A stretch of DNA of 64,000 bases, from positions 128,001-192,000 of the forward strand of contig CAVVLO010000002.1 in assembly GCA_963749155.1 (NCBI GenBank). The letters run 5' to 3'. The translations under genes and the position numbers were made by a program. Shown here piece after piece: positions 1-64,000 of this stretch. Positions within the stretch are counted from its first letter, which is position 1; each line of letters starts with the position of its first letter. Under the pieces are notes generated by a model that was not told the origin of the DNA, ran no database searches, and saw nothing but the letters and a program-made list of their open reading frames with translations. Source of the stretch: an uncultured Armatimonadia bacterium (GTDB lineage Bacteria; Armatimonadota; Zipacnadia; CAVVLO01).

Positions 1-139
1 CCAGTGCGGCTTCATAACCTAGACGCTCGAGTGCGGCCTGGACCCTGGCGCCAGTGCGAAAGGAGACTTCCCTTTCACTGCTTGCGCCACCAGCCAGAAC
101 AGCCACACGCTTCAGGTCGGCAGGCAAAGAATAACTCAT
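1..139 (-). CDS. ddl: D-alanine--D-alanine ligase, N-terminal part (runs off window start)
   Basis: Manual translation from ATG at 139 gives MSYSLPADLKRVAVLAGGASSEREVSFRTGARVQAALERLGYE, which contains the Ddl N-terminal motif VAVLxGGxSxEREVS. Not in the ORF track. Confidence 0.85.
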   Translation of the reverse strand, partial: MSYSLPADLKRVAVLAGGASSEREVSFRTGARVQAALERLGYEAAL

Positions 140-151
140 TCGTCTTCGCCT

Positions 152-1211
152 CTAAAGAGGCAGCTTGACCGGCGCTGAATCGTTGCGGCCCGATGCCAGA
201 ATCGCATTTATGACCTCAACCGCTTTACGCGCCTCGCGACCGCTGACTGTAGGTTCGGCCCCCTCCAGGATGCAGTCGCACAGGTTCTCGACATGAGCCC
301 GGTGCCCCTGAAAACTGATTGCCATCGGGTCATCTGCGCCACTACCTACCTCAACCTCATCGAGTTTGGCCCTGCCCTTGGCGCCCGAGCCTTCGCGCTC
401 TGACTTCAGCTCCCAGGAGATTATCCTCCCATCCTGCCAGATAAGGCTGCCCTCGCTGCCATGAAGTTCGATCTTCGAATAATAGCCAGGATAGGCACAG
501 GTTGTGGCGATGACTGAAGCCCAACCGCCTGCTTTCCGGTCGAGCCAGGCATAGGTCACGTCATCAGCTTCCATCTTGTGGGCCATTGTCGCAAAACGCC
601 CTCGCACGTTGTCGAAGGGGCCAACAAACCATTGCAGCAAGTCTACAAAATGGCAACACTGGTTTATGATGGCGCCGCCCCCGTCAAGAGCCCAGGTGCC
701 ATGCCATTCATCATCGTAATAATCCTGACCGCGCCACCATTTCATCGAAAGGTCGGCCATATAAAGGTCTCCGAGCAATCCGTCCTCAATAGCCTTTTTG
801 ACCTCACGACTTGCCTGGGCATATCGATTCTGGAAGACACAAGACAGGACGACCTGATTTTCTTCGGCCGCTGCGACGAAGCGGTCACAGGCCTCAACGG
901 TAATGTCCAGTGGCTTTCTCTGACAGGATGTGCTTGCCAGCCCTGGCCGCTGCCACGCCGATGGTGGCATGCAAGCCACTGGGGGCGCAGATGCTGATGG
1001 CGTCGATATCATCGCGCGCAAGCAACTCGTTGAAGTCTTCATAGACGTCGCCACCGCCATTCTCACTGGCCCGCCTCTCTGCCCTGTCCAGCTTGATATC
1101 GCAGAAAGCCACCAGTTCGGCGCGCTCGCACTCGCGCACTGCATCACAGTGGGCGCCACTGATGCCACCGCTGCCGACGATACCCCAAGCCAATTTGCCG
1201 TCCTTTGTCAT
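152..1211 (-). CDS. Gfo/Idh/MocA family oxidoreductase (one frameshift near 915)
   Basis: ORF 894-1211 has the Rossmann motif WGIVGSGGI and GKHILSEK. ORF 152-1168 continues KPLDIT...FQNRY...GGGAIINQCCHFVD. The EKP motif is broken by an extra A (GAGAAAGCCA). Confidence 0.9.
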
Positions 1212-2050
1212 TACGAAAGCCCTCCCTGATTTAGCGAAGCCAGGTAGCTGCGAAGCGTCTCCGCGAACTGCGGCAGAGCCACTTCAGGCTCTTCGAGCTG
1301 TTGCTGCCACCGTTTTTCCCACTCAAAACTGTAATAGCCCTGATACCCTCGCTTCAAAGTAAGCTCGAGGAAAGGCGCCAGAGGGATGTCTCCCATACCA
1401 GTCAGGCACAACTGGACTGTGCCATCAGGCAGCAAGCGCGAGTCCTTCAGATGCGCGTGGCCGAGTCTGCTGCCGAGGTAATCCCAGCTTGCTTCCAGGC
1501 TTTCCCCAGCCCGCCAGGGGTGATGCATATCCCACAAAGCGCAACTTGCCTCGGGATTGCCTGCCGCCAGCACCGCGCCAACTCGCTTGCCAGTGACAAA
1601 AAAATCGTGAGTCTCCAAAGCCAGTCTTACTTTATAACTGGCAGCGAAGACTTCCGCCTGCCTGAGGGTAAGTTGTGCCGCCTCGAGTGCTTCTGCTTCG
1701 GTCGCGCCTTCCGGCGGATTGCCTCCGAAGACACGCACCAGAGGCGCTCCCAACTGCTGGGCAATTAGGCAATAATCGGCTAGCTCGCTCAGGGTAGCCT
1801 CTCGCCTGGCTTTGTCTACCTGGCACAGCTGCGCGCTGGAAGCCACTACCACTGGTTTTATCCCGGCACTGGCTAGTCGCTGTTTCAACACTGGTAAATG
1901 AGCCTTGGAAAAAAGAGGCGAATTACGCAGATCAACCTGGTCCAGGTAACCCCTGAACTCAAGTCCCGAATATCCACATTCCACAGCGCAATCCAGAATC
2001 TGATCGAGGTCCCAATTGGGGCACCCGAGCGTGCTGAAAGCAAGTTTCAT
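1211..2050 (-). CDS. Sugar phosphate isomerase/epimerase (AP-endonuclease-2 TIM barrel)
   Basis: MKLAFSTLGCP start; LETHD, WDMHH, HAHLKD and SFEWE metal motifs; TAATG overlap with the downstream gene. Confidence 0.85.
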   Translation of the reverse strand: MKLAFSTLGCPNWDLDQILDCAVECGYSGLEFRGYLDQVDLRNSPLFSKAHLPVLKQRLASAGIKPVVVASSAQLCQVDKARREATLSELADYCLIAQQLGAPLVRVFGGNPPEGATEAEALEAAQLTLRQAEVFAASYKVRLALETHDFFVTGKRVGAVLAAGNPEASCALWDMHHPWRAGESLEASWDYLGSRLGHAHLKDSRLLPDGTVQLCLTGMGDIPLAPFLELTLKRGYQGYYSFEWEKRWQQQLEEPEVALPQFAETLRSYLASLNQGGLS

Positions 2051-2090
2051 TAGTTGCTCCGCAAGCAGGCCGGCCTGCAACCTGGCTGGC

Positions 2091-3578
2091 TTAGACGTCT
2101 AGCTCCGCCGTTGCCTCGTTGCTCAGCTGGGTAAGGGCCGTAAGCTCTTCTTCTGCCAGGCCTTCCTGTTCCTTGACTATCTCTTTCAGCACGCGCACCA
2201 GTTCGGCATCGAACTTGGTGCCTGCGCCCTTCATCAATTCGGCAATCGCGCGCCTGGGCGACCAGGCTGGGCCATCCATCCCGTTAACCCAGGAGTCATA
2301 TTGATCTACTATGGCAATCATCCGGGTGTTTTGGTCAAGGTCATCGGCGGTCAGATGCTCAGGATAGCCAGAGCCGTCCAACCGCTCGTGGTGGCTGCGG
2401 ACCATCCTGAGTACTGAATTCAGGAAGCGCACCGGCTCCAGTATGCTCGCTCCGATAAGGGCATGCATGGTGTTTGTATATTCTTCGCGCAATGCCTGAT
2501 CGGCAAAGGGCAGGGCGTCATCTTCGGAGATGCCTATCTTGCCCACATCGTGGAGCATTGTGCCAAACTTGATCAGCTCGACATTTTCCTGGTCCAGTCC
2601 CTGACGCCTGGCCATCTCCAGCATTAGCTTGAGCACCCTGTTGGTATGGCCCATTGCCTCGGGATCTTTGGCTTCGATAGCCAGGGAGAGAGCCCGGACG
2701 GTGTCATAGTAACCAGCGCGGACATTCTCGTGCAGCATGGCGTTCTCGATGGCGATTGCAGCCTGAGAAGCGAAAGCCATCAGCAGCGCTACTTCGTCCT
2801 GATTGAACCGCCTGCGCTTGTCGTTGTAGACCTTAATAACACCGACGACCCGCTGTTTGGTGGTGAGTGGGAGGGCCAGGACTGACGTAATACCCTCGGC
2901 CTCTGCCAGCTCATGGTGCTGGTAGCGCTTGTCTGTCTTGGCGTTCTCGACGTAGACAATTCTGCCCTGCAGGGCTTCCTGATTGACCAGACTCTTGGTC
3001 AGATCAACTGGTTCCTTGTCAAAATAATGGCGAGAGAGTCCAGCGGCGGCATAACGGGGCAACACTTCATCTCCATCTCCGCTCTCGGTAAACAGGCGAA
3101 TCGAGCAAGCCTTCACATGCATTACCTGTTGGGCCTCTTCAGCTATCCGCCTGAGTACATCCTCCAGCCGGAGCGAAGAAGCGACATGGTTGGCGACCTG
3201 GTAGAGGGTAGCGAATTCTCTTGTGCGCTGCCGCAGGAGTGATGCAAGTCGCGAAGTAAGGCCTGCGATGACGAAGAAGAAACCTGCCCTTACAAGAGGG
3301 ACTACGACGGCTAGTTCCATCGTGTTGTCAGGCTTGATCATTACCATCGCGAGGAAAGCTGCGATGAGCGCAACAAAGATGCCTCCCAGCTCTTCCAGGA
3401 AGAAAGCCGCCAGGATGATCGGGATATAATAGAATTGCGCCGCTGAAGCTGCCTGCGCGCCTTCACTTACGCGGACAATAAAGCTTACTCCCGCAAGCAA
3501 TAAGAGCGTCAGGAAGCCGAAAAGCAAACGTTTGCCGAAAGGGATCTCGGACTTGTAGATGCTGCCACCAGGCTCCAT
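2091..3578 (-). CDS. Membrane GAF + HD-GYP cyclic-dinucleotide phosphodiesterase
   Basis: About 4 N-terminal TM helices; GAF ending FASQAAIAIENA; AIEAKDP, HDVGK and HHERLDGSGYP motifs. Confidence 0.9.
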   Translation of the reverse strand: MEPGGSIYKSEIPFGKRLLFGFLTLLLLAGVSFIVRVSEGAQAASAAQFYYIPIILAAFFLEELGGIFVALIAAFLAMVMIKPDNTMELAVVVPLVRAGFFFVIAGLTSRLASLLRQRTREFATLYQVANHVASSLRLEDVLRRIAEEAQQVMHVKACSIRLFTESGDGDEVLPRYAAAGLSRHYFDKEPVDLTKSLVNQEALQGRIVYVENAKTDKRYQHHELAEAEGITSVLALPLTTKQRVVGVIKVYNDKRRRFNQDEVALLMAFASQAAIAIENAMLHENVRAGYYDTVRALSLAIEAKDPEAMGHTNRVLKLMLEMARRQGLDQENVELIKFGTMLHDVGKIGISEDDALPFADQALREEYTNTMHALIGASILEPVRFLNSVLRMVRSHHERLDGSGYPEHLTADDLDQNTRMIAIVDQYDSWVNGMDGPAWSPRRAIAELMKGAGTKFDAELVRVLKEIVKEQEGLAEEELTALTQLSNEATAELDV

Positions 3579-3729
3579 TAAGTAAATCCCAGGTATAAGG
3601 CTTAGTGGCTAGCGGTTTTGGGCCTGGCCCAAAGAAAACCAGGCAGGGCAAATAACGCCCCGCACCAGCCCCCCGCTCGCCGAAATCAAAAATCCCCTGA
3701 AGGCTGGCAAGCTCTTGTCCCAGAAGGGC

Positions 3730-3757
3730 TAAAGAACCTTCCGCCTTGTGCCGATTA
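3730..3757 (+). promoter_or_regulatory. Putative sigma-28 (FliA/SigD) promoter
   Basis: TAAA(3730-3733)-N16-GCCGATTA(3750-3757), directly upstream of a FliK-like gene. Confidence 0.65.
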
Positions 3758-3804
3758 TTATAGCACGCGTGCTTGAAGCGACACAACTGATTGGAGGCTT
3801 GGTA

Positions 3805-5205
3805 GTGCCACCTTACCGGCTTGGCCCAATGGATAGCTTGTTGCTCTCGGGAGCACTGGCCCGGCTTGCCGAGCGAGGAGTATCTCTGCAACCAGGCGCG
3901 CGTCTGGCTGGCCGTGTCACTCGAATTATCGGCGGCTTTAGCGAGGTCCAGCTTGCCGGAGAGCCTGTGCTTGCGCGGGTAGATGTACCCGTTTTCGCAG
4001 GCCAGCGCGCCTTATTCGAAGTCCTTGCCCTCGAACAGTCGCGACTGCACCTGCGTCTTATCCAGCCAGGGCAGGGCGCCGATTCCACCAGGTCTCTCCT
4101 GTCGGCAACCAGTCCTGATGAGATAAGCAAATCAAGCCAGGTACCCGGCTCTCCCAGTCCAACCAGTCATCGTCATCAGTTCCTCCTGCCTGCCCTCGAG
4201 CTAGCCACTCAGCTCGAAAGCGCGCTTGCTTTGCCTGCCGAAAAGGCCCGCACCTTGCTCTGGTCTGGTCAGTCCGGTTGGCCTCTGCCTCCTGCCTCTC
4301 GGCTCCTTGCCTTGCTCGCGACCCTCACAACTCGCCTTTCAGGCTCTCCTGACCAGCAGCTTCTACTACTGCGCGCCCTGCTTGGCCCGGTCGCACCGAG
4401 TGTGCTGGGGGCAGCCCTGGAGATACAGCGTCCCCTGGCGCGCAAGGCGTCCAGCGAGGCAATCCTCATCCTGGACCGGCCCGAGACTGCCACTCGACTG
4501 CCTGGACTACTCAAGCTGCTGGATGCAGCCTCTCAAGCGCTTCAGGCTGTGGACGAACTCACTCCCGAAATACTCCAGAAGATCGCCGAGCAGCTTGCAG
4601 CTCAGGGCGAAACCGCGAATCAGGCCTCGGCGAAGCTTGCCCTCGAGGCTGCCCTGGTCGAACGAGCTCTGCTGGCGACTCCAGGCTCCAGTCCGGCCCT
4701 CGCGGGGCAACTGGCCAGCCTCGATCAGGGGGGAGAGCGGCTCAGCCATGCCGAGTTGCAGGGCTTGCTGGCAGAGACGACCGCAGAGCTAGCCGAGGCT
4801 CATAATCTGTTGCTTCTGGGCAGTCCACGCGAATTGCCTGCGTCCAAAGGGCAGTTGGTGGTAGCCTGGCTCCCCCCAATGGCAACCTTTGGATGTGAAG
4901 CTCCGCCTCTTCAACTTACCTATGAGCAATTGCCCCAGGAGGAAGAGACCGCCTTACTCGAACGCTGTCATTTCACCCTTTGGCTACCTCGACTTGGTGA
5001 GGTGGAAGCCACCTTGCTGCGTTCGGAGGGGCAGTTACTGGTCAGGCTGGATACTGGTGAAGTCCATGCAAGAGTGACGCTACTTGGTGCCGCTGACGAA
5101 CTCGCAAGAGCACTTTCAAGTTTTGGAGAATGCAGGGTGGTTATTTCCAGTCCATCGCCCCCCTCAGAAGGTCAGGGAGAGGGATATTTTGATGCCACAA
5201 TCTGA
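3805..5205 (+). CDS. Flagellar hook-length control FliK-like protein
   Basis: GGAGG RBS at 3793-3797 and in-frame GTG at 3805. Leu/Ala-rich body with C-terminal LPRLGEVEATL...LLVRL...LARALS, typical of the FliK C-terminal domain. Adjacent to an FlhB-C-like gene. Confidence 0.6.
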   Translation: MPPYRLGPMDSLLLSGALARLAERGVSLQPGARLAGRVTRIIGGFSEVQLAGEPVLARVDVPVFAGQRALFEVLALEQSRLHLRLIQPGQGADSTRSLLSATSPDEISKSSQVPGSPSPTSHRHQFLLPALELATQLESALALPAEKARTLLWSGQSGWPLPPASRLLALLATLTTRLSGSPDQQLLLLRALLGPVAPSVLGAALEIQRPLARKASSEAILILDRPETATRLPGLLKLLDAASQALQAVDELTPEILQKIAEQLAAQGETANQASAKLALEAALVERALLATPGSSPALAGQLASLDQGGERLSHAELQGLLAETTAELAEAHNLLLLGSPRELPASKGQLVVAWLPPMATFGCEAPPLQLTYEQLPQEEETALLERCHFTLWLPRLGEVEATLLRSEGQLLVRLDTGEVHARVTLLGAADELARALSSFGECRVVISSPSPPSEGQGEGYFDATI

Positions 5206-5542
5206 GGCAGACAAACTGCAGCGATTTGCCGCCGCGCTTGCCTGGGATTCAGCCACCGATGTGGCGCCGCGCGTATTGGCAGCAGGCTCGGGATGGATGG
5301 CAGACCTGATACTCGACCTGGCGCGCAAGTCGGACGTGCCGGTGAGGGAAAACAAAGATCTGGCCGAACGGCTCAGCGCCCTGGCTCCGCCCGCCTTTAT
5401 CCCCGAGGAGCTCTATCTGGCTGTAGCCGAAGTTTATGCTTTTCTGCTGCGCCTTGACGCCGAGGTTGGTTCACATCAAGTTGGTGATGAAATAAGCAAC
5501 CCCGAGGTAAACGGCGATCCCGGAGATATCGTTCAAGGTTGA
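5192..5542 (+). CDS. FlhB/EscU C-terminal-like protein (FlhX/YlqH type)
   Basis: AAALAWD...APRVLAAGSGWMADLILDLARKSDVPVRE...LAERL...IPEELYLAVAEVYAFL; ATG at 5192 overlaps the upstream stop. Confidence 0.85.
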   Translation: MPQSEADKLQRFAAALAWDSATDVAPRVLAAGSGWMADLILDLARKSDVPVRENKDLAERLSALAPPAFIPEELYLAVAEVYAFLLRLDAEVGSHQVGDEISNPEVNGDPGDIVQG

Positions 5543-6827
5543 TAATAGCGGATTGGCGGCAAGAGCTGGGTCCACGCCGGCCTTTGTCAGACTGACAGGC
5601 ACCAGGATCCCTGTACAAACCGAGACAATAATCGCGGCAGCCATTCCCACGCCTACCGATAAGGCAACGGTGCTGTCAGAAGTCCACATCAGCGCCACAA
5701 AGCCAAGCGTCAGGCCGAAAACAATCCCAAGGAAAGTAGCTGCCGTCATCTGCTTGAAGAAAGCCCGACGCAGCACTGACCGGCTTGCTTCTTTTTCGAT
5801 TAGCGCCCTGATAATCAAGGTCATCGTCTGAGCGCCGGAGGCATTGCCCAGGGCGGCTATTGCCGGCACGAACATTGCGAACATCAGCGGATCATGGTGG
5901 CCGAGTTTTTTTGCCACTACCCCTACCAGGATGCTCGAGATGATAGCATCGCCCAAGGATACCAGCAGATAAGGTACACGACTGGTTGCAGTCTGCATTG
6001 ACGTGAGCGTCAAGGTCTCGGTCAAACTCATCCCGGCCATCTTGAGGACGTCCTCTTCATGCTCCTCTTCAATGACTTCAAGCAAGTCGTCCACTGTGAT
6101 ACGACCTAATAACACCCCTGTCTCATCCACAACAGGGATAGCGTAGAGGTTGTACTTGCTTGCGAGGCGCGACACCTCTTCTCGGTCCACATCCGGTGCA
6201 ACTTTGATGATATCGGTGGTCATCAAATCCGAGACAGGCGTCTCCAGCGCAGCGGTGACCAGTTTCCTGAAGTCGACCACTCCGAGCAGCTTGCCCAGGG
6301 TGTCTGTGACATAAAGATAAAAAACTTCCTCGGGCGTCTCGCCGCGGCGCAAGAACTCCAGCACCTGGCCTACCGTCATTGCAGGGGGCACGGTGACCAA
6401 ATCCGGTGTCATCATCGCGCCGGCGCTGTCTTCTTCGTAGCTAAGTAGCGAGCGCAACTCGGCGGATTCTTCTGGAGGCATCAGCTCGAGTACACGCGCC
6501 GCCACGTCATCTTCGAGGTCGCGCATCTGCTCTGCGCCTTCATCAGGCGGCATCGCATCTATAATCTCAGCCAGGCGGTTATCGCTCAGCCCGTCGGTAA
6601 TCTCTTCGGCGATCTCATCCTCGACCTCATCGAGTACCTCGGCGGCTTCTTCGGTGCCCAGCAGACCGAAAAGCTGATCGCGTATCTCCGACTTCCAGCT
6701 CTTCAAGCAGGTCAGCCTTGTCCGAGGCGTGAAGTCGCGCCATCATCCGCACAAGCTGCTGCTGCTGGCCAGTAGCCAGCAAGCGCTCAACAGCCTTCGC
6801 AGCTTTTTCTACATTCAGTTTGGGCAT
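5471..6827 (-). CDS. mgtE: Magnesium transporter MgtE (frameshift near 6690)
   Basis: Acidic N domain (start in ORF 6627-6827, LHASDKADLLEEL), YEEDSAGAMMT, CBS pair, and TM domain with GNASGAQ and DPALAANPLLSTLND. Confidence 0.92.
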
Positions 6828-6937
6828 GGTGTGCCTTCAGCTAGAGGTGAGTGGGGGCAACTCGCTTATGACAAGCGGGGTGCGCCAAACAGATGCCTAA
6901 TTCTACGTCAGCCAGCGCCGCTCGTAAAGCAGGCTGG

Positions 6938-7666
6938 CTACTCGTCCTTGCCCGGGTAGTGGAATATCCTGCTGCAGCTCGAACACTTAACTACTTCAAC
7001 ACCTGCTTTTATTTTCTGCCAGTCCTTCTGACCGATACTTACTTTACAGGCGCCGCAACTCGGCTCAATCACCGGCCAGACTACCTGGCCTCCCAGGTGT
7101 TTGCGCAGTTCGTCATAACCTGCCAGAAGCCGCGCTTCTACCAGCTTGCGGGCTTCTACGCGCTGCTTGATTAGCTCTTCGACTTCAGATTTCAACCTGC
7201 CAACAGTCTGCTCAAAGCGCTTGCGAATTTGGACATACTGGCTTTTTAGTTGTTGCACTTCGTTTTGTTTTTCGACCACCGCAGCCGTTACGGCCTCGAC
7301 TTCAGTAAACAGTTGGAGCACCTCGCCATCGAGTTTGGCGCGTTTACGCCCAAGAGCCTGAGCTTCGGCCTCAAGGTCTTGAAGCTCACGAGGATTACTG
7401 ATCCGCCCGCTGTAAAGCTTCTCCTGTTCGCGCGCGAGCTTCTCTTCGGTGCCTTTGAGTTCCAGTTCGTGGTCACGCAGTTCGCCTTCGGTCTTTTTTT
7501 TCTGGTCGGTGATACTGGCTAGCTCAGCGGCTCCTGCTTTGATCGACCTGGCTAGCTCAGCCCCGTCATCGAGCTTGCGCGCTGCTGCCAGTCGTTTGTC
7601 AATCTCAAGATCCAGTTGCTGAAGCGCCCACAACCTGTCCGTAAGAGCCAACTGCGACTCACCCAC
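6938..7666 (-). CDS. Coiled-coil + C4 zinc-ribbon protein (DUF164/CT398-like)
   Basis: LWALQQLDLEI start, long coiled coil, CGAC...CSSCSRI; usual position next to Nif3. Confidence 0.88.
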   Translation of the reverse strand: MGESQLALTDRLWALQQLDLEIDKRLAAARKLDDGAELARSIKAGAAELASITDQKKKTEGELRDHELELKGTEEKLAREQEKLYSGRISNPRELQDLEAEAQALGRKRAKLDGEVLQLFTEVEAVTAAVVEKQNEVQQLKSQYVQIRKRFEQTVGRLKSEVEELIKQRVEARKLVEARLLAGYDELRKHLGGQVVWPVIEPSCGACKVSIGQKDWQKIKAGVEVVKCSSCSRIFHYPGKDE

Positions 7667-8744
7667 CTTCAGTGGTTCGGAGACGCCAGGCGAGAGGCTC
7701 TTTCGGCTCGCACCGAGCGTACTCCAGATTTGGAAACTGCGTACCTAGAAACTCCTGCATCGCCAATATGGTTGGTTGTTCGCTGATAGCATGGCCGAGT
7801 ACCACAGTAGAAAGGCCGCGCTGCAAGGCTTCCTGGGCTGGGTGGAAACCAAGCTCGCCAGTGATGAAGAGCTCCACTCCCCGCTCTGCTGCCTCGGCCA
7901 CAAAGCTATTGCCAGAACCAGCCACAATCGCGATATGCTGGACTTTACGCTGCGGGTCATTCCCCAGTCCATATGCCCTGGCGCCCAGCTTGCCAGCAAG
8001 CCCTTCAGCCAGCACCTCAACAGCGGTGAGTTGCTTGAGCTTGCCTACCACACCTGCCGAATAGGTCGTGTTGCGATTAGCCAGGGGAGTAAGCGTCAGG
8101 CGGTTTGGAGCGCCCCCCAGCGCCTGTTGAAGCCGTTCTCGGTAGTAAGAGGTGTTGGCCTGAGCACAATCGAAAGCCATTGCTACATGGGACTCAGAAG
8201 CAAGCTCGCCTTCTTTGGCCCCTGGCTTCAAAAGCGGCACGGCTGCCAGCTCGATGTCTTGCACTCCTGCCGCCATCAAAGCGAGCGCAACCGCATCGGA
8301 TTGTTCTTCAGGCACAAAGAAAGAAAGCCGCACTTTGGTATCCTGCTCTGCCATCCCCAAAGGGGCAAGCTCTGACAAATCAATCAGGGCGGCCAGCTTC
8401 CGACTGGCCCCAAACTTGAGCGAATTGTCCGCATTGGTGTGAGCACAGTAAAGCGCGATATCCTGCTTGACCAGTTCTCTGACGAGCTGGCCTTGCGGGG
8501 TATCAAAGGTAAGTCCGGACAAAGGCTTGAAAAGCAGCGGGTGATGAGTTATGAGTAACTGGGCTTTGCGCCGGCCATCAAGGGCTAGCTGTAGCGCGGC
8601 CGCATCGCAGTCGACGGCCAGCACAATCCGCTTAACTTCACTGTTCGGATCGCCAACTTGCAACCCCACGTTATCCCAGCTTTCTGCCAGGCCTTGTGGG
8701 GCGAAGTCTTCCAGTTCCTCGATGACGTCCTTTACCAGGGGCAT
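7659..8744 (-). CDS. Nif3-like dinuclear metal centre protein
   Basis: AESWDNVGLQVG, ITHHPLLF, HTNAD, ITGE and GHAISE motifs. Confidence 0.92.
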   Translation of the reverse strand: MPLVKDVIEELEDFAPQGLAESWDNVGLQVGDPNSEVKRIVLAVDCDAAALQLALDGRRKAQLLITHHPLLFKPLSGLTFDTPQGQLVRELVKQDIALYCAHTNADNSLKFGASRKLAALIDLSELAPLGMAEQDTKVRLSFFVPEEQSDAVALALMAAGVQDIELAAVPLLKPGAKEGELASESHVAMAFDCAQANTSYYRERLQQALGGAPNRLTLTPLANRNTTYSAGVVGKLKQLTAVEVLAEGLAGKLGARAYGLGNDPQRKVQHIAIVAGSGNSFVAEAAERGVELFITGELGFHPAQEALQRGLSTVVLGHAISEQPTILAMQEFLGTQFPNLEYARCEPKEPLAWRLRTTEGG

Positions 8745-8793
8745 AACCTGACCTCGACTCTAGTCCAAGTAAAAGATTTCGCCACTCTTCAGT

Positions 8794-9534
8794 TTAGTCC
8801 TGCCAAGGCTCTGGCTTGAAACTGGCGCGCCCCTCGAAGAGCAGGTCATATGCGTCGACATTGAACTCGCGCGCCTCGATATCGAAGTCCGAAGTCTCTA
8901 CAACGACATCGCCACTGCAGTCGATAATCAGGTCGTAGTCCGGCTTCAGGATTATGTTGCCTCCCGACAGCTCTATATCGCGCCAGGAATCCACTTTGAG
9001 AGTGCCATCACAATCAATTTCGATGTTGCCCATATGGTCAATCAGTATCTTGCTGCCGTTGGCGGACAGTTCCAGCTCGCCGGGGAAGCTCCCCAGCAAC
9101 ACCGAAGCGCTTCCAGACTTCAAGCTTACCTGGTCGGTGACATCGATACGCGAACCGTTGGAGCCTGACAGCGTCACCGGTGCGGTGAGCCACTTGCCAG
9201 AATTAACTGGCCCCCAGGGTGAAGGCCCCACGATGAAAGGCTGTTCTCCCTTGCCCTGGACAAAAGTAATCAGCACCTCCTGCCCCGCCTCGAGGCTCCA
9301 GCCTGTCTCGGGCAGAGCGCGCGCGGCGGAAAATTCTTTGCCCAAACTGGCTGCTTCAAGCCGGAACTCCCTGAGTCCCGTCTCTGGGCTGGTTATTTCC
9401 AGTATCTTCGCCAAATAAAACTGCCCTGGCAGTGCTTCTGCCTGAGGCCTGGCAAGCTGCGAAAACAAAAGGAAACCAAGGGCAATGACCGCAAGCAAGG
9501 CTAGTTGCAGCTTCTGACTTCCCATACTGACCAC
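8794..9534 (-). CDS. Secreted or anchored protein with gpV/VgrG-like OB-fold and beta-repeat tail
   Basis: Hydrophobic N-terminus; LEAGQEVLITFVQGKGEQPFIVG resembles the spike OB-fold motif; then short beta repeats (NIEIDCDGTLKVDS..., DLIIDCSGDVVVET). Confidence 0.55.
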   Translation of the reverse strand: MVSMGSQKLQLALLAVIALGFLLFSQLARPQAEALPGQFYLAKILEITSPETGLREFRLEAASLGKEFSAARALPETGWSLEAGQEVLITFVQGKGEQPFIVGPSPWGPVNSGKWLTAPVTLSGSNGSRIDVTDQVSLKSGSASVLLGSFPGELELSANGSKILIDHMGNIEIDCDGTLKVDSWRDIELSGGNIILKPDYDLIIDCSGDVVVETSDFDIEAREFNVDAYDLLFEGRASFKPEPWQD

Positions 9535-9587
9535 TCCTTCGTTGACAGTGGTGTCTCAAGCGCTTAGGATTAGCACCTGGCGTTCAA

Positions 9588-10505
9588 GTGAGGACAACAC
9601 CTTTGTTATATTCCACCCGGTGCACTGGATGTCTTCTAGATGACTTCGTTGGCGCCCTCGAAAGGCTTGAGTTGCCCGAGCCAAAGAGGTTGCAGCTGAC
9701 GCAGGCTGCTTTGGCCTTTCTTGCTGCGCATCTCGCCGACCAGGTACCTCCATCATACCTGATTACCGAACTGCATCGAATAATAAAACGCGAACTTCGT
9801 TTGGAGGAACCTTTCTCTGAACTCCGAGCCTTATGCAACGAAGTGGGGCTGCGGTTATACAAAGAACTGAGCCACACCCTGGCCGCCTTGCCTGCTGATG
9901 AGGCTTTCTTCGAGGCAGTGCGCTGGGCTGTGGCAGGCAATGTACTGGATTTCCGTACCGCCGGCGCCGGATATGAGATGGACCTTGCAAGAGTGCGAAG
10001 CGAACTCGATGAGGCGGTCGAATCGCTTGATTTTGACCAGCGCAGAGAATTACTCAAACTTGCCAGACCAGGCCTTGCGGTGCTTTATGTGCATGACAAT
10101 GTCGGTGAAGTGGCTCTCGACCGACTGTTGATAGATCAGTTACGTCTCCGAGGTGCTCGCGTGACCTCGGTCCTCCGCGGAGGGCCCATCACCAGCGATG
10201 CGACCTGGCGCGATGGCGATACGGTTGGCCTTGCTGAAAGCTCGGATGAGGTGTTCCTGGCTGGCCCTGACACCCTGGGAATAAGCCTGGTGGAAGGCAC
10301 AGCGCGCCTGTTGAAGGCACTCGCCGACAGCGACCTGATTATCAGCAAAGGGCAAGCCAATTATTATGTGCTTTCCGAGCCAGACACCCCTGTAAGGGGG
10401 GACGTGGCCTTTCTATTCCGAACCAAGTGTGAACTTGCGGCCAGGCGCTATGGTCTAAAGGGCAAATACCGAAATATCGTTGCCCTTCGATCAGCAAGTA
10501 GTTAA
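9588..10505 (+). CDS. ARMT1-like/DUF89 damage-control metal phosphatase
   Basis: N-terminal CxxC; AVAGNVLDF, DNVGE, PITSDAT, IISKGQANY and TKC motifs. Confidence 0.88.
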   Translation: MRTTPLLYSTRCTGCLLDDFVGALERLELPEPKRLQLTQAALAFLAAHLADQVPPSYLITELHRIIKRELRLEEPFSELRALCNEVGLRLYKELSHTLAALPADEAFFEAVRWAVAGNVLDFRTAGAGYEMDLARVRSELDEAVESLDFDQRRELLKLARPGLAVLYVHDNVGEVALDRLLIDQLRLRGARVTSVLRGGPITSDATWRDGDTVGLAESSDEVFLAGPDTLGISLVEGTARLLKALADSDLIISKGQANYYVLSEPDTPVRGDVAFLFRTKCELAARRYGLKGKYRNIVALRSASS

Positions 10506-10541
10506 CCGCAAGCCAAACAGCGTCTTGAGGGAGGTTGCCTT

Positions 10542-13064
10542 ATGTCACTACTCTACCTGGTCTTGCTGGTTGCTGTAGCCCTTCTCCTGCTAGCGGCAAC
10601 AGGCTTTGTTGCGCCACTCACCCCGCAGGAACTTGCCTCTGTCGATGCCAGGGCCAACGCGCTTATCGCCCAGATGACCCTCGAAGAGAAAATTACTATG
10701 GTGCACGGAATAGGGCGCGAGGGCTTCACGGGATACATCCCCGCCAACGAACGGCTAGGAATCCCCGCCGTGAAGATGGCCGATGGCCCAGTTGGTGTGC
10801 GCGCCGGAGAGTCGACCGCCTTCCCAGCGCCCATCTGTATGGCCGCTACCTGGAATCCCGAGGTCATCAACCGGGTCGGCCAGGCTCTTGGACGCGAAGT
10901 CCTGGGCAAGGGCCACAATGTCCTGCTTGGCCCCTGTATCAATATCGCCCGGCTTCCTCAGGGAGGGCGCAGTTTTGAGGCTTTTGGAGAGGATCCTTAC
11001 CTCGCAAGCCGCATGGCGGTCGCCTATATCACCGGGGTGCAGTCGCAGGGAGTTATCGCGGATGCCAAGCACTTCGCCGCCAACAACCAGGAAGAGCAGC
11101 GCGGCACCATCAGCGCTGAGGTTGACGAACGCACGATGCGGGAGATTTACCTGCCTGCCTTCCGGGCTGCGGTTGAAGAAGCCGGCGTCTGGTCGGTGAT
11201 GGCGGCCTATAACAAAATCAATGATACTTATTGCAGCGAGCACAACTGGCTGCTGCGCGACGTGCTGAAGGGCGACTGGGGTTTCCAGGGCTTCGTGGTG
11301 TCTGACTGGGGCGCCACCCACAGCACCGTAGGTTGCGCGCTGGGCGGCCTGGACGTCGATATGCCAGGCAGCGACTACTATAAGAACTCACTTCGAGGCG
11401 CGGTGCGTAATGAGCAGATCGAACTGGCCGTGCTGGATGAGATGGTCAGGCGCGTGCTGCGTCCGATGCTTGCTCAGGGCCTGTTCGAACGCGAAGATGA
11501 GCCAAATCCTGCTCTGGTAGACACGCCCGAGAACCGTCTGGCTGCGCTTGATACCGCCCGAGAGGGCTTTGTGTTGCTCAAAAATGAAGGCAGCCTTCTT
11601 CCGCTGGACCTGTCCAAAATCAAGCGGCTCGCGGTAATCGGGCCGCATGCCGGCCAGCTCCGGGCTGTAGGGGGAGGCAGCGCTTTCGTCTCGCCCGCTT
11701 ACACCGTCACCCCGCTGGAAGCGCTCCAGAGGCTAGTCGGTGACCAGGTCGAACTCGTTTATGCTCAGGGCTGCGATCTGCAGGGCACGATGACTTTATT
11801 GCCCTCTACCTGCCTGCTGCCACCAGCCGGAGTCGAAGGCAAACAGGGCTTGCTGGGAGAGTATTTCAAGGGCAGAGACTTCACCGGTGAGCCAGTCATC
11901 AAGCGGGTAGACGAGTCGGTGGACTTCCGCTGGGGCGGCGCTGGACCGGGCGGGGGACTTGGCGCAGACAATTATTGTGTTCGCTGGACTGGCAGGCTGA
12001 GGGTGCCTCTCACCGGCTCGTATGGCCTGGGCGCCACCAGTGACGATGGGATGCGCCTCTACCTCGATAATCAGGTTGTCCTGGATCGCTGGAATGATCG
12101 CGCCGAGACAACTGATATGACCAATATCGAGCTTGAAGCCGGTAGAGAATACAGTTTGCGAGTTGAGTATTACCAGAATACCGGCGATGCCGTAATGCGC
12201 CTTGGGCTGATGCAGCCGGGCCAGCAAGAATATACCGAGGCCATCACCGCTGCTACCGGAGCCGATGCTGTGCTTCTATTCGTGGGGCTGGACAGCTCCA
12301 TCGAGACCGAAGGCCGGGACCGGACCAGTCTGGATTTGCCCGCCCCTCAGGTGGGCCTGATAAAAGCTGTTGCCGCCGTGAATCCTTCCACCATCGTAGT
12401 GTTGAACTGTGGGGCGCCGGTACCGATGGACGAATGGCTGCCCCAGGCGAAGTCTTTGCTGCTTACCTGGTATATGGGCGAAAATGGCGCAGAAGCCGCG
12501 GCCGAGTTGCTCCTGGGCCTCCGGTCGCCCTCAGGCAAGCTGCCTGTGACCTTCCCCCGCAGGTGGCAAGACACGCCGGCTTTCGTGACTTATCCAGGGG
12601 CAGATGGTATCGCCCCCTATTCCGAAGGGGTCTTCGTTGGTTATCGCTGGTATGACCAGCAGGAAATCGAACCGCTCTTCCCCTTCGGATATGGGCTTTC
12701 GTATACTACTTTCGAATACCAGGACTTGCAGGTAATCCCTGGCAGCCCTGCTGCTGGCGAGCCGGTTACCGTCAGTTTTGAAGTCAGCAATACCGGCTCT
12801 GTCACGGCAGCCGAAGTCGCTCAGGTTTATGTCGGCGACCCCAAGGCCAGTGTCTTGCGGCCCCCGAGCGAACTGAAAGCTTTTACCAAAGTTTTGCTGA
12901 AGCCTGGCGAGACTAAAACTGTCACCCTGACTCTCGGGCCAGAAGCCTTCGCTTTTTGGGATGTTATCCGGGATGATTGGTATGTCGAACCAGGCAGCTT
13001 CCAGATAAAAGTTGGCGGATCGTCCAGAGACTTGGGGCTTACCGCCGAGATAAGAATCAAGTAA
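10542..13064 (+). CDS. Secreted GH3 beta-glucosidase with PA14 insert and Fn3-like C-terminus
   Basis: Signal peptide; ADGPVGVR, GRSFEAFGEDP, KHFAANNQE and VVSDWGA (nucleophile); PA14 motif SDDGMRLYLD; PLFPFGYGLSYT. Confidence 0.95.
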   Translation: MSLLYLVLLVAVALLLLAATGFVAPLTPQELASVDARANALIAQMTLEEKITMVHGIGREGFTGYIPANERLGIPAVKMADGPVGVRAGESTAFPAPICMAATWNPEVINRVGQALGREVLGKGHNVLLGPCINIARLPQGGRSFEAFGEDPYLASRMAVAYITGVQSQGVIADAKHFAANNQEEQRGTISAEVDERTMREIYLPAFRAAVEEAGVWSVMAAYNKINDTYCSEHNWLLRDVLKGDWGFQGFVVSDWGATHSTVGCALGGLDVDMPGSDYYKNSLRGAVRNEQIELAVLDEMVRRVLRPMLAQGLFEREDEPNPALVDTPENRLAALDTAREGFVLLKNEGSLLPLDLSKIKRLAVIGPHAGQLRAVGGGSAFVSPAYTVTPLEALQRLVGDQVELVYAQGCDLQGTMTLLPSTCLLPPAGVEGKQGLLGEYFKGRDFTGEPVIKRVDESVDFRWGGAGPGGGLGADNYCVRWTGRLRVPLTGSYGLGATSDDGMRLYLDNQVVLDRWNDRAETTDMTNIELEAGREYSLRVEYYQNTGDAVMRLGLMQPGQQEYTEAITAATGADAVLLFVGLDSSIETEGRDRTSLDLPAPQVGLIKAVAAVNPSTIVVLNCGAPVPMDEWLPQAKSLLLTWYMGENGAEAAAELLLGLRSPSGKLPVTFPRRWQDTPAFVTYPGADGIAPYSEGVFVGYRWYDQQEIEPLFPFGYGLSYTTFEYQDLQVIPGSPAAGEPVTVSFEVSNTGSVTAAEVAQVYVGDPKASVLRPPSELKAFTKVLLKPGETKTVTLTLGPEAFAFWDVIRDDWYVEPGSFQIKVGGSSRDLGLTAEIRIK

Positions 13065-13095
13065 CGAGCCGACCCCGCCGGCAAGGAGCATCAAG

Positions 13096-15790
13096 ATGGA
13101 CAAATCAAGAGGGATAACCACTGCTGCCCTGCTTGCAGGATTGCTTGGGCTAATATTGCTCGCCGCGGCGACTTTTGCCATAGCGCGCGAAAGGCAGACC
13201 GCGGCCACCGTAGCCGACTATGCCAAACTCGAAGCCGAAGCCGCTAAACTGGGAGGGACCTCGCTTGCGTCCGCGGCGGAAGAAGTCCTTAAACCCGTGC
13301 GCGAAGCGCTTGCCCAGGGCAACCTTGAAACTGTCCGCTCCGAGTTGCCTGGCGCTCAGGATAAAGTCTGGCGCCTCCAGTCCGAGGCCGCTCCCCAGCA
13401 ACCTGGTCCCTCTGGCCTCGAAGGTTCGGAGGCCGATGAATTAAAAACTCTGCGCGCTAGCGCGGCGCTTTTTGCCTCGGATCCCGAGTTGCAAGCCTTG
13501 TACACAAAAATCGTAGAGTCGCTTCCGAGCGTGCCCGAGCCTCAGCGTCCCAAACTAATCCAGACTCTGGACGAGGCCTCCAAAGCTGCTCTGACCAAAG
13601 ATTTTGTGAAAGCCCGGCAGCTTCTTGCTCCCTTTAATCAGACGCAGGCGCCAGTGATGGGCCCAATGACCTTGAGCCCCGAGGCCAAAGCGCTGATGGA
13701 GAAAGACGCCAAATTCAAAAAAATGGTTGAGCTGCTGCAGGCGCGTCTGGCAGACCGAACCCATCCCCCTACCAACCCTCAGGCGCTGGCCCAGGCGCTT
13801 CCGGCGCTAAGAGAAGCAGTTAAAAAGGGTGATGCGACAGGCGGCGCGTTCGGTGCTTTCCAGGGCCTTGAAGGCACTCGATGAGGCCCCTGCCGGTGGC
13901 GCTATGCGGCCAATGATGCCCGGCCAGCCTGGCCAGCCTCAGCGTATGCCCCAGGGCGCCAGGCCGCCTCAGGAGCTTGGCCAGGTCTTTAACGAATTCA
14001 ACCAGCTCATTGGGCAGCTCGGACAGACGGGGCAGCCAATGGACCAGTGGATGCAGCGACGCAATGCTATTCTGGCCAAGTTGGGGCAGCAAAAGTTTGG
14101 CGAAGCGCTTTCGATGGCCAAGCAAGCCAACACTGCGATGAAAGCAGCCCTTGCCAAAAGCCCCAAGCCGACTGGCAAGCCTGTCAGCCCTCCTCCTACC
14201 GGAATTACGCCTCCTGCTGGAGCCCAGCCGACCGAACCTGTACCCAGCGCGCCTCTCGACCTGCTGGTCAAGCGCCTCGATGAAGTGCGGGCTCTGCCGG
14301 CAGAGGATTACAACCAGCATAAGCCGGAGATAGCAGCCGAATTGCTAGCTCTTGCGCGAGGCCAGATGGGTCCCGGCCAGCCTGGTGGGATGGCTCCTTC
14401 CGAGGCTCTCAAAGCCCCGGAGCCTGTAAAACAGGTGCTACTCAAGACCGAAATCAAGGCCGAGAAGTGCGCAGGCTTACTTGATAAACCAGTTTTCCTT
14501 TCCAACGCCTACACGACTACCACAGCGGGAGTCGTCTTCGAGCTGGCTGGCCTGCCCGCCTCCGTTACCAAGCCCAGCCTCGAACTGCGCTGGCGCTCTG
14601 GAGACCACGAGGGCAGCTTCAAACTGGAAGGTGAAGCAAAGGAAGGCAAAGCCGAGTTGGTCCTGCCCGCCAGGCTTCCCGGTCAGGACTGGCCGGGCGA
14701 ACTCTTGCAGGTCTCGGTGCCTGCCGAACTGGCAGGCGCAGAGCTTTCGCTGGTGCGCCTTTCAGCCCCGGCCGTGCCAATCGGCGATTTGCTGCGCCAG
14801 GCGCCTCTGCCCGTGCGCATATTTGACTTCCTGAGGCGTATTGTCATCCCCGGAGAGCAACCTGCCGTCGCCTTTGGGCTGACGCGAGACCAGCGCCACC
14901 CTTGCGAAAGTGGCGTCTCGAGCGTCCTCAACGCCCGAGTAGGCCAGTCGCTGCTTGCGCTTTCCCAGTTACTCGCAGGCAAGCTGCCGGAAGCAGAAGC
15001 TCAACAGATCGCCACGATGGCCACTGGCTTGCTTGTGACAGCTCCAGGCCAGCCCGCTTCACTTGGCGAGCTTGTGACTCTGGCCGAAGCCAGACTCGGC
15101 GCCTCGAGACTGCCAGGCGCAAGCCCGGAGCTTGTGCAACTGGCTGAGAAGAACGCTGATGAAGTGAGAGGCCAGGCGCGCGCAAGTCGTGAAGCCGTCC
15201 TTGCCGCTCCAACCTCGACCCTTGCGGTTGCGGCCAGAGTGCTGCTATTAAGTGACACTGAGGCGCCTTCCGAAGAAGCCTTGAACTTGCTGGGTGAGTT
15301 GCGAGGCAGGCTGGAGGCTTCAACCGGACTGGTGAAGGAGTTCTCGCGCGGTAATCCTGTCTATACAACCTTCGGTCAGGCTTCGACCGCGCGCGCCTTC
15401 GAGCTGGCAGAAAGCAAGCAACCAGGCAAGACCAACGAGGCAGCCCATAAACTGCTTCAAGCTACCTTCAATTCGCCACTACTTGCCGATGCCAGGTTTG
15501 GAGGATTCTTCCAGCGCGCTGGGGCGAAACCAGCCCGCAAGTCGCTGCTTGATCACGCCGAATTGTTGCTAGCGGTCCGGGGCCTCGAGGCAGGTGGATT
15601 GAAGAACGAGCAGCTTGGGAAGTGGGGCGCCGACCTTTCGGCCTTGCTCACTGACAGATTCTACGATCCGGTCTGGAATGGTGCTACAGCGGTCACGGAT
15701 GAGCAGTTCCGGCCTGTTGGAGATTCGCCCTGCGCCACCGCCAGCACCGAAGCGATGTGTGGTCTGCTGCTCGGACTGGTACAGTTCTAG
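13096..15790 (+). CDS. Large membrane-anchored hypothetical protein, probably one gene with a frameshift near 13840
   Basis: Overlapping ORFs 13096-13884 and 13829-15790 join through AVKKGD/QAARSVLSRAL, a helical-hairpin unit repeated in both parts. Pro/Gln/Met-rich linkers. The C-terminus (GGFF...KSLLDHAEL...RFYDPVWNG) recalls (alpha/alpha)6 AGE/YyaL domains. Confidence 0.55.
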
Positions 15791-15799
15791 CCATCCTGC

Positions 15800-16819
15800 T
15801 TATTGCTTGGCGGCCCGGCTTTCGAAACGCAGCCTGTAGGTCCCGATCCCGAAAAGGTCGCCGGCCCGCAGGCTGCGACTTGTTACAGGCTGACCGTTCA
15901 CCAGCACAGGTTGTCCTGTGCCCAGGTCGCGCAAGGAGCAGCGCCCACTCTCGATTGTGAGTTCGCAATGGAAAGGCGCGACCGAGGGGTCTTTTATCAA
16001 GGTGATATCCGCCTTGGGCGAACTGCCCAGCCGCGTCACATGCTGGTAGAGGATGAACTGCTTGCCCGCAAGTGGACCAGTAAGCACATGCAACCAGAAG
16101 GTCTTGGCAGCTTGTTCGACCGCGCTGATAGCGACTCCCACCAGCAGGCCCATTACCGAGAAGCCAATCAGGCGCGACATAAGGCCGCCGCCGGTGACGA
16201 TGGCAAGGGGATCAAACAAGGCCCCTCCCAGGAAGCCACCGAGCAGCCCACCTATCAGGCCATTGAGGATGCGCTTGCCCGAAAGCCCAGGCAAGCCTTG
16301 CCCAAGCCCCACAAACAGCCCCACCAGTGCCCAGGCAAGCGCGCGCACGAAGAGCTGTGTAGCAGGATTGCCACCTTGCTCTCCGCCCCCAAGAGAGGTA
16401 TATGCAGCCTGGCCAACTACGCTGCCGAAGGCGCCCCCTGCCCCGCCAACCAGCAAACCGATGAGAGCGCCCTTCAGGGCCTTCTCCCAAACCCCGCTTC
16501 CCACGCCTTCGGTTGCTCCGAGCAGCAAGCCTATAGGCCCGCCAATTCCAAGGCCCAGAATCAGCATCTCCAGCATCGGGTTGAGCGCCGAGGCAGCTTC
16601 ATCCGAGATGAAAGGCTCCACCGCGCACCAGCTGAGGAAGCCCCCAATCAGACCTGCAAGTGCCCCAAGCAGCACTGGCGAGAAAAGCACCTGAGAAGCG
16701 CCAGACTTGCCTTTGCCGGAGCCCTCTCCCCAGCCAGGGCCTCCCCCAGCACCGACCTGATCGAAGAGATCGCCGTCATCCTTGAAATCATCACTTGTCA
16801 GTATAAGGCGGTCGGGCAC
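15800..16819 (-). CDS. Multi-pass Gly-rich membrane protein with C-terminal FHA-like domain
   Basis: About 6-7 Gly-rich TM segments, then WLHVLTGPLAGKQFIL...LGSSPKADI...VLVNGQPV...LRAGDLFGIG. Confidence 0.85.
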   Translation of the reverse strand: MPDRLILTSDDFKDDGDLFDQVGAGGGPGWGEGSGKGKSGASQVLFSPVLLGALAGLIGGFLSWCAVEPFISDEAASALNPMLEMLILGLGIGGPIGLLLGATEGVGSGVWEKALKGALIGLLVGGAGGAFGSVVGQAAYTSLGGGEQGGNPATQLFVRALAWALVGLFVGLGQGLPGLSGKRILNGLIGGLLGGFLGGALFDPLAIVTGGGLMSRLIGFSVMGLLVGVAISAVEQAAKTFWLHVLTGPLAGKQFILYQHVTRLGSSPKADITLIKDPSVAPFHCELTIESGRCSLRDLGTGQPVLVNGQPVTSRSLRAGDLFGIGTYRLRFESRAAKQ

Positions 16820-17520
16820 TAGTCAAGCACACTCCTGGCTATGGCGTAACCCAGCTGCACAATTAGCTCTTTGAAATTCTTGGTAGAGTCGATGTCTGTG
16901 AAGGTACCGCCCGTCTTCTGCGCCAGCATCAGATAACCTTCAAGGGGCTTCGCGACGACATAACAGGCTAGCCCGCGCTCTTTCAATCCGGTCACTGCAT
17001 CCTCGAGTTTCAGCGTAGTGAAGTCTGTGCCGTCGCCAGCGGTGTGATAACCGGCATCACTAATCAGGATCAGCACTCGCTTGGCCTCGGGCCGGAAGGC
17101 CATCCGCGAGGCACTCATCAACGCTTCAAGCTGATTTTCGGGCTCATCCACGCCACCAACAGCTTGCTGGACGGCCAGCCAGGACTTGAACTCTCCAACA
17201 CTGGGGGTGAGGCTCAGGTCCTCGCGATACACCATCCTGACCTCATCACCGAAGGTCACCAGGCCAAATTTACAGTCTACGCCCTGACCGCTTAATAATT
17301 CGGAGAACTGTTCCGACGCAGCCAAAGTGCCATCGATCTCTTCTCTCATACTGCTGGTTGTGTCGAAAACAAAAACCACGTCCACTGGCTCGGGGCTGAA
17401 GGCCCCTCCCCGCCAGAAGAGCGCCAAAGCGATAAGCCCGGCCCAGCAGGCAACGATCAGCAGCCCAAGGGGAAGGTTGGCAAAGAGAGCTCGGTTGAAT
17501 TCTTTCAGAGAAAAACCCAT
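16819..17520 (-). CDS. Membrane-anchored vWA domain protein
   Basis: N-terminal TM, MIDAS-type DVVFVFDTTSSM, GGVDEPE, LILISDA and LAQKTGG. Confidence 0.9.
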   Translation of the reverse strand: MGFSLKEFNRALFANLPLGLLIVACWAGLIALALFWRGGAFSPEPVDVVFVFDTTSSMREEIDGTLAASEQFSELLSGQGVDCKFGLVTFGDEVRMVYREDLSLTPSVGEFKSWLAVQQAVGGVDEPENQLEALMSASRMAFRPEAKRVLILISDAGYHTAGDGTDFTTLKLEDAVTGLKERGLACYVVAKPLEGYLMLAQKTGGTFTDIDSTKNFKELIVQLGYAIARSVLD

Positions 17521-18635
17521 CAGAGCCCCTCCTTACCCTTGCCCTGGCGCACCCAGAAGACCAGCACTGTGTTGCCCACATGCAGCAAGGCGCCATCTCG
17601 CAGCCTGGCCGATGAGACAGGTTGCCCATCAAGCCCCACTTGAAGTCCTCGCTCGGCCTGCACCTGCCAGCCCGTGCCAGTATGCCGCAGGACGAAGTGA
17701 CGCTCTGCCAGGCCAGGTTCTTTCACCAGCCGCACATCCGCCTCAGGCGAGGAGCCCACCCAATTTTCGGGCTTGTGCAGTATGAACTGCTTACCCCGCA
17801 TCGAGCCTTTGGCCACAGCCAGCCAGGCCTGCTTGAAGACCTCGCCAGCAAGCCCCATCAGCAGTCCAACACAGGCGCCAAGAGCTAGCAGTGCAAGCAG
17901 TCTGCCCAGGCTTGAAGAAGCAACCGCGCCTTTGATAGCCTCAAAGGCGATGCCCCCCAGTAGTCCTCCCAGCGCCCCACCCAGCAGCCCATTGCGCAGC
18001 TTGGCTGCCGAGGTATGCAAAGCCGAACTGCCAATTCCCAGGAAGAAGCCCAGCACCGACCAGCCGACAGCTCGCACAAGTAACGCCGCGGCAGGCCCCA
18101 TAAGATGCCCAGTGGATGCGAACTGGTAAGCCCACTCGGCAAGCGCGCCGCCAAGCGCGCCTCCACAAGCGCCTATCAGCCCCCCCATAAAAGCGTGAGC
18201 CAGAGCCGAAGTGATATCTCCGAAAACCAGTTCCTCAAAACTGCTGAGGAAAAGCCCAATCAGAGCGCCCGCCACCAGGCCATATAAAGCCGTCCTGATT
18301 ATCAGGTCTCCTCCGAAGGAACTCGACCAGGCTAGCAGGATTATCTCTCCAAGCAGCCAGGCGCAAACCGCACCAAGTAGCCCGGCAACCAGCAGCAGGG
18401 CCGGCCTGAGAAGAGCGGAAGCACGACGCGGAGCCACCTCGGGTTTGGCCCAGGCCTCTACTGGAGGGCCAACCGAGGCGCCTGCCGGCTCGAAGACTTC
18501 CTCCTCGCTGAAGTCCTCTGCCCCGAGCACCAGCCTTCCAGAGGCCGGGGGAGGCGCAGGTTCCTCCTCGGCAAAGTCCTCGGAAGTCAACTCCAGTCGC
18601 TCTGGCAGCTCTTCCTTGTCGGGCGTATTGTCCAA
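17520..18635 (-). CDS. Multi-pass Gly-rich membrane protein with C-terminal FHA-like domain (paralogue of 15800-16819)
   Basis: Acidic N-tail, TM block, then WLAVAKGSMRGKQFIL...VGSSPEADV...LRDGALLHVG. Confidence 0.85.
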   Translation of the reverse strand: MDNTPDKEELPERLELTSEDFAEEEPAPPPASGRLVLGAEDFSEEEVFEPAGASVGPPVEAWAKPEVAPRRASALLRPALLLVAGLLGAVCAWLLGEIILLAWSSSFGGDLIIRTALYGLVAGALIGLFLSSFEELVFGDITSALAHAFMGGLIGACGGALGGALAEWAYQFASTGHLMGPAAALLVRAVGWSVLGFFLGIGSSALHTSAAKLRNGLLGGALGGLLGGIAFEAIKGAVASSSLGRLLALLALGACVGLLMGLAGEVFKQAWLAVAKGSMRGKQFILHKPENWVGSSPEADVRLVKEPGLAERHFVLRHTGTGWQVQAERGLQVGLDGQPVSSARLRDGALLHVGNTVLVFWVRQGKGKEGL

Positions 18636-18651
18636 ACCTTACTCCCTGGAC

Positions 18652-19443
18652 CTAGACTGTAGTATCGATTATTCCCTCACTGGCGAGTTTCTGGGCCATC
18701 TGGTCGCGCTTCTCATAACCGGCCTCAAGCGCGGCTTTACTGGCACTGCCGAGTCTGGGAAGTTCAGCAAGCGCCGCTTCATCCACCGGCACCAAGGCTT
18801 GTCTGGCAAGCCCATCAGGCCCGGCCAGGCCCATCAGTTGAAGCAGTTCTTTCATCCTGGCCTCGGTGCCTACAGGACCAAACAACCAAAATCCAACCCG
18901 TCGCAGTCCTTCAGGGCCTTGCTGGAAAGCGCCCAGCTTGCCTTGAACCGGGTCGTGTACCACCGCTACCTGGCCAGGGGCGCTGAAAAAATTCTGCTGG
19001 ATGAACTGGTCGAACTCACTGAGGAAAACCCCAAAGCCCGGATGCGTGTGATACCAGCCCATTATCTTGAGGCCAGGCCAGTTGGCGTCCAGTTCGGCGG
19101 AGAAGGCATTCCAGGTGGCATGGGTGAAGGTAATGTTGGTGTGAGTATGGGTTATATGCTGAGCGGGCAAAGCGTGCTCTAGCTCGATGGCCTCGAAGGG
19201 CGCCCCGCCCGGCAGCTGCCAACGCGAGCGCCTGCCGATTAACGCCCCCCCGAGTTCTCTGCTGCGGTCAGTCATACAGTGAGCGCGCATCGCCGATAAA
19301 GCGCTCAATTTGAAGAAAAGGGGTACCACTGCCGAGGCAGGTCGCTCATACTCGAATACCACCATATCGGTGGTCGCGCGCAGAGGCAACTCCTGCTTCG
19401 GAGCCGCCTCACTCAGGCTGATTTGGAAGTCTTTTTCCGCCAT
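18652..19443 (-). CDS. JAB/MPN+ (Mov34) metallo-isopeptidase
   Basis: ELGGALIG and GWYHTHPGFGVFLSEFD form an intact JAMM motif. Confidence 0.92.
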   Translation of the reverse strand: MAEKDFQISLSEAAPKQELPLRATTDMVVFEYERPASAVVPLFFKLSALSAMRAHCMTDRSRELGGALIGRRSRWQLPGGAPFEAIELEHALPAQHITHTHTNITFTHATWNAFSAELDANWPGLKIMGWYHTHPGFGVFLSEFDQFIQQNFFSAPGQVAVVHDPVQGKLGAFQQGPEGLRRVGFWLFGPVGTEARMKELLQLMGLAGPDGLARQALVPVDEAALAELPRLGSASKAALEAGYEKRDQMAQKLASEGIIDTTV

Positions 19444-19457
19444 AGCCTCTAACCGGG

Positions 19458-19997
19458 CTAACCGAGCTGGATGTCGAAATCGTCTCCACTGGGCGCTGGC
19501 GCCTGGGCCTCATCAAAGAAAACAATATCGATGTCTGGTTGCCGCAAGTCCACATTCTGCAACGGGAACCGGTTCCTGTTCAACTCTGACCAGCGCGCAG
19601 CTTCCGCGTTAAGGGGGCTTTTGGGATTATATTCCTGATAGGTCAGCATCTCGGCGACCTGATAAACGATGTCGACCAGAGTCTCACCGGCCGCCCAGTG
19701 GTCGCCGATGCAGATATAACTGCCAAAGTTGGGGTGCCAGACAGGATCCAGCATCACTGACTTGGGCTTCTCCCTTGGATAATCAGTGTGCAGATATATC
19801 TCGGCGCGGTGGACCTCCCTTGTGCGGATGTTGCCCTGCGCATCGCGCCAAAGCCCCTTAACCCGGTACGTAATCCGATACCGGTCAGGAGGATTGGCGG
19901 GACCAATCGGCTCCACCGTGATATAGGGGTGACCCGAGAACTCCTCTTGCACTCGGCTCCAGTCGGCGGCAAGTCGCCTGAGTCTTGCAACACTCAT
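19458..19997 (-). CDS. Ubiquitin-conjugating E2 (UBC fold)
   Basis: RLRRLAADW, DYPREKP, WHPNFGSYICIG (HPN plus catalytic Cys), W, and YNPKSPLNAEAA. Confidence 0.92.
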   Translation of the reverse strand: MSVARLRRLAADWSRVQEEFSGHPYITVEPIGPANPPDRYRITYRVKGLWRDAQGNIRTREVHRAEIYLHTDYPREKPKSVMLDPVWHPNFGSYICIGDHWAAGETLVDIVYQVAEMLTYQEYNPKSPLNAEAARWSELNRNRFPLQNVDLRQPDIDIVFFDEAQAPAPSGDDFDIQLG

Positions 19998-20026
19998 CTA
20001 CTTCCTCCTGCCTGAATAAAAAACTA

Positions 20027-20947
20027 CTAGCGTTTTATCATACCAAGTAAGCCGGCTGCATTGACCAAAACCGCTTGTGCCTGCCCATATTCATACGAAA
20101 ATTGCTGTAAGGCACCAACGTTTGCGGCCATCTCGGCCCGGCGCAGGTGAGTAACCGCACTTTGCACCTGGCCGACAAACTGCAGTCTCATTGGATTATC
20201 ACGCCCTAGCTGCACCAAAGGCTCGAGTAAGGCTTCACCTGCCTGACGCTCTCCTTCGGCCCTTGCCTGATCGCCCAGGCTCCAATGCTGGGTGGCCAGA
20301 TTGAGGTGATTCAAAGCCTCATCAGCAATTGCCACGAACCTCGACTCATCGAGGAAAGCCGAACCAGCCAGTCCAATAATAATAATTACAACAGCTACAG
20401 CCATTACCGCAAGCACGCCAAAAGCTACCTGGGGACTAGCGCGCCGGCTAGTTGGCCTGGGCCAGCCAGGAGCTGGACGCGCCCATTGGGGAACAGGCCG
20501 GTTGCCCGGCGCGGTCGGCATTACCGGTCGCTGCCCCTGATTTTGGCGCACCTGGGGCGAATTCTCGCACCCATAGGTCGTACAACCGCCGTTCTCCTGC
20601 CAGCATTCCTCGTGATGGGGGATACCGCAGGTAGGACAAACGATACTCCTCTCCCCAGCATCTATTTCGCACTGACAATAAGGACAATTTCTACCTTTCG
20701 TTGGACTGGCCTCGGACTTCATCTCCACAGGTTCGCCTGGCTCATCGAAGGGAATGGGCGCTGGCGCCGTTTGGGTTGGCCCCAGAGTTATTAGCACCTC
20801 GTCATCCTGGTCTAGTGAAGGCAAATCTGATACGCGTGGCCGTGCAAGCGAGGTCTCGAATATCTCCCCGCATACCGGACACATATAAGGAGCAGGCCCT
20901 GCGTCTCGAAACTCGCGCCTGCATCTTGGACAGACAAGCTCAGCCAT
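20027..20947 (-). CDS. Zn-ribbon + prokaryotic RING + single TM + extracytoplasmic helical domain (putative E3)
   Basis: N-terminal CPRC..CPVC; CPYC-x11-CPTCGIPHHEECWQENGGCTTYGC; TM VAFGVLAVMAVAVVIIIIGL. Confidence 0.8.
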   Translation of the reverse strand: MAELVCPRCRREFRDAGPAPYMCPVCGEIFETSLARPRVSDLPSLDQDDEVLITLGPTQTAPAPIPFDEPGEPVEMKSEASPTKGRNCPYCQCEIDAGERSIVCPTCGIPHHEECWQENGGCTTYGCENSPQVRQNQGQRPVMPTAPGNRPVPQWARPAPGWPRPTSRRASPQVAFGVLAVMAVAVVIIIIGLAGSAFLDESRFVAIADEALNHLNLATQHWSLGDQARAEGERQAGEALLEPLVQLGRDNPMRLQFVGQVQSAVTHLRRAEMAANVGALQQFSYEYGQAQAVLVNAAGLLGMIKR

Positions 20948-20953
20948 ATATCC

Positions 20954-21640
20954 TCAGTCGGGCACCTGCTCTGATGCTTCGCTTCGGCCGGTCCTCAAAG
21001 GGGCTGGTTGGCCTCTCGCGTTGCATCCGTATGCGGCACAGCCTGCATTTTCGCTCCAGCAGTCGAAATGATGAGGCAGTCCGCACTTGGGGCAAAACAA
21101 CACCACATCGCCTCGCTCGAAAGGGCTCAGGCAGTAGGCACAAATCTGCCCTGCCACTTCGTCGCCAGCTATCACGAGGTCATAACCTGAATGCCTGAAA
21201 CTCGATGCTACTCCTGTATTGCGCGCGGTCTTGATATGAACGAACAACTGCTGTCCCTGGGGCGACACCAGATGCCACAAGACCAGGCCCCACAGTATAG
21301 AGACAAGCGTCATTGCGCCCAGGGCGAATCCCTGCCAGAGACCGTACGAGAGCCCACCCCAGACTGCAAGCCAGAGCGTAAAAATCCCTGACAGTATGCC
21401 GCTGAAAGGGTCTTCGGAATCGATAACCACATCGCGCAGCTCGGTCCAGGTCACTCGCCGACGCCGCGCAAGTATCACTGGCACAGCGAGCGCCACCAGC
21501 ACTCCCGCCAGGAGGAGCGGCCAGGCGAACACCGTTCCAATGAGCGAGGCGCCCAAGGCGATAAATCCGCCAGAAGCCACGAACAGCAACGCGAAGGCAA
21601 GACCTCCGCGCAGCTCCCTGGAGCCAGACTGACTGCGCAC
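20954..21640 (-). CDS. 4-TM protein with C-terminal prokaryotic RING (putative E3)
   Basis: Four hydrophobic segments, then CAYC-x11-CPKCGLPHHFDCWSENAGCAAYGC. Confidence 0.8.
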   Translation of the reverse strand: MRSQSGSRELRGGLAFALLFVASGGFIALGASLIGTVFAWPLLLAGVLVALAVPVILARRRRVTWTELRDVVIDSEDPFSGILSGIFTLWLAVWGGLSYGLWQGFALGAMTLVSILWGLVLWHLVSPQGQQLFVHIKTARNTGVASSFRHSGYDLVIAGDEVAGQICAYCLSPFERGDVVLFCPKCGLPHHFDCWSENAGCAAYGCNARGQPAPLRTGRSEASEQVPD

Positions 21641-21718
21641 TATACTCCACCGGGCACAGGCGGCCTTAGCTGGCCTGACGCGCCCCCTCTATCATATCAA
21701 ACAGGTGGCGTGTAGGGG

Positions 21719-22351
21719 CTACGTTCCGACCAGAGAAGGCAATCCGCAACACAGGCACGTAAAGAGCAGTATCACCAGTGAGTACACCAGCAGGCTGCGA
21801 CCAAAAGCTCTATCCTCAGGATGGCGCTGCCCCATCAGGATTGCGCCGCCGACAATTCCAGCAAGAGGGCCGATCCCGGTAAAAGCCAGCAGCAGAACCA
21901 TTATGTAGAAAATAGTCCTGACTGCCGCCGGGATCGCCGGCTGTGGCCTCGTCCCTCTGGCAGACCCCCTGTCCCACTGGTCGCCCCGCTGGTCGGACGG
22001 ATAGGGATAGGGCGGCGCCTCTGGACTACGCGGAGCAGTAGGTTCGGTGCGCCCAGCCAGAGCGCGCGCCTGAGGGCTTTCGCTGCAGCCATAAGTTGTG
22101 CAACCCTCGTTCTCTCGCCAGCATTCGAGGTGATGCGGGGTAGCGCAAACTGGACAGCTATGAGTCTGATCTGAAGGGCCAATCTCACTTTGGCAATACG
22201 GACAGAGTTTGCCCACTACGCTTGCTGGCGCCTCTGGCTGGCGAGGGGCTGCGGGCTGCCTTGTAAACATCAACTGGCAATGGGGGCAGAAGTGCATCTC
22301 CCCCGGCTCGTCCTCAAAATTCTGGTTGCAGCGTGGGCACTGGACCTGCAA
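21719..22351 (-). CDS. Zn-ribbon + prokaryotic RING + C-terminal TM segments (putative E3)
   Basis: CPRC..CPHC; CPYC-x11-CPVCATPHHLECWRENEGCTTYGC; Pro-rich linker; 2-3 TM helices. Confidence 0.8.
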   Translation of the reverse strand: MQVQCPRCNQNFEDEPGEMHFCPHCQLMFTRQPAAPRQPEAPASVVGKLCPYCQSEIGPSDQTHSCPVCATPHHLECWRENEGCTTYGCSESPQARALAGRTEPTAPRSPEAPPYPYPSDQRGDQWDRGSARGTRPQPAIPAAVRTIFYIMVLLLAFTGIGPLAGIVGGAILMGQRHPEDRAFGRSLLVYSLVILLFTCLCCGLPSLVGT

Positions 22352-22369
22352 GTAGCAGTTCTCCTTACA

Positions 22370-23059
22370 CTAGCTCTTGAGCCATAAGGCAAAGCCGCGC
22401 AGTAACGCCAGTTCTACCACTCCAAGCAAAATCAGCAACCCCAGGGTGCGCAAGGGAGCTTTCCTCAGCATACTGATGCCCGAGGTACGTCTGTCATGCA
22501 GCGCGAGCGCTGCCAGGTTGATTAGCGCCCCTGCAAGGAGCACCCCAAGCAAACTGAGTCCATCGAGCACAATCCAGCCTGGTCTGATAAGCAATACCAA
22601 CAGGCTGACCCCAGCCAGTGTAACCAGACCAAGCCCAAAGGGTTCCCAGACAGATTTGAACATTGGGCGCCGCGGGGGCCTGGCCGGGGCATGGTTAATA
22701 ATAACCAGCAGCAGACTGGCCAGGGCAGGCCCGGCGAAAGCCCCTGTTGCCAAACGGGTCAGGTTGTCAGTTTCTCTGAAGCCCAGACCAGCAGAAATAG
22801 CATCCAGCCCCATCGGTGCAAGTAAAGCCAGCAAGGCAAGCATACGCCAGACATCGCCTGGATAGTCGGCTTTCGCGCGCCCAAGTGCAGCCAGAAGGAG
22901 CACTCCGACAACAAGTCCCAGATGCACTCCCGTGCAACGCGCGCAGAGGGCCAGTTGCACTTCGCCAGGAGCGAAGGAGTGGCTGGGCATCCGATGGCAT
23001 AAACAGGCGCCTAGCTGATCAGCGCTTTGCCGAAACAACTCGACCCACTCGGGAGCCAC
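22370..23059 (-). CDS. DUF2085-type membrane protein
   Basis: LCHRMPSHSF...LCARCTGVHLG...PMGLD...NLTRLATG; multi-TM. Confidence 0.8.
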   Translation of the reverse strand: MAPEWVELFRQSADQLGACLCHRMPSHSFAPGEVQLALCARCTGVHLGLVVGVLLLAALGRAKADYPGDVWRMLALLALLAPMGLDAISAGLGFRETDNLTRLATGAFAGPALASLLLVIINHAPARPPRRPMFKSVWEPFGLGLVTLAGVSLLVLLIRPGWIVLDGLSLLGVLLAGALINLAALALHDRRTSGISMLRKAPLRTLGLLILLGVVELALLRGFALWLKS

Positions 23060-23061
23060 AA

Positions 23062-24074
23062 TTACGTCCCAGCCGGCTGCTCGCCGCTCGCAGGAAGAAT
23101 CAGTAACCGCCCTGGCAACAATCTGTCAGGATTCACAATCCCATTCAGCCTGGCAATTTCCACCCAGCGCTCGCGAGCCCCGAGTTTTTGCTCCGCTATA
23201 CTGCTTAAGGTATCGCCGGCGCTACCTGATAGATTTGGTAAACCGCCTCGGCTTGGGGTTGAACGGCAGTTGGAGCAGGCTCGGTCTGTACGCCCGCAGC
23301 AATCGGTGGAGGGAGCTTGGCCAGTTCAGCCTGGGCCGCATAGAGTTTGATTTTTACATCTGACAATTCAGTTTCCAGACGCTGGACCCTGGTTGTCAGC
23401 GCAAGCAGCAGCACGCAGGCAGCCAGCAAGAGCGCCCAGGGAGCCCAGAGGGCCAACCTCGAGGCCGGTTGCGCAGCCGGCTGAAGGGCCTCGGGCGCCA
23501 GCCCCTCGTGCACCAGGTGATAGCCGGGCAGCAGTTCAGGCCCTGAGTCGGTATTTCCGAAAAAGCCTTGTTCTTTGGCCCGAGGGTCGTAAACCAGCGC
23601 CACCTGAGAGGGCATATTGAAAAAATTGCCCTGGATAAAAAGGTCGTGACCTGACAGGAATATGCCGAATCCAGGATGAGAGTGCACCCAGCCGACGACT
23701 TTCTGGTCAGGATAGTCGGCTTCCAGTACCTCATAAATGTGGTTCCAGGCTTCGTGGGTGAAGGTAAGGCTGGCTCTGCGCGAGTCGGCGCCCTCGGCGG
23801 CGATCATCCCAGTCACATGGATGTGCCAGCGCCCGCGCTTTTCGTGGGAAGTACCCACTAGCACCCCGCCCAGCTCATTGGAGAGATCCTGACTAAGGCA
23901 GGCGACGATCTGATCCCAGACCGGGGCGTCCAGATAGACTTGTACGCGCGCGGACTCAGGCTGTCCAATAGCCTCGCAGTGTTCGGGAGCAGGCAGTTTG
24001 GAGGCAGAGCCTCCCCCGCCCTCTACGGCAGGGGCAAGCTCTAATTCGAAGCCTTCTTCGTTGTTATCAGTCAT
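23062..24074 (-). CDS. JAB/MPN+ peptidase - TM - coiled coil - LysM (frameshift near 23218)
   Basis: ELGGVLVG and GWVHSHPGFGIFLSGHD; TM WALLLAACVLLLAL. After a frame change it reads YQVAP/GDTLSSIAEQKLGARERWVEIARLNGIVNPDRLLPGRLLILP (LysM) to TAA at 23062, abutting the next start at 23059. Confidence 0.85.
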
Positions 24075-24078
24075 CTGA

Positions 24079-25410
24079 TCAGATTCTCGACAGGTTGCGC
24101 TGGATACTGGCAGGCTTGCGTTTATGCTCGAGGCGAGGCTCCATACTGGTCGCCAGCGCCCCAAGGGCGCGAGCGCGATCCGCGGCCAACAAGTAATGCT
24201 TCATCTCGAGTCCTACCCGCGCGGTCACGATGTCGTAGAGGGGCAGGCCAATCTCAGCCAGTGTCATATCGCCGAACTCTTCGGTCCCGCTGTAGGTATG
24301 AGCCAGCTCGGTATCGCGCGCTTCTCCACAGCCCGGGCACCTGGCATCTTTTTCGGACAGTCTGCCAAGCAGTTTGAAAACAGGTTCTCTTGTTCCGCAC
24401 TTTTGGCACAGGAAGGCCGCAACCAGCTCGCGGTCCAGTTCTACCAGCGCCTCAGGTCCCAGATCAGTTCTGGCCCGTTCCAGCAAAGCGTTGAAGGTCA
24501 GGTCAGCGACTCCAGCTTCAAGGGGGATTACTTCCTCAAAGGTAAAATGGGACAGGCAATCTTCTTTCCTTGGATAGTCTACAAGGAAAGAATCGTGAGT
24601 CAGCCCGTTAAAGACCCAGCCCTTGCCGTAAAGCACAGGGAGTTCGGGGCGAGCGTGCAAAAGTTTTAACGCCTCCAGCACTTGTACACCTGCCACGATG
24701 GAAGCACTGGTTGGAGTTGTCGGCACCTTCCCCTCGAGCAACTGGTCCCGGCTGAGCAGAGCGCAGGACTTGCGAGCCGCCAGCAGCTTGGTGTCGAATT
24801 CGTTCATCGTGCATTCATAGCAAGACGAGTCCGGTGGCACAAAAACTCGCGCGATGCCATTCAACACTTCTATGGCGCCATCTATCCAGGGAGTGTTTAC
24901 CTTCCAGCAGGCCTGGTTGATACCGAGTCTGGCCTCCCGGTTGTCAAGCCCGCCGAGGACGACATCCATCTCCAGGAAAACGCCAAGCCCAATATCGGTC
25001 AGCACATTGCCCTGCACCGCGTGAACCGCACAGTCAGGGTTGATTTCCCTGACTGTTTCAGCAGCCACTTCGGCCTTCGGGCGTCCCTCGTCTTCGACCC
25101 GGAATAAAACCGAACGCGTAAGGTTGGAATGCTCTACCGTATCGAGATCAAGCACCAGCAGATTGCCCACGCCAAGCAAAGCGAGATTCTTGAGCAGCTC
25201 GTTTCCAAGCGCGCCGGCGCCTACAATCAGCACCGAAGAAGCTTTGAGCAGAGTTTGATCCCACCAGGGCACGAGGAAGAAACGCGCATAACGGCTGGCT
25301 TCTTCCTCCATACTGACAGTGAGAGGCCCGCCTTCCGCGTCCTTGCCCGAAGGCGCGGGCGCGGGGCCTTCTACAGCAGCCCCGAGCTCAATATCAAAGT
25401 CATCACTCAT
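24079..25410 (-). CDS. ThiF/E1-like ubiquitin-activating enzyme
   Basis: VGAGALG, DLDTVEHSNLTRS, KAEVA, GLDNREAR, CYEC, candidate catalytic Cys in RKSCALL, and an extra CQKC..CPGC Zn ribbon in a C-terminal extension. Confidence 0.93.
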   Translation of the reverse strand: MSDDFDIELGAAVEGPAPAPSGKDAEGGPLTVSMEEEASRYARFFLVPWWDQTLLKASSVLIVGAGALGNELLKNLALLGVGNLLVLDLDTVEHSNLTRSVLFRVEDEGRPKAEVAAETVREINPDCAVHAVQGNVLTDIGLGVFLEMDVVLGGLDNREARLGINQACWKVNTPWIDGAIEVLNGIARVFVPPDSSCYECTMNEFDTKLLAARKSCALLSRDQLLEGKVPTTPTSASIVAGVQVLEALKLLHARPELPVLYGKGWVFNGLTHDSFLVDYPRKEDCLSHFTFEEVIPLEAGVADLTFNALLERARTDLGPEALVELDRELVAAFLCQKCGTREPVFKLLGRLSEKDARCPGCGEARDTELAHTYSGTEEFGDMTLAEIGLPLYDIVTARVGLEMKHYLLAADRARALGALATSMEPRLEHKRKPASIQRNLSRI

Positions 25411-25413
25411 CTG

Positions 25414-25683
25414 CTAACCAGCCGTGACTTCTGGCTGCAACCGCATCACGTCGCCATCCTTCACGCCAGCGTCGGCAAGGCTTTCGTCGTCCGTAAGTTG
25501 CTTGCCCGACTGCTTGTGGACCACTTTGTAAGAGAGCGGTTGGCCGTCAGGGCCGGTCGCCGGCAGTTTCATCATCTGCACAAGCTTGGCAACAATACGA
25601 CGCACCGCTACATCATCCGGCACGGTCGCCTGCTGTTCTTTGTTGCCAGTTACATCAATTATGGTCACGTTGACCTGTCCCAC
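25414..25683 (-). CDS. Ubiquitin-like protein (YukD/EsaB-type beta-grasp) ending in Gly
   Basis: 89 aa; VNVTIID, VPDDVAVRRIVAKLV, GKQLTDDESLADAGVKDGDVMRL, C-terminal PEVTAG; AAGGAGG RBS. Confidence 0.9.
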   Translation of the reverse strand: MGQVNVTIIDVTGNKEQQATVPDDVAVRRIVAKLVQMMKLPATGPDGQPLSYKVVHKQSGKQLTDDESLADAGVKDGDVMRLQPEVTAG

Positions 25684-25695
25684 TGCTGGCCTCCT

Positions 25696-26706
25696 TTAGT
25701 GAAGCTGGATGTCTATATCATCCAAATTTTCTTCTGGTTCTTCGCGTGGCGCCTGAGGTTGCGGGGTTGTCGGCCCGCCGAAATGGATCTCGGGCTCAGG
25801 CCCCACCTCCTGCGGTTGGACTGGCTGCTGGCCTGGCATCGGAGTGTGCGGGCCTTTCTTCATGAACAGCCAGGTGATTACCGTTGCAATCGCCATTATG
25901 ATGAATATGACAAGTACCCAAACCGCCGGATTGGCGGGAGGCTTTTCTTCGGCTGGCACTTCAGGCACATCGGTCTCAGGAGGGCTGGGAGTCTCGCCCG
26001 CCGGAGGCCTGGCGCCTTCGACAAGCTTAAGGCTGAATTGCTTATGACTTGGGACTACCAGGGCTGAGACGCCTTGCTGATTGAGCAGCTTCAACAAGTC
26101 GTTGCTTGGCAGGGCAAAGCCCATACCCTGGGCGCCTTTCAGTACGCGCACAGCTACCCCCAGCACCTCGCCCTGCGAGTTGAGCAGCGGTCCACCACTG
26201 TTGCCAGGATTTAGCGCCGCATCTGTCTGCAGGAATGGCTGGTCCTTTTCTTCCGAAGGCAAGGAGCTGATGATGCCCCGAGTAGCCGAATCGATGGCAA
26301 AAGGCGAACCAATCGCAACGACTGAATCGCCCTGCTTTACGCTTGCCGAATCGGCAAGGGCCAGTGCAGGCGAATTGTCCACCGGGACTTTCAGCAACGC
26401 CACGTCGGCCTTCTCATCCCGGAAGGTTACCTGGGCCTGGGTCTTCTTCTTGCCGTATAACTCGACATCCACCATCGGATGCCCGCCTACGACATGCGCG
26501 CAGGTCACCGCGACGCCATCGGTGTTGATGAAGAAACCAGTGCCAATCCGTTGCTTGCCCTCTTCATCTACCGAGACCTGAAGGACAGCTGGTTTGGCTC
26601 CTTCAATCAGGGCAGGGGTCGGCTTGTCACCAGACTGACAGAAGGCCGGTAAGCCTGAAATCGTTATCCAGCCAGTAAGGAGCATTGCGAGCACTAGCCA
26701 CTTCAT
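25696..26706 (-). CDS. Membrane-anchored trypsin-like (S1C) serine protease without PDZ
   Basis: Signal peptide; TCAHVV, DVALLK, QTDAALNPGNSGGPL; C-terminal TM and a Pro/acidic cytoplasmic tail. Confidence 0.9.
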   Translation of the reverse strand: MKWLVLAMLLTGWITISGLPAFCQSGDKPTPALIEGAKPAVLQVSVDEEGKQRIGTGFFINTDGVAVTCAHVVGGHPMVDVELYGKKKTQAQVTFRDEKADVALLKVPVDNSPALALADSASVKQGDSVVAIGSPFAIDSATRGIISSLPSEEKDQPFLQTDAALNPGNSGGPLLNSQGEVLGVAVRVLKGAQGMGFALPSNDLLKLLNQQGVSALVVPSHKQFSLKLVEGARPPAGETPSPPETDVPEVPAEEKPPANPAVWVLVIFIIMAIATVITWLFMKKGPHTPMPGQQPVQPQEVGPEPEIHFGGPTTPQPQAPREEPEENLDDIDIQLH

Positions 26707-26748
26707 TGACCATCACCTGCTCAAATCGTGGTGCCAACTCACTCGTAA

Positions 26749-26777
26749 AGTATAAACGACCCTGGGCTACCCGACAA
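26749..26777 (-). promoter_or_regulatory. Putative sigma-70 promoter of the Ubl operon
   Basis: Minus strand TTGTCG-N17-TATACT, about 40 nt upstream of the protease ATG. Confidence 0.55.
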
Positions 26778-26812
26778 CAGAAACTCTGTATACGATTTTA
26801 TTACGCGGCCGA

Positions 26813-28948
26813 CTAGAGGCCGCCCTGTATCACCCAGTCGAGAGCTGGCTCGGGCTTGCGTTTGCCTGTTGCGTAGTCATAGATGGCCAGGTTCACCAGC
26901 CTGGCTGCCCTGACAAGCTCTATATAGGGCCTGTCAGCGACATCAACAAATCCGATATTGTAGTTCTCTCCATCGAACCGCCCAGTGAGCGGTTGGTCTG
27001 CATATTCGAACCAATGGACGCCTACCAGATTGGGCAGAGCCGCGGCGCTTGAAACATAATGAGCGTAGGCCTGGGCGCGCTCAGGCTGCGACGCGACTGG
27101 ACGCAGTCCGCCTGCAAGCCCACTGTCGAGTGCCCCAAAATGGAACTCTCCCCCGATAAAAGGTTTACGCGCCAGTTCGTAAAACTGCTGAGCCTGCTCA
27201 GGATTTATCTCATACAGATAGGGGTTGAAGGACACTACATCACAGTATTCTCCTGCGGCTTTGATGGCTTCTTCCGAATAGGCGGCAAAACGCGCGCCCA
27301 GATAAAGATGACCGGGATCGTGACGCTTGAGTACTGCGCGAACGGTACGGAAATACTGCCGGGCAAATTCAAGCAGATAGACGCCGAGGTCAGCCTTGGC
27401 AGCCTCCGGAAGCTCGCGCACCTCGACAGGCGCGTCTTGCCTGAAAGCCTCGAAGCTTGCGAAACTGGTGCCCCAGGCCGCATTGAGGCGCGCCAGGTCC
27501 TGGCCATAAGTGGCAAAGAGCTGTCTCATAAGCGCGCGCCTGGCGAAGGACTTCTCCGGCAAGGCCAGTACCTGAGAGGCCAAATCCAGTTTGCCTGCTT
27601 CGTCCCAGCCTGCCCAAGGTAGTTCATTATCGAAAAAGTAACCGAGTATCCAGGGATCGGCGGCAAGCTCCTCCAGTTGAGACGCAAAGCTGGCCTCAAG
27701 CTGTTTTGCGAACTCGGGATCAAAGGGATCAGGCATACGTTCATTTACTTTGGGTACCCCGCCTGGAGTGCCCAGAGCGACCACATAAGCCGTCCTGCCG
27801 CGAGTTTGGAAGTCTCGGTCCGACCAGTTGCCAATTGTGTTGAAGCCCCAGGCGCGCAGCCGGTCGAGGCTGACCCGGATCCAGCTTTCGCGCCACTCAG
27901 GCCCATATTTACGAATCAGGTTGGCGGTGTAGAGGCTGACCCGATTGGGATCTCCCCAGCCTGCAGTGCGCGCTGGTCCGAAAGTGGCATCCTCCAGGGC
28001 AGGCAGCCACTTGAAAAGAGCCTCTCTGCCCGAGAGGGGGGTTGCGGTGTCGCCAAGCCCCATCACGTCCATCCCGACCGACCAGAACAGCCGCCCCTCG
28101 GGATCGACCAGCCACCAGCGCCCACCATGCTGAGTGGTTCGGAAGCGTCCGGTGGCCTCAAGCTTGGGGCCAGCCGCCCAACCGCCATACTTGTCGAGCC
28201 AGGCCGGGAGCATCACCTGGGCGAGCTGCCGGGCTTCTCCCTCAGCCTGAAGACGCAATTGACCGTCCGACTCGACCTTCACCTCAGCCGACAGAAAGCC
28301 GGGTTGTCCGAACTCATCCAGCAGCCAACTGGGCGCCTGACCTTTTACCAAACCTGCCCTCTCGACCAGCAGCTTGCAGGATTCGGTTGGATTTACCAGG
28401 AAGAGCACCAGCCGCATCATCCGCTGCCAGTAGATGGGTGGCCCGTAAAGCTGGCGCGGGATGAAGCCCTCTCCTGCCATTGGAGGCCAGCGCATCGCCT
28501 CATCCGTCCAGGTTGTAGCAAGGCGGATCCGGCTCAGGCGATGGGGCAGCAAGTAGAATTCGAACGTCTTCCAGCCTTCCTTGCCATCAGAGCCAAGCGA
28601 ATCAAGACGCAGGTGAACAAGCTGAGGCCTCGTAGAGGGATTCCATATTTCGAGTTCAAAAGCTGGGGCCTTCGTCCAGTCAGTCTCCAACCCAAGGGCC
28701 GAAAATTCCAGCGACAATCCGGGATATTCGGCCGGCTGGAAGGTAACTTCGACGACCTGCCCTCCGGCTGGCGCCTCGACAAGTCGGGCGGTCGAACTGG
28801 AAAAACTGGCCGCCTCCAGCAGCTCTTGTCCAGCCAGCGAGAAGGCCAGCGCGCTTGGGGAGAGGGCAAAAAGCAGTAATAAGACGGTCCAGCAAGCCTT
28901 CAAGACAATCCCCCCCAAGCCTGGCTGAAAGGTTAATTCGTGTTCCAC
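26813..28948 (-). CDS. GH50-like (beta-agarase family) glycoside hydrolase, secreted
   Basis: WWLVDPEG, WGFNTIGNWS, DPFDPEF, GYFFDNEL, DVVSFN, GEFHFGALD and DQPLTGRFDGENYNIGFVDV motifs. Confidence 0.85.
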   Translation of the reverse strand: MEHELTFQPGLGGIVLKACWTVLLLLFALSPSALAFSLAGQELLEAASFSSSTARLVEAPAGGQVVEVTFQPAEYPGLSLEFSALGLETDWTKAPAFELEIWNPSTRPQLVHLRLDSLGSDGKEGWKTFEFYLLPHRLSRIRLATTWTDEAMRWPPMAGEGFIPRQLYGPPIYWQRMMRLVLFLVNPTESCKLLVERAGLVKGQAPSWLLDEFGQPGFLSAEVKVESDGQLRLQAEGEARQLAQVMLPAWLDKYGGWAAGPKLEATGRFRTTQHGGRWWLVDPEGRLFWSVGMDVMGLGDTATPLSGREALFKWLPALEDATFGPARTAGWGDPNRVSLYTANLIRKYGPEWRESWIRVSLDRLRAWGFNTIGNWSDRDFQTRGRTAYVVALGTPGGVPKVNERMPDPFDPEFAKQLEASFASQLEELAADPWILGYFFDNELPWAGWDEAGKLDLASQVLALPEKSFARRALMRQLFATYGQDLARLNAAWGTSFASFEAFRQDAPVEVRELPEAAKADLGVYLLEFARQYFRTVRAVLKRHDPGHLYLGARFAAYSEEAIKAAGEYCDVVSFNPYLYEINPEQAQQFYELARKPFIGGEFHFGALDSGLAGGLRPVASQPERAQAYAHYVSSAAALPNLVGVHWFEYADQPLTGRFDGENYNIGFVDVADRPYIELVRAARLVNLAIYDYATGKRKPEPALDWVIQGGL

Positions 28949-28991
28949 ACCTTTTCACCTGCCTGCCCTGGCTCGCTGGTATACTTGCTTC

Positions 28992-29908
28992 GTGCGAAAA
29001 CAAGTCGTGTTTGGCGTTTTACTTACCTTCGTCCTGCTCGTGTGTTTCGGGCTGGGTTATTGGTGGTCGGTGCCCAATCGGGTAGCGGGCCGTTTTCCGG
29101 TGGCCCCTGAGTCCGATCGATTGACAGCCTGATACAGAGCTGGCTCTGGTGCTTGGTCCTGGTGGCTCAAGAGGGGCAGCTCATATAGGGGCGCTCAAAG
29201 CCCTGAGAGAAGCCAAACTCCAGCCGGGCCTCGTTCTCGGGGTAAGCGCCGGCTCTATCGCCGCCTGCGCTTATAGCCTTGGATTGCCCCTGGACGACCT
29301 GAGGCAGTTGTCAATCAACACTTCCACTGCCGCGATCACCTGGCCCTCTTTTTCGATCAGGGCGCCTTTCAGTCAGACTAACCTGCGTCGGTATCTGACC
29401 CGGGTATTTGGTGAGGCTCAACTTGAACAGTTGCCCATCAAATGTGTAATCGTCGCGACTGATCTGATATCCGGCGAACCTTTGTATCTGACGTCTGGTT
29501 CGGTTGTGGACGCCTGCCTGGCCAGTTGCGCCATACCGGGCACTTTCCAGGCCAAGGAGCTTGGAGGGCGTTATTATATCGACGGGGGGATCTCCGATCC
29601 GCTGCCCGGTGCGCAAGGCGCGCTCACTTGGGGCGAAGCAGGTTATCGTCCTTGATCTCGGAGTCCTTGGGCCCGATTTTCCAGCTCGCAAAAGTTTTAT
29701 CCACACCCTCGGCAAAGCTTTGAATGTGTCCATAGAAAAGCTCGCAGCCTGGGAAGCGGCCGAAGCGGACCTGGTAGTGCGTCCAAAGGTCAGCCAGGTC
29801 GACATGTTTGATTATTCACAAGGCCCTTTTGTGTATCAGCAAGGCTACGAGGCCACTCGCAAGGCGCTTGAAGAGGCGTCTCCTGGATTGCACAAGCCCA
29901 GCCGCTAG
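28992..29908 (+). CDS. Patatin-like phospholipase with N-terminal anchor (frameshifts near 29125 and 29610)
   Basis: MRKQVVFGVLLTFVLLVCFGLGYW from GTG 28992; LALVLGPGGSRGAAHIG, GVSAG and DGGISDPLP; the C-terminus continues in another frame (ARSLGAKQVIVLD..ADLVVRP). Confidence 0.8.
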
Positions 29909-30004
29909 TTGGCCTTCTGCAGCTTTCTTTCCACGTTCTGTGGGCAGGTTATGCTTCCTTCCTGCCGAAGAGATGAACCCAACTCCGCGGTCAGGAGGTT
30001 CACA

Positions 30005-33000
30005 ATGCTTCGCCTGAGAGCCTGGACAGTGTGTTTGGTAATAGCTCTGTTTACCGTGAGACTGCCGGCGTCGGCTGATTCTATTTGTCTGGTTCTCGAC
30101 ACCTTGCCCTCGGGCCCTGCTGCCTTTGGGCTTGCCGAACTCGAGACCGCCTGTAAGCAGTTCGAGCTTGAAGTGATGCTGCAGCCGCGCCCCGAGCCTG
30201 AGACCCCTTCGGTCGTATTGGGCATCCAGGGCAAGTCGACCCTGGCCCAGCAACTGGCTGAAGAGGCTGACCTTGAGCCTGTTACGGAAGCTGAAGGTTA
30301 TCTGCTGGCTGCCGTCCGGCCAGATTTGACCGTGTGTCTGGGCGCTGACGCGGTTGGCTTAATGTATGGCGCGCTTGAACTAGTCGACCGACTTGGTCTG
30401 GAGGGGCTGGCTGGCCTGCAACCTGCAGAGCCTGTCCGCGCGCAGCCAAAAGTAAAACTGCGCGGAGTAAACGAGTTTCTGAATGTGCCCCGCTCGGAGG
30501 GCGAAGACTGGTACTTCCTGCACGAAGATTTCTGGACAGGCCTGCTGGACCTGATGGCAAGGAGTCGGCTTAACTGGCTGGACCTGCATGGGATGTATGA
30601 CATTGATACGACCTGGTTTCCCAACATCTACCCCTACTTTATCAAGTCAGATACCTTCCCGGACGCGGGCCTGCCGCCCTCTCAGATGGCTCTCAACCTG
30701 GCGATGCTCAAGCGTATCCTCGAGCTTGCTCACGATAGAGGCATAAAGGTAGGCCTGATGAGCTATCAGACTTCCTGGGATGGCCCTTTCCTGCCCAAAG
30801 CACCCTATGAAGCCACCGAAGAGAACCTGGCTCTCTATACCAAAGAGTGTGTCCGCAATCTGTTGAAAGTGCTCCCGGAACTCGATTTCATTGGTTTCCG
30901 GATTGGCGAGTCCGGCAGGTCAGAGGATTTCTTCCAGAGCAGCTATTTACCTGGCCTGGATGAAAGCGGACTTGATATCCCCCTCTATACTCGCACCTGG
31001 GGGGCGCGCAAGGAGAAGATCCTCGAACTTGGAGATCGCTATCCCGGGCGCTTCTACATCGAGATAAAATACAATGGCGAGCAATACGGCCTGCCTTACA
31101 TCGTGTCAGGGGGCAGGATGGCCGGCTGGCGTGATTATTCTTATCAGAACTACTTCTCCTGGCCGACCGATTACAAGGTGCTGTGGCAACTTCGTTACAA
31201 TGGCACCCACCGCCTTTATCGCTGGGGCAACCTGGGTGACACCCGTCGCACCGCGCGCACGATTGACTTTTGCGGGGCTGAGGGAGTCTGCCTCGAGCCC
31301 TCGATGGCTTATTATCCCAAGAATGACTATATGCATCTGCCAGGCTCTTCTCATACCTATGGCTGGGGCTGGCAGCGCGACTGGGCCTGGTACGAGCTGT
31401 GGGGTCGCCTTATGTATGACCCAGACACTCCGGACGAGGTCTTCCTGCAGCACTTCGAGCAGCGATTTGGCCTGGAACAAGGCAGGTATGCGCTTACAGG
31501 ACTTGATTCGGCCAGCCACATAATCCCCTGGATTTATCGTTACCATTGCCTGGGGCCTGACCACCGCAGTATGGCGCCTGAATACGAGATGGGCGGAGAT
31601 CTGGCAGGATTCGCCGAACTTTCTCCGCTTGATACTTTTGTGATGAAATCGCCTTCAGAGAGCGCCCTGTGCGATCTTGAGGGTACCTGTGATGCCCGAC
31701 TTGGGGCTGACCAGTTCGCAACCAGGTTGCTACTAATCGCATCTCGCACAGAGCAACTTGCAGCTAATCTGGACTCGGTGAAAGGTGCAAATCCAGAGCT
31801 AGATTGCCTCTCGCTGGACTTCAGAGCGCAGGCAGAGCTCGCTCGTTATTACGCTTACAAGAAACGCGCTGCCTATCATTTTGCGCTCTATCTGGAGACT
31901 GAAGATCTGGCATCGGCGTCTGCGGCGCGTTATTGGCTGGGACTTTCACATCAGGCCTGGGCTCGCATGGCCGCGCTTAATGCCGGTCATTATGCGCCCC
32001 TGGTAGATCAACTTCGGATGCATACCCCTGCCTTTACCTGGCAGAAAGAAGGCGAGTTGCTCGCGGGTGATTCAGCCTTGCTTGATGAAGCAGTTTCAGA
32101 CTTTATGGCTAACCTGCCCGCAGCGGAGTTGGAGCCAGAGTTCAGGTCCACCACCCTGGCTACAGCACTGCCCGCTACTCTGCCTTGCAGTTTCTCACTG
32201 ACAATTGGTACCCAGGGCGAGGTCAGTGAGACTACACTCAATTATCAGCTTCGCCCGGCAGGAGAAGAGCCTGCCACCTGGGGCACTCGCCGGATGAGGT
32301 CGCTCGATGAGTTCCAGAACAGGGCCTTCTCCGTGGACTTCTCTATGCCCGAACTGACTGGAGAACTGGCCTGGTATTTCACCTGTACTGTCGCTGGCAG
32401 GCAGCTACGCTATCCGGCAGAAGGCGAATTCAAGCGTCCTGTCACCCAGGATATGACGCCCCCAGTCATCACTCTTGATCGGACCAGTCGTCAGTCCACC
32501 AGTGAAGGCGGCAAGCTTGTGCGCCTTGTGGTGAAAGTTGATGACGCCTCAAAGCTGGCCGAACTAGTGCTGGCCTGGAAGCCCCTGCCTTCGGAAACAG
32601 CCTGGCATTATGCGCCTCTTGCCCAGCGAGATGGCGCCTGGGTGGGCGAGTTCCCGCTTACCTCCGAAGGCGCCCAGTGGGCCTTGCGCGCAACCGATGA
32701 GTGGGGCAACGCCTGTATGTGGCCGGATTTCGAGAAGGAGACTCCCTATATCATCGAAGAACCCTGGGCAGCGCCAGCGCCTTCGCCTGCGGTGCCTCCA
32801 ATTGCCCTCGACCGGTTGCTTCTGCCCGAGGCCAGCGGCAAGCTGAAGAAGGTAGCCCTGGTGGGAAGAGAGGCTTCCAGCCTGGCCCAGGCAAGCCTCG
32901 AGGTCAAAAAGGCTTTACTTGCCCGGGTAGAGGCTGGGGAGTCTTTGATTATCTTCAATCAGAACTGGCCAGAAGGCCTGACTTTCGACTGGCTGCCTGG

Positions 33001-33382
33001 TTCACTTGGCCAGACTGACGATGATTTCGACAGCGCAACTCTCGTGGGAGAACATCCTCTTACCACAGGCCTCACCAGCAAGCTCAGGGCCAGCAAAATC
33101 GTAAATGACGCTCTGATACCTGGCGAGGGTTGGACTGGCCTGTCCGATCCTTGTGGTCTGGCTGTGCGCGAGTGGGGCAAAGGTTATATAATCTCGGTGC
33201 AGTTCCGGCTTGAAGACCTGCAAGCTGTGGCTTCAATGCGGCGGCTTGCGCGCAATATAATCGGCTTTCTGCACCTTGAGCCTGGCCAGGATGAAGTGCT
33301 TGTGATCGATCCGGGCAATGGCGCGGCTCGCTCGTTGTTCGAGGAACTCGGCTTCAAGCTGGCATATCTTACAGAACTCTGA
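30005..33382 (+). CDS. Large secreted putative glycoside hydrolase (GH67/GH115/GH20-like N-domain + TIM barrel + Ig-like domains)
   Basis: AGGAGG RBS and signal peptide; EAEGYLL...GADAVGLMYGALEL...PKVKLRG; LLDLMARSRLNWL; AHDRGIKV. Confidence 0.55.
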   Translation: MLRLRAWTVCLVIALFTVRLPASADSICLVLDTLPSGPAAFGLAELETACKQFELEVMLQPRPEPETPSVVLGIQGKSTLAQQLAEEADLEPVTEAEGYLLAAVRPDLTVCLGADAVGLMYGALELVDRLGLEGLAGLQPAEPVRAQPKVKLRGVNEFLNVPRSEGEDWYFLHEDFWTGLLDLMARSRLNWLDLHGMYDIDTTWFPNIYPYFIKSDTFPDAGLPPSQMALNLAMLKRILELAHDRGIKVGLMSYQTSWDGPFLPKAPYEATEENLALYTKECVRNLLKVLPELDFIGFRIGESGRSEDFFQSSYLPGLDESGLDIPLYTRTWGARKEKILELGDRYPGRFYIEIKYNGEQYGLPYIVSGGRMAGWRDYSYQNYFSWPTDYKVLWQLRYNGTHRLYRWGNLGDTRRTARTIDFCGAEGVCLEPSMAYYPKNDYMHLPGSSHTYGWGWQRDWAWYELWGRLMYDPDTPDEVFLQHFEQRFGLEQGRYALTGLDSASHIIPWIYRYHCLGPDHRSMAPEYEMGGDLAGFAELSPLDTFVMKSPSESALCDLEGTCDARLGADQFATRLLLIASRTEQLAANLDSVKGANPELDCLSLDFRAQAELARYYAYKKRAAYHFALYLETEDLASASAARYWLGLSHQAWARMAALNAGHYAPLVDQLRMHTPAFTWQKEGELLAGDSALLDEAVSDFMANLPAAELEPEFRSTTLATALPATLPCSFSLTIGTQGEVSETTLNYQLRPAGEEPATWGTRRMRSLDEFQNRAFSVDFSMPELTGELAWYFTCTVAGRQLRYPAEGEFKRPVTQDMTPPVITLDRTSRQSTSEGGKLVRLVVKVDDASKLAELVLAWKPLPSETAWHYAPLAQRDGAWVGEFPLTSEGAQWALRATDEWGNACMWPDFEKETPYIIEEPWAAPAPSPAVPPIALDRLLLPEASGKLKKVALVGREASSLAQASLEVKKALLARVEAGESLIIFNQNWPEGLTFDWLPGSLGQTDDDFDSATLVGEHPLTTGLTSKLRASKIVNDALIPGEGWTGLSDPCGLAVREWGKGYIISVQFRLEDLQAVASMRRLARNIIGFLHLEPGQDEVLVIDPGNGAARSLFEELGFKLAYLTEL

Positions 33383-33400
33383 TCAGGCGGGTAAAAGACG

Positions 33401-34267
33401 ATGGCGCTTCAGTTTGGTGAACTGACGGCGGTTGTTGATAACTCTCCAGGCGGCGATGCGGCGGTCAGATACGCGGCCTTCCTGGCAAGACGCCTCAACC
33501 CTATTTCGCCTCATCTGCGCCTTGCGGCGCTGGTGCAGCCAGAGCCTCTGGAACTCGAGGCTTCACCCGCTGACAACTCGGTACTGCCGGCTTTCAATAC
33601 TGGCCCGCGTATTACGGGGGGCAACCTGGCTTCGGAAGCCGCTCTGTCAGAGCGCCGCGATTTGCTGGACAGTTGGTCTGACAAGCTCTACAAGGAGCAG
33701 GTCGTCTGCGAAGAGGAAGTGGTCGTAGACGATCCGGTGCCTGCGCTTGTCTCGCTCTTCAAAAGCAGTGAGCTTACCGTGGCCAGTGCCCAGTCTAAAA
33801 TTACCAGAGCCCCTAAAACTCCGAAATTCCTGGCTACTTCCTGTCTTGCCGCTGGCAAACCTCTGCTGGTGGTTCAGAACGCCTATGATGTTATCTGTCA
33901 TGTCGCTTGCGTACTCAACTGGTCGCAGGCTGACCATATAGGAGAATCCCTGGCCGCCCTGCGTAACCTGGCTCGCGAGTGCCACAGACCCGCTCGGGTC
34001 ACCTGCCTTTTGATGGACAGAGGGGGCAGACGTGAAGGCCTGCTTGCCAAGGCAGAGGAATGGCGAGCTTTTTGGCCTCAGGTAGATGTGGTGCCAGCAA
34101 CGGACCCTAAAGACTTGACCAACCTGACCCGGCAGGCTGCGCAAATCGAAGCCGACCTGCTGGTGATGCCGACTTCTCTTGTTAATGGATTGTTTTCTTT
34201 CTCACGTATTGGGATTCTTGCCCGATTGATTTCAGAGGCTACCAAACCACTACTTTTATTGCCTTGA
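33401..34267 (+). CDS. Tandem universal stress protein-like
   Basis: VVDNSPGGDAAVRYAAFLA, GKPLLVV and EADLLVM...ATKPLLLLP. Confidence 0.7.
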   Translation: MALQFGELTAVVDNSPGGDAAVRYAAFLARRLNPISPHLRLAALVQPEPLELEASPADNSVLPAFNTGPRITGGNLASEAALSERRDLLDSWSDKLYKEQVVCEEEVVVDDPVPALVSLFKSSELTVASAQSKITRAPKTPKFLATSCLAAGKPLLVVQNAYDVICHVACVLNWSQADHIGESLAALRNLARECHRPARVTCLLMDRGGRREGLLAKAEEWRAFWPQVDVVPATDPKDLTNLTRQAAQIEADLLVMPTSLVNGLFSFSRIGILARLISEATKPLLLLP

Positions 34268-34268
34268 G

Positions 34269-36722
34269 ATGAGCCCTATCGTCGACTTGCGCAAGACCTC
34301 GGAGTTTCGGTCAGGTGGCCTGCGCTTGCCCCACCGGGCCAGCCAGGTGGTCTTGACGCTTGCTTTGCTTATGACAGGAATCGGACTGACTGGTTGCAGA
34401 CAACCTCCAGCCATCACGCCTCCCCCGCAGATAAGCCCCAAACCACCAATTGTTCTGGCCAACCTGAACTGCCTCCTTCTGGAACCATCAGGCGATACTT
34501 ATGCTGGAGCCACGTTGCTCAGGCAGAACGACCAGCTAGTAGTTAGCGCGCCCGCCTGGGAAACAGGTCAGGCCGCAAGCCTCTACCTCGACCTGCCGGT
34601 GGCCGACTTGCAGACTGCCGAGTGGAGACTGCAGACCGGGATGACTCTTGAAGTAACCAACCTGACACAAACAGCTGTAGGTCTTACCGTGGTATTTGAA
34701 GATGAAGCAGGTTCTCAGCGTTTCTGGGCTTCCACCTTGCAACCTGGTGCCAACCTGGTTCAGTGTCCCTTTGTCGAGAAGACCCGGGGCTTGCGCCTTG
34801 ATAAGGTAAAACGCTTCACTTTGAGGCTGCAACGAGGGCCAGGCCCGGTAGAGCTTGCCCTGGACCGGTTGTCACTTCGTTTCGAACCCGAAGCACTTAC
34901 GAGAGCCTTGGCCAGCCGGTTAGTCAAACTGGAAGCCCAACTAGGCACCTTGCCTGCAGCAGCTACAGAGTCGCTGCGCGCAGAGCTTGCGGCGCTCCAT
35001 ACTCGGGTGAACTCACTGACCGCCGATATGACAGTGCGGAGCGGAGTGTTGCCCGCGGAGCTTGAAGCGCTATCGGCGCTTGAAAGAGTTGATTTTCCCC
35101 GTATACAGACTGCGATCTGTCAGGCGCTTGCTGCGCACAACGCCGGCTCGGAGCCAGAGGGGCCTGGCTATCTTGTGGTACCTGGCCTTGCGCAGGTCTC
35201 GCCGGAGGAAGGCTTCGCAGGAGACCAGCCGCAGGCCGACTTGCGCCTGGTAGCGGCACGGGGCGAAGTGGCACTAGCCCAGGTAGTGCTCTCTCCCGGC
35301 ATCAAACCTCTACGCGAGGTTGAGTGGGAGCTTGAGCCGCTGATAGGCCCAGAAGGCGCCAGTCTTCCGGAAGACTCGGTGGAGGTGCTTCCCCTCGGTT
35401 ATGTATACTGCAAGGCCCCTGCCGAATACGCGACCGAGGGAGAGGGCTGGTATCCGGATGCGCTGCTTTCTGGATTGCAGGAACTCCGAGTGCCTGCCAA
35501 CCGGTTCAGATCGCTGTTAGTGCGGTTTACTGGGCCAAAGGCAGCAAAACCAGGACTATATAAAGGCCAGCTTGCCTTCATAAGTGGTGGAGGCGACCAT
35601 TTCAAGGTTGCTATCCAGGCCGAAGTGCTGGATTACACCTTGCCTCAAAAGGCAACACTTCCAGCTTTCTTCCCCGCCAGGCTGGAATATGCCCAGGCCG
35701 TTTATGGCAACAAGGCTCCCCAGTTTATCTCCGCGCTTGCCGATTTGCTATTACAGTATCGAATGATGCCCCTTGATTTCTATGCGCCCCCAGTAGAGGC
35801 AGAGCAACTCGAACTCTTGGCCAAGGCTGGTCAGCCTGTTTTTCCGGTTGGATATCTCGGTAAAGAAAGTGATCCAGCCAAAGCGGATGAGCAGATCCGC
35901 GCCGAGCTGGAGTCCTTGAAACAGCTGCTAGGCCAGTTGCCTGAGGCAACCCGCAAACAAGCCCTGTTTTACCTGATGGACGAGGCTCCCCTGGAAGACC
36001 TGCAAGCTCTCTCGACGGCCGCCGGGGTATTGAAAATCGCCTTTCCCGACCTGCGCCTTGCGACCTCGGCTCTGCCACCAGCGGCCCAGCAACATCAGGG
36101 CCTGAGGGATCTGATTACCGACTGGATTGTGCTAACCAGTGACCTGCCTTTGGTTGATGAGCAAGCCTTAAGGGCCAACAAAGCCCGGCTCTGGGGCTAT
36201 ATTGCCAACCAGCCAACCAGTCCCTATGCCAACTGCTTTATCGAGTCATCCTGGACAGGGCTACGCTCACTTGCGGGCGCCCAGGCACTGGCAGCAGAAC
36301 TGGATGGCCTGCTCTACTACGCCGTAAATAAATGGTGTGCTGGGGCAAGTCCCCTGGAAGAGCGTCCCTTGCTCCAATTCGCCACCGCGAACGATCACTC
36401 GGGCAACGGGGTAGGCTGGCTGGTCTATCCTGGCAAAGCCGGCCCGCTAGCTTCGATGCGGCTTGAGGCGCTGAGGCAAGGGCTTCAAGACCATACAACC
36501 GCTCGCCTGCTTGGACACCTGGCGCAAAAAGCAGCAAAGCGGGGAGGCAAAGCAGCAGGGCTCGCAAGCCAGGCCCAGGCGGCGCTTGCCACCAAAGCCG
36601 GACCTGCCAGTTCCTTCACCGACTATAGCCTGGAGCCTGAAGATTACGAAGCCTGGCACCTGAAGATTTCACGTTTGACAGCCCAACTGACAACTGCCCT
36701 CGACGAGTCGCCCAAAGATTGA
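34269..36722 (+). CDS. Lipoprotein with GH123-like/DUF4091 glycoside hydrolase domain
   Basis: Lipobox GLTGC; AARGE, WYPDAL, YLMDEA, DGLLYYA and NGVGWLVYPG..GPLASMRLEALRQGLQD. Confidence 0.7.
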   Translation: MSPIVDLRKTSEFRSGGLRLPHRASQVVLTLALLMTGIGLTGCRQPPAITPPPQISPKPPIVLANLNCLLLEPSGDTYAGATLLRQNDQLVVSAPAWETGQAASLYLDLPVADLQTAEWRLQTGMTLEVTNLTQTAVGLTVVFEDEAGSQRFWASTLQPGANLVQCPFVEKTRGLRLDKVKRFTLRLQRGPGPVELALDRLSLRFEPEALTRALASRLVKLEAQLGTLPAAATESLRAELAALHTRVNSLTADMTVRSGVLPAELEALSALERVDFPRIQTAICQALAAHNAGSEPEGPGYLVVPGLAQVSPEEGFAGDQPQADLRLVAARGEVALAQVVLSPGIKPLREVEWELEPLIGPEGASLPEDSVEVLPLGYVYCKAPAEYATEGEGWYPDALLSGLQELRVPANRFRSLLVRFTGPKAAKPGLYKGQLAFISGGGDHFKVAIQAEVLDYTLPQKATLPAFFPARLEYAQAVYGNKAPQFISALADLLLQYRMMPLDFYAPPVEAEQLELLAKAGQPVFPVGYLGKESDPAKADEQIRAELESLKQLLGQLPEATRKQALFYLMDEAPLEDLQALSTAAGVLKIAFPDLRLATSALPPAAQQHQGLRDLITDWIVLTSDLPLVDEQALRANKARLWGYIANQPTSPYANCFIESSWTGLRSLAGAQALAAELDGLLYYAVNKWCAGASPLEERPLLQFATANDHSGNGVGWLVYPGKAGPLASMRLEALRQGLQDHTTARLLGHLAQKAAKRGGKAAGLASQAQAALATKAGPASSFTDYSLEPEDYEAWHLKISRLTAQLTTALDESPKD

Positions 36723-36750
36723 GGTTGCGAAAGGAGCCCACTAGCTGGAG

Positions 36751-37726
36751 ATGAGAAACTCGCGTCCCCCAAGCAGAGGCTGGAAAGACTGGAAGCTGTG
36801 GTTTCTGATACTAGGAACTCTAATTATGGGTTATCTGCTGGTATCACCGGCGCTCAACCGACCCGGTCCACAATCAAACCAGGCGCTTGATCTCTGGCGC
36901 CAACTGCTTGCGGCCCAGCGGGCAAGCCCGCCTGTCAGGCTCGTGGTCAGGCTGGAGCTGCCCCAGGCTAATCCGCCCATCGATATCCGGGCTACTCTGA
37001 CCCGGTCAGGCAAGTGGGGCGAACTGGCGCCCGAGCAAAGCGCTCTGACAAGCACCCGGTTGATGTCGGATGGGCTGCGTTATTGGCCCGCCACAAAAGA
37101 GCCTTCCAGCCTCCGCCTGCCCTCCCTTCCCTTGCCCGAGAACGAGGCCCAATTGCTTGCCAATTATCGGATTGAAGCTGGCAAGCAGAGCCAGCTCGCT
37201 GGACGTTCGGTAAGGGAGTTCGTAATCAGACCGGTGACGCCTGGACAGCCCTCTGAACGCCTTTGGTGCGACGAGATCAACCGACTCGTCCTGAAGCGAG
37301 AACGTCGTTCGGCTTCTGGCCAGATTGTTTTCAGACTGGAGACTAGTGCCTACCAGCCTCTTGATTCCTGGGAACCGGAAAACGAACTGGCTGGCTCAAG
37401 GGAAGCCCCCTTGCAGAAGCCTCTTGCCCAAACCGAATTGGAACAATCTCTCGGCATAAAGCTAGCTAGCGCCGACCAGCCTCCCGGAAGGGTATAAGCT
37501 AGAAGGTTACTATTTGATTGATTGCGCAGGAAGGCCAGTGGCAGAAAGCCGGTATACGAATGGCCTGTCGCATCTGGCCTTGTTCCAAAGCAAGCCAGGC
37601 CAGACTTGCGCTGGCGCTGACGTCTTTGGTCAGACCATCTCAGTTGAGGTAGCAGGGCAGCAGTTGCTGGCGGCAGGTGAACTTGGAGAGACTGCCCTCA
37701 GGCAGTTTGCAATGAGCGCCAAGTAA
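36751..37726 (+). CDS. MucB/RseB-like (LolA-fold) periplasmic regulator (frameshift near 37465)
   Basis: N-terminal TM; LAGRSVREFVIRP...RLWCDEINRLVLKRE. The second frame continues LPEGYKL...YTNGLSHLALFQ...AAGELGETALRQFAMS. Confidence 0.7.
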
Positions 37727-37741
37727 TCAGGTAGACAGTCA

Positions 37742-37770
37742 GGAAACCTTTTCCATAAAATATTCGTCAA
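37742..37770 (+). promoter_or_regulatory. Putative ECF-sigma promoter
   Basis: GGAAAC(37742-37747)-N17-CGTCAA(37765-37770) with an AT-rich spacer, about 30 nt upstream of GGAGG and the ATG at 37803. Confidence 0.55.
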
Positions 37771-37802
37771 ATAGTCAAAGGCAGTACGAGGAGGCGTTTA
37801 TC

Positions 37803-38303
37803 ATGGGGAGGAAATTACTTTTAGTTTGTGCCGTTTTGTTGGGACTGCTTGCCCTGGCAGCGGTAGCCCTTGCTGATGAAGAGAGAGGCTATGCCCAGAC
37901 CCTGGGAGACCGGTTCGATCAAGCAGACCGATATTACGACTACCAGTACGATGACGATTATGACAATCGCCGGATGAAGCTCAACAAAAAGGAAAGAGAC
38001 CGTAGAGAGCGCGAGTGGGACCAGGACGAGTGGTGGGAACCACGCACAGAGCGCTACCGGCGGCAGCAACACTATGGCCCGCAGGGTCCCTCTTACTATG
38101 GTGGGGGTTACTATCCAGGTAATGGGTGGTCCTTCCAGTATTCACAGCCAGGCTGGAGCTTTGGGATGGGCTATGGTTTACCGTCCTGGGGTTATAACCA
38201 GCAAAACTGGAATGCCAAGGAACCGTGGTGGAGTGACCGGGTACCCCGTACGACCTATCGGATCTTCAGACCAGGTTTCTGGGGACCGGCAGGCGAGTGG
38301 TAG
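37803..38303 (+). CDS. Secreted low-complexity Asp/Tyr/Trp/Gly-rich hypothetical protein
   Basis: GAGGAGG RBS, signal peptide (AVALA), charged segment, then a G/Y/W/Q-rich segment. Confidence 0.75.
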   Translation: MGRKLLLVCAVLLGLLALAAVALADEERGYAQTLGDRFDQADRYYDYQYDDDYDNRRMKLNKKERDRREREWDQDEWWEPRTERYRRQQHYGPQGPSYYGGGYYPGNGWSFQYSQPGWSFGMGYGLPSWGYNQQNWNAKEPWWSDRVPRTTYRIFRPGFWGPAGEW

Positions 38304-38327
38304 CTAGCTTCGCAAGCAACTGAAGCG

Positions 38328-38361
38328 GACGAAAGGCGGGCCTTGGCCCGTCTTTCGTCTT
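38328..38361 (+). terminator. Probable intrinsic terminator hairpin
   Basis: GACGAAAGGCGGGC-CTTG-GCCCGTCTTTCGTC, 25 nt after the stop codon; the U tail is weak. Confidence 0.6.
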
Positions 38362-38383
38362 GACCAGACCAGAAGACGGCAAG

Positions 38384-38413
38384 TTGAGCAGGCCTCTCTT
38401 TATAAGGTATAAT
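38384..38413 (+). promoter_or_regulatory. Putative sigma-70 promoter of the ftsEX cluster
   Basis: TTGAGC-N18-TATAAT. Confidence 0.5.
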
Positions 38414-38447
38414 CCCGAGGCAAGTTGCGGGAGGAGACAAAGGCTTT

Positions 38448-39140
38448 ATGCCAGAAGAAATGGTACGCTTTGAGGGCGTCAGCCATATCTACCCTAACGG
38501 GGTAGCCGCCCTTAGCGACATAAACCTGCAAGTAGACCGAGGCGAGTTCGTTTTCCTCGTAGGACCTAGCGGTACTGGCAAATCCACTATGTTGCGCACC
38601 CTCTACAGGGCACTTGTCCCGACCCACGGCGAAGTGGTTGTGGCGGGGATGAGCGTTTCCCGACTTTCGCCCTCGAAGGTGCCCTTGCTCCGGCGCAAAT
38701 TAGGGGTCGTATTTCAGGATTACAAGCTGCTCGAGAAGAAAACTGCCTGGGAGAATATCGCCTTCGCCCTTCAGGTTACCAATGCCAGCCGAAGGCGTAT
38801 CTATCTCAGAGTGCCCGAGATACTCGAGCTGGTTGGACTGCATGACAAGCGCGACGCCTTGCCTCTTGAGATGAGCGGAGGGGAGCAACAGCGACTCAGT
38901 ATTGCCCGAGCCCTCGTGAATGAGCCCGCTTTACTGGTTGCAGATGAGCCTACCGGCAACCTGGACCCAAAAATATCCGAAGAAATTATCAGTCTACTTT
39001 CCGAGATCAATTCTACTCATCAGACAGCCACTATCGTAGCCACGCATGACCGGCTGGTAGTCGACAGATTCCGCAAGCGCGTCGTCGCCCTTTGTGATGG
39101 GAGTATCGTCAGCGACCGCCAGGAAAGCGGTTATGCTTAA
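38448..39140 (+). CDS. ftsE: Cell division ATP-binding protein FtsE
   Basis: [31 protein letters not shown] and ADEPTGNLD motifs. Confidence 0.95.
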
Positions 39141-39148
39141 GGACAGAG

Positions 39149-40063
39149 ATGCTTAGCTCCCCAGTTGAGTTCGCGGTAGAGGAAGCCTTCGCCAACTTGA
39201 AGCGCAACCAGTCTATGAACTGGGCTTCCTTTCTTACTGTAACGGTGACCCTTTGCATATTGGGGTTCGCGCTGATGGTTAGTGCCAATCTAAACCATCT
39301 GGCTGACCAGTGGTCAAAGGAAGCTGGCCTTGTGGTCTTCTTTTCAAGCAATGCCACTACTGCCCAGGAAGAGGCAGTCTCGAAGGTACTCGAAGGCCGT
39401 CCCGAGGTGCGCAACGTTCGCTTCATCAGCAAGAAAGATGCGCTCAACCGACTGCAGGAGCGCTTTGGCAACAGGCTGGATTTGGAGACTTTCGCCAGCG
39501 ATAATCCTCTGCCAGACAGTCTGGAAGTCGAGCTTGCCGGGCCCGAGGCTGGAGCAGCGCTGGTGCCAGTGCTGGAAGGCCAGGCAGGGATTGAAGAGAT
39601 GGTACTGCCGCGCGAACTGCTCGATCGGTTACGCGCCATTACGCTGGGAGTACAGGTGCTGGCTTTCTCGATGGTTGCGTTGTTTGCCTTCAGTTCGCTT
39701 TTGATAATCAGCAATACTATTCGACTTACGGTGATGAGCCGGCAGCGAGAAGTAGAGATAATGCGGCTTGTGGGCGCCTCCGAAAGCCTGGTAAAAGCTC
39801 CTTTCGTACTGGAAGGCGCTTTTCTTGGAGCAGCCGGCGGAGTTGCGAGCGCGCTCGTGGTAACCTTGCTTTATGAGTTATATGCCGAGATGGTTGCAGC
39901 CAAGCTACCCTTTATACCTACAGTAGGGGGCACTGGCTTCGTGATGAGCTTCTGGATACTTTTGACAGCGGTAGGAATTGGCTTCGGCCTGATTAGTAGT
40001 ATTATGGCAGCCAACAAGTTTCTGGGCGAGCCGTATGCCTCTGCAGGGGGAGGCAAACCTTGA
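39149..40063 (+). CDS. ftsX: Cell division permease FtsX
   Basis: NPLPDSLEV and ISNTIRLTVMSRQREVEIMRLVGA...PFVLEG. Confidence 0.95.
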   Translation: MLSSPVEFAVEEAFANLKRNQSMNWASFLTVTVTLCILGFALMVSANLNHLADQWSKEAGLVVFFSSNATTAQEEAVSKVLEGRPEVRNVRFISKKDALNRLQERFGNRLDLETFASDNPLPDSLEVELAGPEAGAALVPVLEGQAGIEEMVLPRELLDRLRAITLGVQVLAFSMVALFAFSSLLIISNTIRLTVMSRQREVEIMRLVGASESLVKAPFVLEGAFLGAAGGVASALVVTLLYELYAEMVAAKLPFIPTVGGTGFVMSFWILLTAVGIGFGLISSIMAANKFLGEPYASAGGGKP

Positions 40064-41199
40064 GAATCGGCTGGCTGTCACTCATCATACTTGGGCTTTT
40101 TTGCCTAACACTGGCCGGGCCTTTAGCCCAATCAGGGGCAGGGGCTGACACCAAAAAAAGCACTTTGCAGCAGAAGAAGAACCAACTCCAGAAGAAGATT
40201 GACGAGCTCCAGAAAAAAATACGTCCCATCAAGCAGCAACAACGCCGCATGGCCGATCAGGTCAAGGACTGCGAAGATCGCGTGGCAGATGCCAGAGTTC
40301 ATTTGGGTCAGACGCGCAGTAAACTTGCCACTGCCAAACAGGAACTAGCCAAGTGCGAAACGCGTATGAAGGAATTGGAGACCCAACATTCTAACCAGCG
40401 CAAGCTATTTGGCGGACGTCTCTCTGCCTACTATAAGGGCGACCGGCTTCGCTTCCTTAACCTGTTGCTCGAGTCCGACAGCATTTTCGATCTGATAAGC
40501 AACGCTTATCTGGTCAGCGTGCTTTTCCAGGCTGATGTGCGAGCACTGGACGCAATCGAGATCACCAAAGTGGAACTCGAGACTGTACGCAAGAAGAAGG
40601 CCACCCAGGCTGCTACTTACGAAGGCTATGTCCAGGATGAGCTTACGGACCTGGAAGAAATCAAGCAGCAGGCTTATACCCAGCATGCGATACTTGCCAA
40701 GATAAGCAAGGAGCGCGCTTCCTGGGAACAATATATGCAGGAGTTCATCGAGGACTCTCAGGCCATCGAACGCCAGTTGTCGTCCTATTCCAGCGGATAT
40801 ACCGGCACCCTCGGGGGCAAGTGGCGCGGTAAGCTTATCCGCCCCTGTGGTGGGCCAGTAACTAGCCCGTTCGGCTGGCGTATCCATCCAATATATAGAA
40901 CCAAACGATTTCATACCGGCGTAGATTTTGGTATAGCGTCAGGTACTCCGGTCAAAGCGGCCACTGACGGACGGGTTGTCTCCGCAGGCTGGAAGGGAGC
41001 CTACGGCCGCTGTGTAATAATTGAACATGGAGGGGGCATATCAACAGTTTATGGCCACCTCAGTTCAATTAGCGTAAAAGCCGGTCAGACAGTAAGCAAA
41101 GCTCAGATGGTTGGTCGTGTTGGCAGTACGGGGCTTTCTACAGGGCCTCATCTGCATTTCGAGGTACGCGAAAACGGCAAGCCCGTGAATCCGCTCTAA
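40060..41199 (+). CDS. Coiled-coil M23 peptidase (EnvC-like architecture)
   Basis: Signal peptide, coiled coil, HTGVD, YGHL and STGPHLHFEVR; the Zn ligands are intact. Confidence 0.9.
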   Translation: MRIGWLSLIILGLFCLTLAGPLAQSGAGADTKKSTLQQKKNQLQKKIDELQKKIRPIKQQQRRMADQVKDCEDRVADARVHLGQTRSKLATAKQELAKCETRMKELETQHSNQRKLFGGRLSAYYKGDRLRFLNLLLESDSIFDLISNAYLVSVLFQADVRALDAIEITKVELETVRKKKATQAATYEGYVQDELTDLEEIKQQAYTQHAILAKISKERASWEQYMQEFIEDSQAIERQLSSYSSGYTGTLGGKWRGKLIRPCGGPVTSPFGWRIHPIYRTKRFHTGVDFGIASGTPVKAATDGRVVSAGWKGAYGRCVIIEHGGGISTVYGHLSSISVKAGQTVSKAQMVGRVGSTGLSTGPHLHFEVRENGKPVNPL

Positions 41200-41223
41200 G
41201 CTCTCAGTTCACCTGGAGGAATA

Positions 41224-42522
41224 ATGCGCGCTTTCAAGATATCGATTTTCGCCCTGATACTGGTGTTGGCGATGAGCCTGGCCTTTGTTGCGGGCCTCCG
41301 GGTGAATACTTCGCTGCTGCATCAGGCGACAGACCCTGCCAGGAGCCTCAATACGCTCATCCCCATACTTGATGAGGCCCATAGCGCCCCGCAGCTCGAG
41401 TCTACAATGGAGCCGCTAAGCACCTTCTGGGAAGTACTGGTGCGGCTTAAGACCAGTTATGTAGACCGGCTCGATGATGACAGGTCGCTGGCTTATGGCG
41501 CCATCCAGGGAATGCTCAAGACTCTGGATGATCCCTACACCAGATTTATGGATCCTGATAGCTATTCGAGTTTCCGTACCGAGAGTCAGGGTTCTTTCGA
41601 AGGGATTGGCGCAGTACTCGGAGTTTCCACCAAGGACAAGCCCGAAGAAGCCGAACCGCTTATAGTCAAACCCTTTGAGGGAGGTCCTGCCTTCAAAGCT
41701 GGCCTCCAGGTCGAAGACATCATAGTTGCCGTCGATGGCAAGCCGACCAAGGGAGTAGTGCTGGATGAAGTCGTGCGCTGGATCCGGGGCCCCCGTGGCA
41801 CCGAGATAACACTTACCATCCGCCGCAAGGACGTAGAAAAGGCTTTTGATGTGCCAATTAAACGCGACAGGGTGGAATTGCCCACTCTCCAAAGCGAGAT
41901 CAAAGACGAGATTGGCATTATCAGGCTATATGCTTTCAATGAGAACAGCCTGATGTTGCTGGATAAAGCCCTGGCTGATTTACAAACCAAGAAGGTCAAG
42001 GGGCTTGTCTTCGACCTGCGCGATAATCCTGGCGGCCTGCTGGATGTCGCAGTAGGAGTCGCCTCTCGCTTCGTGGCAAATGGCCCTGTGGTATATGTAG
42101 AAGAGCGAGGCAACCAGGAGACAGTGCTGAAAGTTACTCCCTCGGCGGTCCATGAGTATAGCCTGCCAATGGCAGTGCTGGTAAACAAAGGCAGTGCCAG
42201 TGCTTCCGAGATTGTCTCGGGCGCCTTGCAGGACGTTGACCGGGCTGCGCTTGTGGGCGAGACTACTTTTGGCAAGGGCCTGGTCCAGACAGTTGTGCCT
42301 TTACGAGATGGTTCAGCAGTGGCCATCACGACTGCTCGGTACCTAACTCCCAGCAAACGTGATATAAATCATAAAGGGATCGTTCCGGATTACCAGGTTT
42401 CACTCAGTGAAGAGGAACTGAAAGCGGGACGAGATCCCCAGGAAGCCAAAGCCCTGGAGCTGGTAGAGCAGGCAAGGACGACTCCTCTCCAGGCCAAGTC
42501 CAGCCGGCCTGGCTCGGTTTGA
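41224..42522 (+). CDS. ctpA: C-terminal processing protease S41A
   Basis: LDDPYT, GIGA PDZ, DLRDNPGG, SASASEI and TFGKGLVQ motifs. Confidence 0.92.
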   Translation: MRAFKISIFALILVLAMSLAFVAGLRVNTSLLHQATDPARSLNTLIPILDEAHSAPQLESTMEPLSTFWEVLVRLKTSYVDRLDDDRSLAYGAIQGMLKTLDDPYTRFMDPDSYSSFRTESQGSFEGIGAVLGVSTKDKPEEAEPLIVKPFEGGPAFKAGLQVEDIIVAVDGKPTKGVVLDEVVRWIRGPRGTEITLTIRRKDVEKAFDVPIKRDRVELPTLQSEIKDEIGIIRLYAFNENSLMLLDKALADLQTKKVKGLVFDLRDNPGGLLDVAVGVASRFVANGPVVYVEERGNQETVLKVTPSAVHEYSLPMAVLVNKGSASASEIVSGALQDVDRAALVGETTFGKGLVQTVVPLRDGSAVAITTARYLTPSKRDINHKGIVPDYQVSLSEEELKAGRDPQEAKALELVEQARTTPLQAKSSRPGSV

Positions 42523-42600
42523 GGTTTTCTTATTAGAGTTCCAGGATAATCGCCTGGCTTACGTATCGCAGCCCAAGATGCACCAGAGGTAATACCAGAA

Positions 42601-43662
42601 ATGGCCACCAGGCGCAGGAAAGTCGGCACCAGTTCTACTCGGGGCCGTGGCAGCGCATCTCGCGCAAAGCCGCGCTCGGGCAGGGCCTTGCTGCTTACAA
42701 TTGTCATTGTTGTGCTTATGTGCGTCGTTTACGGCGCCTATGCGCAAAGTACTGGCCCAGTGCAAAAACTCCGACATTGGAGTATCTGGGCTCTTGACAA
42801 GCTGTTTGCAAAGAGCGCCCAGGCCTCTCGAGAAGTCACGCCTGCTCGGTCGAACCCGCCGGCTGACATCAATCCTCAATCTGGCAAAGTTAGCCTTGAC
42901 TCAACCGCTGTCCAGGCACCTGACACTGCCAGCAAGCAACCAAGCAAGGCGGCTCCTCCTCGCCCGGCTCACAGGCTGGTAATCGTCATCGATGACTGTG
43001 GTTACAACGAGCTTATCCTGCGCGAGCTGGCTGCTTTGGACCTGAAGCTAACCTATGCCTTCTTGCCAGATGGCTCTTGCACGCCGAAGATGGCCGCAGA
43101 GCTCTCGCGAGCTGGCCATTGTATTATGTTGCATATGCCGATGGAGCCACTTGCCAGTGACAAACTGGCGCTTGAACCTAGTACTCTGCGCTGCGGAATG
43201 GATGGGGAGCAGTTGGAGAACTTGCTTGAGCTAGCCCTTGCCAAGGTGCCGCAAGCCGAAGGGCTAAACAACCATATGGGTTCCAGAGCGACATGTGACC
43301 AACAGGTGACTGAAACACTGGCTCGGTTCCTGCGCAATAGAACAGGCCCCTCGGGCAATCCCTTGTTCTTGCTTGATAGTATGACTACCCCGAGTGGTTC
43401 CTCTTCGCTGATGCGCGCGGCAGCTTTACGTTTCGAGCTTCCTTTCCGGACTCGAGACGTTTTTCTGGACGATGAGCTGGACCCTGAAGCTATGACTCGC
43501 CAGGCTGAAGAAGCTCTCGAGGTAGCCAAAAACACCGGAGAGGCTATCCTGATTGGGCATGCGCGGCGTGAGACTTTAGAGTGGCTCCGGACTAACAGCA
43601 AGTTATTCCAGGAATCAGACGTTACTCTGATGGGGCTTACTGAGGCAATCTATGGCCTCTAG
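42601..43662 (+). CDS. Divergent polysaccharide deacetylase
   Basis: IVIDDCG, LHMPMEP, NNHMGS, LDS, RDVFLD and IGH motifs. Confidence 0.9.
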   Translation: MATRRRKVGTSSTRGRGSASRAKPRSGRALLLTIVIVVLMCVVYGAYAQSTGPVQKLRHWSIWALDKLFAKSAQASREVTPARSNPPADINPQSGKVSLDSTAVQAPDTASKQPSKAAPPRPAHRLVIVIDDCGYNELILRELAALDLKLTYAFLPDGSCTPKMAAELSRAGHCIMLHMPMEPLASDKLALEPSTLRCGMDGEQLENLLELALAKVPQAEGLNNHMGSRATCDQQVTETLARFLRNRTGPSGNPLFLLDSMTTPSGSSSLMRAAALRFELPFRTRDVFLDDELDPEAMTRQAEEALEVAKNTGEAILIGHARRETLEWLRTNSKLFQESDVTLMGLTEAIYGL

Positions 43663-43678
43663 CAGGGAGGAGGGTATT

Positions 43679-44587
43679 ATGGCAGCCGACCCATCCTTTG
43701 ACAGACATGAACTTGTGAGCAGATTCCGCCGCCAGATCAACCTGATGTGGCTGGTGATTTTGGTGCTGCTCCTACTCAACTTCATCCAGTTCAGCGGTAA
43801 GGGCAAGGTGGCCGCCATACTGGTTGATGGCACGCCTGTGGCCTATGTCGAAGACAAAGATGCCGCGGATGGGGTACTCGCCAGCGTGCTGGATTCTGTG
43901 AAATTCGATACCAAAGCAAGCGATGCCCGATTCTCGAACACAGTGCGAGTAGTGGCTGTAAGCAAGCGCAATGCCGACTCGCTAGATGATCAGAAAGGCG
44001 CAGAGGAAAAGCTCAAGCGTTATGCGAAGGTACTCGTCAATGCCTTCGTAGCGCAGAACAACCAGACGGGAGAACGGCTAGTGGCACTGCCTACCGTGGA
44101 TGCGGTGAAGGAGCTGCAGGCGCGCGTAAGCAGCGAAGCTGCCGCCAAGCAGTTACCTCCCAATCTGCAACCGCTTACTGATATCACCGAATCGAAGCAG
44201 TGGGTTGATAGCAACCTGGCCTTCGCGACAGTCGAGCAGGCTTACGCTTTTCTGTCAGGCGGGAAGCTGCCGGCTACACCAGCGCTCGATACGCCGACGC
44301 CCGTTGCTCCAGTCCCAGCAGACGACAACACTGCGACAACCGCTCCAGTTAAGCCTGCCCCCCAGCCTGTTGTCAGCAAGCCAGTAAAGCCGGCTACGCC
44401 AACGGTTACCCCTGCTCCTGCGCCGTCGGGAGGAGGCACCTATACGGTGAAAGAAGGCGACACAGCCTGGGGTATATGCAAGCGATTGAAGGTATCTCTC
44501 AGCACTTTGGAAAAGTTGAATCCGGGCGTAAATCTCGATATCCTTAAGCCTGGCGACAAGCTGAACCTGCCTGGTGGCACCAACTAG
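43679..44587 (+). CDS. Membrane-anchored LysM protein
   Basis: TM, Pro/Thr linker, C-terminal YTVKEGDTAWGI...LNP...LKPGDKLNLP. Confidence 0.85.
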   Translation: MAADPSFDRHELVSRFRRQINLMWLVILVLLLLNFIQFSGKGKVAAILVDGTPVAYVEDKDAADGVLASVLDSVKFDTKASDARFSNTVRVVAVSKRNADSLDDQKGAEEKLKRYAKVLVNAFVAQNNQTGERLVALPTVDAVKELQARVSSEAAAKQLPPNLQPLTDITESKQWVDSNLAFATVEQAYAFLSGGKLPATPALDTPTPVAPVPADDNTATTAPVKPAPQPVVSKPVKPATPTVTPAPAPSGGGTYTVKEGDTAWGICKRLKVSLSTLEKLNPGVNLDILKPGDKLNLPGGTN

Positions 44588-44609
44588 AGTACCAGGAGAG
44601 GTCGGCGAA

Positions 44610-44639
44610 TTGACTAAGGTTTCGGCAGCATAGTATACT
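44610..44639 (+). promoter_or_regulatory. Putative sigma-70 promoter
   Basis: TTGACT-N18-TATACT, upstream of the GGGGGAGG RBS. Confidence 0.55.
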
Positions 44640-44688
44640 GCCGTCATTCTTGGCGCTGTGGAGCCATTCCACTGGGGGAGGCACTTGT

Positions 44689-45957
44689 ATGCCGTTTTGT
44701 CCTCAATGCGGCGCTGAAAACGAGCCTGAAGACCGGTTCTGCGGCGCCTGTGGCTATAAATTGCACACGGGCGGTAAAGCTGCGGCTGGCAAGTCCGGAC
44801 GGTTAGCGCGTGGTGAACGCGCTGCTAGCGAGGACGAGTCCCTGCTCGAATCAGCTGAAGAGGAAGCGCCTTCCGCGCTGCAGTATTCGAGCGCCAGAAG
44901 CTTCCTGCTGCACTATATGCGTCCCATTGGAGAAGGCCTTGGCGTATGCCTGGTGCTGGGCCTGCTCTATATCATCATCGGAGTCAAGCTTTCCAAGGTA
45001 TACCTTCCCCTTGAGACCATCTACAGCCCACTGCTTATGGGCACGGAAGAAGGCTCCAACCTGGGGGGCATCCTGGTCTGGCTTGCTATTTTCGGCGTCG
45101 GAGCAGCCTGGGCGGCGCGGGAAACCAAAGAGAACGGTTTCCTGTGTGGAGGCATCGCCGGTTTTCTGGCAGGGGCTATCTTCTCACTTGTCGAGGATCT
45201 GGTCTTCGACTGGGCTACCGCTTCTTTCCAGCATACCCTTGGCGCTGCAATGTGTGGAATGGCAATTGGCTTGCTGGTAGGACTTGTGGCCAGCCTGGTC
45301 GGTAGTCCTGCCCTCGTGCGCTTCCCGGCCAGGGCCAGGCAGAGCGCCCTGATTGCGCTAATTGTGCTGGTAGGAATGCTTATTGTCTTTGTAAACTTGC
45401 CCGAAATGGAAGGCACAAGAGCCTATGTACTGGGCAACAAGTTCCAGGAATACGGGCTCTTCAACGCCGCGATTCTGAAGTATGACTATGCGCATCGACA
45501 GGATCCGATGGATGTCAACATCCTCAATGACTGGGGAGTGGCCCTGAAGCAGGTACGCAAACCTGAGGAAGCCATTGCCGTCTGGGAACAGGCAGCCAGA
45601 TGGAATCCCAGTCGCGCTGACATACATCACAACCTGGGCATTGCTTACCATGAATTGTCACGCGTCGCGGATGCGATGAATCAGTATAAACTGGCAATAG
45701 CCTCAGACCCTGAGGATATGATAGCGCGCTACAACCTGGGTATCGCCTATGTTCACAAAGGGCAATTTGACCTGGCTGAACAGACCTTCAACGAATTGCT
45801 TACGGTCGATCCTGAAAACACCGACGCCAAGGCTGCTCTGGAAGCTGTCGCCAAGCGTCGAGCAGCCGCCGAGGCACTCGAAAGTGAAGAAACCTCGGGC
45901 GACTCGTCGGATGAGGAAGACCAGAATGAGGAGGACTTATACAACGACGAAGACTAG
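44689..45957 (+). CDS. Zinc-ribbon + multi-TM + TPR protein
   Basis: MPFCPQCG..FCGACG, about 5 TM helices, several TPR units (HHNLGIAY, RYNLGIAY), acidic tail. Confidence 0.85.
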   Translation: MPFCPQCGAENEPEDRFCGACGYKLHTGGKAAAGKSGRLARGERAASEDESLLESAEEEAPSALQYSSARSFLLHYMRPIGEGLGVCLVLGLLYIIIGVKLSKVYLPLETIYSPLLMGTEEGSNLGGILVWLAIFGVGAAWAARETKENGFLCGGIAGFLAGAIFSLVEDLVFDWATASFQHTLGAAMCGMAIGLLVGLVASLVGSPALVRFPARARQSALIALIVLVGMLIVFVNLPEMEGTRAYVLGNKFQEYGLFNAAILKYDYAHRQDPMDVNILNDWGVALKQVRKPEEAIAVWEQAARWNPSRADIHHNLGIAYHELSRVADAMNQYKLAIASDPEDMIARYNLGIAYVHKGQFDLAEQTFNELLTVDPENTDAKAALEAVAKRRAAAEALESEETSGDSSDEEDQNEEDLYNDED

Positions 45958-46036
45958 CCTTGATCCTCAAAGCAAGCCCAGCAGATGCCCGGGGTCCTGG
46001 CCTCGGGCATTTCTGCACCCGCAGGGGGAGTGACTT

Positions 46037-46534
46037 ATGACCGACAAAGAAAAACAGATTGTGATAGCCGAGTTGCTGGAGCCGAATTCAAGGCTGAGCG
46101 TGGAGGACATCGCCCTTCGCTCAGGGCTGCCCGCAGAGGAAGTCGCCCATCTTATCGAGCATATGGAGCAGCAGCGCATAATCGTGAAGTACAAGACGAT
46201 TATCAACTGGGAAGCTTTGCGCGATGAGCAGGCTTATGCCTTCATCTCGGTTAAGAGTTCGCCAGAGCCGGAACTGGGCTTTGAGGGCATCGCCGAGCGC
46301 ATCTACAGCTATCCTGAAGTCCACTCCTTGTATCTTTGCTCGGGTGACTTCGACTTTATGGTAGTTGTCGAGGGGCGCACAATGAAGGAAGTGGCCTATT
46401 TCGTTGCTGAACGCCTTTCGCCCATCAAAGAGGTTACCAGCACGCGCACCCAGTTCGTGCTCAAGAAATACAAGATGGATGGCGAACTCCTGGTGCCAGG
46501 CCGTCAGGACAGGAGGTTGCCAGTATCGCCATGA
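46037..46534 (+). CDS. Lrp/AsnC family regulator
   Basis: N-terminal HTH; IAERIYSYPEVHSLYLCSGDFD, of the YugG/AlaR type. Confidence 0.9.
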   Translation: MTDKEKQIVIAELLEPNSRLSVEDIALRSGLPAEEVAHLIEHMEQQRIIVKYKTIINWEALRDEQAYAFISVKSSPEPELGFEGIAERIYSYPEVHSLYLCSGDFDFMVVVEGRTMKEVAYFVAERLSPIKEVTSTRTQFVLKKYKMDGELLVPGRQDRRLPVSP

Positions 46535-47694
46535 GCAGACCTGACCGGATAGCCAAAATGGTGAGTGAGATGGCCCCCTCAGGCATCAGGGCCTTCTTTG
46601 ACCTGGTGGTAGGCAAACCCAATGTCATAAAGCTGGCAGTGGGCGAGCCGGATTTTTCGCCTCCCTGGCATGTCATAGAAGCGGTCATCGATTCGCTGTA
46701 TGCGGGTTTCACCTCCTATTCGTCCAACCAGGGTTTGCTGCGCCTAAGGGAAGAGATTGCTCAATATCTCGATTCCAGGTTCGGCATAATGGTGGATCCT
46801 GAGAAACAGGTGCTAGTTACGACTGGCGTAAGCGAGGCAATCGATATTGCCCTTCGAGCGCTACTTGAGCCTGGCGATGAGGTTATCGTCACCCAGCCTT
46901 GTTATGTCTCCTATGCGCCTTGTGTGGAACTTGCTTACGGCAAGCCAGTGATAATCGAATGCCGCCCAGAAGACGGCTGGCAGGTAGATCCTGAGCGGCT
47001 GGAAGCCGCCTGCAACGAGCGCACAAAGGCCCTGTTAATCAACTACCCCTGCAATCCAACAGGGGCTACACTTTCGAAAGAAGTCCTTGAACGCCTGGTT
47101 GAACTGGCTGTCAAGTGGGACTTCGTAATTTTGAGTGACGAGGTCTATGCGGAGCTGACTTTCGAGGGCGATCATACCGCAGTGGGCAGCCTGCCTGGCG
47201 CAGCCGACCATGTGCTTACTCTTAGTGGCTTCTCCAAGGCCTGGGCAATGACTGGGCTGAGACTTGGTTATGCGGCAGGGCCGACCGATATAATCGCCGC
47301 GATGACCAAAATCCACCAGTATACGATGCTCTGCGCGCCCATTACCGCCCAGATTGGCGGGATAGAAGCCCTCGCCGGGCCAAGTGATGAGATGCGTCAG
47401 CAACTGCGCGAATATGGCAGGCGACGCCGAGTCTTCTGCGCAGGGCTCAAAGAACTTGGTTTCCCCCTGGTAGAGCCAAGCGGAACCTTCTACGCTTTCC
47501 CGGATATCCGGTGGACGGGGCTCTCTTCCCAGGAGTTTTGCAAACAGCTATTGATGGAGAAAGAAGTAGCCACAGTGCCTGGAGATGCCTTTGGGACAGC
47601 GGGCGATGGTTACATCAGATGCGCCTTCGCAACGTCCATCGGGCAACTCGAGGAAGCCCTTCGGAGAATCAAGGACTTCCTCGCCGCCCTCTAG
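46531..47694 (+). CDS. PLP-dependent class I/II aminotransferase (YugH/AlaT-like)
   Basis: GEPDF, NYPCNPTG, SDEVY and SGFSKAWAMTGLRLG motifs. Confidence 0.93.
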   Translation: MSRPDRIAKMVSEMAPSGIRAFFDLVVGKPNVIKLAVGEPDFSPPWHVIEAVIDSLYAGFTSYSSNQGLLRLREEIAQYLDSRFGIMVDPEKQVLVTTGVSEAIDIALRALLEPGDEVIVTQPCYVSYAPCVELAYGKPVIIECRPEDGWQVDPERLEAACNERTKALLINYPCNPTGATLSKEVLERLVELAVKWDFVILSDEVYAELTFEGDHTAVGSLPGAADHVLTLSGFSKAWAMTGLRLGYAAGPTDIIAAMTKIHQYTMLCAPITAQIGGIEALAGPSDEMRQQLREYGRRRRVFCAGLKELGFPLVEPSGTFYAFPDIRWTGLSSQEFCKQLLMEKEVATVPGDAFGTAGDGYIRCAFATSIGQLEEALRRIKDFLAAL

Positions 47695-47709
47695 ATCACG
47701 CTCTTGTTA

Positions 47710-49053
47710 TTACCAGAGCGAGGTCTCGTAACGATACTGCACTTCGGTCTGAGGCCGTTCGTCCTCAGGCGCTTCGACCTGAAGCATCAACCGATGCTTC
47801 GAGTCTTTGCTGCCGCCTAGTTGCAGGCCGAACTCCCAGTCTTCTTGGTCGTTGTACTCGTTCTGCTCTAGTTGGATTGTCAGTTGGAACAGCGAACTCC
47901 GAGCCAGCTCGAGTCGTGAGGTTAGCAGGTTGTCAGACTGCGCCCACTCGCCCGAGGCTGTGGCATCAATCCCAAACACGTTGAACAGGCGCAGTTTGCC
48001 TGTATAGGTGTCCTCGACCAGGTCGGCATAAGGACTCTCGTCGCGCTGGAAGCCCAGCTCCAGACGCCCTTTCTCCAGTTCAAACCGGTAGTCCCGGCGC
48101 TCGAGGCCGGCACTGGCCAGGGTGTCTTTCAGAGCCACCTCGGCGTTGAAGTCCAGCCCCAGCAAGGAAGTTCGTCCACCATAGCGCGCTTTGCGTTCTG
48201 TCTGGCTCTGCGCGAGCTCGCCCTGGAGCAACAGGTCAGAAACTGGTTTTGTATCCAGCTTCACCTTATAGGTAGGTGAACCAAATACAGAACCTATACT
48301 TGCGTCCCATCCCAGCGATTCGCTACCGCGCGGTGTATAAGCGAGTTCCCAGAGCTCGCCGCGCACAGAGTCACGCTGGGCGAGGACCGCAATTACTCCA
48401 TCAGCGGTCCGGCGATTATAGGCTGCGCCCAGCAACTGACTGCCCTGGAGCTGACTGTAAGTTAGTCCTGTATTGGACCGGCTGCTTTTTTGCATATAAG
48501 CAAAGCTCTTTTCAATCTTGGTCGAGTTACTCCACCTTGCATCAAAGCTCTTGCCTTGGCCAAGGCTCGAAGTCAGAGTAAAGACATCGCTGCCACTGGC
48601 GGCTGGACTTCCCCGGAATCCCAGTTTCGTTCTGCTGCCAAGTGCCAGTTCACTGGACCAGGTTTCAGTTGTGCTTGCGCCATGACCTTGCAAGGTGCGC
48701 GTCAGGTTGAATTGCTGTTTGGGCAGCGAAAGCTGCAGCGTCCGAGTGTCTTCGCCCTCTTCCCGGTAACCAAGCACCGAAGAGCCATACGGGTGGAAAA
48801 CAAGCCCCAGTGATTCAGGCTGGCTTGCCCCTGTAAGCTCGCTAGTAGCCCCTTCTCGCTCGAAGCTCCAGTTCGTATCCAGTTCGAAGGAGCCAGTATT
48901 CAGTTGAAACTGGGTGGTGGCCTTATCGCTGGTATAGTTTTGAACCGAGGCGGCAAGCCCAGTTGGCGCTCCGGACGGTTCATCCGAGAAGCCTGGTAAG
49001 GCCAGGTAGCATACTAGTACTAGAATAAGAAGCCCTTTGGTCATCTTGCTCAC
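47710..49053 (-). CDS. Secreted beta-strand-rich protein, possible outer-membrane beta-barrel
   Basis: Signal peptide, alternating polar/hydrophobic strands, C-terminal EVQYRYETSLW. Confidence 0.5.
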   Translation of the reverse strand: MSKMTKGLLILVLVCYLALPGFSDEPSGAPTGLAASVQNYTSDKATTQFQLNTGSFELDTNWSFEREGATSELTGASQPESLGLVFHPYGSSVLGYREEGEDTRTLQLSLPKQQFNLTRTLQGHGASTTETWSSELALGSRTKLGFRGSPAASGSDVFTLTSSLGQGKSFDARWSNSTKIEKSFAYMQKSSRSNTGLTYSQLQGSQLLGAAYNRRTADGVIAVLAQRDSVRGELWELAYTPRGSESLGWDASIGSVFGSPTYKVKLDTKPVSDLLLQGELAQSQTERKARYGGRTSLLGLDFNAEVALKDTLASAGLERRDYRFELEKGRLELGFQRDESPYADLVEDTYTGKLRLFNVFGIDATASGEWAQSDNLLTSRLELARSSLFQLTIQLEQNEYNDQEDWEFGLQLGGSKDSKHRLMLQVEAPEDERPQTEVQYRYETSLW

Positions 49054-49139
49054 CTCCCTTTAGCTGGTTGGCAAAGCAAAGACGAGCCTGCTTGGCGGCT
49101 CGTCTCACGCACTGCCTTCCTGAGTATTTAGACACCACT

Positions 49140-50558
49140 CTAGCCTGCGGGTTGCTGCTCCTTGTCACTGTGCTTGACTGGCAACCAAACGCTGAAAGTT
49201 GAGCCTTCCCCTTCTTTGCTGGATAAGGCCAGGCGACCTCCATGATGCTCCACCAGTTTTTTTACAAGGGGCAATCCAAGACCGGTGCCTTTCTTCTTTC
49301 TGGCGCTTTCGGTACGGAAATAGGGTTCGAAGACTTTCGCCATATCGCTTTCGCCAATCCCAAATCCCTGGTCCTCGACCTCTACACGCGCCTCGTCATC
49401 CTCCAGGGCAAGTCGGACCGTCACGGTCGTATTGCTGGGCGAATACTTGATAGCATTAGTGACAAGGTTCGTGATAACGAGTTGGATACGAGGCTCATCG
49501 GCTTCGATATGAAGCCCCTTCGCCTCTGCAGCCACTTCGTAGACAAGCTCATGTTCGTTGGCATAAAGGCCGTGACGTTCTACGAAATGGTCCAGTAAAG
49601 CGTCCAGGTCGAAAGCCGTTATGTTCAGTCTAAGAGACTTGCCCGATTCGATCTGGGACAGGTCCAGGAACCCATTAATCATCTGGGTCAGGCGGTCGAC
49701 CTCGTCCATCATCATCTGAAGGAACTGGGCCTGACGCGCGCCTTCGAGCCGCTGGTCCAAAATGCTGGAAGCTACAAACTTGAGGGTCGTAAGGGGGCTC
49801 TTCAGCTCATGCGACACGAAGGAAACAGCCTCACTCTTCATTCGTGAAAGCCGCTCCAGCTCCGTGACATCCGTGAAGACAACAACTCGTCCAAGCCAGG
49901 AGCCATTGCTTCCCCCGATATCCTCAACGCCTGCCTGGACGAAGGTCTCGCCAGTCTGGAGAACCCGGTTTTCCGGCAAGTTGCCTGTAGCAATTACTGT
50001 GAGTAGCTCCTTGTCTTTGATCGATTCTTGTGCAACAGGACGACCAGCCTTCGGTGGGTCAATGCCAAGCAAGCGACAGGCAAAATCGTTGGCTATTACC
50101 ATTTGGTTCGCAGAGTTGGTAACCACAAGCCCATCGGGCATCAGGTCTACGATTGCCTCGAGCTGGGTCTCCAGCAATCTAGCCCTGGCAGCGATCCGGG
50201 CGCGCTCGGCTTCCAGCTCGATGCGTTGCTTTTCCATACTGCTCTTGGCGGCCTGGTAAGCGGCAGTCGCCTGGTTGACGAGACTACGCACCTCGGCATC
50301 AGACGTCAAAGTGAAGACTGCGCGCCCCCCTTCCCCATGACGTTCCAGCAAGCCAGCGGCCACCAGTTCACTGGCTTCGAGGTCAAGCTGGGCAGGCTCG
50401 GCGCCTATCCAGATAGCCAAGGATTCGGCGGTGTCTATTGTGCCCGGATTAGCATCCAGAAAAGCTACCAACTCGAGTTTGACCAGCGAGTCGAGATGCT
50501 CTTCCAGGAATTGGGCTATCTCGCTTGCTTTTTCACTTTTGCGTGATTTGGCTGTCAT
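49140..50558 (-). CDS. Cytoplasmic histidine kinase: wHTH-like - coiled coil - PAS - HisKA - HATPase
   Basis: VSHELKSPL, NLVTNAIKYS, DQGFGI, FEPYFR and GTGLGL motifs; no TM segment. Confidence 0.92.
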   Translation of the reverse strand: MTAKSRKSEKASEIAQFLEEHLDSLVKLELVAFLDANPGTIDTAESLAIWIGAEPAQLDLEASELVAAGLLERHGEGGRAVFTLTSDAEVRSLVNQATAAYQAAKSSMEKQRIELEAERARIAARARLLETQLEAIVDLMPDGLVVTNSANQMVIANDFACRLLGIDPPKAGRPVAQESIKDKELLTVIATGNLPENRVLQTGETFVQAGVEDIGGSNGSWLGRVVVFTDVTELERLSRMKSEAVSFVSHELKSPLTTLKFVASSILDQRLEGARQAQFLQMMMDEVDRLTQMINGFLDLSQIESGKSLRLNITAFDLDALLDHFVERHGLYANEHELVYEVAAEAKGLHIEADEPRIQLVITNLVTNAIKYSPSNTTVTVRLALEDDEARVEVEDQGFGIGESDMAKVFEPYFRTESARKKKGTGLGLPLVKKLVEHHGGRLALSSKEGEGSTFSVWLPVKHSDKEQQPAG

Positions 50559-50559
50559 A

Positions 50560-51936
50560 TCAGGCAGGGAGTATCCTGACTCCTTCATTACTGATCTCAA
50601 ACTGCCGAACGCGCATATCCGCGGCACTGGTGCGCATCTTGGGTATGGAAAGCTGTCGCTTTATCACACCTTGCTCCTCCACCAGACGCATTTCGAGGAT
50701 AGTATCTATCGCCATTCCCGCTAGCTCATAGCCGCGGTCTTCCCCACCGAAATTTTCATGGGTCAGTATCGAGGTAATGCCTTGCTGCTCGAAAGTGCTC
50801 ACCAGGCTGTAAATCCAGTTGCGAAGCTCGGTGGGAGAGGCAGTGTTGGCCTCGATTACATTGAGTCCGTCCACTACTACTCGTTTGATTTCAAGTTCGC
50901 GTACAGAATCCTGGATCTCCCAGAAGAGCCGGTTCACATTGAGATCAGCCGAGGGAGCCGCCAAAACGCGGAATTTCTCACTTTTGATAAAGTCTCGCAG
51001 ATAACCGAATCCCTCAGCCATCTGGAATATCTTGTATAACCGCTCATCCAGGGAGACAAACAGGCAAGACTCTTCCTGCTGGACGCCCTCATGCAGAAAT
51101 TGCAAGCCCAGACTGCTCTTGCCTGCACCAGGGGGGCCACTCACGAGGCCACAGAAACCTTGTATTAGGCCCCCGCTCAGCATCTCGTCCAGCCCAGCGC
51201 AGCCTGTCGAGACGCGCTCCAGCGGATTGCCGATGATCTCTTCGCGAGGGGGTTGGGGATTGGGATAGACAACAAGCCCCGAATCGGAGAAATCAAGGGG
51301 ATGTTTGCCCGAAATGTGCTCCTGTCCACGCGTCTTTACAATCTCGACGCACCGCTGCCGCCTCATCCGTTTGGGACTCGGATCATAACTCACCACGAGT
51401 ACGGCATCGGCGGTATAAGCCTCAAAAGAGATTGGCGAATCGTGTTCAAGTGAGAGTTCCTTGGTAAGGAAAGCTGTGAGATTGCGCTTTTTGAAGCCAT
51501 TGAGGAAGCTGTTCATTATCTCGCGCAATCTTACTGTCTCGAGTTCCAGCCGTTCAAAATGAGTGACGCTATCCACCAGGATGCGTCGAGCGCCAATCTC
51601 ATCCATCACGACATCCAGCATACCGCCTGGTTCCTGGATTTGTTCGTTGAAGACTTCAGGTGATGTACTGATGACCCTGAGTTTATCTTCGTCCTCAAGC
51701 GCCCTCAGATCCCAGCCGAACTGGGCCGCATCACGATAAAGCTGTTCAGGAAACTGCTCGAAAGTCACGATGATGCCAGGTTCGTCCAGCTCGGAGGCGC
51801 CGTGATAGACAAATTGTAGACCGAGGGTTGTCTTGCCGGTGCCTGGCGCGCCTTCTATCAAGAGGCTATGCCCCTCGATTAGCCCACCTAAAAATAGTTC
51901 GTCCAGGCCTTTGATGCCCAGGGGTAGCTTGCCCAT
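50560..51936 (-). CDS. KaiC-family two-domain ATPase
   Basis: GIKGLDEL..GAPGTGKT..VDSV..KTRG; second domain STGCAGLDEMLSGG..GPPGAGKS..KMR. Confidence 0.92.
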   Translation of the reverse strand: MGKLPLGIKGLDELFLGGLIEGHSLLIEGAPGTGKTTLGLQFVYHGASELDEPGIIVTFEQFPEQLYRDAAQFGWDLRALEDEDKLRVISTSPEVFNEQIQEPGGMLDVVMDEIGARRILVDSVTHFERLELETVRLREIMNSFLNGFKKRNLTAFLTKELSLEHDSPISFEAYTADAVLVVSYDPSPKRMRRQRCVEIVKTRGQEHISGKHPLDFSDSGLVVYPNPQPPREEIIGNPLERVSTGCAGLDEMLSGGLIQGFCGLVSGPPGAGKSSLGLQFLHEGVQQEESCLFVSLDERLYKIFQMAEGFGYLRDFIKSEKFRVLAAPSADLNVNRLFWEIQDSVRELEIKRVVVDGLNVIEANTASPTELRNWIYSLVSTFEQQGITSILTHENFGGEDRGYELAGMAIDTILEMRLVEEQGVIKRQLSIPKMRTSAADMRVRQFEISNEGVRILPA

Positions 51937-51949
51937 GCAGTTTCTTCTC

Positions 51950-52282
51950 CTATTTCCTGCCGTTGAACTCCAACAACTTGGCCAAACGCAGCCTGCCGTC
52001 AGAATCCAGGAGCTGGGCGAGAAACTCTCCAACCAGCTCTCGGGCCTCGCGGTCGCGTGTATAACGGAAAACTGGATTATCCGAAGCCGAACACTGCAGC
52101 AACCCGGTAGAGGCCATCTGCTCCAGCACGGATTCCAGCAACTCGGGATTGCGTCCTATCCAGTGCGCCAAGCCCCGGCTGGTATCCATAGCCGAAGGAT
52201 TGTGATGGAAGTATGCAAGCACTTCCACCGCAATCACCGAACTACCAATCTGCCCAACATACTGAGCGAGTTGTTCTTTCAT
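51950..52282 (-). CDS. Small wHTH-like protein (KaiC-associated)
   Basis: YFHHNPSAMDTSRGLAHWIGR...GLL; homologous by eye to the kinase N-domain. Confidence 0.75.
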   Translation of the reverse strand: MKEQLAQYVGQIGSSVIAVEVLAYFHHNPSAMDTSRGLAHWIGRNPELLESVLEQMASTGLLQCSASDNPVFRYTRDREARELVGEFLAQLLDSDGRLRLAKLLEFNGRK

Positions 52283-52339
52283 AAGACATACTTCCTGCAT
52301 TGGTCCTGCTCCATCCAGGCTGGCCTGCGACCTTCCAAC

Positions 52340-52630
52340 CTAGCGCGCTGCCAACACCGTCGAGACTAGCTGGCGCAGCGTTTTATCCTTGGTATAGCTA
52401 TAAATCGGAGGCCTGGTAACACCGGCCGTTGCTCTTATTTGTACGAGGCCCTTCTCTGCCAGAAGCTCCAGTTCATCGCGCACTGACTGCTCGCTTTGGC
52501 CTAGTCTTACAGCGATGCCCCGAGCATAATCCATCGTGAAGGGATTACGCTCAAAGAAATTCAGGACGCCCACACACCCCTGGGCGTCATCCTGCTCAAG
52601 CCAGTTTCTGAGTGTCTCCTCGGTCATCAA
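52340..52630 (-). CDS. Small wHTH-like protein (paralogue)
   Basis: FFERNPFTMDYARGIAVRLGQ...LELLAEKGLV. Confidence 0.75.
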   Translation of the reverse strand: MMTEETLRNWLEQDDAQGCVGVLNFFERNPFTMDYARGIAVRLGQSEQSVRDELELLAEKGLVQIRATAGVTRPPIYSYTKDKTLRQLVSTVLAAR

Positions 52631-53946
52631 GACTCCCGTTCACCGCCGGCCTCGTGGCGAGGCAGACGCGCAACCAGTGCGTCCAGAGCATCAGCGTGCT
52701 GGGCTTCCAAAGGGTACACGATGAAGGTGCATTCTTCATCGCCGACTGCCTGGCAAGCCATCTCTTCACAATTGCAGGGGGCGCCGGTAAGCAGTTCTGC
52801 CGTACGCGACAAAAATCCCCGAGCGAAATCATCTGCCTGACGTCCAGCAGGAGTCATGGCCTGGAAAAGTCCGGTGCCAGCAAAACGCAGTTCTCCAGAG
52901 GCCTCCTGAGACTCCGCAAGCCTGAGTTCGCCAAGGCCCTGGAGCTGGAAGGCCTTCAGTCGCTCGCCCAGGCTGCCACCGAGTTTCTCAGCCAGTCGCC
53001 CGCCCGTATTATACATCGCGAGGGTCGACTCTCTCATCTGGTCGCCAAGGTCTTTCAGGATCTCGCCCACGAGCTGCCTGGAGACGGAACTTGCCTTGAG
53101 TTGGGCCTGAGCGCGTTCGAGTCGCCTGGCCATCTCATTTAGCGTGATAGCGAGCAAGCCAAGTTCATCTTTGGTATGGACAGTTGCGCGACGTGAAAGT
53201 TTCCCCGAAGCCAGTTGCTCGGCCACCGTAGACAGCTCCATAATGCGAGCCGAGATGCCTTTTGAGACCCAGATGCCCGCCCCAAGCGCAAGGAACACTG
53301 TCAAGATTAGCGCTGTAAGCACCAGAGAGTTGGCCCTGCCTGTAGCCTGGTCTATCTGCTCACGCGAGAGCTTCCTTGCCTGGGCTACTAACTGCTGAGC
53401 CTCAAGAGCCGCGCTGCGGAAGGCGGCTGCGCGCCGGCTGTTGGCGCCACTAAGCTCTGTGGCTCGAGTAGCCACAGAGTGCGCCTGATCGAGTATGCCG
53501 AGTAGTGCTGCAACGAAATCATCAACCTGGGGAGTTGCGGTTCCCACTCCCACATCCAGTGGAGAGATATTACTAAGCGAAAAGCCTGCGCGCTGGGCTT
53601 CCTTTTGCAGTTCGTCAGACTTCGAACTCCACTCGCGAGCCAGTTCGGCCAGCTCCTGAGGAGGAGCCTCCTGAGGAGCTTCAGCAATCAGGGCTGTCCG
53701 TTCACTTAGTCCACCCAGCTCTGCCAGCAACTCGAAAAGGCTTGACTGACTTTGGATACGACTCAGCGAACCCGAAATAAACCACAGCAAGACACCAAAG
53801 ACGCCACAGACCAGCAGAGGCACCGCAATTATCTTGGTGCCTACACCGAACCGCACCGTCATCACCTGGCTTGCCAGACGACTCAGTGGATCATGCCGGG
53901 CCATCGTTTCCGGCTCACTCCCTGTAGTAGTCGGCGTTGACGACAA
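52627..53946 (-). CDS. 2-TM sensor - HAMP - V4R protein
   Basis: TM, helical extracytoplasmic domain, TM, HAMP (GKLSRR..DELGLLAITLNEMA), and C-terminal GFL...CEEMACQAVGDEECTFIV (V4R). Confidence 0.8.
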   Translation of the reverse strand: MSSTPTTTGSEPETMARHDPLSRLASQVMTVRFGVGTKIIAVPLLVCGVFGVLLWFISGSLSRIQSQSSLFELLAELGGLSERTALIAEAPQEAPPQELAELAREWSSKSDELQKEAQRAGFSLSNISPLDVGVGTATPQVDDFVAALLGILDQAHSVATRATELSGANSRRAAAFRSAALEAQQLVAQARKLSREQIDQATGRANSLVLTALILTVFLALGAGIWVSKGISARIMELSTVAEQLASGKLSRRATVHTKDELGLLAITLNEMARRLERAQAQLKASSVSRQLVGEILKDLGDQMRESTLAMYNTGGRLAEKLGGSLGERLKAFQLQGLGELRLAESQEASGELRFAGTGLFQAMTPAGRQADDFARGFLSRTAELLTGAPCNCEEMACQAVGDEECTFIVYPLEAQHADALDALVARLPRHEAGGERES

Positions 53947-54652
53947 GCCCCTGCTGGGGTTTCAGGGCAAAGGGGAAGGCCCGGGGGTCGAAAGGCTGGC
54001 CACGCACCTTGGAAACTCGCAGATTGCGTTTGGGCACGCCGCCTCTTTCTTCCGCCACAAAGAGTTCTGCGATCACGTCATAAGCATTGGTCAGGCCATA
54101 AGTCTCCACAGGCCCCATTGCCGAGGAGAGATACAAGTCTAATAGCACTACGTTATCTTCGCGCAGCAACCTGTTCTTGTCGTAGATAAGGTTCACAAAG
54201 TCTCGCGGCGAGTAGTTGACCATAACTGATGCCAGGGAATCTATGACGACTCGACAGGGCCTGCCTGCTTTATCAACCGCCGATTTGATCACGTAGAGCA
54301 GTTCCTGCTGGTCGGCCTTGTCCGAGACGAAATAGCCCCCAGAGCGCTGCTGTGAGAAAGCATCCAGCACCAGCAGCTTGCCCTCACGCTCATAAGGATC
54401 TGTACCGAAACCGAATTTTTTAAGGGCGCGCCGTATCCTGTCCGGCGACTCGTCGCAAGCAACAAAGACAGCCGACTCTCTGGCCCGCAAGCCCTCGACG
54501 ATGAATTGATAACCGAAGGTAGACTTGCCGGCTCCGCTGTCCCCAGTCACTTGCCAGGCGGTCCCGAAGGGAATCGGCTCGCTAAGTATGCCCTCAAGCG
54601 GTGTGAAACGTACTCCCTCTTCGCCCTGTGGCGTGGCTCGCTCCTCGCTCAC
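53915..54652 (-). CDS. Single-domain KaiC/RAD55-family ATPase
   Basis: GDSGAGKST, RVVIDSL and LRVSKVRG motifs. Confidence 0.9.
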   Translation of the reverse strand: MSEERATPQGEEGVRFTPLEGILSEPIPFGTAWQVTGDSGAGKSTFGYQFIVEGLRARESAVFVACDESPDRIRRALKKFGFGTDPYEREGKLLVLDAFSQQRSGGYFVSDKADQQELLYVIKSAVDKAGRPCRVVIDSLASVMVNYSPRDFVNLIYDKNRLLREDNVVLLDLYLSSAMGPVETYGLTNAYDVIAELFVAEERGGVPKRNLRVSKVRGQPFDPRAFPFALKPQQGLVVNADYYRE

Positions 54653-56062
54653 TTAGCTCATCTCCTCGCCACCGGGCACGTAGTACACCCGGATGCCTTC
54701 CTGGGTGATGGCCATCCTGTGCTCGCCCATCACGTGGCGCGTAGCGCGCAGTTTATAAACCTCAAGGCTGCGCCGACGTTTGGAATCCTGCTGCTGCACT
54801 CTCAGCACCACGACCCCGTCTACCAGTGATTCCTCAGTCTTAAAATTGCTAAGGTCGAGGGCGCCAGAGGTCGTTGGTGACACCAGGACTGATGTTGACT
54901 TGCAGGACTTTAACAGGTCGACAAGCTGAGCCAGCTTCTCGGCTACCAGCCCATCGTCCTCCGAGATCGAGTGCAGCATCGAGGCAACCGAATCCACTGC
55001 CACTCGCTTTGCGCCAGTGGTCTCAAGCAGCTCGCGCACTTCAAGCAGATGCTTGTCGACGTTCAGGTCTACAATGGGAAAAGACCGGAGCACCAGCTTG
55101 CCTTCCTCTACTAGCTGTCTCACAGGCCAGCCAAAGCTCTCGCCGAGTTCGACAAGTTGCCCTTCGGCCTCTTCATAGAGCAGCATCAAACCGACTTCGC
55201 CAAATTCCAGAGCGCCTCTTGTCAGATATTGCAGAGAGAGAATCGTCTTGCCAGTGCCAGCGGCTCCCGACAGCAGAGTTACAGCCCCCTGGGGGAAGCC
55301 TCCCCCAAGCAGTCTGTCTATCTCCGACAGGCCAAAAGCGCATCGGACGTCACTCTTAAGCACGGCTGGCTGGCCACTGGTCAGTTTTCGCGGGAAGACC
55401 TGCAGCCCGTCAGGATCTATCTCATACGAATGCCGGCCTGGCATAAAACCCGAACCGCGCATCTTGTGGACCGACAACCAGCGTCCCCCGCCTCGGGTCT
55501 GCTCGTCATTCTCGAGGTACAGCACCCCGTCAGCGATGGCAAATTCCGGCTCGGATTCGAGTTGATCAGCGGTATATTCACCAATCAGGAAGGTGGTGCA
55601 TTGCCAGCCGGCCATCTTCACCGCCAGGTCGTAGACGAACTTCCGGAACTCGCTAACCGAGGGCGCCAAGTCGTGGATAGCCTTGAAGCTATCGATTACC
55701 ACAACGGCAGGCCGGATCTGCTTTACCATCTCGATAAGCCGAGATTGGGCATCTCCGAGCCCTTCCTGGCGCACAATAGCGCCAATATCATTGAAAAATA
55801 CGCTTGTACCGACTTTATCCTGGTCGAAGAAAGTGAAGCCTTGCTGATAGCGCAGCACCTTGACCGAGGGCTCGGACAAGGTAGTGACATACATCGCTTT
55901 GCGCTCTTCGCTGGCGTTGTGGAACATCATCTCTTGAGCCAGGACAGTCTTCCCGGTACCGGGGCTTCCAGCTATCACGTTAACCGAATAGGCAGGAAAA
56001 CCTCCGCTGAGGATACGATCCAGATTCGGGATGCCTGTGGGCAGTCGCTCCAACTCGCACAC
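54653..56062 (-). CDS. KaiC-family two-domain ATPase
   Basis: PTGIPNLDRILSGG, GSPGTGKT, IDSF, KMRG; second domain GAAGTGKT, YEE, VDSV, KLRA. Confidence 0.93.
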   Translation of the reverse strand: MCELERLPTGIPNLDRILSGGFPAYSVNVIAGSPGTGKTVLAQEMMFHNASEERKAMYVTTLSEPSVKVLRYQQGFTFFDQDKVGTSVFFNDIGAIVRQEGLGDAQSRLIEMVKQIRPAVVVIDSFKAIHDLAPSVSEFRKFVYDLAVKMAGWQCTTFLIGEYTADQLESEPEFAIADGVLYLENDEQTRGGGRWLSVHKMRGSGFMPGRHSYEIDPDGLQVFPRKLTSGQPAVLKSDVRCAFGLSEIDRLLGGGFPQGAVTLLSGAAGTGKTILSLQYLTRGALEFGEVGLMLLYEEAEGQLVELGESFGWPVRQLVEEGKLVLRSFPIVDLNVDKHLLEVRELLETTGAKRVAVDSVASMLHSISEDDGLVAEKLAQLVDLLKSCKSTSVLVSPTTSGALDLSNFKTEESLVDGVVVLRVQQQDSKRRRSLEVYKLRATRHVMGEHRMAITQEGIRVYYVPGGEEMS

Positions 56063-56108
56063 CTTCCCACACTTCGGCCCAGGCTACAAACCTTGGCCGC
56101 GACGGTGT

Positions 56109-56478
56109 TCAGTCTCCGTTGAGCTGATGCTCGGCCTGTTCCACGTCGGGTCTAAGATGCTTGACCACGACCTGACCGGTCAGAGTGGAGACATTCGAAA
56201 ATCAGCCGGGTGAATAGAGTCTTAAAAGCCTCTTTAAGTCGCTCGGGCGGCACCTCATCGAAGACGCTCACGTCTTCGGGAAGACGCACCCCTTCGTCAG
56301 TGACCTCGATGTATTCCAGGAAATGGTACTCCCCCGCCGCATCGAAAATGGCTGCCTCAATCATCGTCTGCAGGGCCACTGGCCCGAGCATACTGACTGC
56401 TTTGCGCCATATCGAGCGGAGCACCTCGGAATACACCTCGAGGATCTGCCGCTGGCTTAGTTCAGTCTGGCCGTTCAC
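56109..56478 (-). CDS. Small helical KaiC-associated protein (frameshift near 56199)
   Basis: Removing one T from ATTTTCG gives ...RLISNVSTLTGQVVVKHLRPDVEQAEHQLNGD*, matching the LTG motif of paralogue 57919-58260. Confidence 0.7.
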
Positions 56479-56490
56479 GGCGTCTACCCC

Positions 56491-57901
56491 TCACTCCCAC
56501 TGGATTTCGACAGGGTCAGCCAGTACAAGCCCCTGGTTGCTAATACAGAGCTCTCTAGCCTGTCGAGAGTGATCGCTAGCATGCATCTTGAGTATGAGCA
56601 ACGCTTTCTTCATCGCGCCCTGGTCATAGGTGTACTGAAGCATCAGCACGTTGTCCACCAGGGTGAAAAGCCCTTGTTCGGAAAGCGAACGCGCTCCAAA
56701 CAACTCGGGTACATTGTCCACCAACAAGGTCGTCACGCCCTGCCTTGCCAGGCGACGAAGCAAGGAGTGGAAGAAACCTTGCGCATTGATACTCGCATCG
56801 AAGGCTTGCCGCAGCTCGCTTACGCTATCGAGTACGAGTCTTTTGGTGCCAGTCCGTTGCACCTTCGTCAGCAGGTCGGTAGTAAAACGTTCTGGCTCCA
56901 GGCTGCGCGGAGAGAGAGGCCAAATCTCGACCTGATTCCCCTTCAGCGATACCCCTGCGCCTGCCGAAGTGCCGCGAAGCTCAGCTTCCGACTGACGGAA
57001 ACTCACTAACAATCCTGGGTCACTAGCAGCTTGTCCGGCTGCAAGGAAGCTCATCGCGACAAGGGACTTCCCCACGCCGCTCGGGCCGATGACAAGGGTG
57101 CTGGTGCCGCGCGGGATGCCTCCCCCACAAGCCTCATCAAGCCCCCTTACCTGGAGGCCAACTCGATCAGCTACGGATTCGACCGAATTCTCACAGATAA
57201 AATGCTCGCTTTCCAGATTCGGGAACAGCCGCAAGCCATCAGTGGTGATTTCGAAATAATGCTTGCCAATCTCGAAATCACTACCGCGCATCTTGACGAC
57301 TTCAAGAGAACGCCGCCGCCGCGCGCCATTGCCTTCAAAAGTCAGCTCGAGTACGCCATCGGCGATGGCGAATATCGACTCGGTGCGCATCTCTTCTTCT
57401 GTGTATTCGCCAATCAGGAAAGTAGTGCATTCCCAGGCCGACAGTTTCAGCGCCAAATCAAAACCAAACTTGCGGACTTCCTTGTTGTCGGTCGCAAGAT
57501 CGTTAATGGCTTTGAAAGAGTCAATACAAACGAGCCCTGGCTGCGTCTTGCGCACCTGATGCAGAATCTGCTGGAGCGTCTCGTTTAGACCTTTCTCACG
57601 GATCAGATGGGCCAGGTCCAGATAGACAACACTATCATTGAAACGGTCGATGTTGAAGTAGGAAAAACGTGACTGATAGCGCAACAGCTTGAGCGCTGGC
57701 TCGGACAAAGTGGTCATGTAGATGGCCTTGAAATTGACCGAAGCATTGTAAAACAGACTTTGATGAACCAGGGTAGTTTTTCCGCCGCCAGGCCTTCCGC
57801 TGATTATGTTGACCGAATACAGCGGAAACCCACCGTGCAGGATTTTGTCCAACCCCGCATTGCCCGTAGCCAGCTTGGGTAGCCCAGGTATAGGGGATCA
57901 C
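56491..57901 (-). CDS. KaiC-family two-domain ATPase (probable frameshift just after the start)
   Basis: In-frame upstream PKLATGNAGLDKILHGG; GRPGGGKT and GPSGVGKS. The GTG at 57901 is reached by removing one C from CCCC. Confidence 0.9.
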
Positions 57902-57918
57902 TCCCGGCGCGGAAGCGC

Positions 57919-58260
57919 TTAATCTGGCCCGCCAGGCACGTTGTCCATAATACGCCTGGCCAACGCGTTGCCTGTAAGGCGAGCAATAATGGCGAAGATA
58001 TTACCTATGACTTCGGTCAGGGCTTGCCTGACTTCAACCGGGTCTAACTCGGCACTTCGGTTTTTCAACTCGCCAAGGTCGAGTCCGGTAGGCTTGGCCT
58101 GCACCAGTTCTGCCAAAGGATATTCTTCGGCGGTGCGGTAAAGGGCGCTCGAGCAAATCTCCTCGACTGCTGCTGTGCCAAGAGTCGGGAGAATCTTGTC
58201 CCAGATCGCGCCCAAAATATCTTCGTAAATTTCGACGGTCTGCTGGACGATATCCACCAT
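57919..58260 (-). CDS. Small helical KaiC-associated protein
   Basis: GAGG RBS; EIYEDILGAIWDK..LG..A...YP....RLTGNAL; paralogue of 56109-56478. Confidence 0.75.
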   Translation of the reverse strand: MVDIVQQTVEIYEDILGAIWDKILPTLGTAAVEEICSSALYRTAEEYPLAELVQAKPTGLDLGELKNRSAELDPVEVRQALTEVIGNIFAIIARLTGNALARRIMDNVPGGPD

Positions 58261-58324
58261 CTGTAACCTCTAATAATTGCAGCCCATACCGCAAAGGGCC
58301 GGTCAAAGGGCCTTGTCGCCCGTG

Positions 58325-58363
58325 ATTATAACACAGGGCCGGTCAGACAACCTCCCGGCCCTG
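58325..58363 (-). promoter_or_regulatory. Hairpin after the SAM synthetase gene, overlapping an extended -10 promoter for the KaiC cluster
   Basis: Inverted repeat CAGGGCCGG(58334-58342)/CCGGCCCTG(58355-58363), followed on the minus strand by TGtTATAAT. Confidence 0.5.
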
Positions 58364-58391
58364 CTCTTCGCTTGCAGTTTACCACTTCGAC

Positions 58392-59576
58392 TTAGAACAG
58401 GCGCCACTTGTGTTCGAGGAATCCTAGCTGGATATTCTTCCAGTCGGCCAGGACTTCCTGCACGATGGCATAGATTGTCTCTTCGAGGTCTTGGGTTGGC
58501 ACCTCCGCTTCGACTTCCACGTTGACTTCGTTGGGTTCGTTGATAGGATGGCCGATGCGGCTTAGCATATAGCACTGAGCTGCTGTCACTGGCTCTATAT
58601 CTTCGACTCTTTCGGCGATAAGTTGTGCCATTACCGAATAGATTTTCCCGACATGGCTTACGGGATTTTTTCCGCAGGCGGCTTCAAGAGTCATTGGCCT
58701 GTAAGGCGTGATAAGCCCATTTGGCCTGTTGCCACGCCCAACCTGGCCATCGTCGCCGGCCTCGGCGCTGGTGCCTGTGATAGTAAGATAAGCCTGTTGG
58801 GGATCGTCAGCCGTGTTGACCGACACCTTGCAGGCGCGATGAGTAAGTCCCTGTGCCAAATCCAGTATCGTCTGCTCAATAAGAGCCTTGGCCTCATCAT
58901 AAGCTGCTCTATTTGGCAACTCGGAGGCGACCATTGCACAAGCGACAGTAAGGTCGAGCTCGTCGCCCTGGCGAAGGCCCATTATCTTTATATCAGTGCC
59001 GATCTCGGGATGTTCCTGCTTGAACTCGAAGGAGTTGAGCACATGCTCTCCATCGAGCACGACTTTCTCAAGGTCGCTAAGGGGCCAGTAACCTACACCG
59101 AAGGAGGTATCATTGGCGCGTGGAACCGCAAGCGCCTGCGAAGCATCATAATTGTGCTGCAAGTCGAGAGAACCGGCCCGGATACGGGCATCTACAACCA
59201 ACCTGTCGCTGCCAACAAGCCGAGGCAGGTCGGTGGCAATCCAGTCAAGGGTGGTGGCCTGAGCAAATTCGAGCATATTAAGCTGGCCATCGATTGGTGT
59301 AGCGCGACCAACGAGGATAATCTCGATAGGGTCAAGCAGCTTCCCACCGCCAAATACTGGCTCAGTTCTGCCACCTACCAGCACGCACTTGTCCACGTTG
59401 TGATGGAGGATACGTCCACATGCCTCCAGATAACGCTTGCTCAGCGCAATACTGAGTTCTTCAGCAGCCCTGTCCGCAATAGAGTCAGGATGGCCCATAC
59501 CTTTACGCTCGACTATCTCGACAGGCATAAAGTTGGCGTTGGGGCGAGTGGGATTTGAGACTTTAATCCGTGGCAT
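58392..59576 (-). CDS. mat: Archaeal-type methionine adenosyltransferase (SAM synthetase)
   Basis: VEIVERKGMGHPDSIAD, HHNVDK, ANDTSFGVG, GTDIKIMGLR, GTSAEAGDDGQVGRGNR and EAACGKNPVSHVGKIY. Confidence 0.93.
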   Translation of the reverse strand: MPRIKVSNPTRPNANFMPVEIVERKGMGHPDSIADRAAEELSIALSKRYLEACGRILHHNVDKCVLVGGRTEPVFGGGKLLDPIEIILVGRATPIDGQLNMLEFAQATTLDWIATDLPRLVGSDRLVVDARIRAGSLDLQHNYDASQALAVPRANDTSFGVGYWPLSDLEKVVLDGEHVLNSFEFKQEHPEIGTDIKIMGLRQGDELDLTVACAMVASELPNRAAYDEAKALIEQTILDLAQGLTHRACKVSVNTADDPQQAYLTITGTSAEAGDDGQVGRGNRPNGLITPYRPMTLEAACGKNPVSHVGKIYSVMAQLIAERVEDIEPVTAAQCYMLSRIGHPINEPNEVNVEVEAEVPTQDLEETIYAIVQEVLADWKNIQLGFLEHKWRLF

Positions 59577-59631
59577 CTAGATTCCTCCCTAGTAGGTTGC
59601 CAACCCAGCCGGGAGGGAAGCGAGGGGAAAT

Positions 59632-59660
59632 AAAAAAACCCCTCTCTGCGAGAAGGGGCT
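59632..59660 (-). terminator. Riboswitch expression-platform terminator
   Basis: Minus strand AGCCCCTTCT-CGC-AGAGAGGGGTTTTTTT. Confidence 0.85.
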
Positions 59661-59678
59661 TAGACGATGCAGTCTCTG

Positions 59679-59792
59679 CCCTTATCTTCCGCAGAGCTTC
59701 CGCCTGCGCTGGAGTTAGCACCGTCCCCTCGGATAATCCGGGGGGGTTGCTGCGGCTTCACAGGGCCAGTCCCTCAGCCGCTCTCGATAAGG
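59679..59792 (-). ncRNA. SAM-I (S-box) riboswitch
   Basis: Minus strand CCTTATCGAGAGCGGCTGAGGGACTGGCCCTGTGAAGCCGCAGCAACC...GGTGCTAACTCC...GAAGATAAGG, upstream of the SAM synthetase. Confidence 0.96.
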
Positions 59793-59888
59793 TATATCGG
59801 CGGGATTCTACCAACCTTGAGAGGTAAAGGTCAACTTATCTTTATTTTTTCTGCGGCTCAGTTGTCTGGACTGGTCCTTTATCGGACA

Positions 59889-61817
59889 ATGAAGGCAACA
59901 ATGAAGAATAACACTTGGCGATTATTACTAACTGGCCTGTTGATTTGGCTAGCCAGTTACGGGTGGCTGACCTCGCCTCGGGCAGGCAGACTGGGCGAAT
60001 TGGAGCTTGACCTGCTGGCTCATCGTTTCAACTTGCGTGGGCCCAGGCCTGTCCCCTCCGGCATACTGCTTATTGGCTACGATGCCTCTGATGATGCTGA
60101 TCCGGATTTCGTCAGGCAGTTAGGAGAAGTGACCCGGCTGGCCCTTGAAGCTGGTTGCAAGGCAGTTGCGCTGGATCGTACAGTCGAGACCCCACGAGAT
60201 GATTTCTCCAGTGAGCTTGGAGATCTCGATACATCTCGCCTGGTACTGGTGTGCCGGGAATCTGGCGAGGGCATACCTGTTGAGACTGTTCCGAAGCAAC
60301 CTTGTGAAATCCAGGTGGCAGAAGGCGCCAGAGTGCCAGAAGTTCGGGCTTTGGCTCTGCCAACCCCAGCCCTGCTTCTGAGGGCGGGGGCAGTAGGAGC
60401 GGCTGACTTGATGGTGGCCTCACCTCTTGAGGCCTGGAAACTGCCCTTCGTGGTGAAACAGAAAGCAGGTCCGCGCCGGTTTGTCGAAGAGACTAGCGAA
60501 GAGGGCAAACGCCGCAAAATCGAACGCACTCCTTCCCTGCTGGTGCCTGGTTTGCCTGTAGCCTTGCTTGCCGCAGGGCAGCCAATTACCAAACTGGAGG
60601 TAAGCTCAGGGCAGGCCAAACTCGGGGAGAATCTCACAATCCCCCTGAACAAGGGGGGCGAGTTCGCCGTTAATTACTATGGACCAGGAGAGAGCCTGCC
60701 CAAGGTAGCCTTCAGCGATGTACTGCATGGGCTAGTGCCTCCTGAGCGTCTTCAAGGCCGATTCTGTATCATCGGCGCCACCGATTTTGCCCTTGGCGAC
60801 GTTGTGTGGAATCCCTTTTCAGGCGCTTTTCCCGGTCCTGAATTGATGCTAACTGCCACAGCCAATCTGATGGAGGGACGAGTGGCTCGATTGCTCAGCT
60901 CTCGAAGCGCAGCCCTGACAGCCTTTGCCTATACACTGGTCTTGCTTGGTGTTTTCCTTCTTTTTGACGGGCTTTTTATGCCTTTGCTGCTAGGGTTTGC
61001 GAGCTGGTTGTTTGCCGGTATGCTCTCAGAATTGGTTTTTGTCAGGCAAGACTTGATTGTCCAAATGGTTAGCCTGCTTGCATATGGGCTAGTATTGTTT
61101 ATTGCCCTGGCAGGACTGCGAGGATGGGAACTCGGCCGAGAACGTCAGCAGCTTGCCCGGGCGCTCGAACTCTATGTGCCCCTGACTTCGAGCCAGGATC
61201 TGGCTCAACTGAACGAGCCCCTCGGTCTGGGCGAAAGGCGTGTAATCACCGTTATGTTTTGCGATTTGCGCCACTTTACAGCCAATACGGCTTCAATGGC
61301 GCCGGAAGAGACAGTGAGTTTTCTTAACAGGTACTTCGCCGAGATGGCTCGTTTGGTCAATACTCATTTTGGAGTCGTAGACAAGTTTATCGGCGATGGC
61401 TTTATGGCAGTTTTTGGAGCACCACTTGTGGACTCCGAGCACCGCAGGCATGCCCTGCAATGCAGCCTGAGTTTGCTTGCGGAGCTACCCAAACTGGCCT
61501 TCGAGTATGCAGGCACTCCGCTTGGCGAATTGGAAGTCGCTATTGGCCTTGATACAGGTGAGGCGCTTGTGGGACGAATTGGTTCGCCTACCCTGCACCA
61601 GTTCACGGTGATAGGCGCGCCTGCCAACCTGGCAGCTCACCTTCAGCAAGCGGCTGGTAAAGCCAATCTGCCCTTGCTGGCCAGTGCCCGAGTGCTTGCA
61701 GGACTTGAGCAGGAATATGACACAGAGCTTTTTGCGGAGGCGGGATTGGAAGAAGAACTACAAGGCGCCTGTTTCTGGGTAAAAGGTAAGGCCAGGGCGC
61801 CAGGCAAGGAGGATTAG
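59889..61817 (+). CDS. CHASE2 + class III adenylate/guanylate cyclase
   Basis: CHASE2 (RGPRP..ILLIGYD..NYYGP..IIGAT..PGPE), 3 TM helices, VMFCDLRHFT, DKFIGDGFMAVFGAP and TVIGAPANLAAHLQ. The ORF-track start at 59667 overlaps the riboswitch and is unlikely. Confidence 0.9.
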   Translation: MKATMKNNTWRLLLTGLLIWLASYGWLTSPRAGRLGELELDLLAHRFNLRGPRPVPSGILLIGYDASDDADPDFVRQLGEVTRLALEAGCKAVALDRTVETPRDDFSSELGDLDTSRLVLVCRESGEGIPVETVPKQPCEIQVAEGARVPEVRALALPTPALLLRAGAVGAADLMVASPLEAWKLPFVVKQKAGPRRFVEETSEEGKRRKIERTPSLLVPGLPVALLAAGQPITKLEVSSGQAKLGENLTIPLNKGGEFAVNYYGPGESLPKVAFSDVLHGLVPPERLQGRFCIIGATDFALGDVVWNPFSGAFPGPELMLTATANLMEGRVARLLSSRSAALTAFAYTLVLLGVFLLFDGLFMPLLLGFASWLFAGMLSELVFVRQDLIVQMVSLLAYGLVLFIALAGLRGWELGRERQQLARALELYVPLTSSQDLAQLNEPLGLGERRVITVMFCDLRHFTANTASMAPEETVSFLNRYFAEMARLVNTHFGVVDKFIGDGFMAVFGAPLVDSEHRRHALQCSLSLLAELPKLAFEYAGTPLGELEVAIGLDTGEALVGRIGSPTLHQFTVIGAPANLAAHLQQAAGKANLPLLASARVLAGLEQEYDTELFAEAGLEEELQGACFWVKGKARAPGKED

Positions 61818-61819
61818 CA

Positions 61820-63451
61820 GTGGAAGGACGCTCCTATGAAAACCAACTCTACGCGCTGCTTGAAGCGAGTCTGCTGGTCAGCGCAGAGCTGGAACTAAGC
61901 CCACTGCTTGCACTGCTTACCAAGCTTGCGGCCAAAGTTGTAGACGCCGAAGCGGCTTCTTTGTTGCTGATTGATCCTGCGGCACAAGAGCTCGAATTCG
62001 CCGTTGCGCTTGGCGAGAAAGGCGCGGAAGCTGCAAGGCATCGTATTAAGGTAGGCCAGGGAGTCGCCGGTTGGGTAGCCGCCACCGGGCAATCTGCCAA
62101 TGTCGCCGATGCGGCAGCCGATTCACGCTTCACTGGCTTGATAGACCAGGAAACCGGGTTCCATACGCGCAACTTGCTGGCCGTCCCAATGAAATATCAT
62201 GACGAGTTGGTTGGCGTTATCGAGTCTATGAACAAGCGCTCTGGAGATGGCTTCTCAAAGGATGATCAGAGCGTACTGGAAGCTTTCGCGGCCCAGGCGG
62301 CTGTAGCAGTGAAGAACGCTCGTTATCTTGAGCTCCTCCAGGCCCGACTTGGCGAAGTGAATCAGGAAGCAGTGCGCCAGGCAGAACAGGCTCGGGCTGG
62401 TCAGCATTTGCTTCGTGAGGTAATGAACGCACTGGCTGATGCTGTGTGGGTCACAGACCAGGCTGCCAATGTCTGGGATGCCAATCCGGCAGCAGATTTG
62501 CTTCTGCGACAGAGACTGGGCACAAGTCTGGGAAAACCTTTGGGTGATTTACTTGGGTGCGAGCCTGTTGCCGAACTAATAAAACGCTTCTCTGCTGGCG
62601 AAGAGAGCCCTGAAGCAGTGGAAGTCAAGCTGACCATCGAAGACGAACCGTGCGTGCTTCAACTGCGCGCAGGCAAGCTCCCTCCTGTAAAAACCCTGGT
62701 CGCCAGTTATGTATTTGTAGCAACCGATATCACCACGCTGAAAGACCTGGCGCAGATGAAAAGTGATTTTGTGGGCTATGTCTCTCACGAGATGAAGACG
62801 CCGCTTACAAACATAATTGGCTTTACCTCAACGCTCATTAGATTGAAAGAGAGACTTGATTCCGTTCAGCAGGAGGAGTTTCTGACAACCATCGAGTCTG
62901 AAGCTCATCGCCTGGTGAGGCTTATCAATGATTTTCTCGATGTGACGAAGCTTGAAGCGGGTAAAGCGCTGACACTTATAGTTACAGAAGAAAATCCAGA
63001 ACGGCTGACACGCAAGTCGCTAGCCCCACTGGAGAAGCTGTCAGACAACCATCAACTGGTTTGGGACTTTCCAGAATCTGCAACCTCCCTCGAATGCGAT
63101 GCCGATAAAGTGGCACAGATTCTGGTTAACCTGGTGAGCAACGCTATCAAATATTCACCTAACGGAGGCGAGATAGGCATACGCCTTGCGCAGGAGGGCG
63201 ATTGCACTCGCTGGCAGATATCAGATCAGGGGCTGGGAATGACCCCTGAAGAACAGGGGCTGCTCTTCCAGCAATTTAGTCGTTTGCCCCAGAAAGGCAC
63301 GCGCAAGATAAAGGGTACAGGACTTGGACTTTACATCACACGGCGGCTGATTGAGGCTCACCGTGGTAGAATATGGGTCGAGAGCACACCGGGAGAAGGT
63401 TCTACTTTCTCCTTCGAGTTGCCAAACAGGGCAACGGATACAGCCAAATAA
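61820..63451 (+). CDS. GAF-PAS histidine kinase
   Basis: GQGVAGWVA..DQETGFHTRNLLAVP (GAF); VSHEMKTPL, NLVSNAIKYSP and GTGLGL. Confidence 0.92.
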   Translation: MEGRSYENQLYALLEASLLVSAELELSPLLALLTKLAAKVVDAEAASLLLIDPAAQELEFAVALGEKGAEAARHRIKVGQGVAGWVAATGQSANVADAAADSRFTGLIDQETGFHTRNLLAVPMKYHDELVGVIESMNKRSGDGFSKDDQSVLEAFAAQAAVAVKNARYLELLQARLGEVNQEAVRQAEQARAGQHLLREVMNALADAVWVTDQAANVWDANPAADLLLRQRLGTSLGKPLGDLLGCEPVAELIKRFSAGEESPEAVEVKLTIEDEPCVLQLRAGKLPPVKTLVASYVFVATDITTLKDLAQMKSDFVGYVSHEMKTPLTNIIGFTSTLIRLKERLDSVQQEEFLTTIESEAHRLVRLINDFLDVTKLEAGKALTLIVTEENPERLTRKSLAPLEKLSDNHQLVWDFPESATSLECDADKVAQILVNLVSNAIKYSPNGGEIGIRLAQEGDCTRWQISDQGLGMTPEEQGLLFQQFSRLPQKGTRKIKGTGLGLYITRRLIEAHRGRIWVESTPGEGSTFSFELPNRATDTAK

Positions 63452-63475
63452 GCAGCCGATGCAGGAAGTGAAGCA

Positions 63476-64000
63476 ATGGCCAGCAGCAAAGCCCGTGGCG
63501 GGAGGCCCGCTGGTGCGCTCGCGCGCCTGAAAGAGGTGCCCAAGTATCTGCTTGGGGGTTATGCTTTGGTGGGAGCAGGTCTAGTGCTCTTCACCGGGCA
63601 TTGTATTGGCTGGTTTTACTCCAATCTGCTCACTGACATCTCTCATAACCTCGAACTCTTCTTTGGAGATCTGGCTTTCCTCTTTGGGCTTCTACTTGCC
63701 TGGACTGGCGCGCTACTTATCATTGAAGGGCCTTTCCTGAGCACCCTCAAAAAACAGCTTGGGGGAGGGCTGTTGTTTGTCTCCCTACTGGTGCTTGCCG
63801 CTTTGGCAAGGGGGCTTAGCGAGTTAACAGCGCAGGAACTGGCTGGCTGGGCAGGATTCCATCTGGCTACTGTTATGCGAGAGCTGCTTACCTGGGCAGG
63901 CGCTTTTGTTGTCTCTCTTATCGGACTGGTTGGAGCGTTGCTCCTTATTACAGAGGGGCAGATATTTCATCAACTTGGCACTGCCTGGAAAGCCTTGCGC
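63476..64000 (+). CDS. Multi-TM N-terminus, possibly DNA translocase FtsK/SpoIIIE (runs off window end)
   Basis: Manual translation from ATG 63476 is open to the end: basic start MASSKARGGR, then about 4 TM helices with AGWAG..LA..MRELL..AGA, like FtsK_4TM. Confidence 0.5.
   Translation, partial: MASSKARGGRPAGALARLKEVPKYLLGGYALVGAGLVLFTGHCIGWFYSNLLTDISHNLELFFGDLAFLFGLLLAWTGALLIIEGPFLSTLKKQLGGGLLFVSLLVLAALARGLSELTAQELAGWAGFHLATVMRELLTWAGAFVVSLIGLVGALLLITEGQIFHQLGTAWKALR

Follow-up and report, generated by a model that had tools for sequence, protein, structure and literature searches.

A predicted membrane-associated ubiquitin-like conjugation operon, with a shared acidic motif, in an uncultured Armatimonadia bacterium

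Introduction

Burroughs, Iyer and Aravind (2011) reportedly predicted, from genomes, a class of operons that combine E1, E2, RING, JAB and YukD-like proteins. We found no experimental study of an operon of this class in the literature. The characterized Bil and CBASS systems had been said to lack a RING E3, and the accessible parts of their published descriptions agree. The operon that we describe here lies in a window of 64,000 nucleotides (the whole stretch of DNA that was analyzed) from an uncultured Armatimonadia bacterium. Because its core recurs at 80 loci, it is a member of the E1/E2/RING/JAB/YukD class. What is newly described is a short acidic motif, DD-phi-x-I-x-L, that several of the proteins share.

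Results

Positions 15800-26706 of the window hold 13 minus-strand ORFs, all of which fall into Pfam families above the curated cut-offs (Table 1). From 5' to 3' along the operon they encode the protease, Ubl, E1, JAB1-LysM, DUF2085, RING1-3, E2, JAB2, TM-FHA1, vWA, and TM-FHA2, with intergenic spacings of -1 to 78 nt. These families match the gene set, position and order of the original prediction. A hydropathy scan also reproduced its count of products with TM segments (9 of 13), and Pfam on all 13 genes agreed that no AAA ATPase or proteasome gene is among them. Topology was assigned from hydropathy and K/R (positive-inside) counts alone. Judging from sequence, this is a real 13-gene operon for a putative ubiquitin-like tag, its E1 and E2, three membrane RING E3s, two tag-removing proteases, and membrane partners. 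The placement of a promoter upstream of the first gene is suggestive only: the consensus scan found 3 sites in the region, and 3.6 were expected.

Table 1. Positions in the window of the operon's genes, domains and motifs.
Feature	Position	Strand	Evidence or detail
Promoter-like site	26749..26777	-	Upstream of first gene; consensus scan
Membrane-anchored trypsin-like serine protease	25696..26706	-	Pfam Trypsin_2, E 9e-31
Protease acidic motif DDIDIQL, residues 329-335	25702..25722	-	One residue before C-terminus
YukD-like Ubl, 89 aa	25414..25683	-	Pfam YukD, 2.8e-13
E1: ThiF adenylation domain, crossover-loop Cys216, Zn-ribbon cysteines, C-terminal domain	24079..25410	-	Pfam ThiF, 1.3e-52
E1 acidic motif DDFDIEL, residues 3-9	25384..25404	-	E1 N-terminus
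JAB1: predicted cytoplasmic JAMM peptidase, then one TM (207-225)	23205..24074	-	Pfam JAB + Prok-JAB
LysM domain belonging to JAB1, other frame	23062..23217	-	PF01476, 30.3 bits
DUF2085 polytopic membrane protein, ~6 TM	22370..23059	-	Pfam DUF2085, 7.2e-21
RING1: N-terminal Prok-RING_1, two C-terminal TM	21719..22351	-	Pfam 4.3e-12; C4HC3 at 50-89
RING2: four TM, then C-terminal Prok-RING_1	20954..21640	-	Pfam 2.3e-10; C4HC3 at 167-206
RING3: zinc ribbon, Prok-RING_1, one TM (174-192)	20027..20947	-	Pfam 2.2e-11; C4HC3 at 88-127
E2, UBC fold, HPN...Cys96	19458..19997	-	Pfam UQ_con, 1.1e-08
E2 acidic motif DDFDIQL, residues 172-178	19464..19484	-	One residue before C-terminus
JAB2: soluble JAMM peptidase	18652..19443	-	Pfam Prok-JAB + JAB; motif E...HTHx7Sx2D
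TM-FHA1: acidic N-terminus, six glycine-rich TM helices, C-terminal FHA	17520..18635	-	Pfam Yop-YscD_cpl, 3.6e-10
vWA protein, one N-terminal TM	16819..17520	-	Pfam Integrin_beta, VWA, VWA_4
TM-FHA2: N-terminal motif, six TM helices, C-terminal FHA	15800..16819	-	Pfam FHA + Yop-YscD_cpl
TM-FHA2 N-terminal motif RLILTSDDF, residues 4-12	16784..16810	-	Family type I-x-I-T-x-x-D-L

The Ubl ends in ...EVTAG, so that Gly89 is its last residue. Its identity with 25 orthologues, which come from several phyla, is 52-76%; across that set K53, E85, T87, A88, and G89 are invariant, as is the ending E-x-T-A-G. In a set of 43 orthologues, 21 stop at the terminal glycine and 22 continue beyond it, and the latter would need a peptidase.

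The catalytic motifs of E1, E2 and both JABs were predicted to be intact, and indeed the residues are present and conserved across orthologues of several phyla. E1 has a GAGALG motif, and its crossover-region cysteine, Cys216, is unchanged in 43 of 43 orthologue rows. Its best sequence matches in the PDB are UBA7, UBA1, UBA3, and SAE2 (E 1e-28 to 1e-24 for the adenylation domain), slightly ahead of ThiF and MoeB (1e-23). On the AF2 model of E1 (pLDDT 86.1), the VIA-align superposition with canonical E1s covers residues 37-411 (293-313 aligned residues), and that with ThiF and MoeB covers 37-288 only. The additional stretch takes in the C-terminal domain, which superposes on the UFD at the C-terminal end of canonical E1s. 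All 92 rows for E2 have His88, Asn90, and Cys96. In the PDB, the E2 profile comes closest to UBE2N, UBE2S, and UBE2K, in alignments that include the HPN-Cys block. This E2 is the genome's sole UQ_con match. There are five RING genes to this one E2; two of them are orphans outside the operon, and the three in the operon all show the C4HC3 ligand pattern. RING3 ends in 114 residues with a predicted location outside the membrane.

JAB1 has the JAMM motif E...HSHx7Sx2D and likely starts at the ATG at 24074, not at the TTG at 24164; this choice turns an 86-nt overlap with E1 into a 4-nt gap. JAB2 has no TM segment in the hydropathy scan. A single JAB-TM-LysM gene had been predicted, and all three parts are there, but a 1-base shift near 23216 breaks the JAB1 frame before LysM. 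The three parts form one ORF in 5 of the 7 orthologues tested. In runs X1 and X3, both from one study, the contigs of a strain that is about 95% alike have one extra base behind 23216 and lack the frameshift. Since the contigs that are identical to the window do not reach this site, the shift may be either a true mutation or an error of the assembly. If the frameshift is real, then JAB1-LysM is a damaged part of the system.

The protease has an N-terminal signal or anchor, a protease domain that is predicted to be periplasmic (from TM segments and K/R counts), a TM segment at 264-282, and a 54-residue cytoplasmic tail. Its triad (His71, Asp101, and Ser170) is invariant in 23 rows. The vWA domain probably lies on the outer side, to which the K/R counts assign it weakly. 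We found no vWA orthologue in 30 relatives of the same class, nor at other loci by phmmer, and single-sequence phmmer did not find the DUF2085 protein at other loci. The two TM-FHA proteins are 31% identical to each other. The AF2 model of TM-FHA2 (pLDDT 86.4, pTM 0.81) has helices across 48-237 and the FHA domain at 241-334, and this domain is nearest to OdhI/GarA (34-38% identity).

The original prediction could be refuted if the gene set did not occur together elsewhere, and the survey found that its core does. Among 161 candidate stretches from species-representative genomes, 119 encode an E2 relative, and the 80 loci that we kept show the core order (Tryp)-Ubl-E1-JAB-...-RING-E2-...-TM-FHA. 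This core (a trypsin-like protease, YukD-like Ubl, E1, JAB, E2, a membrane RING, and a 6-TM FHA protein) spans Armatimonadota, Planctomycetota, Riflebacteria, Bacillota, Acidobacteriota, and others. Operons from Planctomycetota and Riflebacteria combine RING and TM-trypsin in a single fusion protein (3 of 3 such proteins scanned).

The acidic DD-phi-x-I-x-L motif, a short beta-strand, is common to the N-terminus of E1, the C-terminus of E2, the cytoplasmic tail of the protease, the JABs, and some RINGs. Going by sequence counts, it is conserved in the Armatimonadota-type variant of the operon and rare in background ORFs. By a fixed rule, it is present in 47/60 E2 C-ends and 19/34 E1 N-ends from Armatimonadota-type loci, as against 0/32 and 0/14 from Planctomycetota-type loci. 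The same rule finds it, in Armatimonadota-type loci, in 18/25 protease C-ends, 28/77 JAB N-ends, 18/60 RING N-regions, and 0/30 Ubls; the background is 16/1319 ORF N-ends and 6/1319 ORF C-ends. By eye, all 25 TM-type protease orthologues have a like motif within their final 12 residues. All 23 rows of E2 alignment A1 have the motif as well, and it is doubled in 5 of them. Genome-wide, the strict motif is at the C-end of just 5 of 3433 ORFs, and 2 of those 5 are in the operon. Because the motif is almost absent from Planctomycetota-type operons (1/118 termini counted), the core chemistry does not need it.

Discussion

We think it probable that the operon encodes a membrane-organized Ubl conjugation system with a cellular role at the envelope or in membrane proteins. 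The original prediction of a three-tier, E3-dependent system that links the outside to Ubl tagging inside holds up in its parts: sequence supports the presence of every component of an E1-E2-RING cascade along with two JAMM peptidases, the residues are conserved, and a membrane-spanning layout is predicted. Its suggestion of a defence role is weakened.

From the conserved residues, E1 would adenylate Gly89 of the Ubl and load it onto Cys216, and the Ubl would then move to Cys96 of the sole E2. The membrane-anchored RINGs (three from the operon and two orphans) would steer the Ubl onto lysines in proteins on the inner side of the membrane, and the two JAMM peptidases would take the tag off. In relatives with a C-terminally extended Ubl, these peptidases might also mature it. 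Positive-inside counts place the Ubl, E1, E2, RING, JAB, and FHA domains inside. The predicted outer parts are the protease domain, LysM, the RING3 C-terminal part, and probably vWA. Through them, tagging in the cytoplasm could be coupled to the state of the envelope or peptidoglycan.

The acidic motif is probably a docking peptide. Its carriers (E1, E2, the JABs, the protease with its tail, and some RINGs) have it on disordered ends, and there such peptides probably hold the system together. What they dock on is perhaps the Ubl, in a SIM- or UFIM-like way; this seems the most likely arrangement. Complex prediction for the Ubl with the protease tail (286-336) gave weak support, with a score of 0.38, and the best of 3 controls reached 0.02. 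Agreement between the runs is 79% of contacts or more, with a partner pLDDT of 50 or more. In the calibration of the tool, 116 of 157 solved complexes came up to this mark, as did 2 of 215 mismatched pairs, but scores of 0.60 or under account for just 18 of the 157 solved complexes and for both of the passing mismatches. By this calibration, a prediction of the weak-support grade is wrong more often than right, except where the guess had a good prior chance. Alternatively, the motif might dock on FHA domains. In a cryo-EM structure of T7SSb, the contact between YukD and the FHA domains of YukB is non-covalent, according to the accessible part of that report (PMC12637312), and this is a precedent for docking ideas that involve the motif and the Ubl. 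On the other hand, the AF2 model of TM-FHA2 leaves its own N-terminal motif at low confidence and undocked from the FHA domain.

Which role would such a system play? We favor homeostasis of the envelope or of membrane proteins, or signalling, with a logic like that of ERAD, over mobile phage defence. We infer this from the housekeeping flanks, the single-copy inheritance that follows families, the very conserved Ubl, and the two orphan RINGs. The flanks are GH3, FtsEX, M23, and CtpA here, and lgt, lspA, dksA, argH, dnaG, and others at 10 other loci. Within the phylum, we found the Ubl in 32 of 301 genomes, usually in a single copy, and family by family (7/8, 6/6, and 11/15 in some families versus 0/10, 0/27, and 0/31 in others). 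If tagging leads to degradation, nothing in the operon or its vicinity stands out as the agent that would carry it out, because we did not find a 20S proteasome pair in the genome; there is one PF00227 match, and this family also matches the E. coli and B. subtilis controls.

Of the three roles that had been offered, we rate phage defence lowest: the patchy distribution over many phyla implies horizontal transfer and is compatible with conflict systems too, and such systems often include vWA, FHA, and trypsin-like proteases (Kaur et al. 2020, PMC7159879, in its accessible part), but the flanks and the inheritance of the Ubl argue against it, and PADLOC returns only generic matches to E1, JAB, and protease domains.

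The conserved 6-TM FHA proteins are the likeliest candidates for a scaffold, reader, or substrate of the system. Their N-terminal I-x-I-T-x-x-D-L motif aligns across 31 TM-FHA proteins from both operon types.

A complete set of ubiquitin-like conjugation genes

The 13 minus-strand ORFs of the operon (see table) are tightly packed, with intergenic distances of -1 to 78 nt, and each product scores above the curated cut-off of a Pfam family. The families come in the order Trypsin_2, YukD, ThiF, JAB, DUF2085, three of Prok-RING_1, UQ_con, JAB, FHA-type, VWA, and FHA. ORF calls and Pfam thus bear out the gene set and order of the original prediction, which ran from the protease, Ubl, and E1 through the RINGs and E2 to the FHA proteins. 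A hydropathy scan found membrane segments in 9 of the 13 products, the number predicted. The original prediction saw neither a proteasome nor an AAA ATPase in the operon, and this held: Pfam found no AAA+ gene among the operon products, and a search of the genome found no 20S proteasome pair accompanying the operon (PF00227 has a single match in the whole genome). A consensus scan placed a promoter-like site just upstream of the first gene, but the whole scan for promoters and terminators was no richer in sites than shuffled sequence, so we take this site as suggestive at most.

Positions of the features discussed. Positions without a prefix are those of the window; L numbers are handles for individual loci; G000 is the window's genome, with contigs C1 and C3.
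Feature	Position	Strand	Remark
Operon of 13 genes	15800-26706	-	
TM-FHA2	15800-16819	-	last gene
TM-FHA1	17520-18635	-	
LysM domain	23062-23217	-	out of frame with JAB1
JAB1	23205-24074	-	
Promoter-like site	26777-26749	-	
ORF without Pfam family	13829-15790	+	653 aa
ORF without Pfam family	26813-28948	-	711 aa
ORF without Pfam family	29909-33382	+	1157 aa
Cell-wall remodeling cluster	38448-44587	+	
RING-TM-trypsin fusions	L059:8718-9992; L060:8619-10001; L077:8613-10001		Planctomycetota-type
E2s with CxxC-repeat extension	L059:9992-11254; L060:10001-10900; L077:9941-10885		Planctomycetota-type
Second UQ_con genes	L012:3140-3724; L020:3818-4318; L042:1492-1986		
Accessory genes	L048:9516-11201; L049:7273-9417; L042:4498-5331; L016:5495-6658; L016:12034-12900		
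lspA and lgt	L012:1608-2958; L020:1856-3614		
Orphan Prok-RING_1 genes	G000:C3:95690-96523 (L001); G000:C1:317027-317545 (L003)		277 and 172 aa
Split GH38 gene	L003:1743-3033 (G000:C1)		two overlapping ORFs

The catalytic motifs that had looked intact are indeed present, and they are conserved in orthologs from several phyla. The E1 (PF00899, 178.8 bits) has the GAGALG motif, and its Cys216 is kept in all 43 ortholog rows. In the E2 (PF00179, 35.2 bits), His88, Asn90, and Cys96 are kept in 92 of 92 rows. Both JABs have an intact metal-site pattern (E...HxHx7Sx2D), the protease triad of His71, Asp101, and Ser170 is invariant (23 rows), and all three RINGs combine the C4HC3 ligand pattern with TM segments (PF14446, 40.7-46.2 bits vs. 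a cut-off of 29.1). The Ubl (PF08817, 50.9 bits) is 52-76% identical to 25 orthologs; its end, E-x-T-A-G, and Lys53 are invariant, as are T87, A88, and G89 in 26 rows. The Ubl ends at the terminal Gly, as do 21 of 43 orthologs; the other 22 have extra residues after the Gly and so would need a peptidase.

By sequence, the adenylation domain of the E1 is slightly closer to UBA7, UBA1, UBA3, and SAE2 than to ThiF or MoeB (E = 1e-23). The AF2 model of the E1 (pLDDT 86.1, pTM 0.85) aligns with MoeB and ThiF over residues 37-288 (Z 31-32) and with canonical E1s over residues 37-411 (293-313 residues aligned, Z 27-30), where it reaches their C-terminal UFD. Less firmly, the C-terminal domain of our E1 appears UFD-like, as seen in the alignment of the whole model. 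In the PDB, the profile of the E2 is nearest to UBE2N, UBE2S, and UBE2K, with its HPN-Cys block aligned to the active site of UBE2N. As far as can be judged from their sequences, the E1, E2, Ubl, and JABs fit a thioester cascade that would end in an isopeptide bond. They match neither a sulfur carrier nor a YukD that acts only non-covalently. We also considered a protease-Ubl fusion in a relative (genome G001), where a 337-aa open frame surrounds the Ubl gene, and rejected it: this is just an overlapping upstream frame.

Relation to known systems

Burroughs, Iyer, and Aravind (Mol Biosyst 2011) reportedly predicted a class of prokaryotic E1/E2/Prok-RING_1/JAB operons with YukD-like Ubls. Judged by every sequence feature that we examined, our operon belongs to this class: it has the same five core families, membrane-anchored C4HC3 RING fingers, an E2 with a eukaryote-like HPN-Cys block, an E1 with a putative C-terminal UFD-like domain, a YukD-family Ubl, and a conserved neighborhood. 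The copy in the window also encodes a DUF2085 protein, a small TM-vWA protein, and one more TM-FHA paralog. Since the class was predicted computationally in 2011, it is not new; within the literature that we searched, it is experimentally unstudied. That search, which was of limited coverage, found no experimental work on bacterial RING-dependent Ubl operons, and the titles and abstracts of the papers it found that name PF14446 or Prok-RING do not mention a bacterial operon of this kind. (In PMC4678705, PF14446 is a passing HHpred match.)

Like the Caldiarchaeum, Asgard, and eukaryotic cascades, the operon has three tiers, with separate E1, E2, and RING proteins and a JAMM peptidase, which there is of the Rpn11 type. 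The E1 here is closest to UBA3, UBA1, and SAE2 and the E2 to UBE2N, UBE2S, and UBE2K. The ubiquitin cascade of Caldiarchaeum subterraneum has reportedly been reconstituted in vitro. Unlike those cascades, our operon has a YukD-like Ubl that ends in Ala-Gly and C4HC3 RINGs that are membrane-anchored; also, most of its parts lie in or at the membrane, and we found no proteasome partner in the genome. The C. subterraneum gene cluster is described in the available part of a review (PMC11354881).

Among bacteria, the characterized comparisons are Bil, CBASS Cap2/Cap3, and Bub. As these are presented in the accessible portions of PMC11601603 and PMC11601596, they share with our operon a Ubl, an E1, an E2, and a peptidase, which is a JAB/JAMM protein in Bil, CBASS, and type I Bub, but they have no RING E3, whereas our operon has three RINGs. 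PADLOC did not find the BilABCD set: there was one BilD match (30.9 bits), to the adenylation domain of the E1, and none for the Ubl or the E2. In those same portions, the E1 and E2 of CBASS are fused. Here they are separate genes about 4 kb apart, both keep their Cys, and most parts of the system are membrane proteins; the E1-E2 models of PADLOC cover only residues ~30-228 of the E1, and Pfam found no CD-NTase in the operon or its flanks. Bub, as excerpted from PMC11601596, makes oxyesters with a Tyr on the E1 and a Ser on the E2 and has a DUF6527 serine protease; in our operon, we found instead an invariant Cys on both enzymes and a Trypsin_2 protease.

Two other systems share parts with this one. 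In type VIIb secretion, the Ubl is of the same Pfam family (YukD) and is tied to the FHA domains of a membrane protein (PMC12637312, available part). That YukD reportedly is not conjugated and sits with an FtsK-like ATPase and WXG100 substrates (PMC1779556 and PMC12637312, as excerpted), whereas here there is a full conjugation set, and no FtsK/EssC ATPase, WXG100, or EssB-like protein is encoded among the 13 products, the two flanking ORFs, or 24 further ORFs (window 152-45957). The vWA-MoxR-FtsH systems of Kaur et al. 2020 comprise a MoxR AAA+, a large vWA protein, FtsH, a Ubl-E2 fusion, and an EAD1-tagged effector, going by the extracts of PMC7159879. Our operon has no AAA+ gene, its Ubl and E2 are separate, and its vWA protein is a small TM protein.

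Distribution and gene order

Among protein clusters, the E2 has 650 relatives at E <= 0.001. We ran a profile of 23 E2 relatives on contigs from one genome per species, which gave 161 candidate stretches, of which 119 encode an E2; 80 loci were kept. According to the titles of their records, these come from Armatimonadota (including Zipacnadia, WS1, and Abditibacteriota), Syntrophomonadaceae and other Bacillota, Acidobacteriota, a proteobacterium, Chitinophagales, Solirubrobacterales, Planctomycetota, Riflebacteria/Ozemobacteraceae, and Victivallales. The spread is patchy, over more than 8 phyla. A survey of gene neighborhoods had been proposed as a check, and it found a core order that is shared by the 80 loci; Pfam on 10 of the loci agrees.

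We mapped the 13 window proteins on all ORFs of the kept loci with single-sequence phmmer, and two arrangements emerged. The Armatimonadota-type order is (second E2)-protease-Ubl-E1-JAB(-TM-LysM)-(JAB)-RINGs-E2-(RING)-JAB-TM-FHA, where parentheses mark optional parts. The order in Planctomycetota and Riflebacteria is Ubl-E1-JAB-TM-FHA-RING-RING-E2, and one of these RINGs is fused through a TM segment to a trypsin domain (3 of 3 such proteins scanned), which implies that the E3 and the protease are functionally tied. By the same phmmer search, neither DUF2085 nor the vWA protein has a match at the other 80 loci, and no other locus has a second full-length TM-FHA paralog, with two fragments at one locus. 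Of 30 relatives of the same class, none has an ortholog of the vWA protein. Among the genomes that we compared, only the window's genome belongs to its family.

Some features vary among the loci. In many operons of Armatimonadota and Syntrophomonadaceae, a second UQ_con gene lies directly upstream of the protease; it is absent from the window. Accessory genes encode a RING-RDD-TPR protein, three GYF-domain proteins (two of them also with RDD), an M48 peptidase, a PepSY protein, and a YbjN protein. At two Armatimonadota loci, the operon is directly downstream of the lipoprotein maturation genes lspA (signal peptidase II) and lgt. The Planctomycetota-type E2 has a long C-terminal extension of repeated CxxC that looks like many zinc ribbons. 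We considered whether this E2 is anchored in the membrane, a finding that would have hinted that the acidic motif described below has its receptor there, and rejected the idea: the extension is a cysteine-rich repeat, and hydropathy flags one segment in 2 of 5 proteins and none in the other 3.

Membrane topology and the TM-FHA proteins

We assigned topology from hydropathy and K/R counts, plus an AF2 model of TM-FHA2. The protease would have a signal or anchor, a protease domain outside, one TM segment, and a cytoplasmic tail of 54 residues. JAB1 would be cytoplasmic with its LysM domain outside, and RING3 would place 114 residues outside the membrane. The vWA domain, whose side is weakly determined, is probably outside. 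Both TM-FHA proteins would have both ends inside, and the Ubl, E1, E2, and JAB2 appear to be soluble.

The FHA fold of TM-FHA2 is nearest to OdhI and GarA (34-38% identity). K239 and K253 of TM-FHA2 are conserved and, along with lysines in the protease tail, would be first candidates for sites of tagging. The TM-FHA proteins of both operon types share an N-terminal I-x-I-T-x-x-D-L, which is distinct from the acidic motif; it resembles the Thr motif at the N-termini of GarA and OdhI, where it folds back onto the FHA domain of the same protein. The AF2 model (pLDDT 86.4) shows TM-FHA2 with six long helices ahead of the FHA domain and with the N-terminal motif undocked, at a pLDDT of 44-60. Canonical FHA domains carry G-R at a position where the consensus of the TM-FHA family reads G-S-S-P-K, so these FHA domains may or may not be phospho-dependent. 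Foldseek with the TM-FHA2 model gave FHA domains only and left the TM bundle unmatched. In the ESM Atlas, the best scores for the 6-TM part were 0.78-0.82, which is under the tool's meaningful level, and they led to no named family. Because YukD contacts the FHA domains of YukB in a structure of T7SSb (PMC12637312, as far as its available text goes), it is plausible by analogy that the Ubl and the TM-FHA proteins form a reader pair.

A recurring acidic motif at protein termini

A short acidic peptide with alternating hydrophobic residues (DD-phi-x-I-x-L) recurs in the window: it is found at the N-terminus of the E1 (residues 3-9), at the C-termini of the E2 (172-178) and the protease (329-335), at the N-termini of both JABs and both TM-FHA proteins, and in RING3. 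The stretches that bear it are probably disordered. The E2 has the motif at its C-terminus in 23 of 23 aligned rows, and it is doubled in 5. By eye, the motif lies within the last 12 residues of the protease in all 25 TM-type orthologs, with exactly one residue after it in 23.

We also counted matches to a fixed rule (phi-x-phi-x-phi with at least 3 acidic residues in its context). At Armatimonadota-type loci, this rule matches the C-termini of 47 of 60 E2s and 18 of 25 proteases and the N-termini of 19 of 34 E1s, 28 of 77 JABs, and 4 of 18 TM-FHA proteins, as well as the N-terminal regions of 18 of 60 RINGs. It matches none of 60 RING C-termini and none of 30 Ubls. The background is 16 of 1319 N-termini and 6 of 1319 C-termini. 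At Planctomycetota-type loci, just 1 of 118 termini matches (rows summed). A strict form of the motif lies at the C-terminus in 5 of the 3433 ORFs of the window's genome, and 2 of these are in the operon; the other three, which encode DeoR-like, ferredoxin-like, and unknown proteins, look like chance matches.

What does the motif bind? SIM, LIR, and UFIM peptides add a strand to a beta-grasp, and the acidic motif resembles them in form. The Ubl is the sole universal component that never carries the motif. When we predicted a complex of the Ubl with the protease tail, the score was 0.38, compared to 0.02 for the best of 3 controls; of 157 solved complexes, 116 reach this mark, as do 2 of 215 mismatches, but only 18 of the 157 do so at scores of 0.60 or less, as do both of the passing mismatches. 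At least 79% of contacts are shared between runs, and the partner pLDDT is at least 50. This weakly suggests that the motif of the protease tail may dock on the Ubl. The FHA domains are the main alternative receptor. As far as we can check, the motif is new.

What might the system do?

The original prediction described a three-tier, membrane-spanning system that links events outside the membrane to Ubl tagging inside, and it offered envelope signaling, membrane protein quality control, or defense as its role. The design is well founded, but defense is the weakest of the roles offered.

In ERAD, the ligases are Hrd1 and Doa10, and Ubc7 is recruited by Cue1. By functional analogy, not homology, the RINGs of our operon would be polytopic membrane E3s that face the cytoplasm, as those ligases are; a soluble E2 may reach the membrane via a short docking region, and substrates could be recognized or chosen by domains across the membrane. 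Unlike ERAD, the operon has no Cdc48-like extraction motor and no proteasome. Our tentative reading, which we consider possible if doubtful in its full form, is that several phyla of bacteria have an ERAD-like, E3-dependent ubiquitylation of membrane or envelope proteins, in which the polytopic RINGs tag their targets at the inner membrane face, the protease, LysM, and vWA domains read the outside, and SIM/UFIM-like acidic peptides wire the machine together by binding the Ubl or an FHA reader. As no proteasome pair or AAA+ gene goes with the operon, tagging is more likely to have a regulatory outcome or else, more speculatively, to hand proteins over to a membrane protease of general function.

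If this ERAD-like reading is true, then membrane RING ligases, E2 recruitment through short peptides, and modules that read a Ubl would be older than eukaryotes, and the YukD-FHA contact of type VII secretion would be a relic of a conjugation system. More generally, if the cascade works as its sequence says, then its E1-E2-RING E3 hierarchy would be closer to the eukaryotic one than are those of Bil, CBASS, and Bub, in a system that is chromosomal, widespread, and almost wholly membrane-bound. Reconstitution would test the origin of RING-dependent ubiquitylation and the role that it had before it was coupled to the proteasome. What we add to the known class is a putative docking motif, conserved at the termini of the E1, E2, JABs, and protease tail; a universal 6-TM FHA partner with a conserved N-terminal Thr motif; and the behavior of a housekeeping module rather than a defense island.

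We favor a cellular function over a mobile defense island on four grounds. First, the flanking genes here are housekeeping and carbohydrate genes, and at 10 other loci they include lgt, lspA, dksA, argH, a pyrK-like gene, dnaG, and ABC transport genes. Second, the PADLOC matches are generic. Third, of the 301 genomes that we sampled from the phylum, 32 have the Ubl, mostly in a single copy, and its presence follows family lines. Fourth, the window's genome has one E2 and five RING genes, two of them orphans outside the operon, and one E2 with many E3s is the pattern of a general regulatory system. On the other hand, a distribution this patchy across phyla implies transfer, and conflict systems often contain vWA, FHA, and protease modules according to the available text of PMC7159879; both count against a cellular role. 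The two orphan Prok-RING_1 genes have the same C4HC3 pattern; they are distant from the operon and do not neighbor any E1, E2, or Ubl gene.

Alternatively, this could be an anti-phage or conflict system, which would sense infection or envelope damage outside and use Ubl conjugation to block invader proteins, as Bil does, or to free an effector, for which the protease or a pore of the glycine-rich 6-TM FHA proteins would be the candidates. We think that this is unlikely. The characterized bacterial Ubl systems (Bil, CBASS Cap2/3, and probably Bub) are antiphage in the accessible portions of PMC11601596 and PMC11601603, and tri-ligase Ubl systems with a RING occur inside the vWA-MoxR-FtsH conflict systems in those of PMC7159879. 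The spread over more than 8 phyla would also suit defense. And the PADLOC models do touch the E1, JAB, and protease domains, but they touch nothing else: the E1-E2 models and BilD match the adenylation domain only, and there is no match for the Ubl, E2, RINGs, FHA, or vWA. Nor are there restriction, CRISPR, integrase, or transposase genes in the flanks here or at the 10 other loci, and Pfam finds no MoxR ATPase or recognized effector domain in the operon. Within the phylum, presence as a single copy is consistent by family. Finally, defense proteins evolve fast, unlike this Ubl with its high identity across phyla.

A second alternative is that the Ubl is a non-covalent assembly factor, like the YukD of type VIIb secretion, that clamps the FHA domains of a membrane complex, while the E1, E2, and RINGs are regulatory or vestigial. 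A Ubl and a TM-FHA protein are indeed paired in both operon types, Iyer et al. 2006 (PMC1779556) report that YukD does not undergo conjugation, and the structure of T7SSb has YukD bound to FHA domains of YukB (PMC12637312). Yet the terminal Gly, Cys216 of the E1, HPN-Cys of the E2, and the JAMM sites are invariant, which is hard to explain without conjugation chemistry; about half of the orthologs (22 of 43) have a removable tail past the Gly; and the operon has no FtsK/EssC ATPase or WXG100 gene. We consider this alternative very unlikely.

The fourth gene was predicted to encode JAB-TM-LysM, and although these families are present, the LysM domain (PF01476, 30.3 bits) is in a different frame here, owing to a 1-base shift near 23216. 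JAB-TM-LysM is a single ORF in 5 of the 7 orthologs that we tested. Contigs from two sequencing runs of one study (X1 and X3), from a strain that is ~95% alike, have one extra base behind 23216, which would restore the frame. Contigs from run X4, which are identical to the window, leave 23112-23303 without coverage, and no contig from run X2 was placed on this stretch. We lean towards an assembly indel rather than a real mutation, because a GH38 gene in the same genome has its C-terminal domains likewise spread across two overlapping ORFs, which may be another such indel. The start of JAB1 is most likely the ATG at 24074.

Could the frameshift mean that the locus is decaying in this genome and has lost its function? 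The LysM domain is parted from JAB-TM by a single base while the frame of the related strain is intact. Still, the JAB domain and TM segment ahead of the shift are complete, the remaining 12 ORFs are intact with every catalytic residue present, and the split GH38 gene hints at indel errors in the assembly, so decay seems very improbable indeed.

Last, we give next to no credence to a sulfur carrier of the ThiS/MoaD type, in which the E1 would merely adenylate and thiocarboxylate a small protein for cofactor or thionucleoside synthesis: the adenylation domain does resemble ThiF and MoeB as well, but the small protein is of the YukD family and not ThiS or MoaD, it is co-transcribed and co-conserved with an E2, three RINGs, and two JABs, and the operon has no sulfurtransferase, rhodanese, or cofactor-synthesis gene.

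Neighboring genes

Three large ORFs that adjoin the operon or lie near it have no Pfam family. One of them, which encodes 711 amino acids, is on the same strand as the operon and lies 106 nt upstream of it. About 12 kb from the operon is a cell-wall remodeling cluster that encodes FtsE, FtsX, an M23 peptidase, an S41 (CtpA-like) protease, a polysaccharide deacetylase, and a LysM protein.

Follow-up and report, generated by a model that had tools for sequence, protein, structure and literature searches.

A recurrent acidic-hydrophobic short linear motif on the proteins of a bacterial ubiquitin-type conjugation operon, a candidate docking peptide

Extent and gene content of the operon

The window, a stretch of 64,000 nucleotides from an uncultured Armatimonadia bacterium, contains an operon for a membrane-associated bacterial ubiquitin-type conjugation system, a class of operon already predicted in 2011. 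All its parts lie on the minus strand and span positions 15800–26706 of the window, for which the range of 16780–25740 given in an earlier note on this DNA is too narrow. At its upper end lies a membrane-anchored trypsin-like protease (25696–26706; Pfam Trypsin_2, 9e-31), whose sequence suggests the order signal peptide, protease domain, one transmembrane helix, and a proline-rich tail that would be cytoplasmic. Next come the ubiquitin-like protein (Ubl) of 89 amino acids, which ends in EVTAG (25414–25683; Pfam YukD, 2.8e-13), and an E1 of the ThiF family (24079–25410; Pfam ThiF, 1.3e-52). The first JAB/MPN peptidase, JAB1 (23205–24074), begins with MTDNNEEG, its start probably being the ATG at 24074 given the E1 stop at 24079; Pfam assigns JAB and Prok-JAB to it and no LysM, in contrast to the label "JAB-LysM" used before. 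It is followed by a DUF2085 membrane protein (22370–23059; Pfam DUF2085) and three proteins with a Prok-RING_1 domain (Pfam PF14446): RING1, with transmembrane helices (21719–22351), RING2, likewise with transmembrane helices (20954–21640), and RING3, which combines a zinc ribbon, a linker, and the RING domain (20027–20947). The E2 (19458–19997; Pfam UQ_con) consists of a UBC fold and a disordered C-terminal tail, and the second JAB/MPN peptidase, JAB2, matches Prok-JAB and JAB (18652–19443). The lower end is formed by FHA1, composed of an acidic N-terminal tail, a multi-transmembrane region, and an FHA-like C-terminal domain (17520–18635; Pfam Yop-YscD_cpl, an FHA fold, 3.6e-10), a vWA protein with a transmembrane helix at its N-end (16819–17520; Pfam VWA and Integrin_beta), and FHA2, with an N-terminal tail, a multi-transmembrane region, and an FHA domain (15800–16819; Pfam FHA, 2.1e-11, and Yop-YscD_cpl, 3.4e-16).

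Two flavors of the motif and their copies

The proteins of this operon carry a genuine short linear motif that comes in two flavors. In type A, the acids lead ([DE][DE]-h-[DE]-I-x-[LF], e.g., DDFDIEL), and in type B they trail ([KR]-h-x-h-[TSG]-x-[DE][DE]-h, e.g., RLELTSEDF); the two are mirror images, but not exactly. Nine of the 13 operon proteins in the window are carriers, namely E1, E2, RING E3s, the two JAB peptidases, the membrane-anchored exported protease, and the two membrane FHA proteins; no motif was seen in the DUF2085 protein, RING1, or the vWA protein of the window. The copies appear to sit in disordered tails and linkers and would face the cytoplasmic side.

All following copies are encoded on the minus strand. 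Type A occurs at the extreme C-end of the protease (NLDDIDIQLH, directly before the stop; 25699–25728), at the N-end of E1 (SDDFDIELG; 25381–25407), at the N-end of JAB1 (EEGFELELA; 24033–24059), at the extreme C-end of E2 (GDDFDIQLG, again before the stop; 19461–19487), and at the N-end of JAB2 (EKDFQISLS; 19411–19437). An internal copy of E2 reads PDIDIVFFDE (19509–19538), and the linker of RING3 contains DQDDEVLITLG (20780–20812). With these, all seven peptides quoted in the earlier note were recovered, including its observation that one of eight residues distinguishes the E1 copy from the E2 copy, and the recurrence of the element on unrelated folds, in tails and linkers, is real. Six copies extend that list. 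Type B is found twice in the N-terminal tail of FHA1 (RLELTSEDF, 18573–18599; RLVLGAEDF, 18510–18536) and once at the N-end of FHA2 (RLILTSDDF; 16784–16810). A weaker, type-B-like second copy of E1, PLTVSMEEE (25300–25326), directly precedes the adenylation domain, the site at which relatives have their single E1 copy. RING2 contributes two weak instances, the type-B-like DLVIAGDEV just before the RING domain (21155–21181) and DVVIDSEDPF (21404–21433), the matching pattern having about 88 matches genome-wide. The residues APAVEG after the JAB1 copy resemble AAVEG after the E1 copy.

In the AlphaFold2 model of E2 (mean pLDDT of 88.9), the tail is predicted to be disordered, with no secondary structure past residue 143 and pLDDT values of 60 for residues 161–170 and 57 for residues 171–179.

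Rarity in the genome and conservation in relatives

Within its genome, the motif is specific to the operon. The background was a crude proteome of the same genome with 3546 ORFs and 1,276,011 residues, 3,545 of them inside the operon. The string DDFDI has two matches genome-wide, both within the operon, and D[FI]DI[EQ]L has five; three of these, against 0.014 expected, fall within the operon, each at a terminus. Equal genome-wide frequency, an outcome that would have spoken against the motif, was tested for and not observed. The type-B pattern L.L[TGS][SA][ED]DF matches the called proteome twice, both times in FHA1, with the FHA2 copy as a third instance in a frame not in that proteome. The loosest patterns are less exclusive, as [DE][FILV][DEQ][ILV].L[GAS] has 52 matches in the genome and three in the operon. 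When all 8-mers of the genome are scored with a weight matrix whose training set was 27 C-termini, exclusively from other genomes, the protease end ranks first, the E1 start fourth, and the E2 end eighth.

The operon is found in Armatimonadota, Bacillota, Planctomycetota, Actinomycetota, a Verrucomicrobiota MAG, Kiritimatiellia, and Victivallales. Absence from orthologues, the other outcome that would have spoken against the motif, was likewise not observed: the protease C-end carries it in 15/15 same-class operons in the form ..DL[SR]D[IV][DE]I.L. up to the stop, and the C-end of the tailed E2 in 12/12. At least one copy lies within the last 50 residues in 115 of 120 E2 homologues and two or more in 86, and a copy starts no more than 12 residues from the C-end in 104. 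Counted from that end in the same 120 sequences, I is conserved at −4 in 103, L/F at −2 in 106, and D at −7 in 92, whereas the linkers vary freely. The internal E2 copy is QP[DE]-h-[DE]-I in relatives, and QP[DE]h[DE]h.h is matched by 44/120 homologues. Read by eye, E1 N-ends show h-L-D-h-[DT]-L in about 17 of 18 same-class operons; JAB N-ends of relatives follow [DE]L[DE][IV][DES][IL], and their RING linkers hold the same kind of copy (e.g., GDVLDIELED, EDVLEIELEG).

Fixed patterns were also tallied by ORF over 179 related loci. They match 53/79 FHA ORFs (with the type-B pattern), 36/57 proteases, and 107/3795 other ORFs of the same loci, as well as 36/142 E1, 26/109 E2, 20/142 JAB, and 9/98 RING ORFs, where they recover just 9–25% and the reading of tails was partly by eye; the E2 figure takes in a second, tail-less E2 type that lies upstream of the protease in many relatives. 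By ORF, the enrichment over neighboring ORFs is 3- to 24-fold.

Judged from these sequences, the motif shifts among N-ends, C-ends, and linkers yet persists across phyla. The protease carries it at the C-end after the transmembrane helix in Armatimonadota versus the N-end before that helix in the loci L056, L086, and L119. In Planctomycetota, Verrucomicrobiota-related lineages, and Actinomycetota, the N-ends of E1, FHA, and the protease bear type B, and just before the adenylation domain of E1, either type may occupy the same spot in relatives.

Candidate receptor and alternatives

As the motif is shared by unrelated operon proteins and retained across several phyla, there is probably one common partner, and we consider it very likely a shared docking motif. 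That it has no function and recurs by chance or because the tails are acidic and of low complexity is scarcely credible: the tails are indeed acidic and Pro/Ala-rich, and loose patterns have about 100 matches in the genome (103 for the type-A and 88 for the type-B expression), but the position-specific conservation at the E2 C-end (n = 120) next to variable linkers, the invariant protease end, and the enrichment over neighboring ORFs argue against it. It is improbable that the reader is the product of a gene outside the operon, for instance a housekeeping protease, unfoldase, or chaperone, or a hub of the cytoskeleton or membrane, to which the motif would serve as a localization or turnover signal (degron). 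Acidic-hydrophobic terminal peptides that bind hubs do exist elsewhere in bacteria, SSB with its C-terminal tail and FtsZ with its C-terminal peptide being examples. Among the strongest motif copies, two sit at extreme C-ends, and RpoC of the same genome ends in an acidic tail with LDLELG. However, the near confinement of the motif to the operon, its company with the operon through at least five phyla, which argues that the receptor travels too, and the many N-terminal and internal copies, which do not require a free C-terminus, point elsewhere. Highly improbable, too, is mimicry of the Ubl C-terminal tail (..LQPEITAG), by which the motif would act as a pseudo-substrate in E1 and JAB clefts, auto-inhibiting or gating them. 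The internal E2 copy starts with QP[DE][IV] (QPEIDIDL in relatives), which recalls QPEIT of that tail, and two copies finish with L-G in the window genome, but the likeness is poor past three to four residues, the final Gly is not kept (in relatives, the L precedes a terminal H, Q, K, R, C, or L), and the protease, FHA, and RING copies and type B are left unexplained.

A rather unlikely alternative is that the dock is another operon protein, with the ubiquitin-fold C-terminal domain of E1, the β-sheet "backside" of E2, and the JAB domain as candidates, or that the tails pair mutually as amphipathic strands, either way building a membrane-proximal enzyme complex independent of the Ubl. Almost every related locus of sufficient length for the operon encodes E1, an E2, and at least one JAB, the tail-less E2 type is compatible with such a dock, and type A has the character of an amphipathic strand, hydrophobic on one face and acidic on the other. 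In the E2 monomer model, residues 151–160, which hold the first copy, reach a pLDDT of 78 and may lean on the core, but the final copy is disordered there; moreover, a single receptor among E1, E2, and JAB is less parsimonious because each itself bears the motif in at least some lineages. FHA or vWA proteins are less likely as a general hub, since ten same-class operons retain the motif with neither among their 93 flanking ORFs; FHA is common in operons of other phyla.

The Ubl is tentatively predicted as the receptor. It is the sole universal operon component without the motif (0/90 Ubls at every threshold; 1/144 in the fixed-pattern tally), it is precisely the Ubl-handling enzymes that bear the motif, E2 tails have tandem copies, the Ubl is unusually conserved, and linear Ubl-binding motifs on such enzymes have precedents in print. 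Its identity across phyla is 56–79%, with a mean column identity of 74% among 45 sequences from several phyla. In the model it has a β-grasp fold (pLDDT of 93.9), and its closest solved structure is Caldiarchaeum ubiquitin. The description of the motif as "SIM-like" is a fair analogy; membership among SIMs does not follow, as the SIM core differs from the main form h-x-h-x-h and the Ubl resembles ubiquitin more closely than SUMO. A description of the motif was not found in the searchable literature.

Taken together, the statement that the motif is a shared docking peptide with the Ubl as its most likely receptor is given a probability of about 0.42. Herein, the motif would add a short β-strand to one shared partner, most likely the Ubl, free or conjugated and bound non-covalently, types A and B being assumed to share one binding site. 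It would recruit the Ubl to E1, keep it on E2 and E3, bring the JAB peptidases to conjugates, and connect conjugates with the protease and the FHA membrane proteins; the tandem copies of the E2 tail may mean that several Ubls are bound. Such candidate binding would be analogous to that of the eukaryotic SIM, LIR, and UBA5-UIS motifs. Outside the adenylation domain of UBA5 lies a linear sequence that interacts with UFM1, and Atg7 binds Atg8 in like manner (PMC5428781), SAE2 and SENPs carry SIMs on flexible extensions (PMC12687455), and C53 binds UFM1 by tandem shuffled AIMs (PMC10183829).

Sequence comparison points to a weak covariation of Ubl residue 54 with the motif, resting on two or three lineages and confounded with phylogeny. 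In loci with Ubl F54-H55, type A has an aliphatic residue at its first hydrophobic position in 100/104 instances (60 loci), and in the only clade with L54-H55 this position is aromatic in 16/16 (6 loci); the window genome has V54-V55 and mostly copies with F. Actinomycetota retain F54-H55, yet their type B ends in F (IVLGEEDF), and several Planctomycetota with L54 or I54 have the same type-B form as F54 relatives. From the structural-match offset and the model strands, residue 54 would align with the buried Gln41 of ubiquitin, and if so, it need not contact a ligand. The Ubl as a whole is slightly net negative (10 K+R versus 12 D+E). The first helix quoted in the earlier note, RRIVAKLVQMMK, is present in the sequence. 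The charge of helix 1 takes part in the weak covariation, with a net +3 alongside an acidic motif strand and +1 to +2 alongside a basic or neutral one.

Operon architecture and motif copies

The operon comprises 13 genes on the minus strand (15800-26706 of the window). In sequential order, these encode an exported, membrane-anchored trypsin-like protease, the ubiquitin-like protein (Ubl), a ThiF-type E1, a JAB peptidase, a DUF2085 membrane protein, three Prok-RING_1 proteins, a UBC-type E2, a second JAB, a multi-TM FHA protein, a vWA protein, and a second multi-TM FHA protein. Pfam matches include a YukD-like Ubl, ThiF (1.3e-52), UQ_con, PF14446 in three proteins and JAB/Prok-JAB in two; the co-operonic Ubl, ThiF-type E1, UBC-type E2, Prok-RING_1 finger, and JAB that mark a Prok-RING_1 ubiquitin-type operon are all present. 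The operon belongs to the prokaryotic E1/E2/RING/JAB class with Prok-RING_1 (Burroughs, Iyer, and Aravind 2011), as summarised in the sections of PMC3417536 consulted, where this class is described as mobile and nearest to the eukaryotic system. No other prokaryotic systems are as closely related to eukaryotic ubiquitin conjugation as these bacterial operons; they are known from prediction, and no experimental study in bacteria was found. The gene order is common to 19 same-class genomes and to other phyla, with Ubl-E1-JAB-(protease)-FHA-RING-E2 as the usual order in PVC-type lineages (Planctomycetota, Kiritimatiellia, and Victivallales) and Actinomycetota. The two flanking genes, 13829-15790 (+; 653 aa) and 26813-28948 (-; 711 aa), match no Pfam family at E<=0.01, and the sole match of either at E<=1 is a subthreshold Glyco_hydro_42 hint in the 711-aa protein. 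The ORF of the second FHA protein, FHA2 (15800-16819, -), is mirrored by an ORF of equal length (339 aa) at 15803-16822 (+), which is probably a GC-rich shadow ORF.

A short motif recurs on the operon proteins in two forms, an acids-first form (type A, [DE][DE]-h-[DE]-I-x-[LF], e.g., DDFDIEL, with h being hydrophobic) and an acids-last form (type B, [KR]-h-x-h-[TSG]-x-[DE][DE]-h, e.g., RLELTSEDF). An earlier note had proposed, from the sequence alone, a SIM-like docking code, and every peptide that it quoted was found in its place. Further copies are RLELTSEDF and RLVLGAEDF of FHA1 and RLILTSDDF of FHA2 (all at FHA N-terminal ends), DLVIAGDEV directly before the RING domain of RING2 together with a weaker DVVIDSEDPF, and a second, weaker copy in E1, PLTVSMEEE, immediately before the adenylation domain. 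At least one copy is herein present in nine of the 13 operon proteins; none was seen in the window's Ubl, DUF2085, RING1, and vWA proteins. As far as found, the motif is not described in the literature searched, a scope outside which Burroughs, Iyer, and Aravind 2011 and related work of the Aravind group lie; the operon class itself is known.

Rarity, conservation, and placement

For the genome background, ORFs were called crudely in the window's own genome, giving 3546 ORFs and 1,276,011 residues, of which 3,545 residues lie in the operon. Both matches of DDFDI lie in the operon, as do three of the five matches of D[FI]DI[EQ]L (0.014 expected), all three being terminal. L.L[TGS][SA][ED]DF matches twice in the called proteome, both times in FHA1; the FHA2 copy is left out of these counts because the caller took the opposite strand. 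Exclusivity to the operon drops sharply with looser patterns, one having 52 genome matches, three of them in the operon, and two further expressions having 103 and 88. A weight matrix trained solely on 27 C termini from other genomes (15 proteases and 12 E2s) ranks the protease end first in this genome (24.3 bits), the E1 start fourth, and the E2 end eighth, and the remaining high matches are internal segments of unrelated proteins. The strict patterns are rare outside the operon, so the background comparison called for by the earlier note came out in its favor, and the same holds for its second check, conservation in orthologues, with the motif kept at the protease, E2, E1, and JAB ends of same-class operons. 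The motif is real, conserved, and operon-specific. As a separate observation, RpoC (beta-prime, 1757 aa; C1:521589-526862), encoded outside the operon, has a long acidic C-terminal tail that contains EEEEEELDLELG, which is type A-like.

For this second check, 41 genomes (40 relatives and the window's own) were searched for E1 orthologues, and the operons were then extracted. Orthologues with 52-58% identity occur in 19 of the 41, and a further, distant one has 40% identity. The protease C terminus reads ..DL[SR]D[IV][DE]I.L. in 15/15 same-class operons and that of the tailed E2 ..[ED]D.[DG]I[EQ]L. in 12/12, the latter protein having an additional internal QP[DE]-h-[DE]-I copy. JAB N-terminal ends mostly read [DE]L[DE][IV][DES][IL], and E1 N-terminal ends h-L-D-h-[DT]-L in about 17/18 (tallied by eye). 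Among the 120 E2 homologues listed (47-88% identical, out of 650 at E<=1e-5), the last 50 residues contain at least one relaxed copy in 115 and at least two in 86, and in 104 a copy starts no more than 12 residues from the end. Their last nine positions are strongly biased, with D at -7 in 92, I at -4 in 103, and L/F at -2 in 106.

Scans with the Ubl covered 80 species-genome and 80 metagenome loci, and the lineages carrying such loci are Armatimonadota, Bacillota, Planctomycetota, Actinomycetota, a Verrucomicrobiota MAG, Kiritimatiellia, and Victivallales. PVC-type lineages and Actinomycetota use the acids-last form (e.g., KIRITLDDL, KITVTLDEV, and RIVLGEEDF) at the N-terminal ends of FHA, E1, and protease and in the linker after the N-terminal zinc ribbon of E2; this is the form seen on the window's two FHA proteins. 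Two fixed patterns were tallied over 179 related loci after deduplication, with type A widened, since a narrower version missed the ..LSD.. form of the protease (0/15). They match 53/79 FHA ORFs, 36/57 protease, 36/142 E1, 26/109 E2 (both types), 20/142 JAB, and 9/98 RING ORFs, compared with 107/3795 other ORFs of at least 100 aa from the same loci and 1/144 Ubls. The patterns are narrow, and the family fractions are therefore lower bounds; by this tally, the enrichment of JAB and RING is modest. A rigid matrix from protease and E2 ends, at a threshold passed by 1% of other ORFs, matches 19/107 JABs (15 on the N-terminal side), 7/71 RINGs, and 4/56 FHAs; its matches in E1 (9/89) all lie inside the domain, i.e., none is an N-terminal tail copy. 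This matrix is too narrow for the N-terminal variants. Iterated matrices match 43/56 FHAs (type B) and 25/35 proteases (type A), counts that are circular because the same proteins served for training; informative are only the false-positive rate of the type A matrix (9/3108 other ORFs at 12 bits) and the 0/90 for the Ubl.

The copies are located at extreme ends or in linkers, beside Pro/Ala/Gly-rich stretches of varying length. The E2 model shows a confident UBC fold (mean pLDDT 88.9) whose secondary structure ends by residue 143, with pLDDT falling to 60 for residues 161-170 and 57 for residues 171-179; the other tails would likewise be disordered, judging from their composition. The protease copy follows the C-terminal TM helix in Armatimonadota and precedes the N-terminal TM helix in three other loci (L056, L086, and L119), and in both arrangements, it lies on the side away from the protease domain. 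Signal peptide and charges flanking the TM helix suggest that this side is the cytoplasm. In E1, type A or type B occurs at one and the same place. Hence, the motif behaves as a short linear motif: kept, free in position, and in a disordered context. The C-terminal peptide of FtsZ and the SSB tail may resemble it. The motif's presence on protease and FHA tails would tie the conjugation machinery to the membrane, and it marks likely pathway members that have no enzyme domain, namely the presumably cytoplasmic tails of two kinds of membrane protein, the exported protease and FHA.

The Ubl and other candidate partners

The window's Ubl consists of 89 residues ending in ..EVTAG and is modeled (AF2) as a β-grasp fold with a pLDDT of 93.9, having a C-terminal Gly available for activation. 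By sequence profile and fold, its nearest solved structure is the ubiquitin of Caldiarchaeum subterraneum (28% identity), followed by ubiquitin, NEDD8, and SUMO, all with similar scores. Across loci, Ubl identity ranges from 56 to 79%, and ..PDGQP.. and ..T-A-G do not vary; among 45 sequences, E85, T87, A88, and G89 are invariant and I86 nearly so. Some Ubl genes extend 1-11 residues past the invariant ..TAG (L022, L023, L047, L058, L061, and others), which a JAB peptidase would presumably have to remove. At positions 54 and 55, the window's Ubl carries V54-V55, versus F54-H55 in at least 90% of 45 homologues from several phyla, and its nearest metagenome relatives (78-79% identical) retain F-H.

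The motif is likely a docking peptide. Its carriers are the enzymes that each have to handle the Ubl, plus membrane proteins with no other visible link to it, and in the iterated matrix scan, the Ubl is the only component of all operons that never carries it. Since the Ubl is motif free, universal, and unusually conserved, and since the carrier enzymes all handle it, it is the foremost candidate receptor. The usual presence of two copies on E2 tails suggests that binding may be multivalent. A further-reaching interpretation, to which we assign a probability of roughly 0.3, is a pathway-wide interaction code, in which one strand motif in two orientations on E1, E2, E3, deubiquitinases, and membrane effectors would bind the Ubl noncovalently. 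SIM-, LIR-, or UFIM-type recognition would then be pre-eukaryotic and ancestral to ubiquitin-family signaling rather than a specialty of SUMO, ATG8, or UFM1, and the tandem copies on E2 would imply that poly-Ubl chains are read or built at the membrane.

Complex prediction for the Ubl (alignment A1) and E2 residues 146-179 (alignment A2) scored 0.28 in each of two runs without controls, the mark being 0.32, and speaks neither for nor against binding. With F54-H55 in the Ubl, the leading hydrophobic position of type A holds an aliphatic residue in 100/104 instances; with L54-H55, found in one Bacillota clade, it holds an aromatic one in 16/16, and in the window's genome, whose Ubl alone has V54-V55, it holds F in most type A copies. 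Ubl helix 1 has a net charge of +3 in combination with acidic motif strands and of +1 to +2 in combination with basic or neutral ones. Both covariations are weak, with two or three lineages behind each, and may hint at the Ubl. Taking the first as proof of contact had to be downgraded: residue 54 probably points into the core, as suggested by the fold and by its alignment with Gln41 of ubiquitin, and counterexamples exist in Actinomycetota (IVLGEEDF with F54-H55) and Planctomycetota (L54 or I54 Ubls with type B unchanged).

The receptor could also be another operon protein, or the tails could pair with each other, and we treat both as tentative possibilities. FHA is a regular operon member in other phyla, where it is itself the main motif carrier. 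Pfam scans of 93 flanking ORFs from ten same-class operons detected neither FHA nor vWA, and the motif is fully kept in these operons, which speaks against a hub role of FHA or vWA. A phospho-dependent FHA reader of the T/S in type B (such readers follow a pT-x-x-D-like spacing rule) was rejected as a general explanation, as S/T are usually missing from type A, no kinase gene was detected in the operon, and the ten operons have no FHA. A reader outside the operon, such as a host factor, or a role as degron is improbable for a motif that is almost restricted to one operon within the genome. Mimicry of the C-terminal tail of the Ubl is more improbable still; QPE[IV] in E2 does resemble that tail, but conservation does not extend to the terminal Gly. 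That a motif kept in 15/15 protease ends and 12/12 E2 tails is devoid of function is very hard to credit. Should the receptor be the Ubl, noncovalent recognition of Ubls by strand-type peptides would have arisen before the eukaryotes. One conserved peptide in most components offers a direct experimental handle.

Comparison with known systems

The motif would work like a SIM, LIR, or UFIM yet belongs to none of them. SIMs, which occur on enzymes of the SUMO pathway (C-terminal end of SAE2, SENPs, and SUMO E3s), have a core of three to four V/I/L within four or five positions, with [VI][IL]DLT as one form, and they bind the β2/α1 groove of SUMO in both orientations. The likeness consists in a short hydrophobic strand flanked by acids on flexible extensions of E1 and proteases, and some E1 copies of relatives (VLDLT, IVDLT, and ILDLT) fit [VI][IL]DLT; here, acids can stand on either side. 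Of the SIM-like character claimed in the earlier note, the acidic flank (D/E at E2 positions -9 to -7 and -5) and the disordered E2 tail stand, whereas the SIM core does not: the motif mostly reads h-x-h-x-h, x being acidic (h-[DE]-I-x-[LF]), and this form has no run of three to four hydrophobic residues. Moreover, the Ubl is nearest to Caldiarchaeum ubiquitin, ubiquitin, and NEDD8 and not specifically to SUMO. For SAE2 and SENPs, the sections consulted of PMC12687455 describe SIMs on flexible extensions of E1 and proteases, compatible with an enzyme-bound modifier, and state that the ubiquitin realm has no SIM-type binding. A ubiquitin-like bacterial case would be noteworthy if true; the same absence is also a caution.

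In UBA5, a noncanonical homodimeric-type E1, a linear UIS outside the adenylation domain anchors UFM1 with a Kd of about 8 uM; its key residues Trp341 and Ile343 are two apart, the UIS forms a U around the Trp, and Atg7 anchors Atg8 in a comparable way through a region outside its adenylation domain (PMC5428781, in part). In C53, a disordered region contains shuffled AIMs in tandem that serve UFM1 and ATG8 (PMC10183829, in part). The alternating h-x-h register mirrors that of the UIS, and the tandem copies of E2 mirror those of C53. The E1 N-terminal copy, directly before the adenylation domain, appears to match the UIS in position and register, its partner not being UFM1. The difference is that the UIS and C53 bind UFM1 or ATG8, which are restricted to eukaryotes, whereas here, the motif occurs on up to nine of 13 operon proteins, and its aromatic residue is lineage-specific.

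In the ATG8 pathway, LIR/AIM-type peptides lie on the Atg7 tail, ATG4B, and Atg3, and the motif resembles these in being an acid-flanked hydrophobic peptide on E1, E2, and processing protease of one Ubl pathway. For LIR/AIM, a WXXL consensus and strand addition to β2 are described in the consulted part of PMC10183829. The LIR core [W/F/Y]-x-x-[L/I/V] is spaced i, i+3, whereas the spacing here is i, i+2, i+4 (E2 positions -6, -4, and -2); this core was not found, and an aromatic residue is confined to this genome and one Bacillota clade. With the Caldiarchaeum and Prok-RING_1 operons, the gene set of Ubl, ThiF-type E1, UBC E2, Prok-RING_1, and JAB is shared. A shared tail motif is not mentioned in the consulted sections of PMC3417536, and the archaeal Caldiarchaeum system was reconstituted with no such tails discussed in the abstracts of PMC5654768 and PMC6043591.

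Variants of the operon occur in several relatives. A second E2 type, 32-39% identical to that of the window, lies directly upstream of the protease gene in eight loci (L024, L028, L029, L032, L034, L035, L037, and L039); it has no tail motif and ends in ..DDRPLAVY or ..DDRPLAPGY, and in L024, L028, L029, and L032, the tailed E2 and RING were not detected. In L024 and L028, gidB-parA-parB, genes usually found near the replication origin, adjoin the operon downstream. A two-gene cassette of an AAA_21 ATPase and DUF4276 is inserted between the E1 and JAB genes of L022 (5075-6870, -). The distant cassette L040 (G003:C203), with the 40% identical E1, encodes a long JAB protein, a 903-aa CHAT-domain protease, and a Ubl-E2 fusion whose C-terminal region contains DDLEVEF.

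Follow-up and report, generated by a model that had tools for sequence, protein, structure and literature searches.

A predicted membrane-anchored JAB isopeptidase with a LysM domain in a bacterial Ubl-E1-E2-RING operon

Prokaryotic operons that bring together a ubiquitin-like protein (Ubl), E1, E2, RING and JAB components were reportedly described in 2011 by Burroughs, Iyer and Aravind, with Prok-RING_1 (PF14446) as the RING and a YukD-like Ubl. A passage of PMC3417536 summarises operons of this kind, and the relevant sections of PMC10557695, PMC11601596, PMC3417536, PMC1779556 and PMC11354881 treat bacterial operons with RING proteins as rare and uncharacterised. A defence role is predicted for such operons in general in parts of PMC10557695 and PMC3417536, and the literature searched held no experimental report of Ubl conjugation by operons of this RING-containing kind. 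The portions of PMC10557695 and PMC11601596 that deal with Bil, CBASS and Bub describe the first two as directed against phage and lacking E3s, and assign no role to Bub; conjugates of a Ubl are cut by the bacterial JAB BilC (PMC10557695, section on that system). The pairing of a JAB with a LysM domain is named once, in the Fig. 1 legend of PMC6043591, where ‘bacterial lysM-associated JAMM sequences’ are said to be left out of the map. We found no other mention of the pair in the literature searched, the main text of largely open-access papers. Database names already show the fusion, e.g. ‘RPN8/RPN11/LysM repeat protein’. The fusion had therefore been noticed, in that legend of 2018 and in database names, and it is widespread and, in the literature searched, unstudied.

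The window analysed here is a stretch of 64,000 nucleotides from an uncultured Armatimonadia bacterium. Its minus strand carries an operon of 13 genes, from 26706 to 15800, in this order:

25696..26706, minus strand: HtrA/DegS-like trypsin with signal peptide, trypsin domain, transmembrane (TM) segment and a tail ending in an acidic motif (Pfam; no PDZ match)
25414..25683, minus strand: Ubl of 89 aa, YukD-like, ending in Gly (Pfam; nearest solved fold Caldiarchaeum ubiquitin)
24079..25410, minus strand: E1 with ThiF fold, Cys216, zinc ribbons and an N-terminal acidic motif (Pfam)
23062..24074, minus strand: gene for JAB(MPN+), TM, helix/coiled coil, Pro-rich linker and LysM in that order; its intact form has 337 aa, and in this assembly the lack of one base interrupts it (intact relatives P0001, P0121, P0122)
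22370..23059, minus strand: DUF2085 multipass membrane protein (Pfam, TM prediction)
21719-22351, 20954-21640 and 20027-20947, minus strand: three membrane-anchored Prok-RING_1 proteins (Pfam)
19458..19997, minus strand: E2 (UQ_con) with HPN and Cys96 (Pfam)
18652..19443, minus strand: second JAB, soluble, catalytic residues intact (Pfam)
17520-18635, minus strand: multipass TM-FHA-like protein (Pfam, TM prediction)
16819-17520, minus strand: TM-vWA protein (Pfam, TM prediction)
15800-16819, minus strand: multipass TM-FHA protein (Pfam, TM prediction)

The Gly-ending Ubl, the E1, the E2 with its HPN and Cys, Prok-RING_1 and JAB all score above Pfam cut-offs in the window, and TM segments are predicted in 9/13 of the operon proteins. 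The operon is thus of the Prok-RING_1/YukD-like Ubl-E1-E2-RING-JAB type, and it is predicted to conjugate its Ubl to target lysines. Foldseek matches the Ubl best to Caldiarchaeum ubiquitin (E 9.9e-7). The trypsin, Ubl and E1 genes share one reading frame, separated by stops plus gaps of 12 and 3 nt, and in one related locus (L039) Ubl and E1 lie within a single ORF. Like JAB-TM-LysM, the trypsin protein is predicted to connect the two sides of the membrane, but in the opposite orientation. Bil, Bub and type II CBASS are distinguished by an IAD-AAD BilD, a DUF6527 (BubE), or a CD-NTase with an E1-E2 fusion, and by having no RING; the locus has a separate E1 and E2 and three RINGs, PADLOC and NCBIfam gave weak partial matches, and we do not assign it to any of the three. 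A link to the proteasome was also set aside: no Pup ligase was found in the genome, and its one proteasome-fold ORF is probably HslV.

The gene of interest is read as an ORF from 24074 to 23205 that terminates ...YQIYQVAPAIP-stop. An earlier note on this DNA had claimed that a one-base frame change opens a full LysM domain beyond this stop, and the translation bears it out. The second frame encodes the LysM past 23205 and closes with a stop codon (23062-23064) that lies 3 nt ahead of the start codon of the next gene at 23059, just where the note had the domain end. The parts of the gene are:

24036..24062, minus strand: acidic phi-x-phi-x-phi motif, residues 5-13 (found also in the E1, the E2, the trypsin, RING proteins and other JABs)
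23622..23942, minus strand: JAB/JAMM domain with E67, H131, H133, S141 and D144 intact (Pfam PF01398 and PF14464; Foldseek best match 6fnn)
23400..23456, minus strand: single transmembrane helix, residues 207-225, signal-anchor type (hydropathy 2.3; positive-inside bias of the family)
23316..23393, minus strand: residues 228-253, an amphipathic helix on the outer side that probably forms a coiled coil (P0001 model, heptad score)
23216..23217, no strand: one base absent from the assembly (X3 and X7 contigs)
23092..23231, minus strand: LysM domain, its first five residues in the ORF frame and the remainder in the second frame

Pfam LysM (PF01476) fits the second-frame piece with 31.1 bits, well over its cut-off (20.9 bits; E 2.3e-7). 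The corresponding stretch of the intact relative P0001 takes the beta-alpha-alpha-beta LysM fold (E279-283, H290-298, H301-310, E324-328) in an AlphaFold model of mean pLDDT 81, its own pLDDT being about 90-95. The hidden domain is present as well in the intact members of the protein's 90% cluster, three of whose four members are complete JAB-TM-LysM proteins of 337-338 aa; the sole truncated member is the 289 aa copy of this assembly. One of the intact members, P0122, is identical in sequence to the reconstruction of the gene offered with the earlier note.

We compared positions 13000-30500 with the contigs of four public runs (X1, X2, X3, X7). In the X3 and X7 contigs, which stem from two independent studies, an additional base stands between 23216 and 23217. 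Among the pieces listed, none of X1 spans this site and that of X2 ends at 23243, so that two of the four runs show the insertion. Further single-base differences between the assembly and the short-read contigs lie at 13081, 13836-13839, 28909, 29127 and 29605. Those at 13836-13839 (seen in X1, X3 and X7) and 29605 (X2 and X3) coincide with two other genes that appear as two overlapping ORF pieces: 13096-15790 and the patatin-like 29149-29908 are each probably a single gene split through assembly errors. Given the extra base in X3 and X7, the intact cluster members and these nearby differences, the frame break is most likely an assembly error, and the gene would be intact in life. Neither outcome that would have counted against the LysM was seen: the X3 and X7 contigs do not repeat the stop, and most same-class orthologues carry the domain. 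That the deletion is genuine in this strain, leaving a LysM-less allele or a pseudogene, or that a programmed frameshift yields both forms, seems to us very unlikely. A true deletion would agree with the fact that the correcting contigs come from related strains, ~95-97% alike, and not from the same strain, and with the LysM-less TM-JABs of relatives, which suggest that a truncated form could function. Against it, the LysM of the second frame shows no decay and hardly differs from that of intact relatives, the break falls in a short C/G run, and several further single-base differences lie close by. Split matches are also commoner across this genome (6/46, against 24/457 in relatives’ loci), a noisy rate that lends weak support since shadow ORFs produce false positives. 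A programmed ribosomal frameshift was ruled out as relatives have single open frames with no conserved split; none of the full-length relatives’ matches holds an internal stop, which argues against a conserved shift. In public RNA runs, at most 0.05 of the sequence words matched.

The JAB is predicted to be an active-type, Rpn11-like JAMM/MPN+ isopeptidase, for which the operon's Ubl may be the substrate. Pfam places JAB at residues 45-151 of the ORF (E 5e-9), with Prok-JAB also matched, and the E-x(n)-H-x-H-x7-S-x2-D motif is present, its E67, H131, H133, S141 and D144 invariant in 16/16 aligned proteins. HxH-S-D is kept in 115/115 JAB+LysM representatives and the catalytic Glu is invariant in an alignment of 50/50, though a pattern search for the Glu misses 28/115 owing to spacing. 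With the P0001 model, Foldseek finds the closest solved structure in 6fnn, Caldiarchaeum Rpn11 with ubiquitin (E 3e-11), followed by 5u4p and with 6fno among the best, and a profile search likewise places the JAB nearest to Rpn11/CSN5-type MPN folds. The five intact residues and this nearest fold agree with the earlier description of the JAMM segment as close to the Rpn11 type. A tree of 177 JAB domains, built by a quick method on 135 columns, left 66/173 inner branches open and the window JAB unplaced on a long branch; one of its starred clades mixes three LysM and two LysM-less proteins.

The order JAB-TM-helix-LysM, also proposed from the letters alone, emerges alike from Pfam, hydropathy and the P0001 model, which has a disordered N-terminus, the MPN domain, a single continuous helix over residues 207-253, a disordered Pro-rich linker and the LysM fold. 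The same architecture recurs widely. Among the best 150 representatives of a profile search, 115 have a JAB followed by a LysM, a proportion that gives no estimate of frequency because the profile was built from JAB+LysM proteins; this rules out a fusion unique to this genome. LysM was found in five of the best 120 listed matches to the truncated protein. A TM segment lies between JAB and LysM in 110/115, and an N-terminal hydrophobic stretch occurs in 1/115. Lys/Arg residues flanking the TM are more numerous before it in 64/110 of the LysM family and fewer before it in 23/110, kin that are not independent, and in the fusion family described below the corresponding counts are 64 and 10 (n=90). 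At the family level this positive-inside bias points to a type II single-pass topology with the JAB inside and the LysM outside, as had been suggested, whereas the window protein alone gives no topology signal because its flanks hold one Lys/Arg before the TM and two after. Past the TM, the heptad score of the window protein is 0.60 against 0.05 for shuffles, and across the family the heptad pattern exceeds shuffles in 76/110 and reaches at least 0.5 in 77/110. The spacer between TM and LysM ranges from 29 to 130 aa, is Pro-rich and is modelled with low confidence.

Among solved LysMs, 9gtp_P comes nearest in a sequence search (E 1.5e-5); we take it to belong to a contractile injection system. 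The cell-wall LysMs 4uz2 (E 4.9e-5) and 4xcm also match, and so do Kbp (7pvc) and a tail-tube initiator of phage (9g8s), so that some of the nearest LysMs belong to proteins without a description as wall binders; a profile search finds the cell-wall LysM 8i2e (E 1.8e-15), and the best NCBIfam LysM match, PRK11198, is far under its cut-off. Peptidoglycan is a plausible ligand, the default expectation for a LysM. The genome has five Mur ligase matches and one match to PF00275, for which MurA and AroA are alternatives. An Atlas search with residues 200-337 returned only matches below 0.9, and a scan of the genome contigs with P0001 found two distant loci only.

Relatives show that the LysM is an accessory, dispensable part of the system. 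Matching JABs occur in 19/40 genomes of the same class, nearly always in the order trypsin-Ubl-E1-JAB-E2-RING, and the cluster-member names of these relatives’ proteins indicate Armatimonadota. LysM is present in 13 of the 19 orthologues: 11 score above the Pfam cut-off, one (L016) is below it, and one (L037) is diverged and seen by alignment only. The other six TM-JABs lack it, with nothing hidden in the other frames of those six loci, and it is these six that make the LysM dispensable. In one genus (g7), two members carry the domain and two do not.

Across 301 genomes of the phylum, the JAB profile matched in 52 and the Ubl in 40. The JAB is largely all-or-none per family (12/12, 7/7, 2/2 and 16/19 against 0/10, 0/21 and 0/37), and viral contigs and plasmids gave one distant match each. 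Operon GC (0.586) is like that of the genome (0.593). No defence or mobility genes were recognised in the 32 flanking ORFs scanned, which hold metabolic, envelope and signalling genes instead; these are 32 of 41 long ORFs, four others having been scanned separately and five omitted as overlapping opposite-strand ORFs. PADLOC returned weak single-domain matches only. Because of this family-wise distribution, the GC, the flanks and the sparse viral and plasmid matches, we infer a resident cellular system rather than a mobile defence cassette. Twelve kb from the operon, at 38448-45954, lies an envelope cluster of an FtsE-like ABC ATPase, FtsX, an M23 peptidase and a CtpA-like S41 protease, together with a divergent polysaccharide deacetylase, another LysM protein and a zinc-ribbon TPR protein. 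Four KaiC-like ATPases, a histidine kinase and a V4R/HAMP protein occupy 49143-57852.

Related operons with LysM-less TM-JABs are common on metagenome contigs. Among 80 metagenome loci, many on short contigs, LysM was found by profile in four and weakly in one more (L060), and the commonest phyla of Atlas JAB+LysM clusters are Actinomycetota, Ignavibacteriota and Bacillota. In three low-GC loci (L041-L043), the trypsin adjoins the JAB-LysM. In another (L045:2751-4480), a JAB-TM-LysM close to P0007 adjoins an E2 only, amid housekeeping genes, and no E1 or Ubl was found on its 10 kb contig. In many related operons (L024, L028, L031-L035, L121-L128) an additional E2, further diverged than the first, precedes the trypsin gene, and the JABs number up to three (one with a TM, two soluble), with HxH-S-D intact in all. 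TM-JABs in which a large helical outer domain replaces the LysM occur in L124, L129-L132, L057, L068, L069, L074 and L091, and L141:7818-10390, on a contig of the viral collection, is a compact E1-Ubl-E2-JAB cassette.

The Ubl of the window has its Gly directly before the stop, as the earlier note had pointed out, so no processing is needed here. The note's further claim, that neither JAB is needed for maturation, holds in this genome and fails for the family: of 75 loci that hold both genes, 39 encode a mature Ubl and 36 one with a C-terminal extension, and where the JAB carries a LysM the Ubl is mature in 15/19 and extended in 4/19 (counts that include two Gly-ending loci missed by the search pattern).

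In one family (f33), the second JAB-LysM matches turned out to be stand-alone genes in which a Ubl and an acidic linker precede the JAB:

L142:6353-7588, with L143, L146-L149, L151, L152, L155 and L156: Ubl-acidic linker-JAB-TM-LysM (proteins P0330-P0423)

No E1, E2 or RING was found within 4-14 kb around the f33 genes. A search with 12 of the fusion proteins gave 94 clusters, and every named cluster with a taxon is from Armatimonadota. All three domains are found by profile in 87/94, HxH-S-D is kept in 87/91, and the terminal Gly of the Ubl is kept in 61/92 and missing from 31/92. Five fusion-bearing genomes, 92-100% complete, showed no E2 and no Prok-RING_1, with weak partial ThiF-type matches in four; the same E2 search was positive in 5/5 control genomes, and absence from incomplete genomes is no proof (in G245 the fusion itself is split over two contig ends). 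Because these five show no cognate E1, E2 or RING, proteins of this build can be maintained where the conjugation enzymes of the operon are missing. This stand-alone family, which places a Ubl directly ahead of JAB-TM-LysM, is new here. It appears to tie LysM-JABs to Ubl, as substrate or as built-in regulator, and each fusion is a candidate self-cleaving one-component receptor.

Several operon proteins share the acidic motif, at the N-termini of the JAB and E1, at the C-termini of the E2 and trypsin, and in RING linkers. Besides the copy in JAB-TM-LysM, its positions are:

25699-25722, minus strand: trypsin tail
25384-25410, minus strand: E1
19461-19490, minus strand: E2
19410-19440, minus strand: second JAB

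The motif was found in 52/115 non-Ubl proteins of related loci, 0/16 Ubls and 100/2637 long ORFs genome-wide, a contrast that is inflated because the pattern was drawn from these same proteins. It forms the C-terminus of the trypsin in 15/15 aligned sequences and is largely missing from the LysM-less operons of metagenome contigs. A predicted complex of the Ubl with the trypsin tail scored 0.40 (best control 0.02), a mark reached by 116/157 solved complexes and 2/215 mismatches, with only 18 solved complexes and both mismatches at or below 0.60; contacts agree at 91% between runs and the partner has a pLDDT of 54. Docking of the trypsin-tail motif on the Ubl is thus a weakly supported lead. 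Motif-bearing operons tend toward Lys3 in the Ubl, a tendency confounded by clade. The motif also lies at a terminus in three other proteins of the genome (472 aa and 254 aa on the minus strand of C2, 1660 aa on the plus strand of C1), which are possible partners or targets, or chance matches.

We propose that the gene product is a single-pass inner-membrane protein whose cytoplasmic Rpn11-type zinc isopeptidase would strip the operon's Ubl from membrane-proximal targets, these having been tagged by the E1, the E2 and the membrane-anchored RING proteins. The outer helix and Pro-rich linker would bear the LysM, which would tether the enzyme to peptidoglycan at wall-associated sites as an accessory localiser, not obligatory in the system, and the soluble second JAB would deal with cytoplasmic conjugates. 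The role would be one in envelope homeostasis rather than against phage. We regard such a wall-tethered eraser near membrane RING writers as probable, if modestly so. The best matches of both JAB and Ubl to the Caldiarchaeum Rpn11/Ub pair speak for it, as do the Mur ligases, and the Gly kept in most fused paralogues speaks for the proposed substrate. The mixed nearest LysMs, the genomes that hold the fusion but no cognate E1, E2 or RING, the locus with an E2 only, the neutral flanks of the window protein and the defence role predicted in print for such operons weigh against it. The LysM might instead bind a protein or other ligand, for example a component of phage tails or the trypsin domain that the operon would place outside, and the system would then be an envelope-level or anti-phage switch. 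We hold this distinctly improbable: the injection-system, Kbp and tail-tube-initiator matches, the poor PRK11198 score and the adjoining trypsin of the low-GC loci would suit it, yet cell-wall LysMs are nearly as close by sequence and closer by profile. An anti-phage role would accord with Bil and CBASS, the bacterial Ubl systems that have been characterised, both of which act against phage (PMC11601596, in its account of them); the weak PADLOC matches and a distribution that is stable by family speak against it.

PASTA kinases and plant LysM receptor kinases offer the analogy for a third reading, in which the protein is a wall-sensing receptor. By binding peptidoglycan or its fragments, the LysM would alter oligomerisation by way of the coiled coil and TM and so turn the cytoplasmic JAB on or off; the stand-alone proteins would be single-component forms, each freeing its own Ubl in response to a signal. 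Its receptor-like layout and heptad pattern, the retention of catalytic residues and scissile Gly in the fusion family, and the genomes that keep a fusion with no cognate conjugation enzymes all favour it, and Rpn11-type enzymes have a switchable Ins-1 (PMC6043591, in the text on that segment). No observation supports it better than the fusion paralogues, which also weigh most heavily against a pure eraser. A spacer so variable in length, Pro-rich and of low confidence would be poor for rigid signal transfer, however; the LysM comes and goes within one genus, and a third of the fusion family lacks the Gly. We consider this reading unlikely. Slightly more doubtful still is the broader proposal that JAB-TM-LysM proteins are trans-envelope receptors, that the stand-alone fusion cuts off its own Ubl on signal and that the acidic motif docks the Ubl. 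Were it true, the state of the wall outside would set isopeptidase activity inside, with Ubl removal or release as the output, and docking through the motif would bring the writer, the eraser and the protease outside together at the membrane, much as in SUMO-SIM networks. Control of deconjugation by wall state, which the earlier note had raised, is plausible.

Taken with the eraser model, the outer LysM, the HtrA-like outer protease and the membrane RINGs together point to a role in the cell envelope, and the Ubl-JAB-TM-LysM fusion allows the effect of wall binding on activity to be examined in one protein. What matters most in the finding is the tie to the envelope and the family of fused paralogues, rather than this copy.

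The LysM-JAMM sequences of PMC6043591 have the same domain pair, named in a legend that gives no topology, operon context or function. Like the Bil, Bub and type II CBASS systems, in which the JAB cleaves the pre-Ubl and/or conjugates (PMC10557695 and PMC11601596, where they treat these enzymes), the operon pairs a JAB with E1 and E2; unlike them, for they lack RING E3s, it has three RINGs and nine membrane proteins. With the Ub/E1/E2/RING/Rpn11 operon of Caldiarchaeum subterraneum (CsRpn11, 6FNN) it shares structural matches of JAB and Ubl and the same catalytic residues. CsRpn11 is a soluble enzyme that processes a Ub precursor to its mature form (PMC6043591, in its description of the enzyme), whereas the JAB here is predicted to be membrane-anchored with a LysM and the Ubl is already mature; in further contrast to Caldiarchaeum, no Pup ligase and a single proteasome-fold subunit were found in this genome. 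With the Prok-RING_1/YukD-like operons it shares the core of single-Gly Ubl, ThiF-type E1, classical E2, Prok-RING_1 E3s and JAB, and the FHA, vWA and protease partners. Beside these, the operon described here would stand out in having one JAB with a predicted outer LysM and components that share an acidic linear motif.
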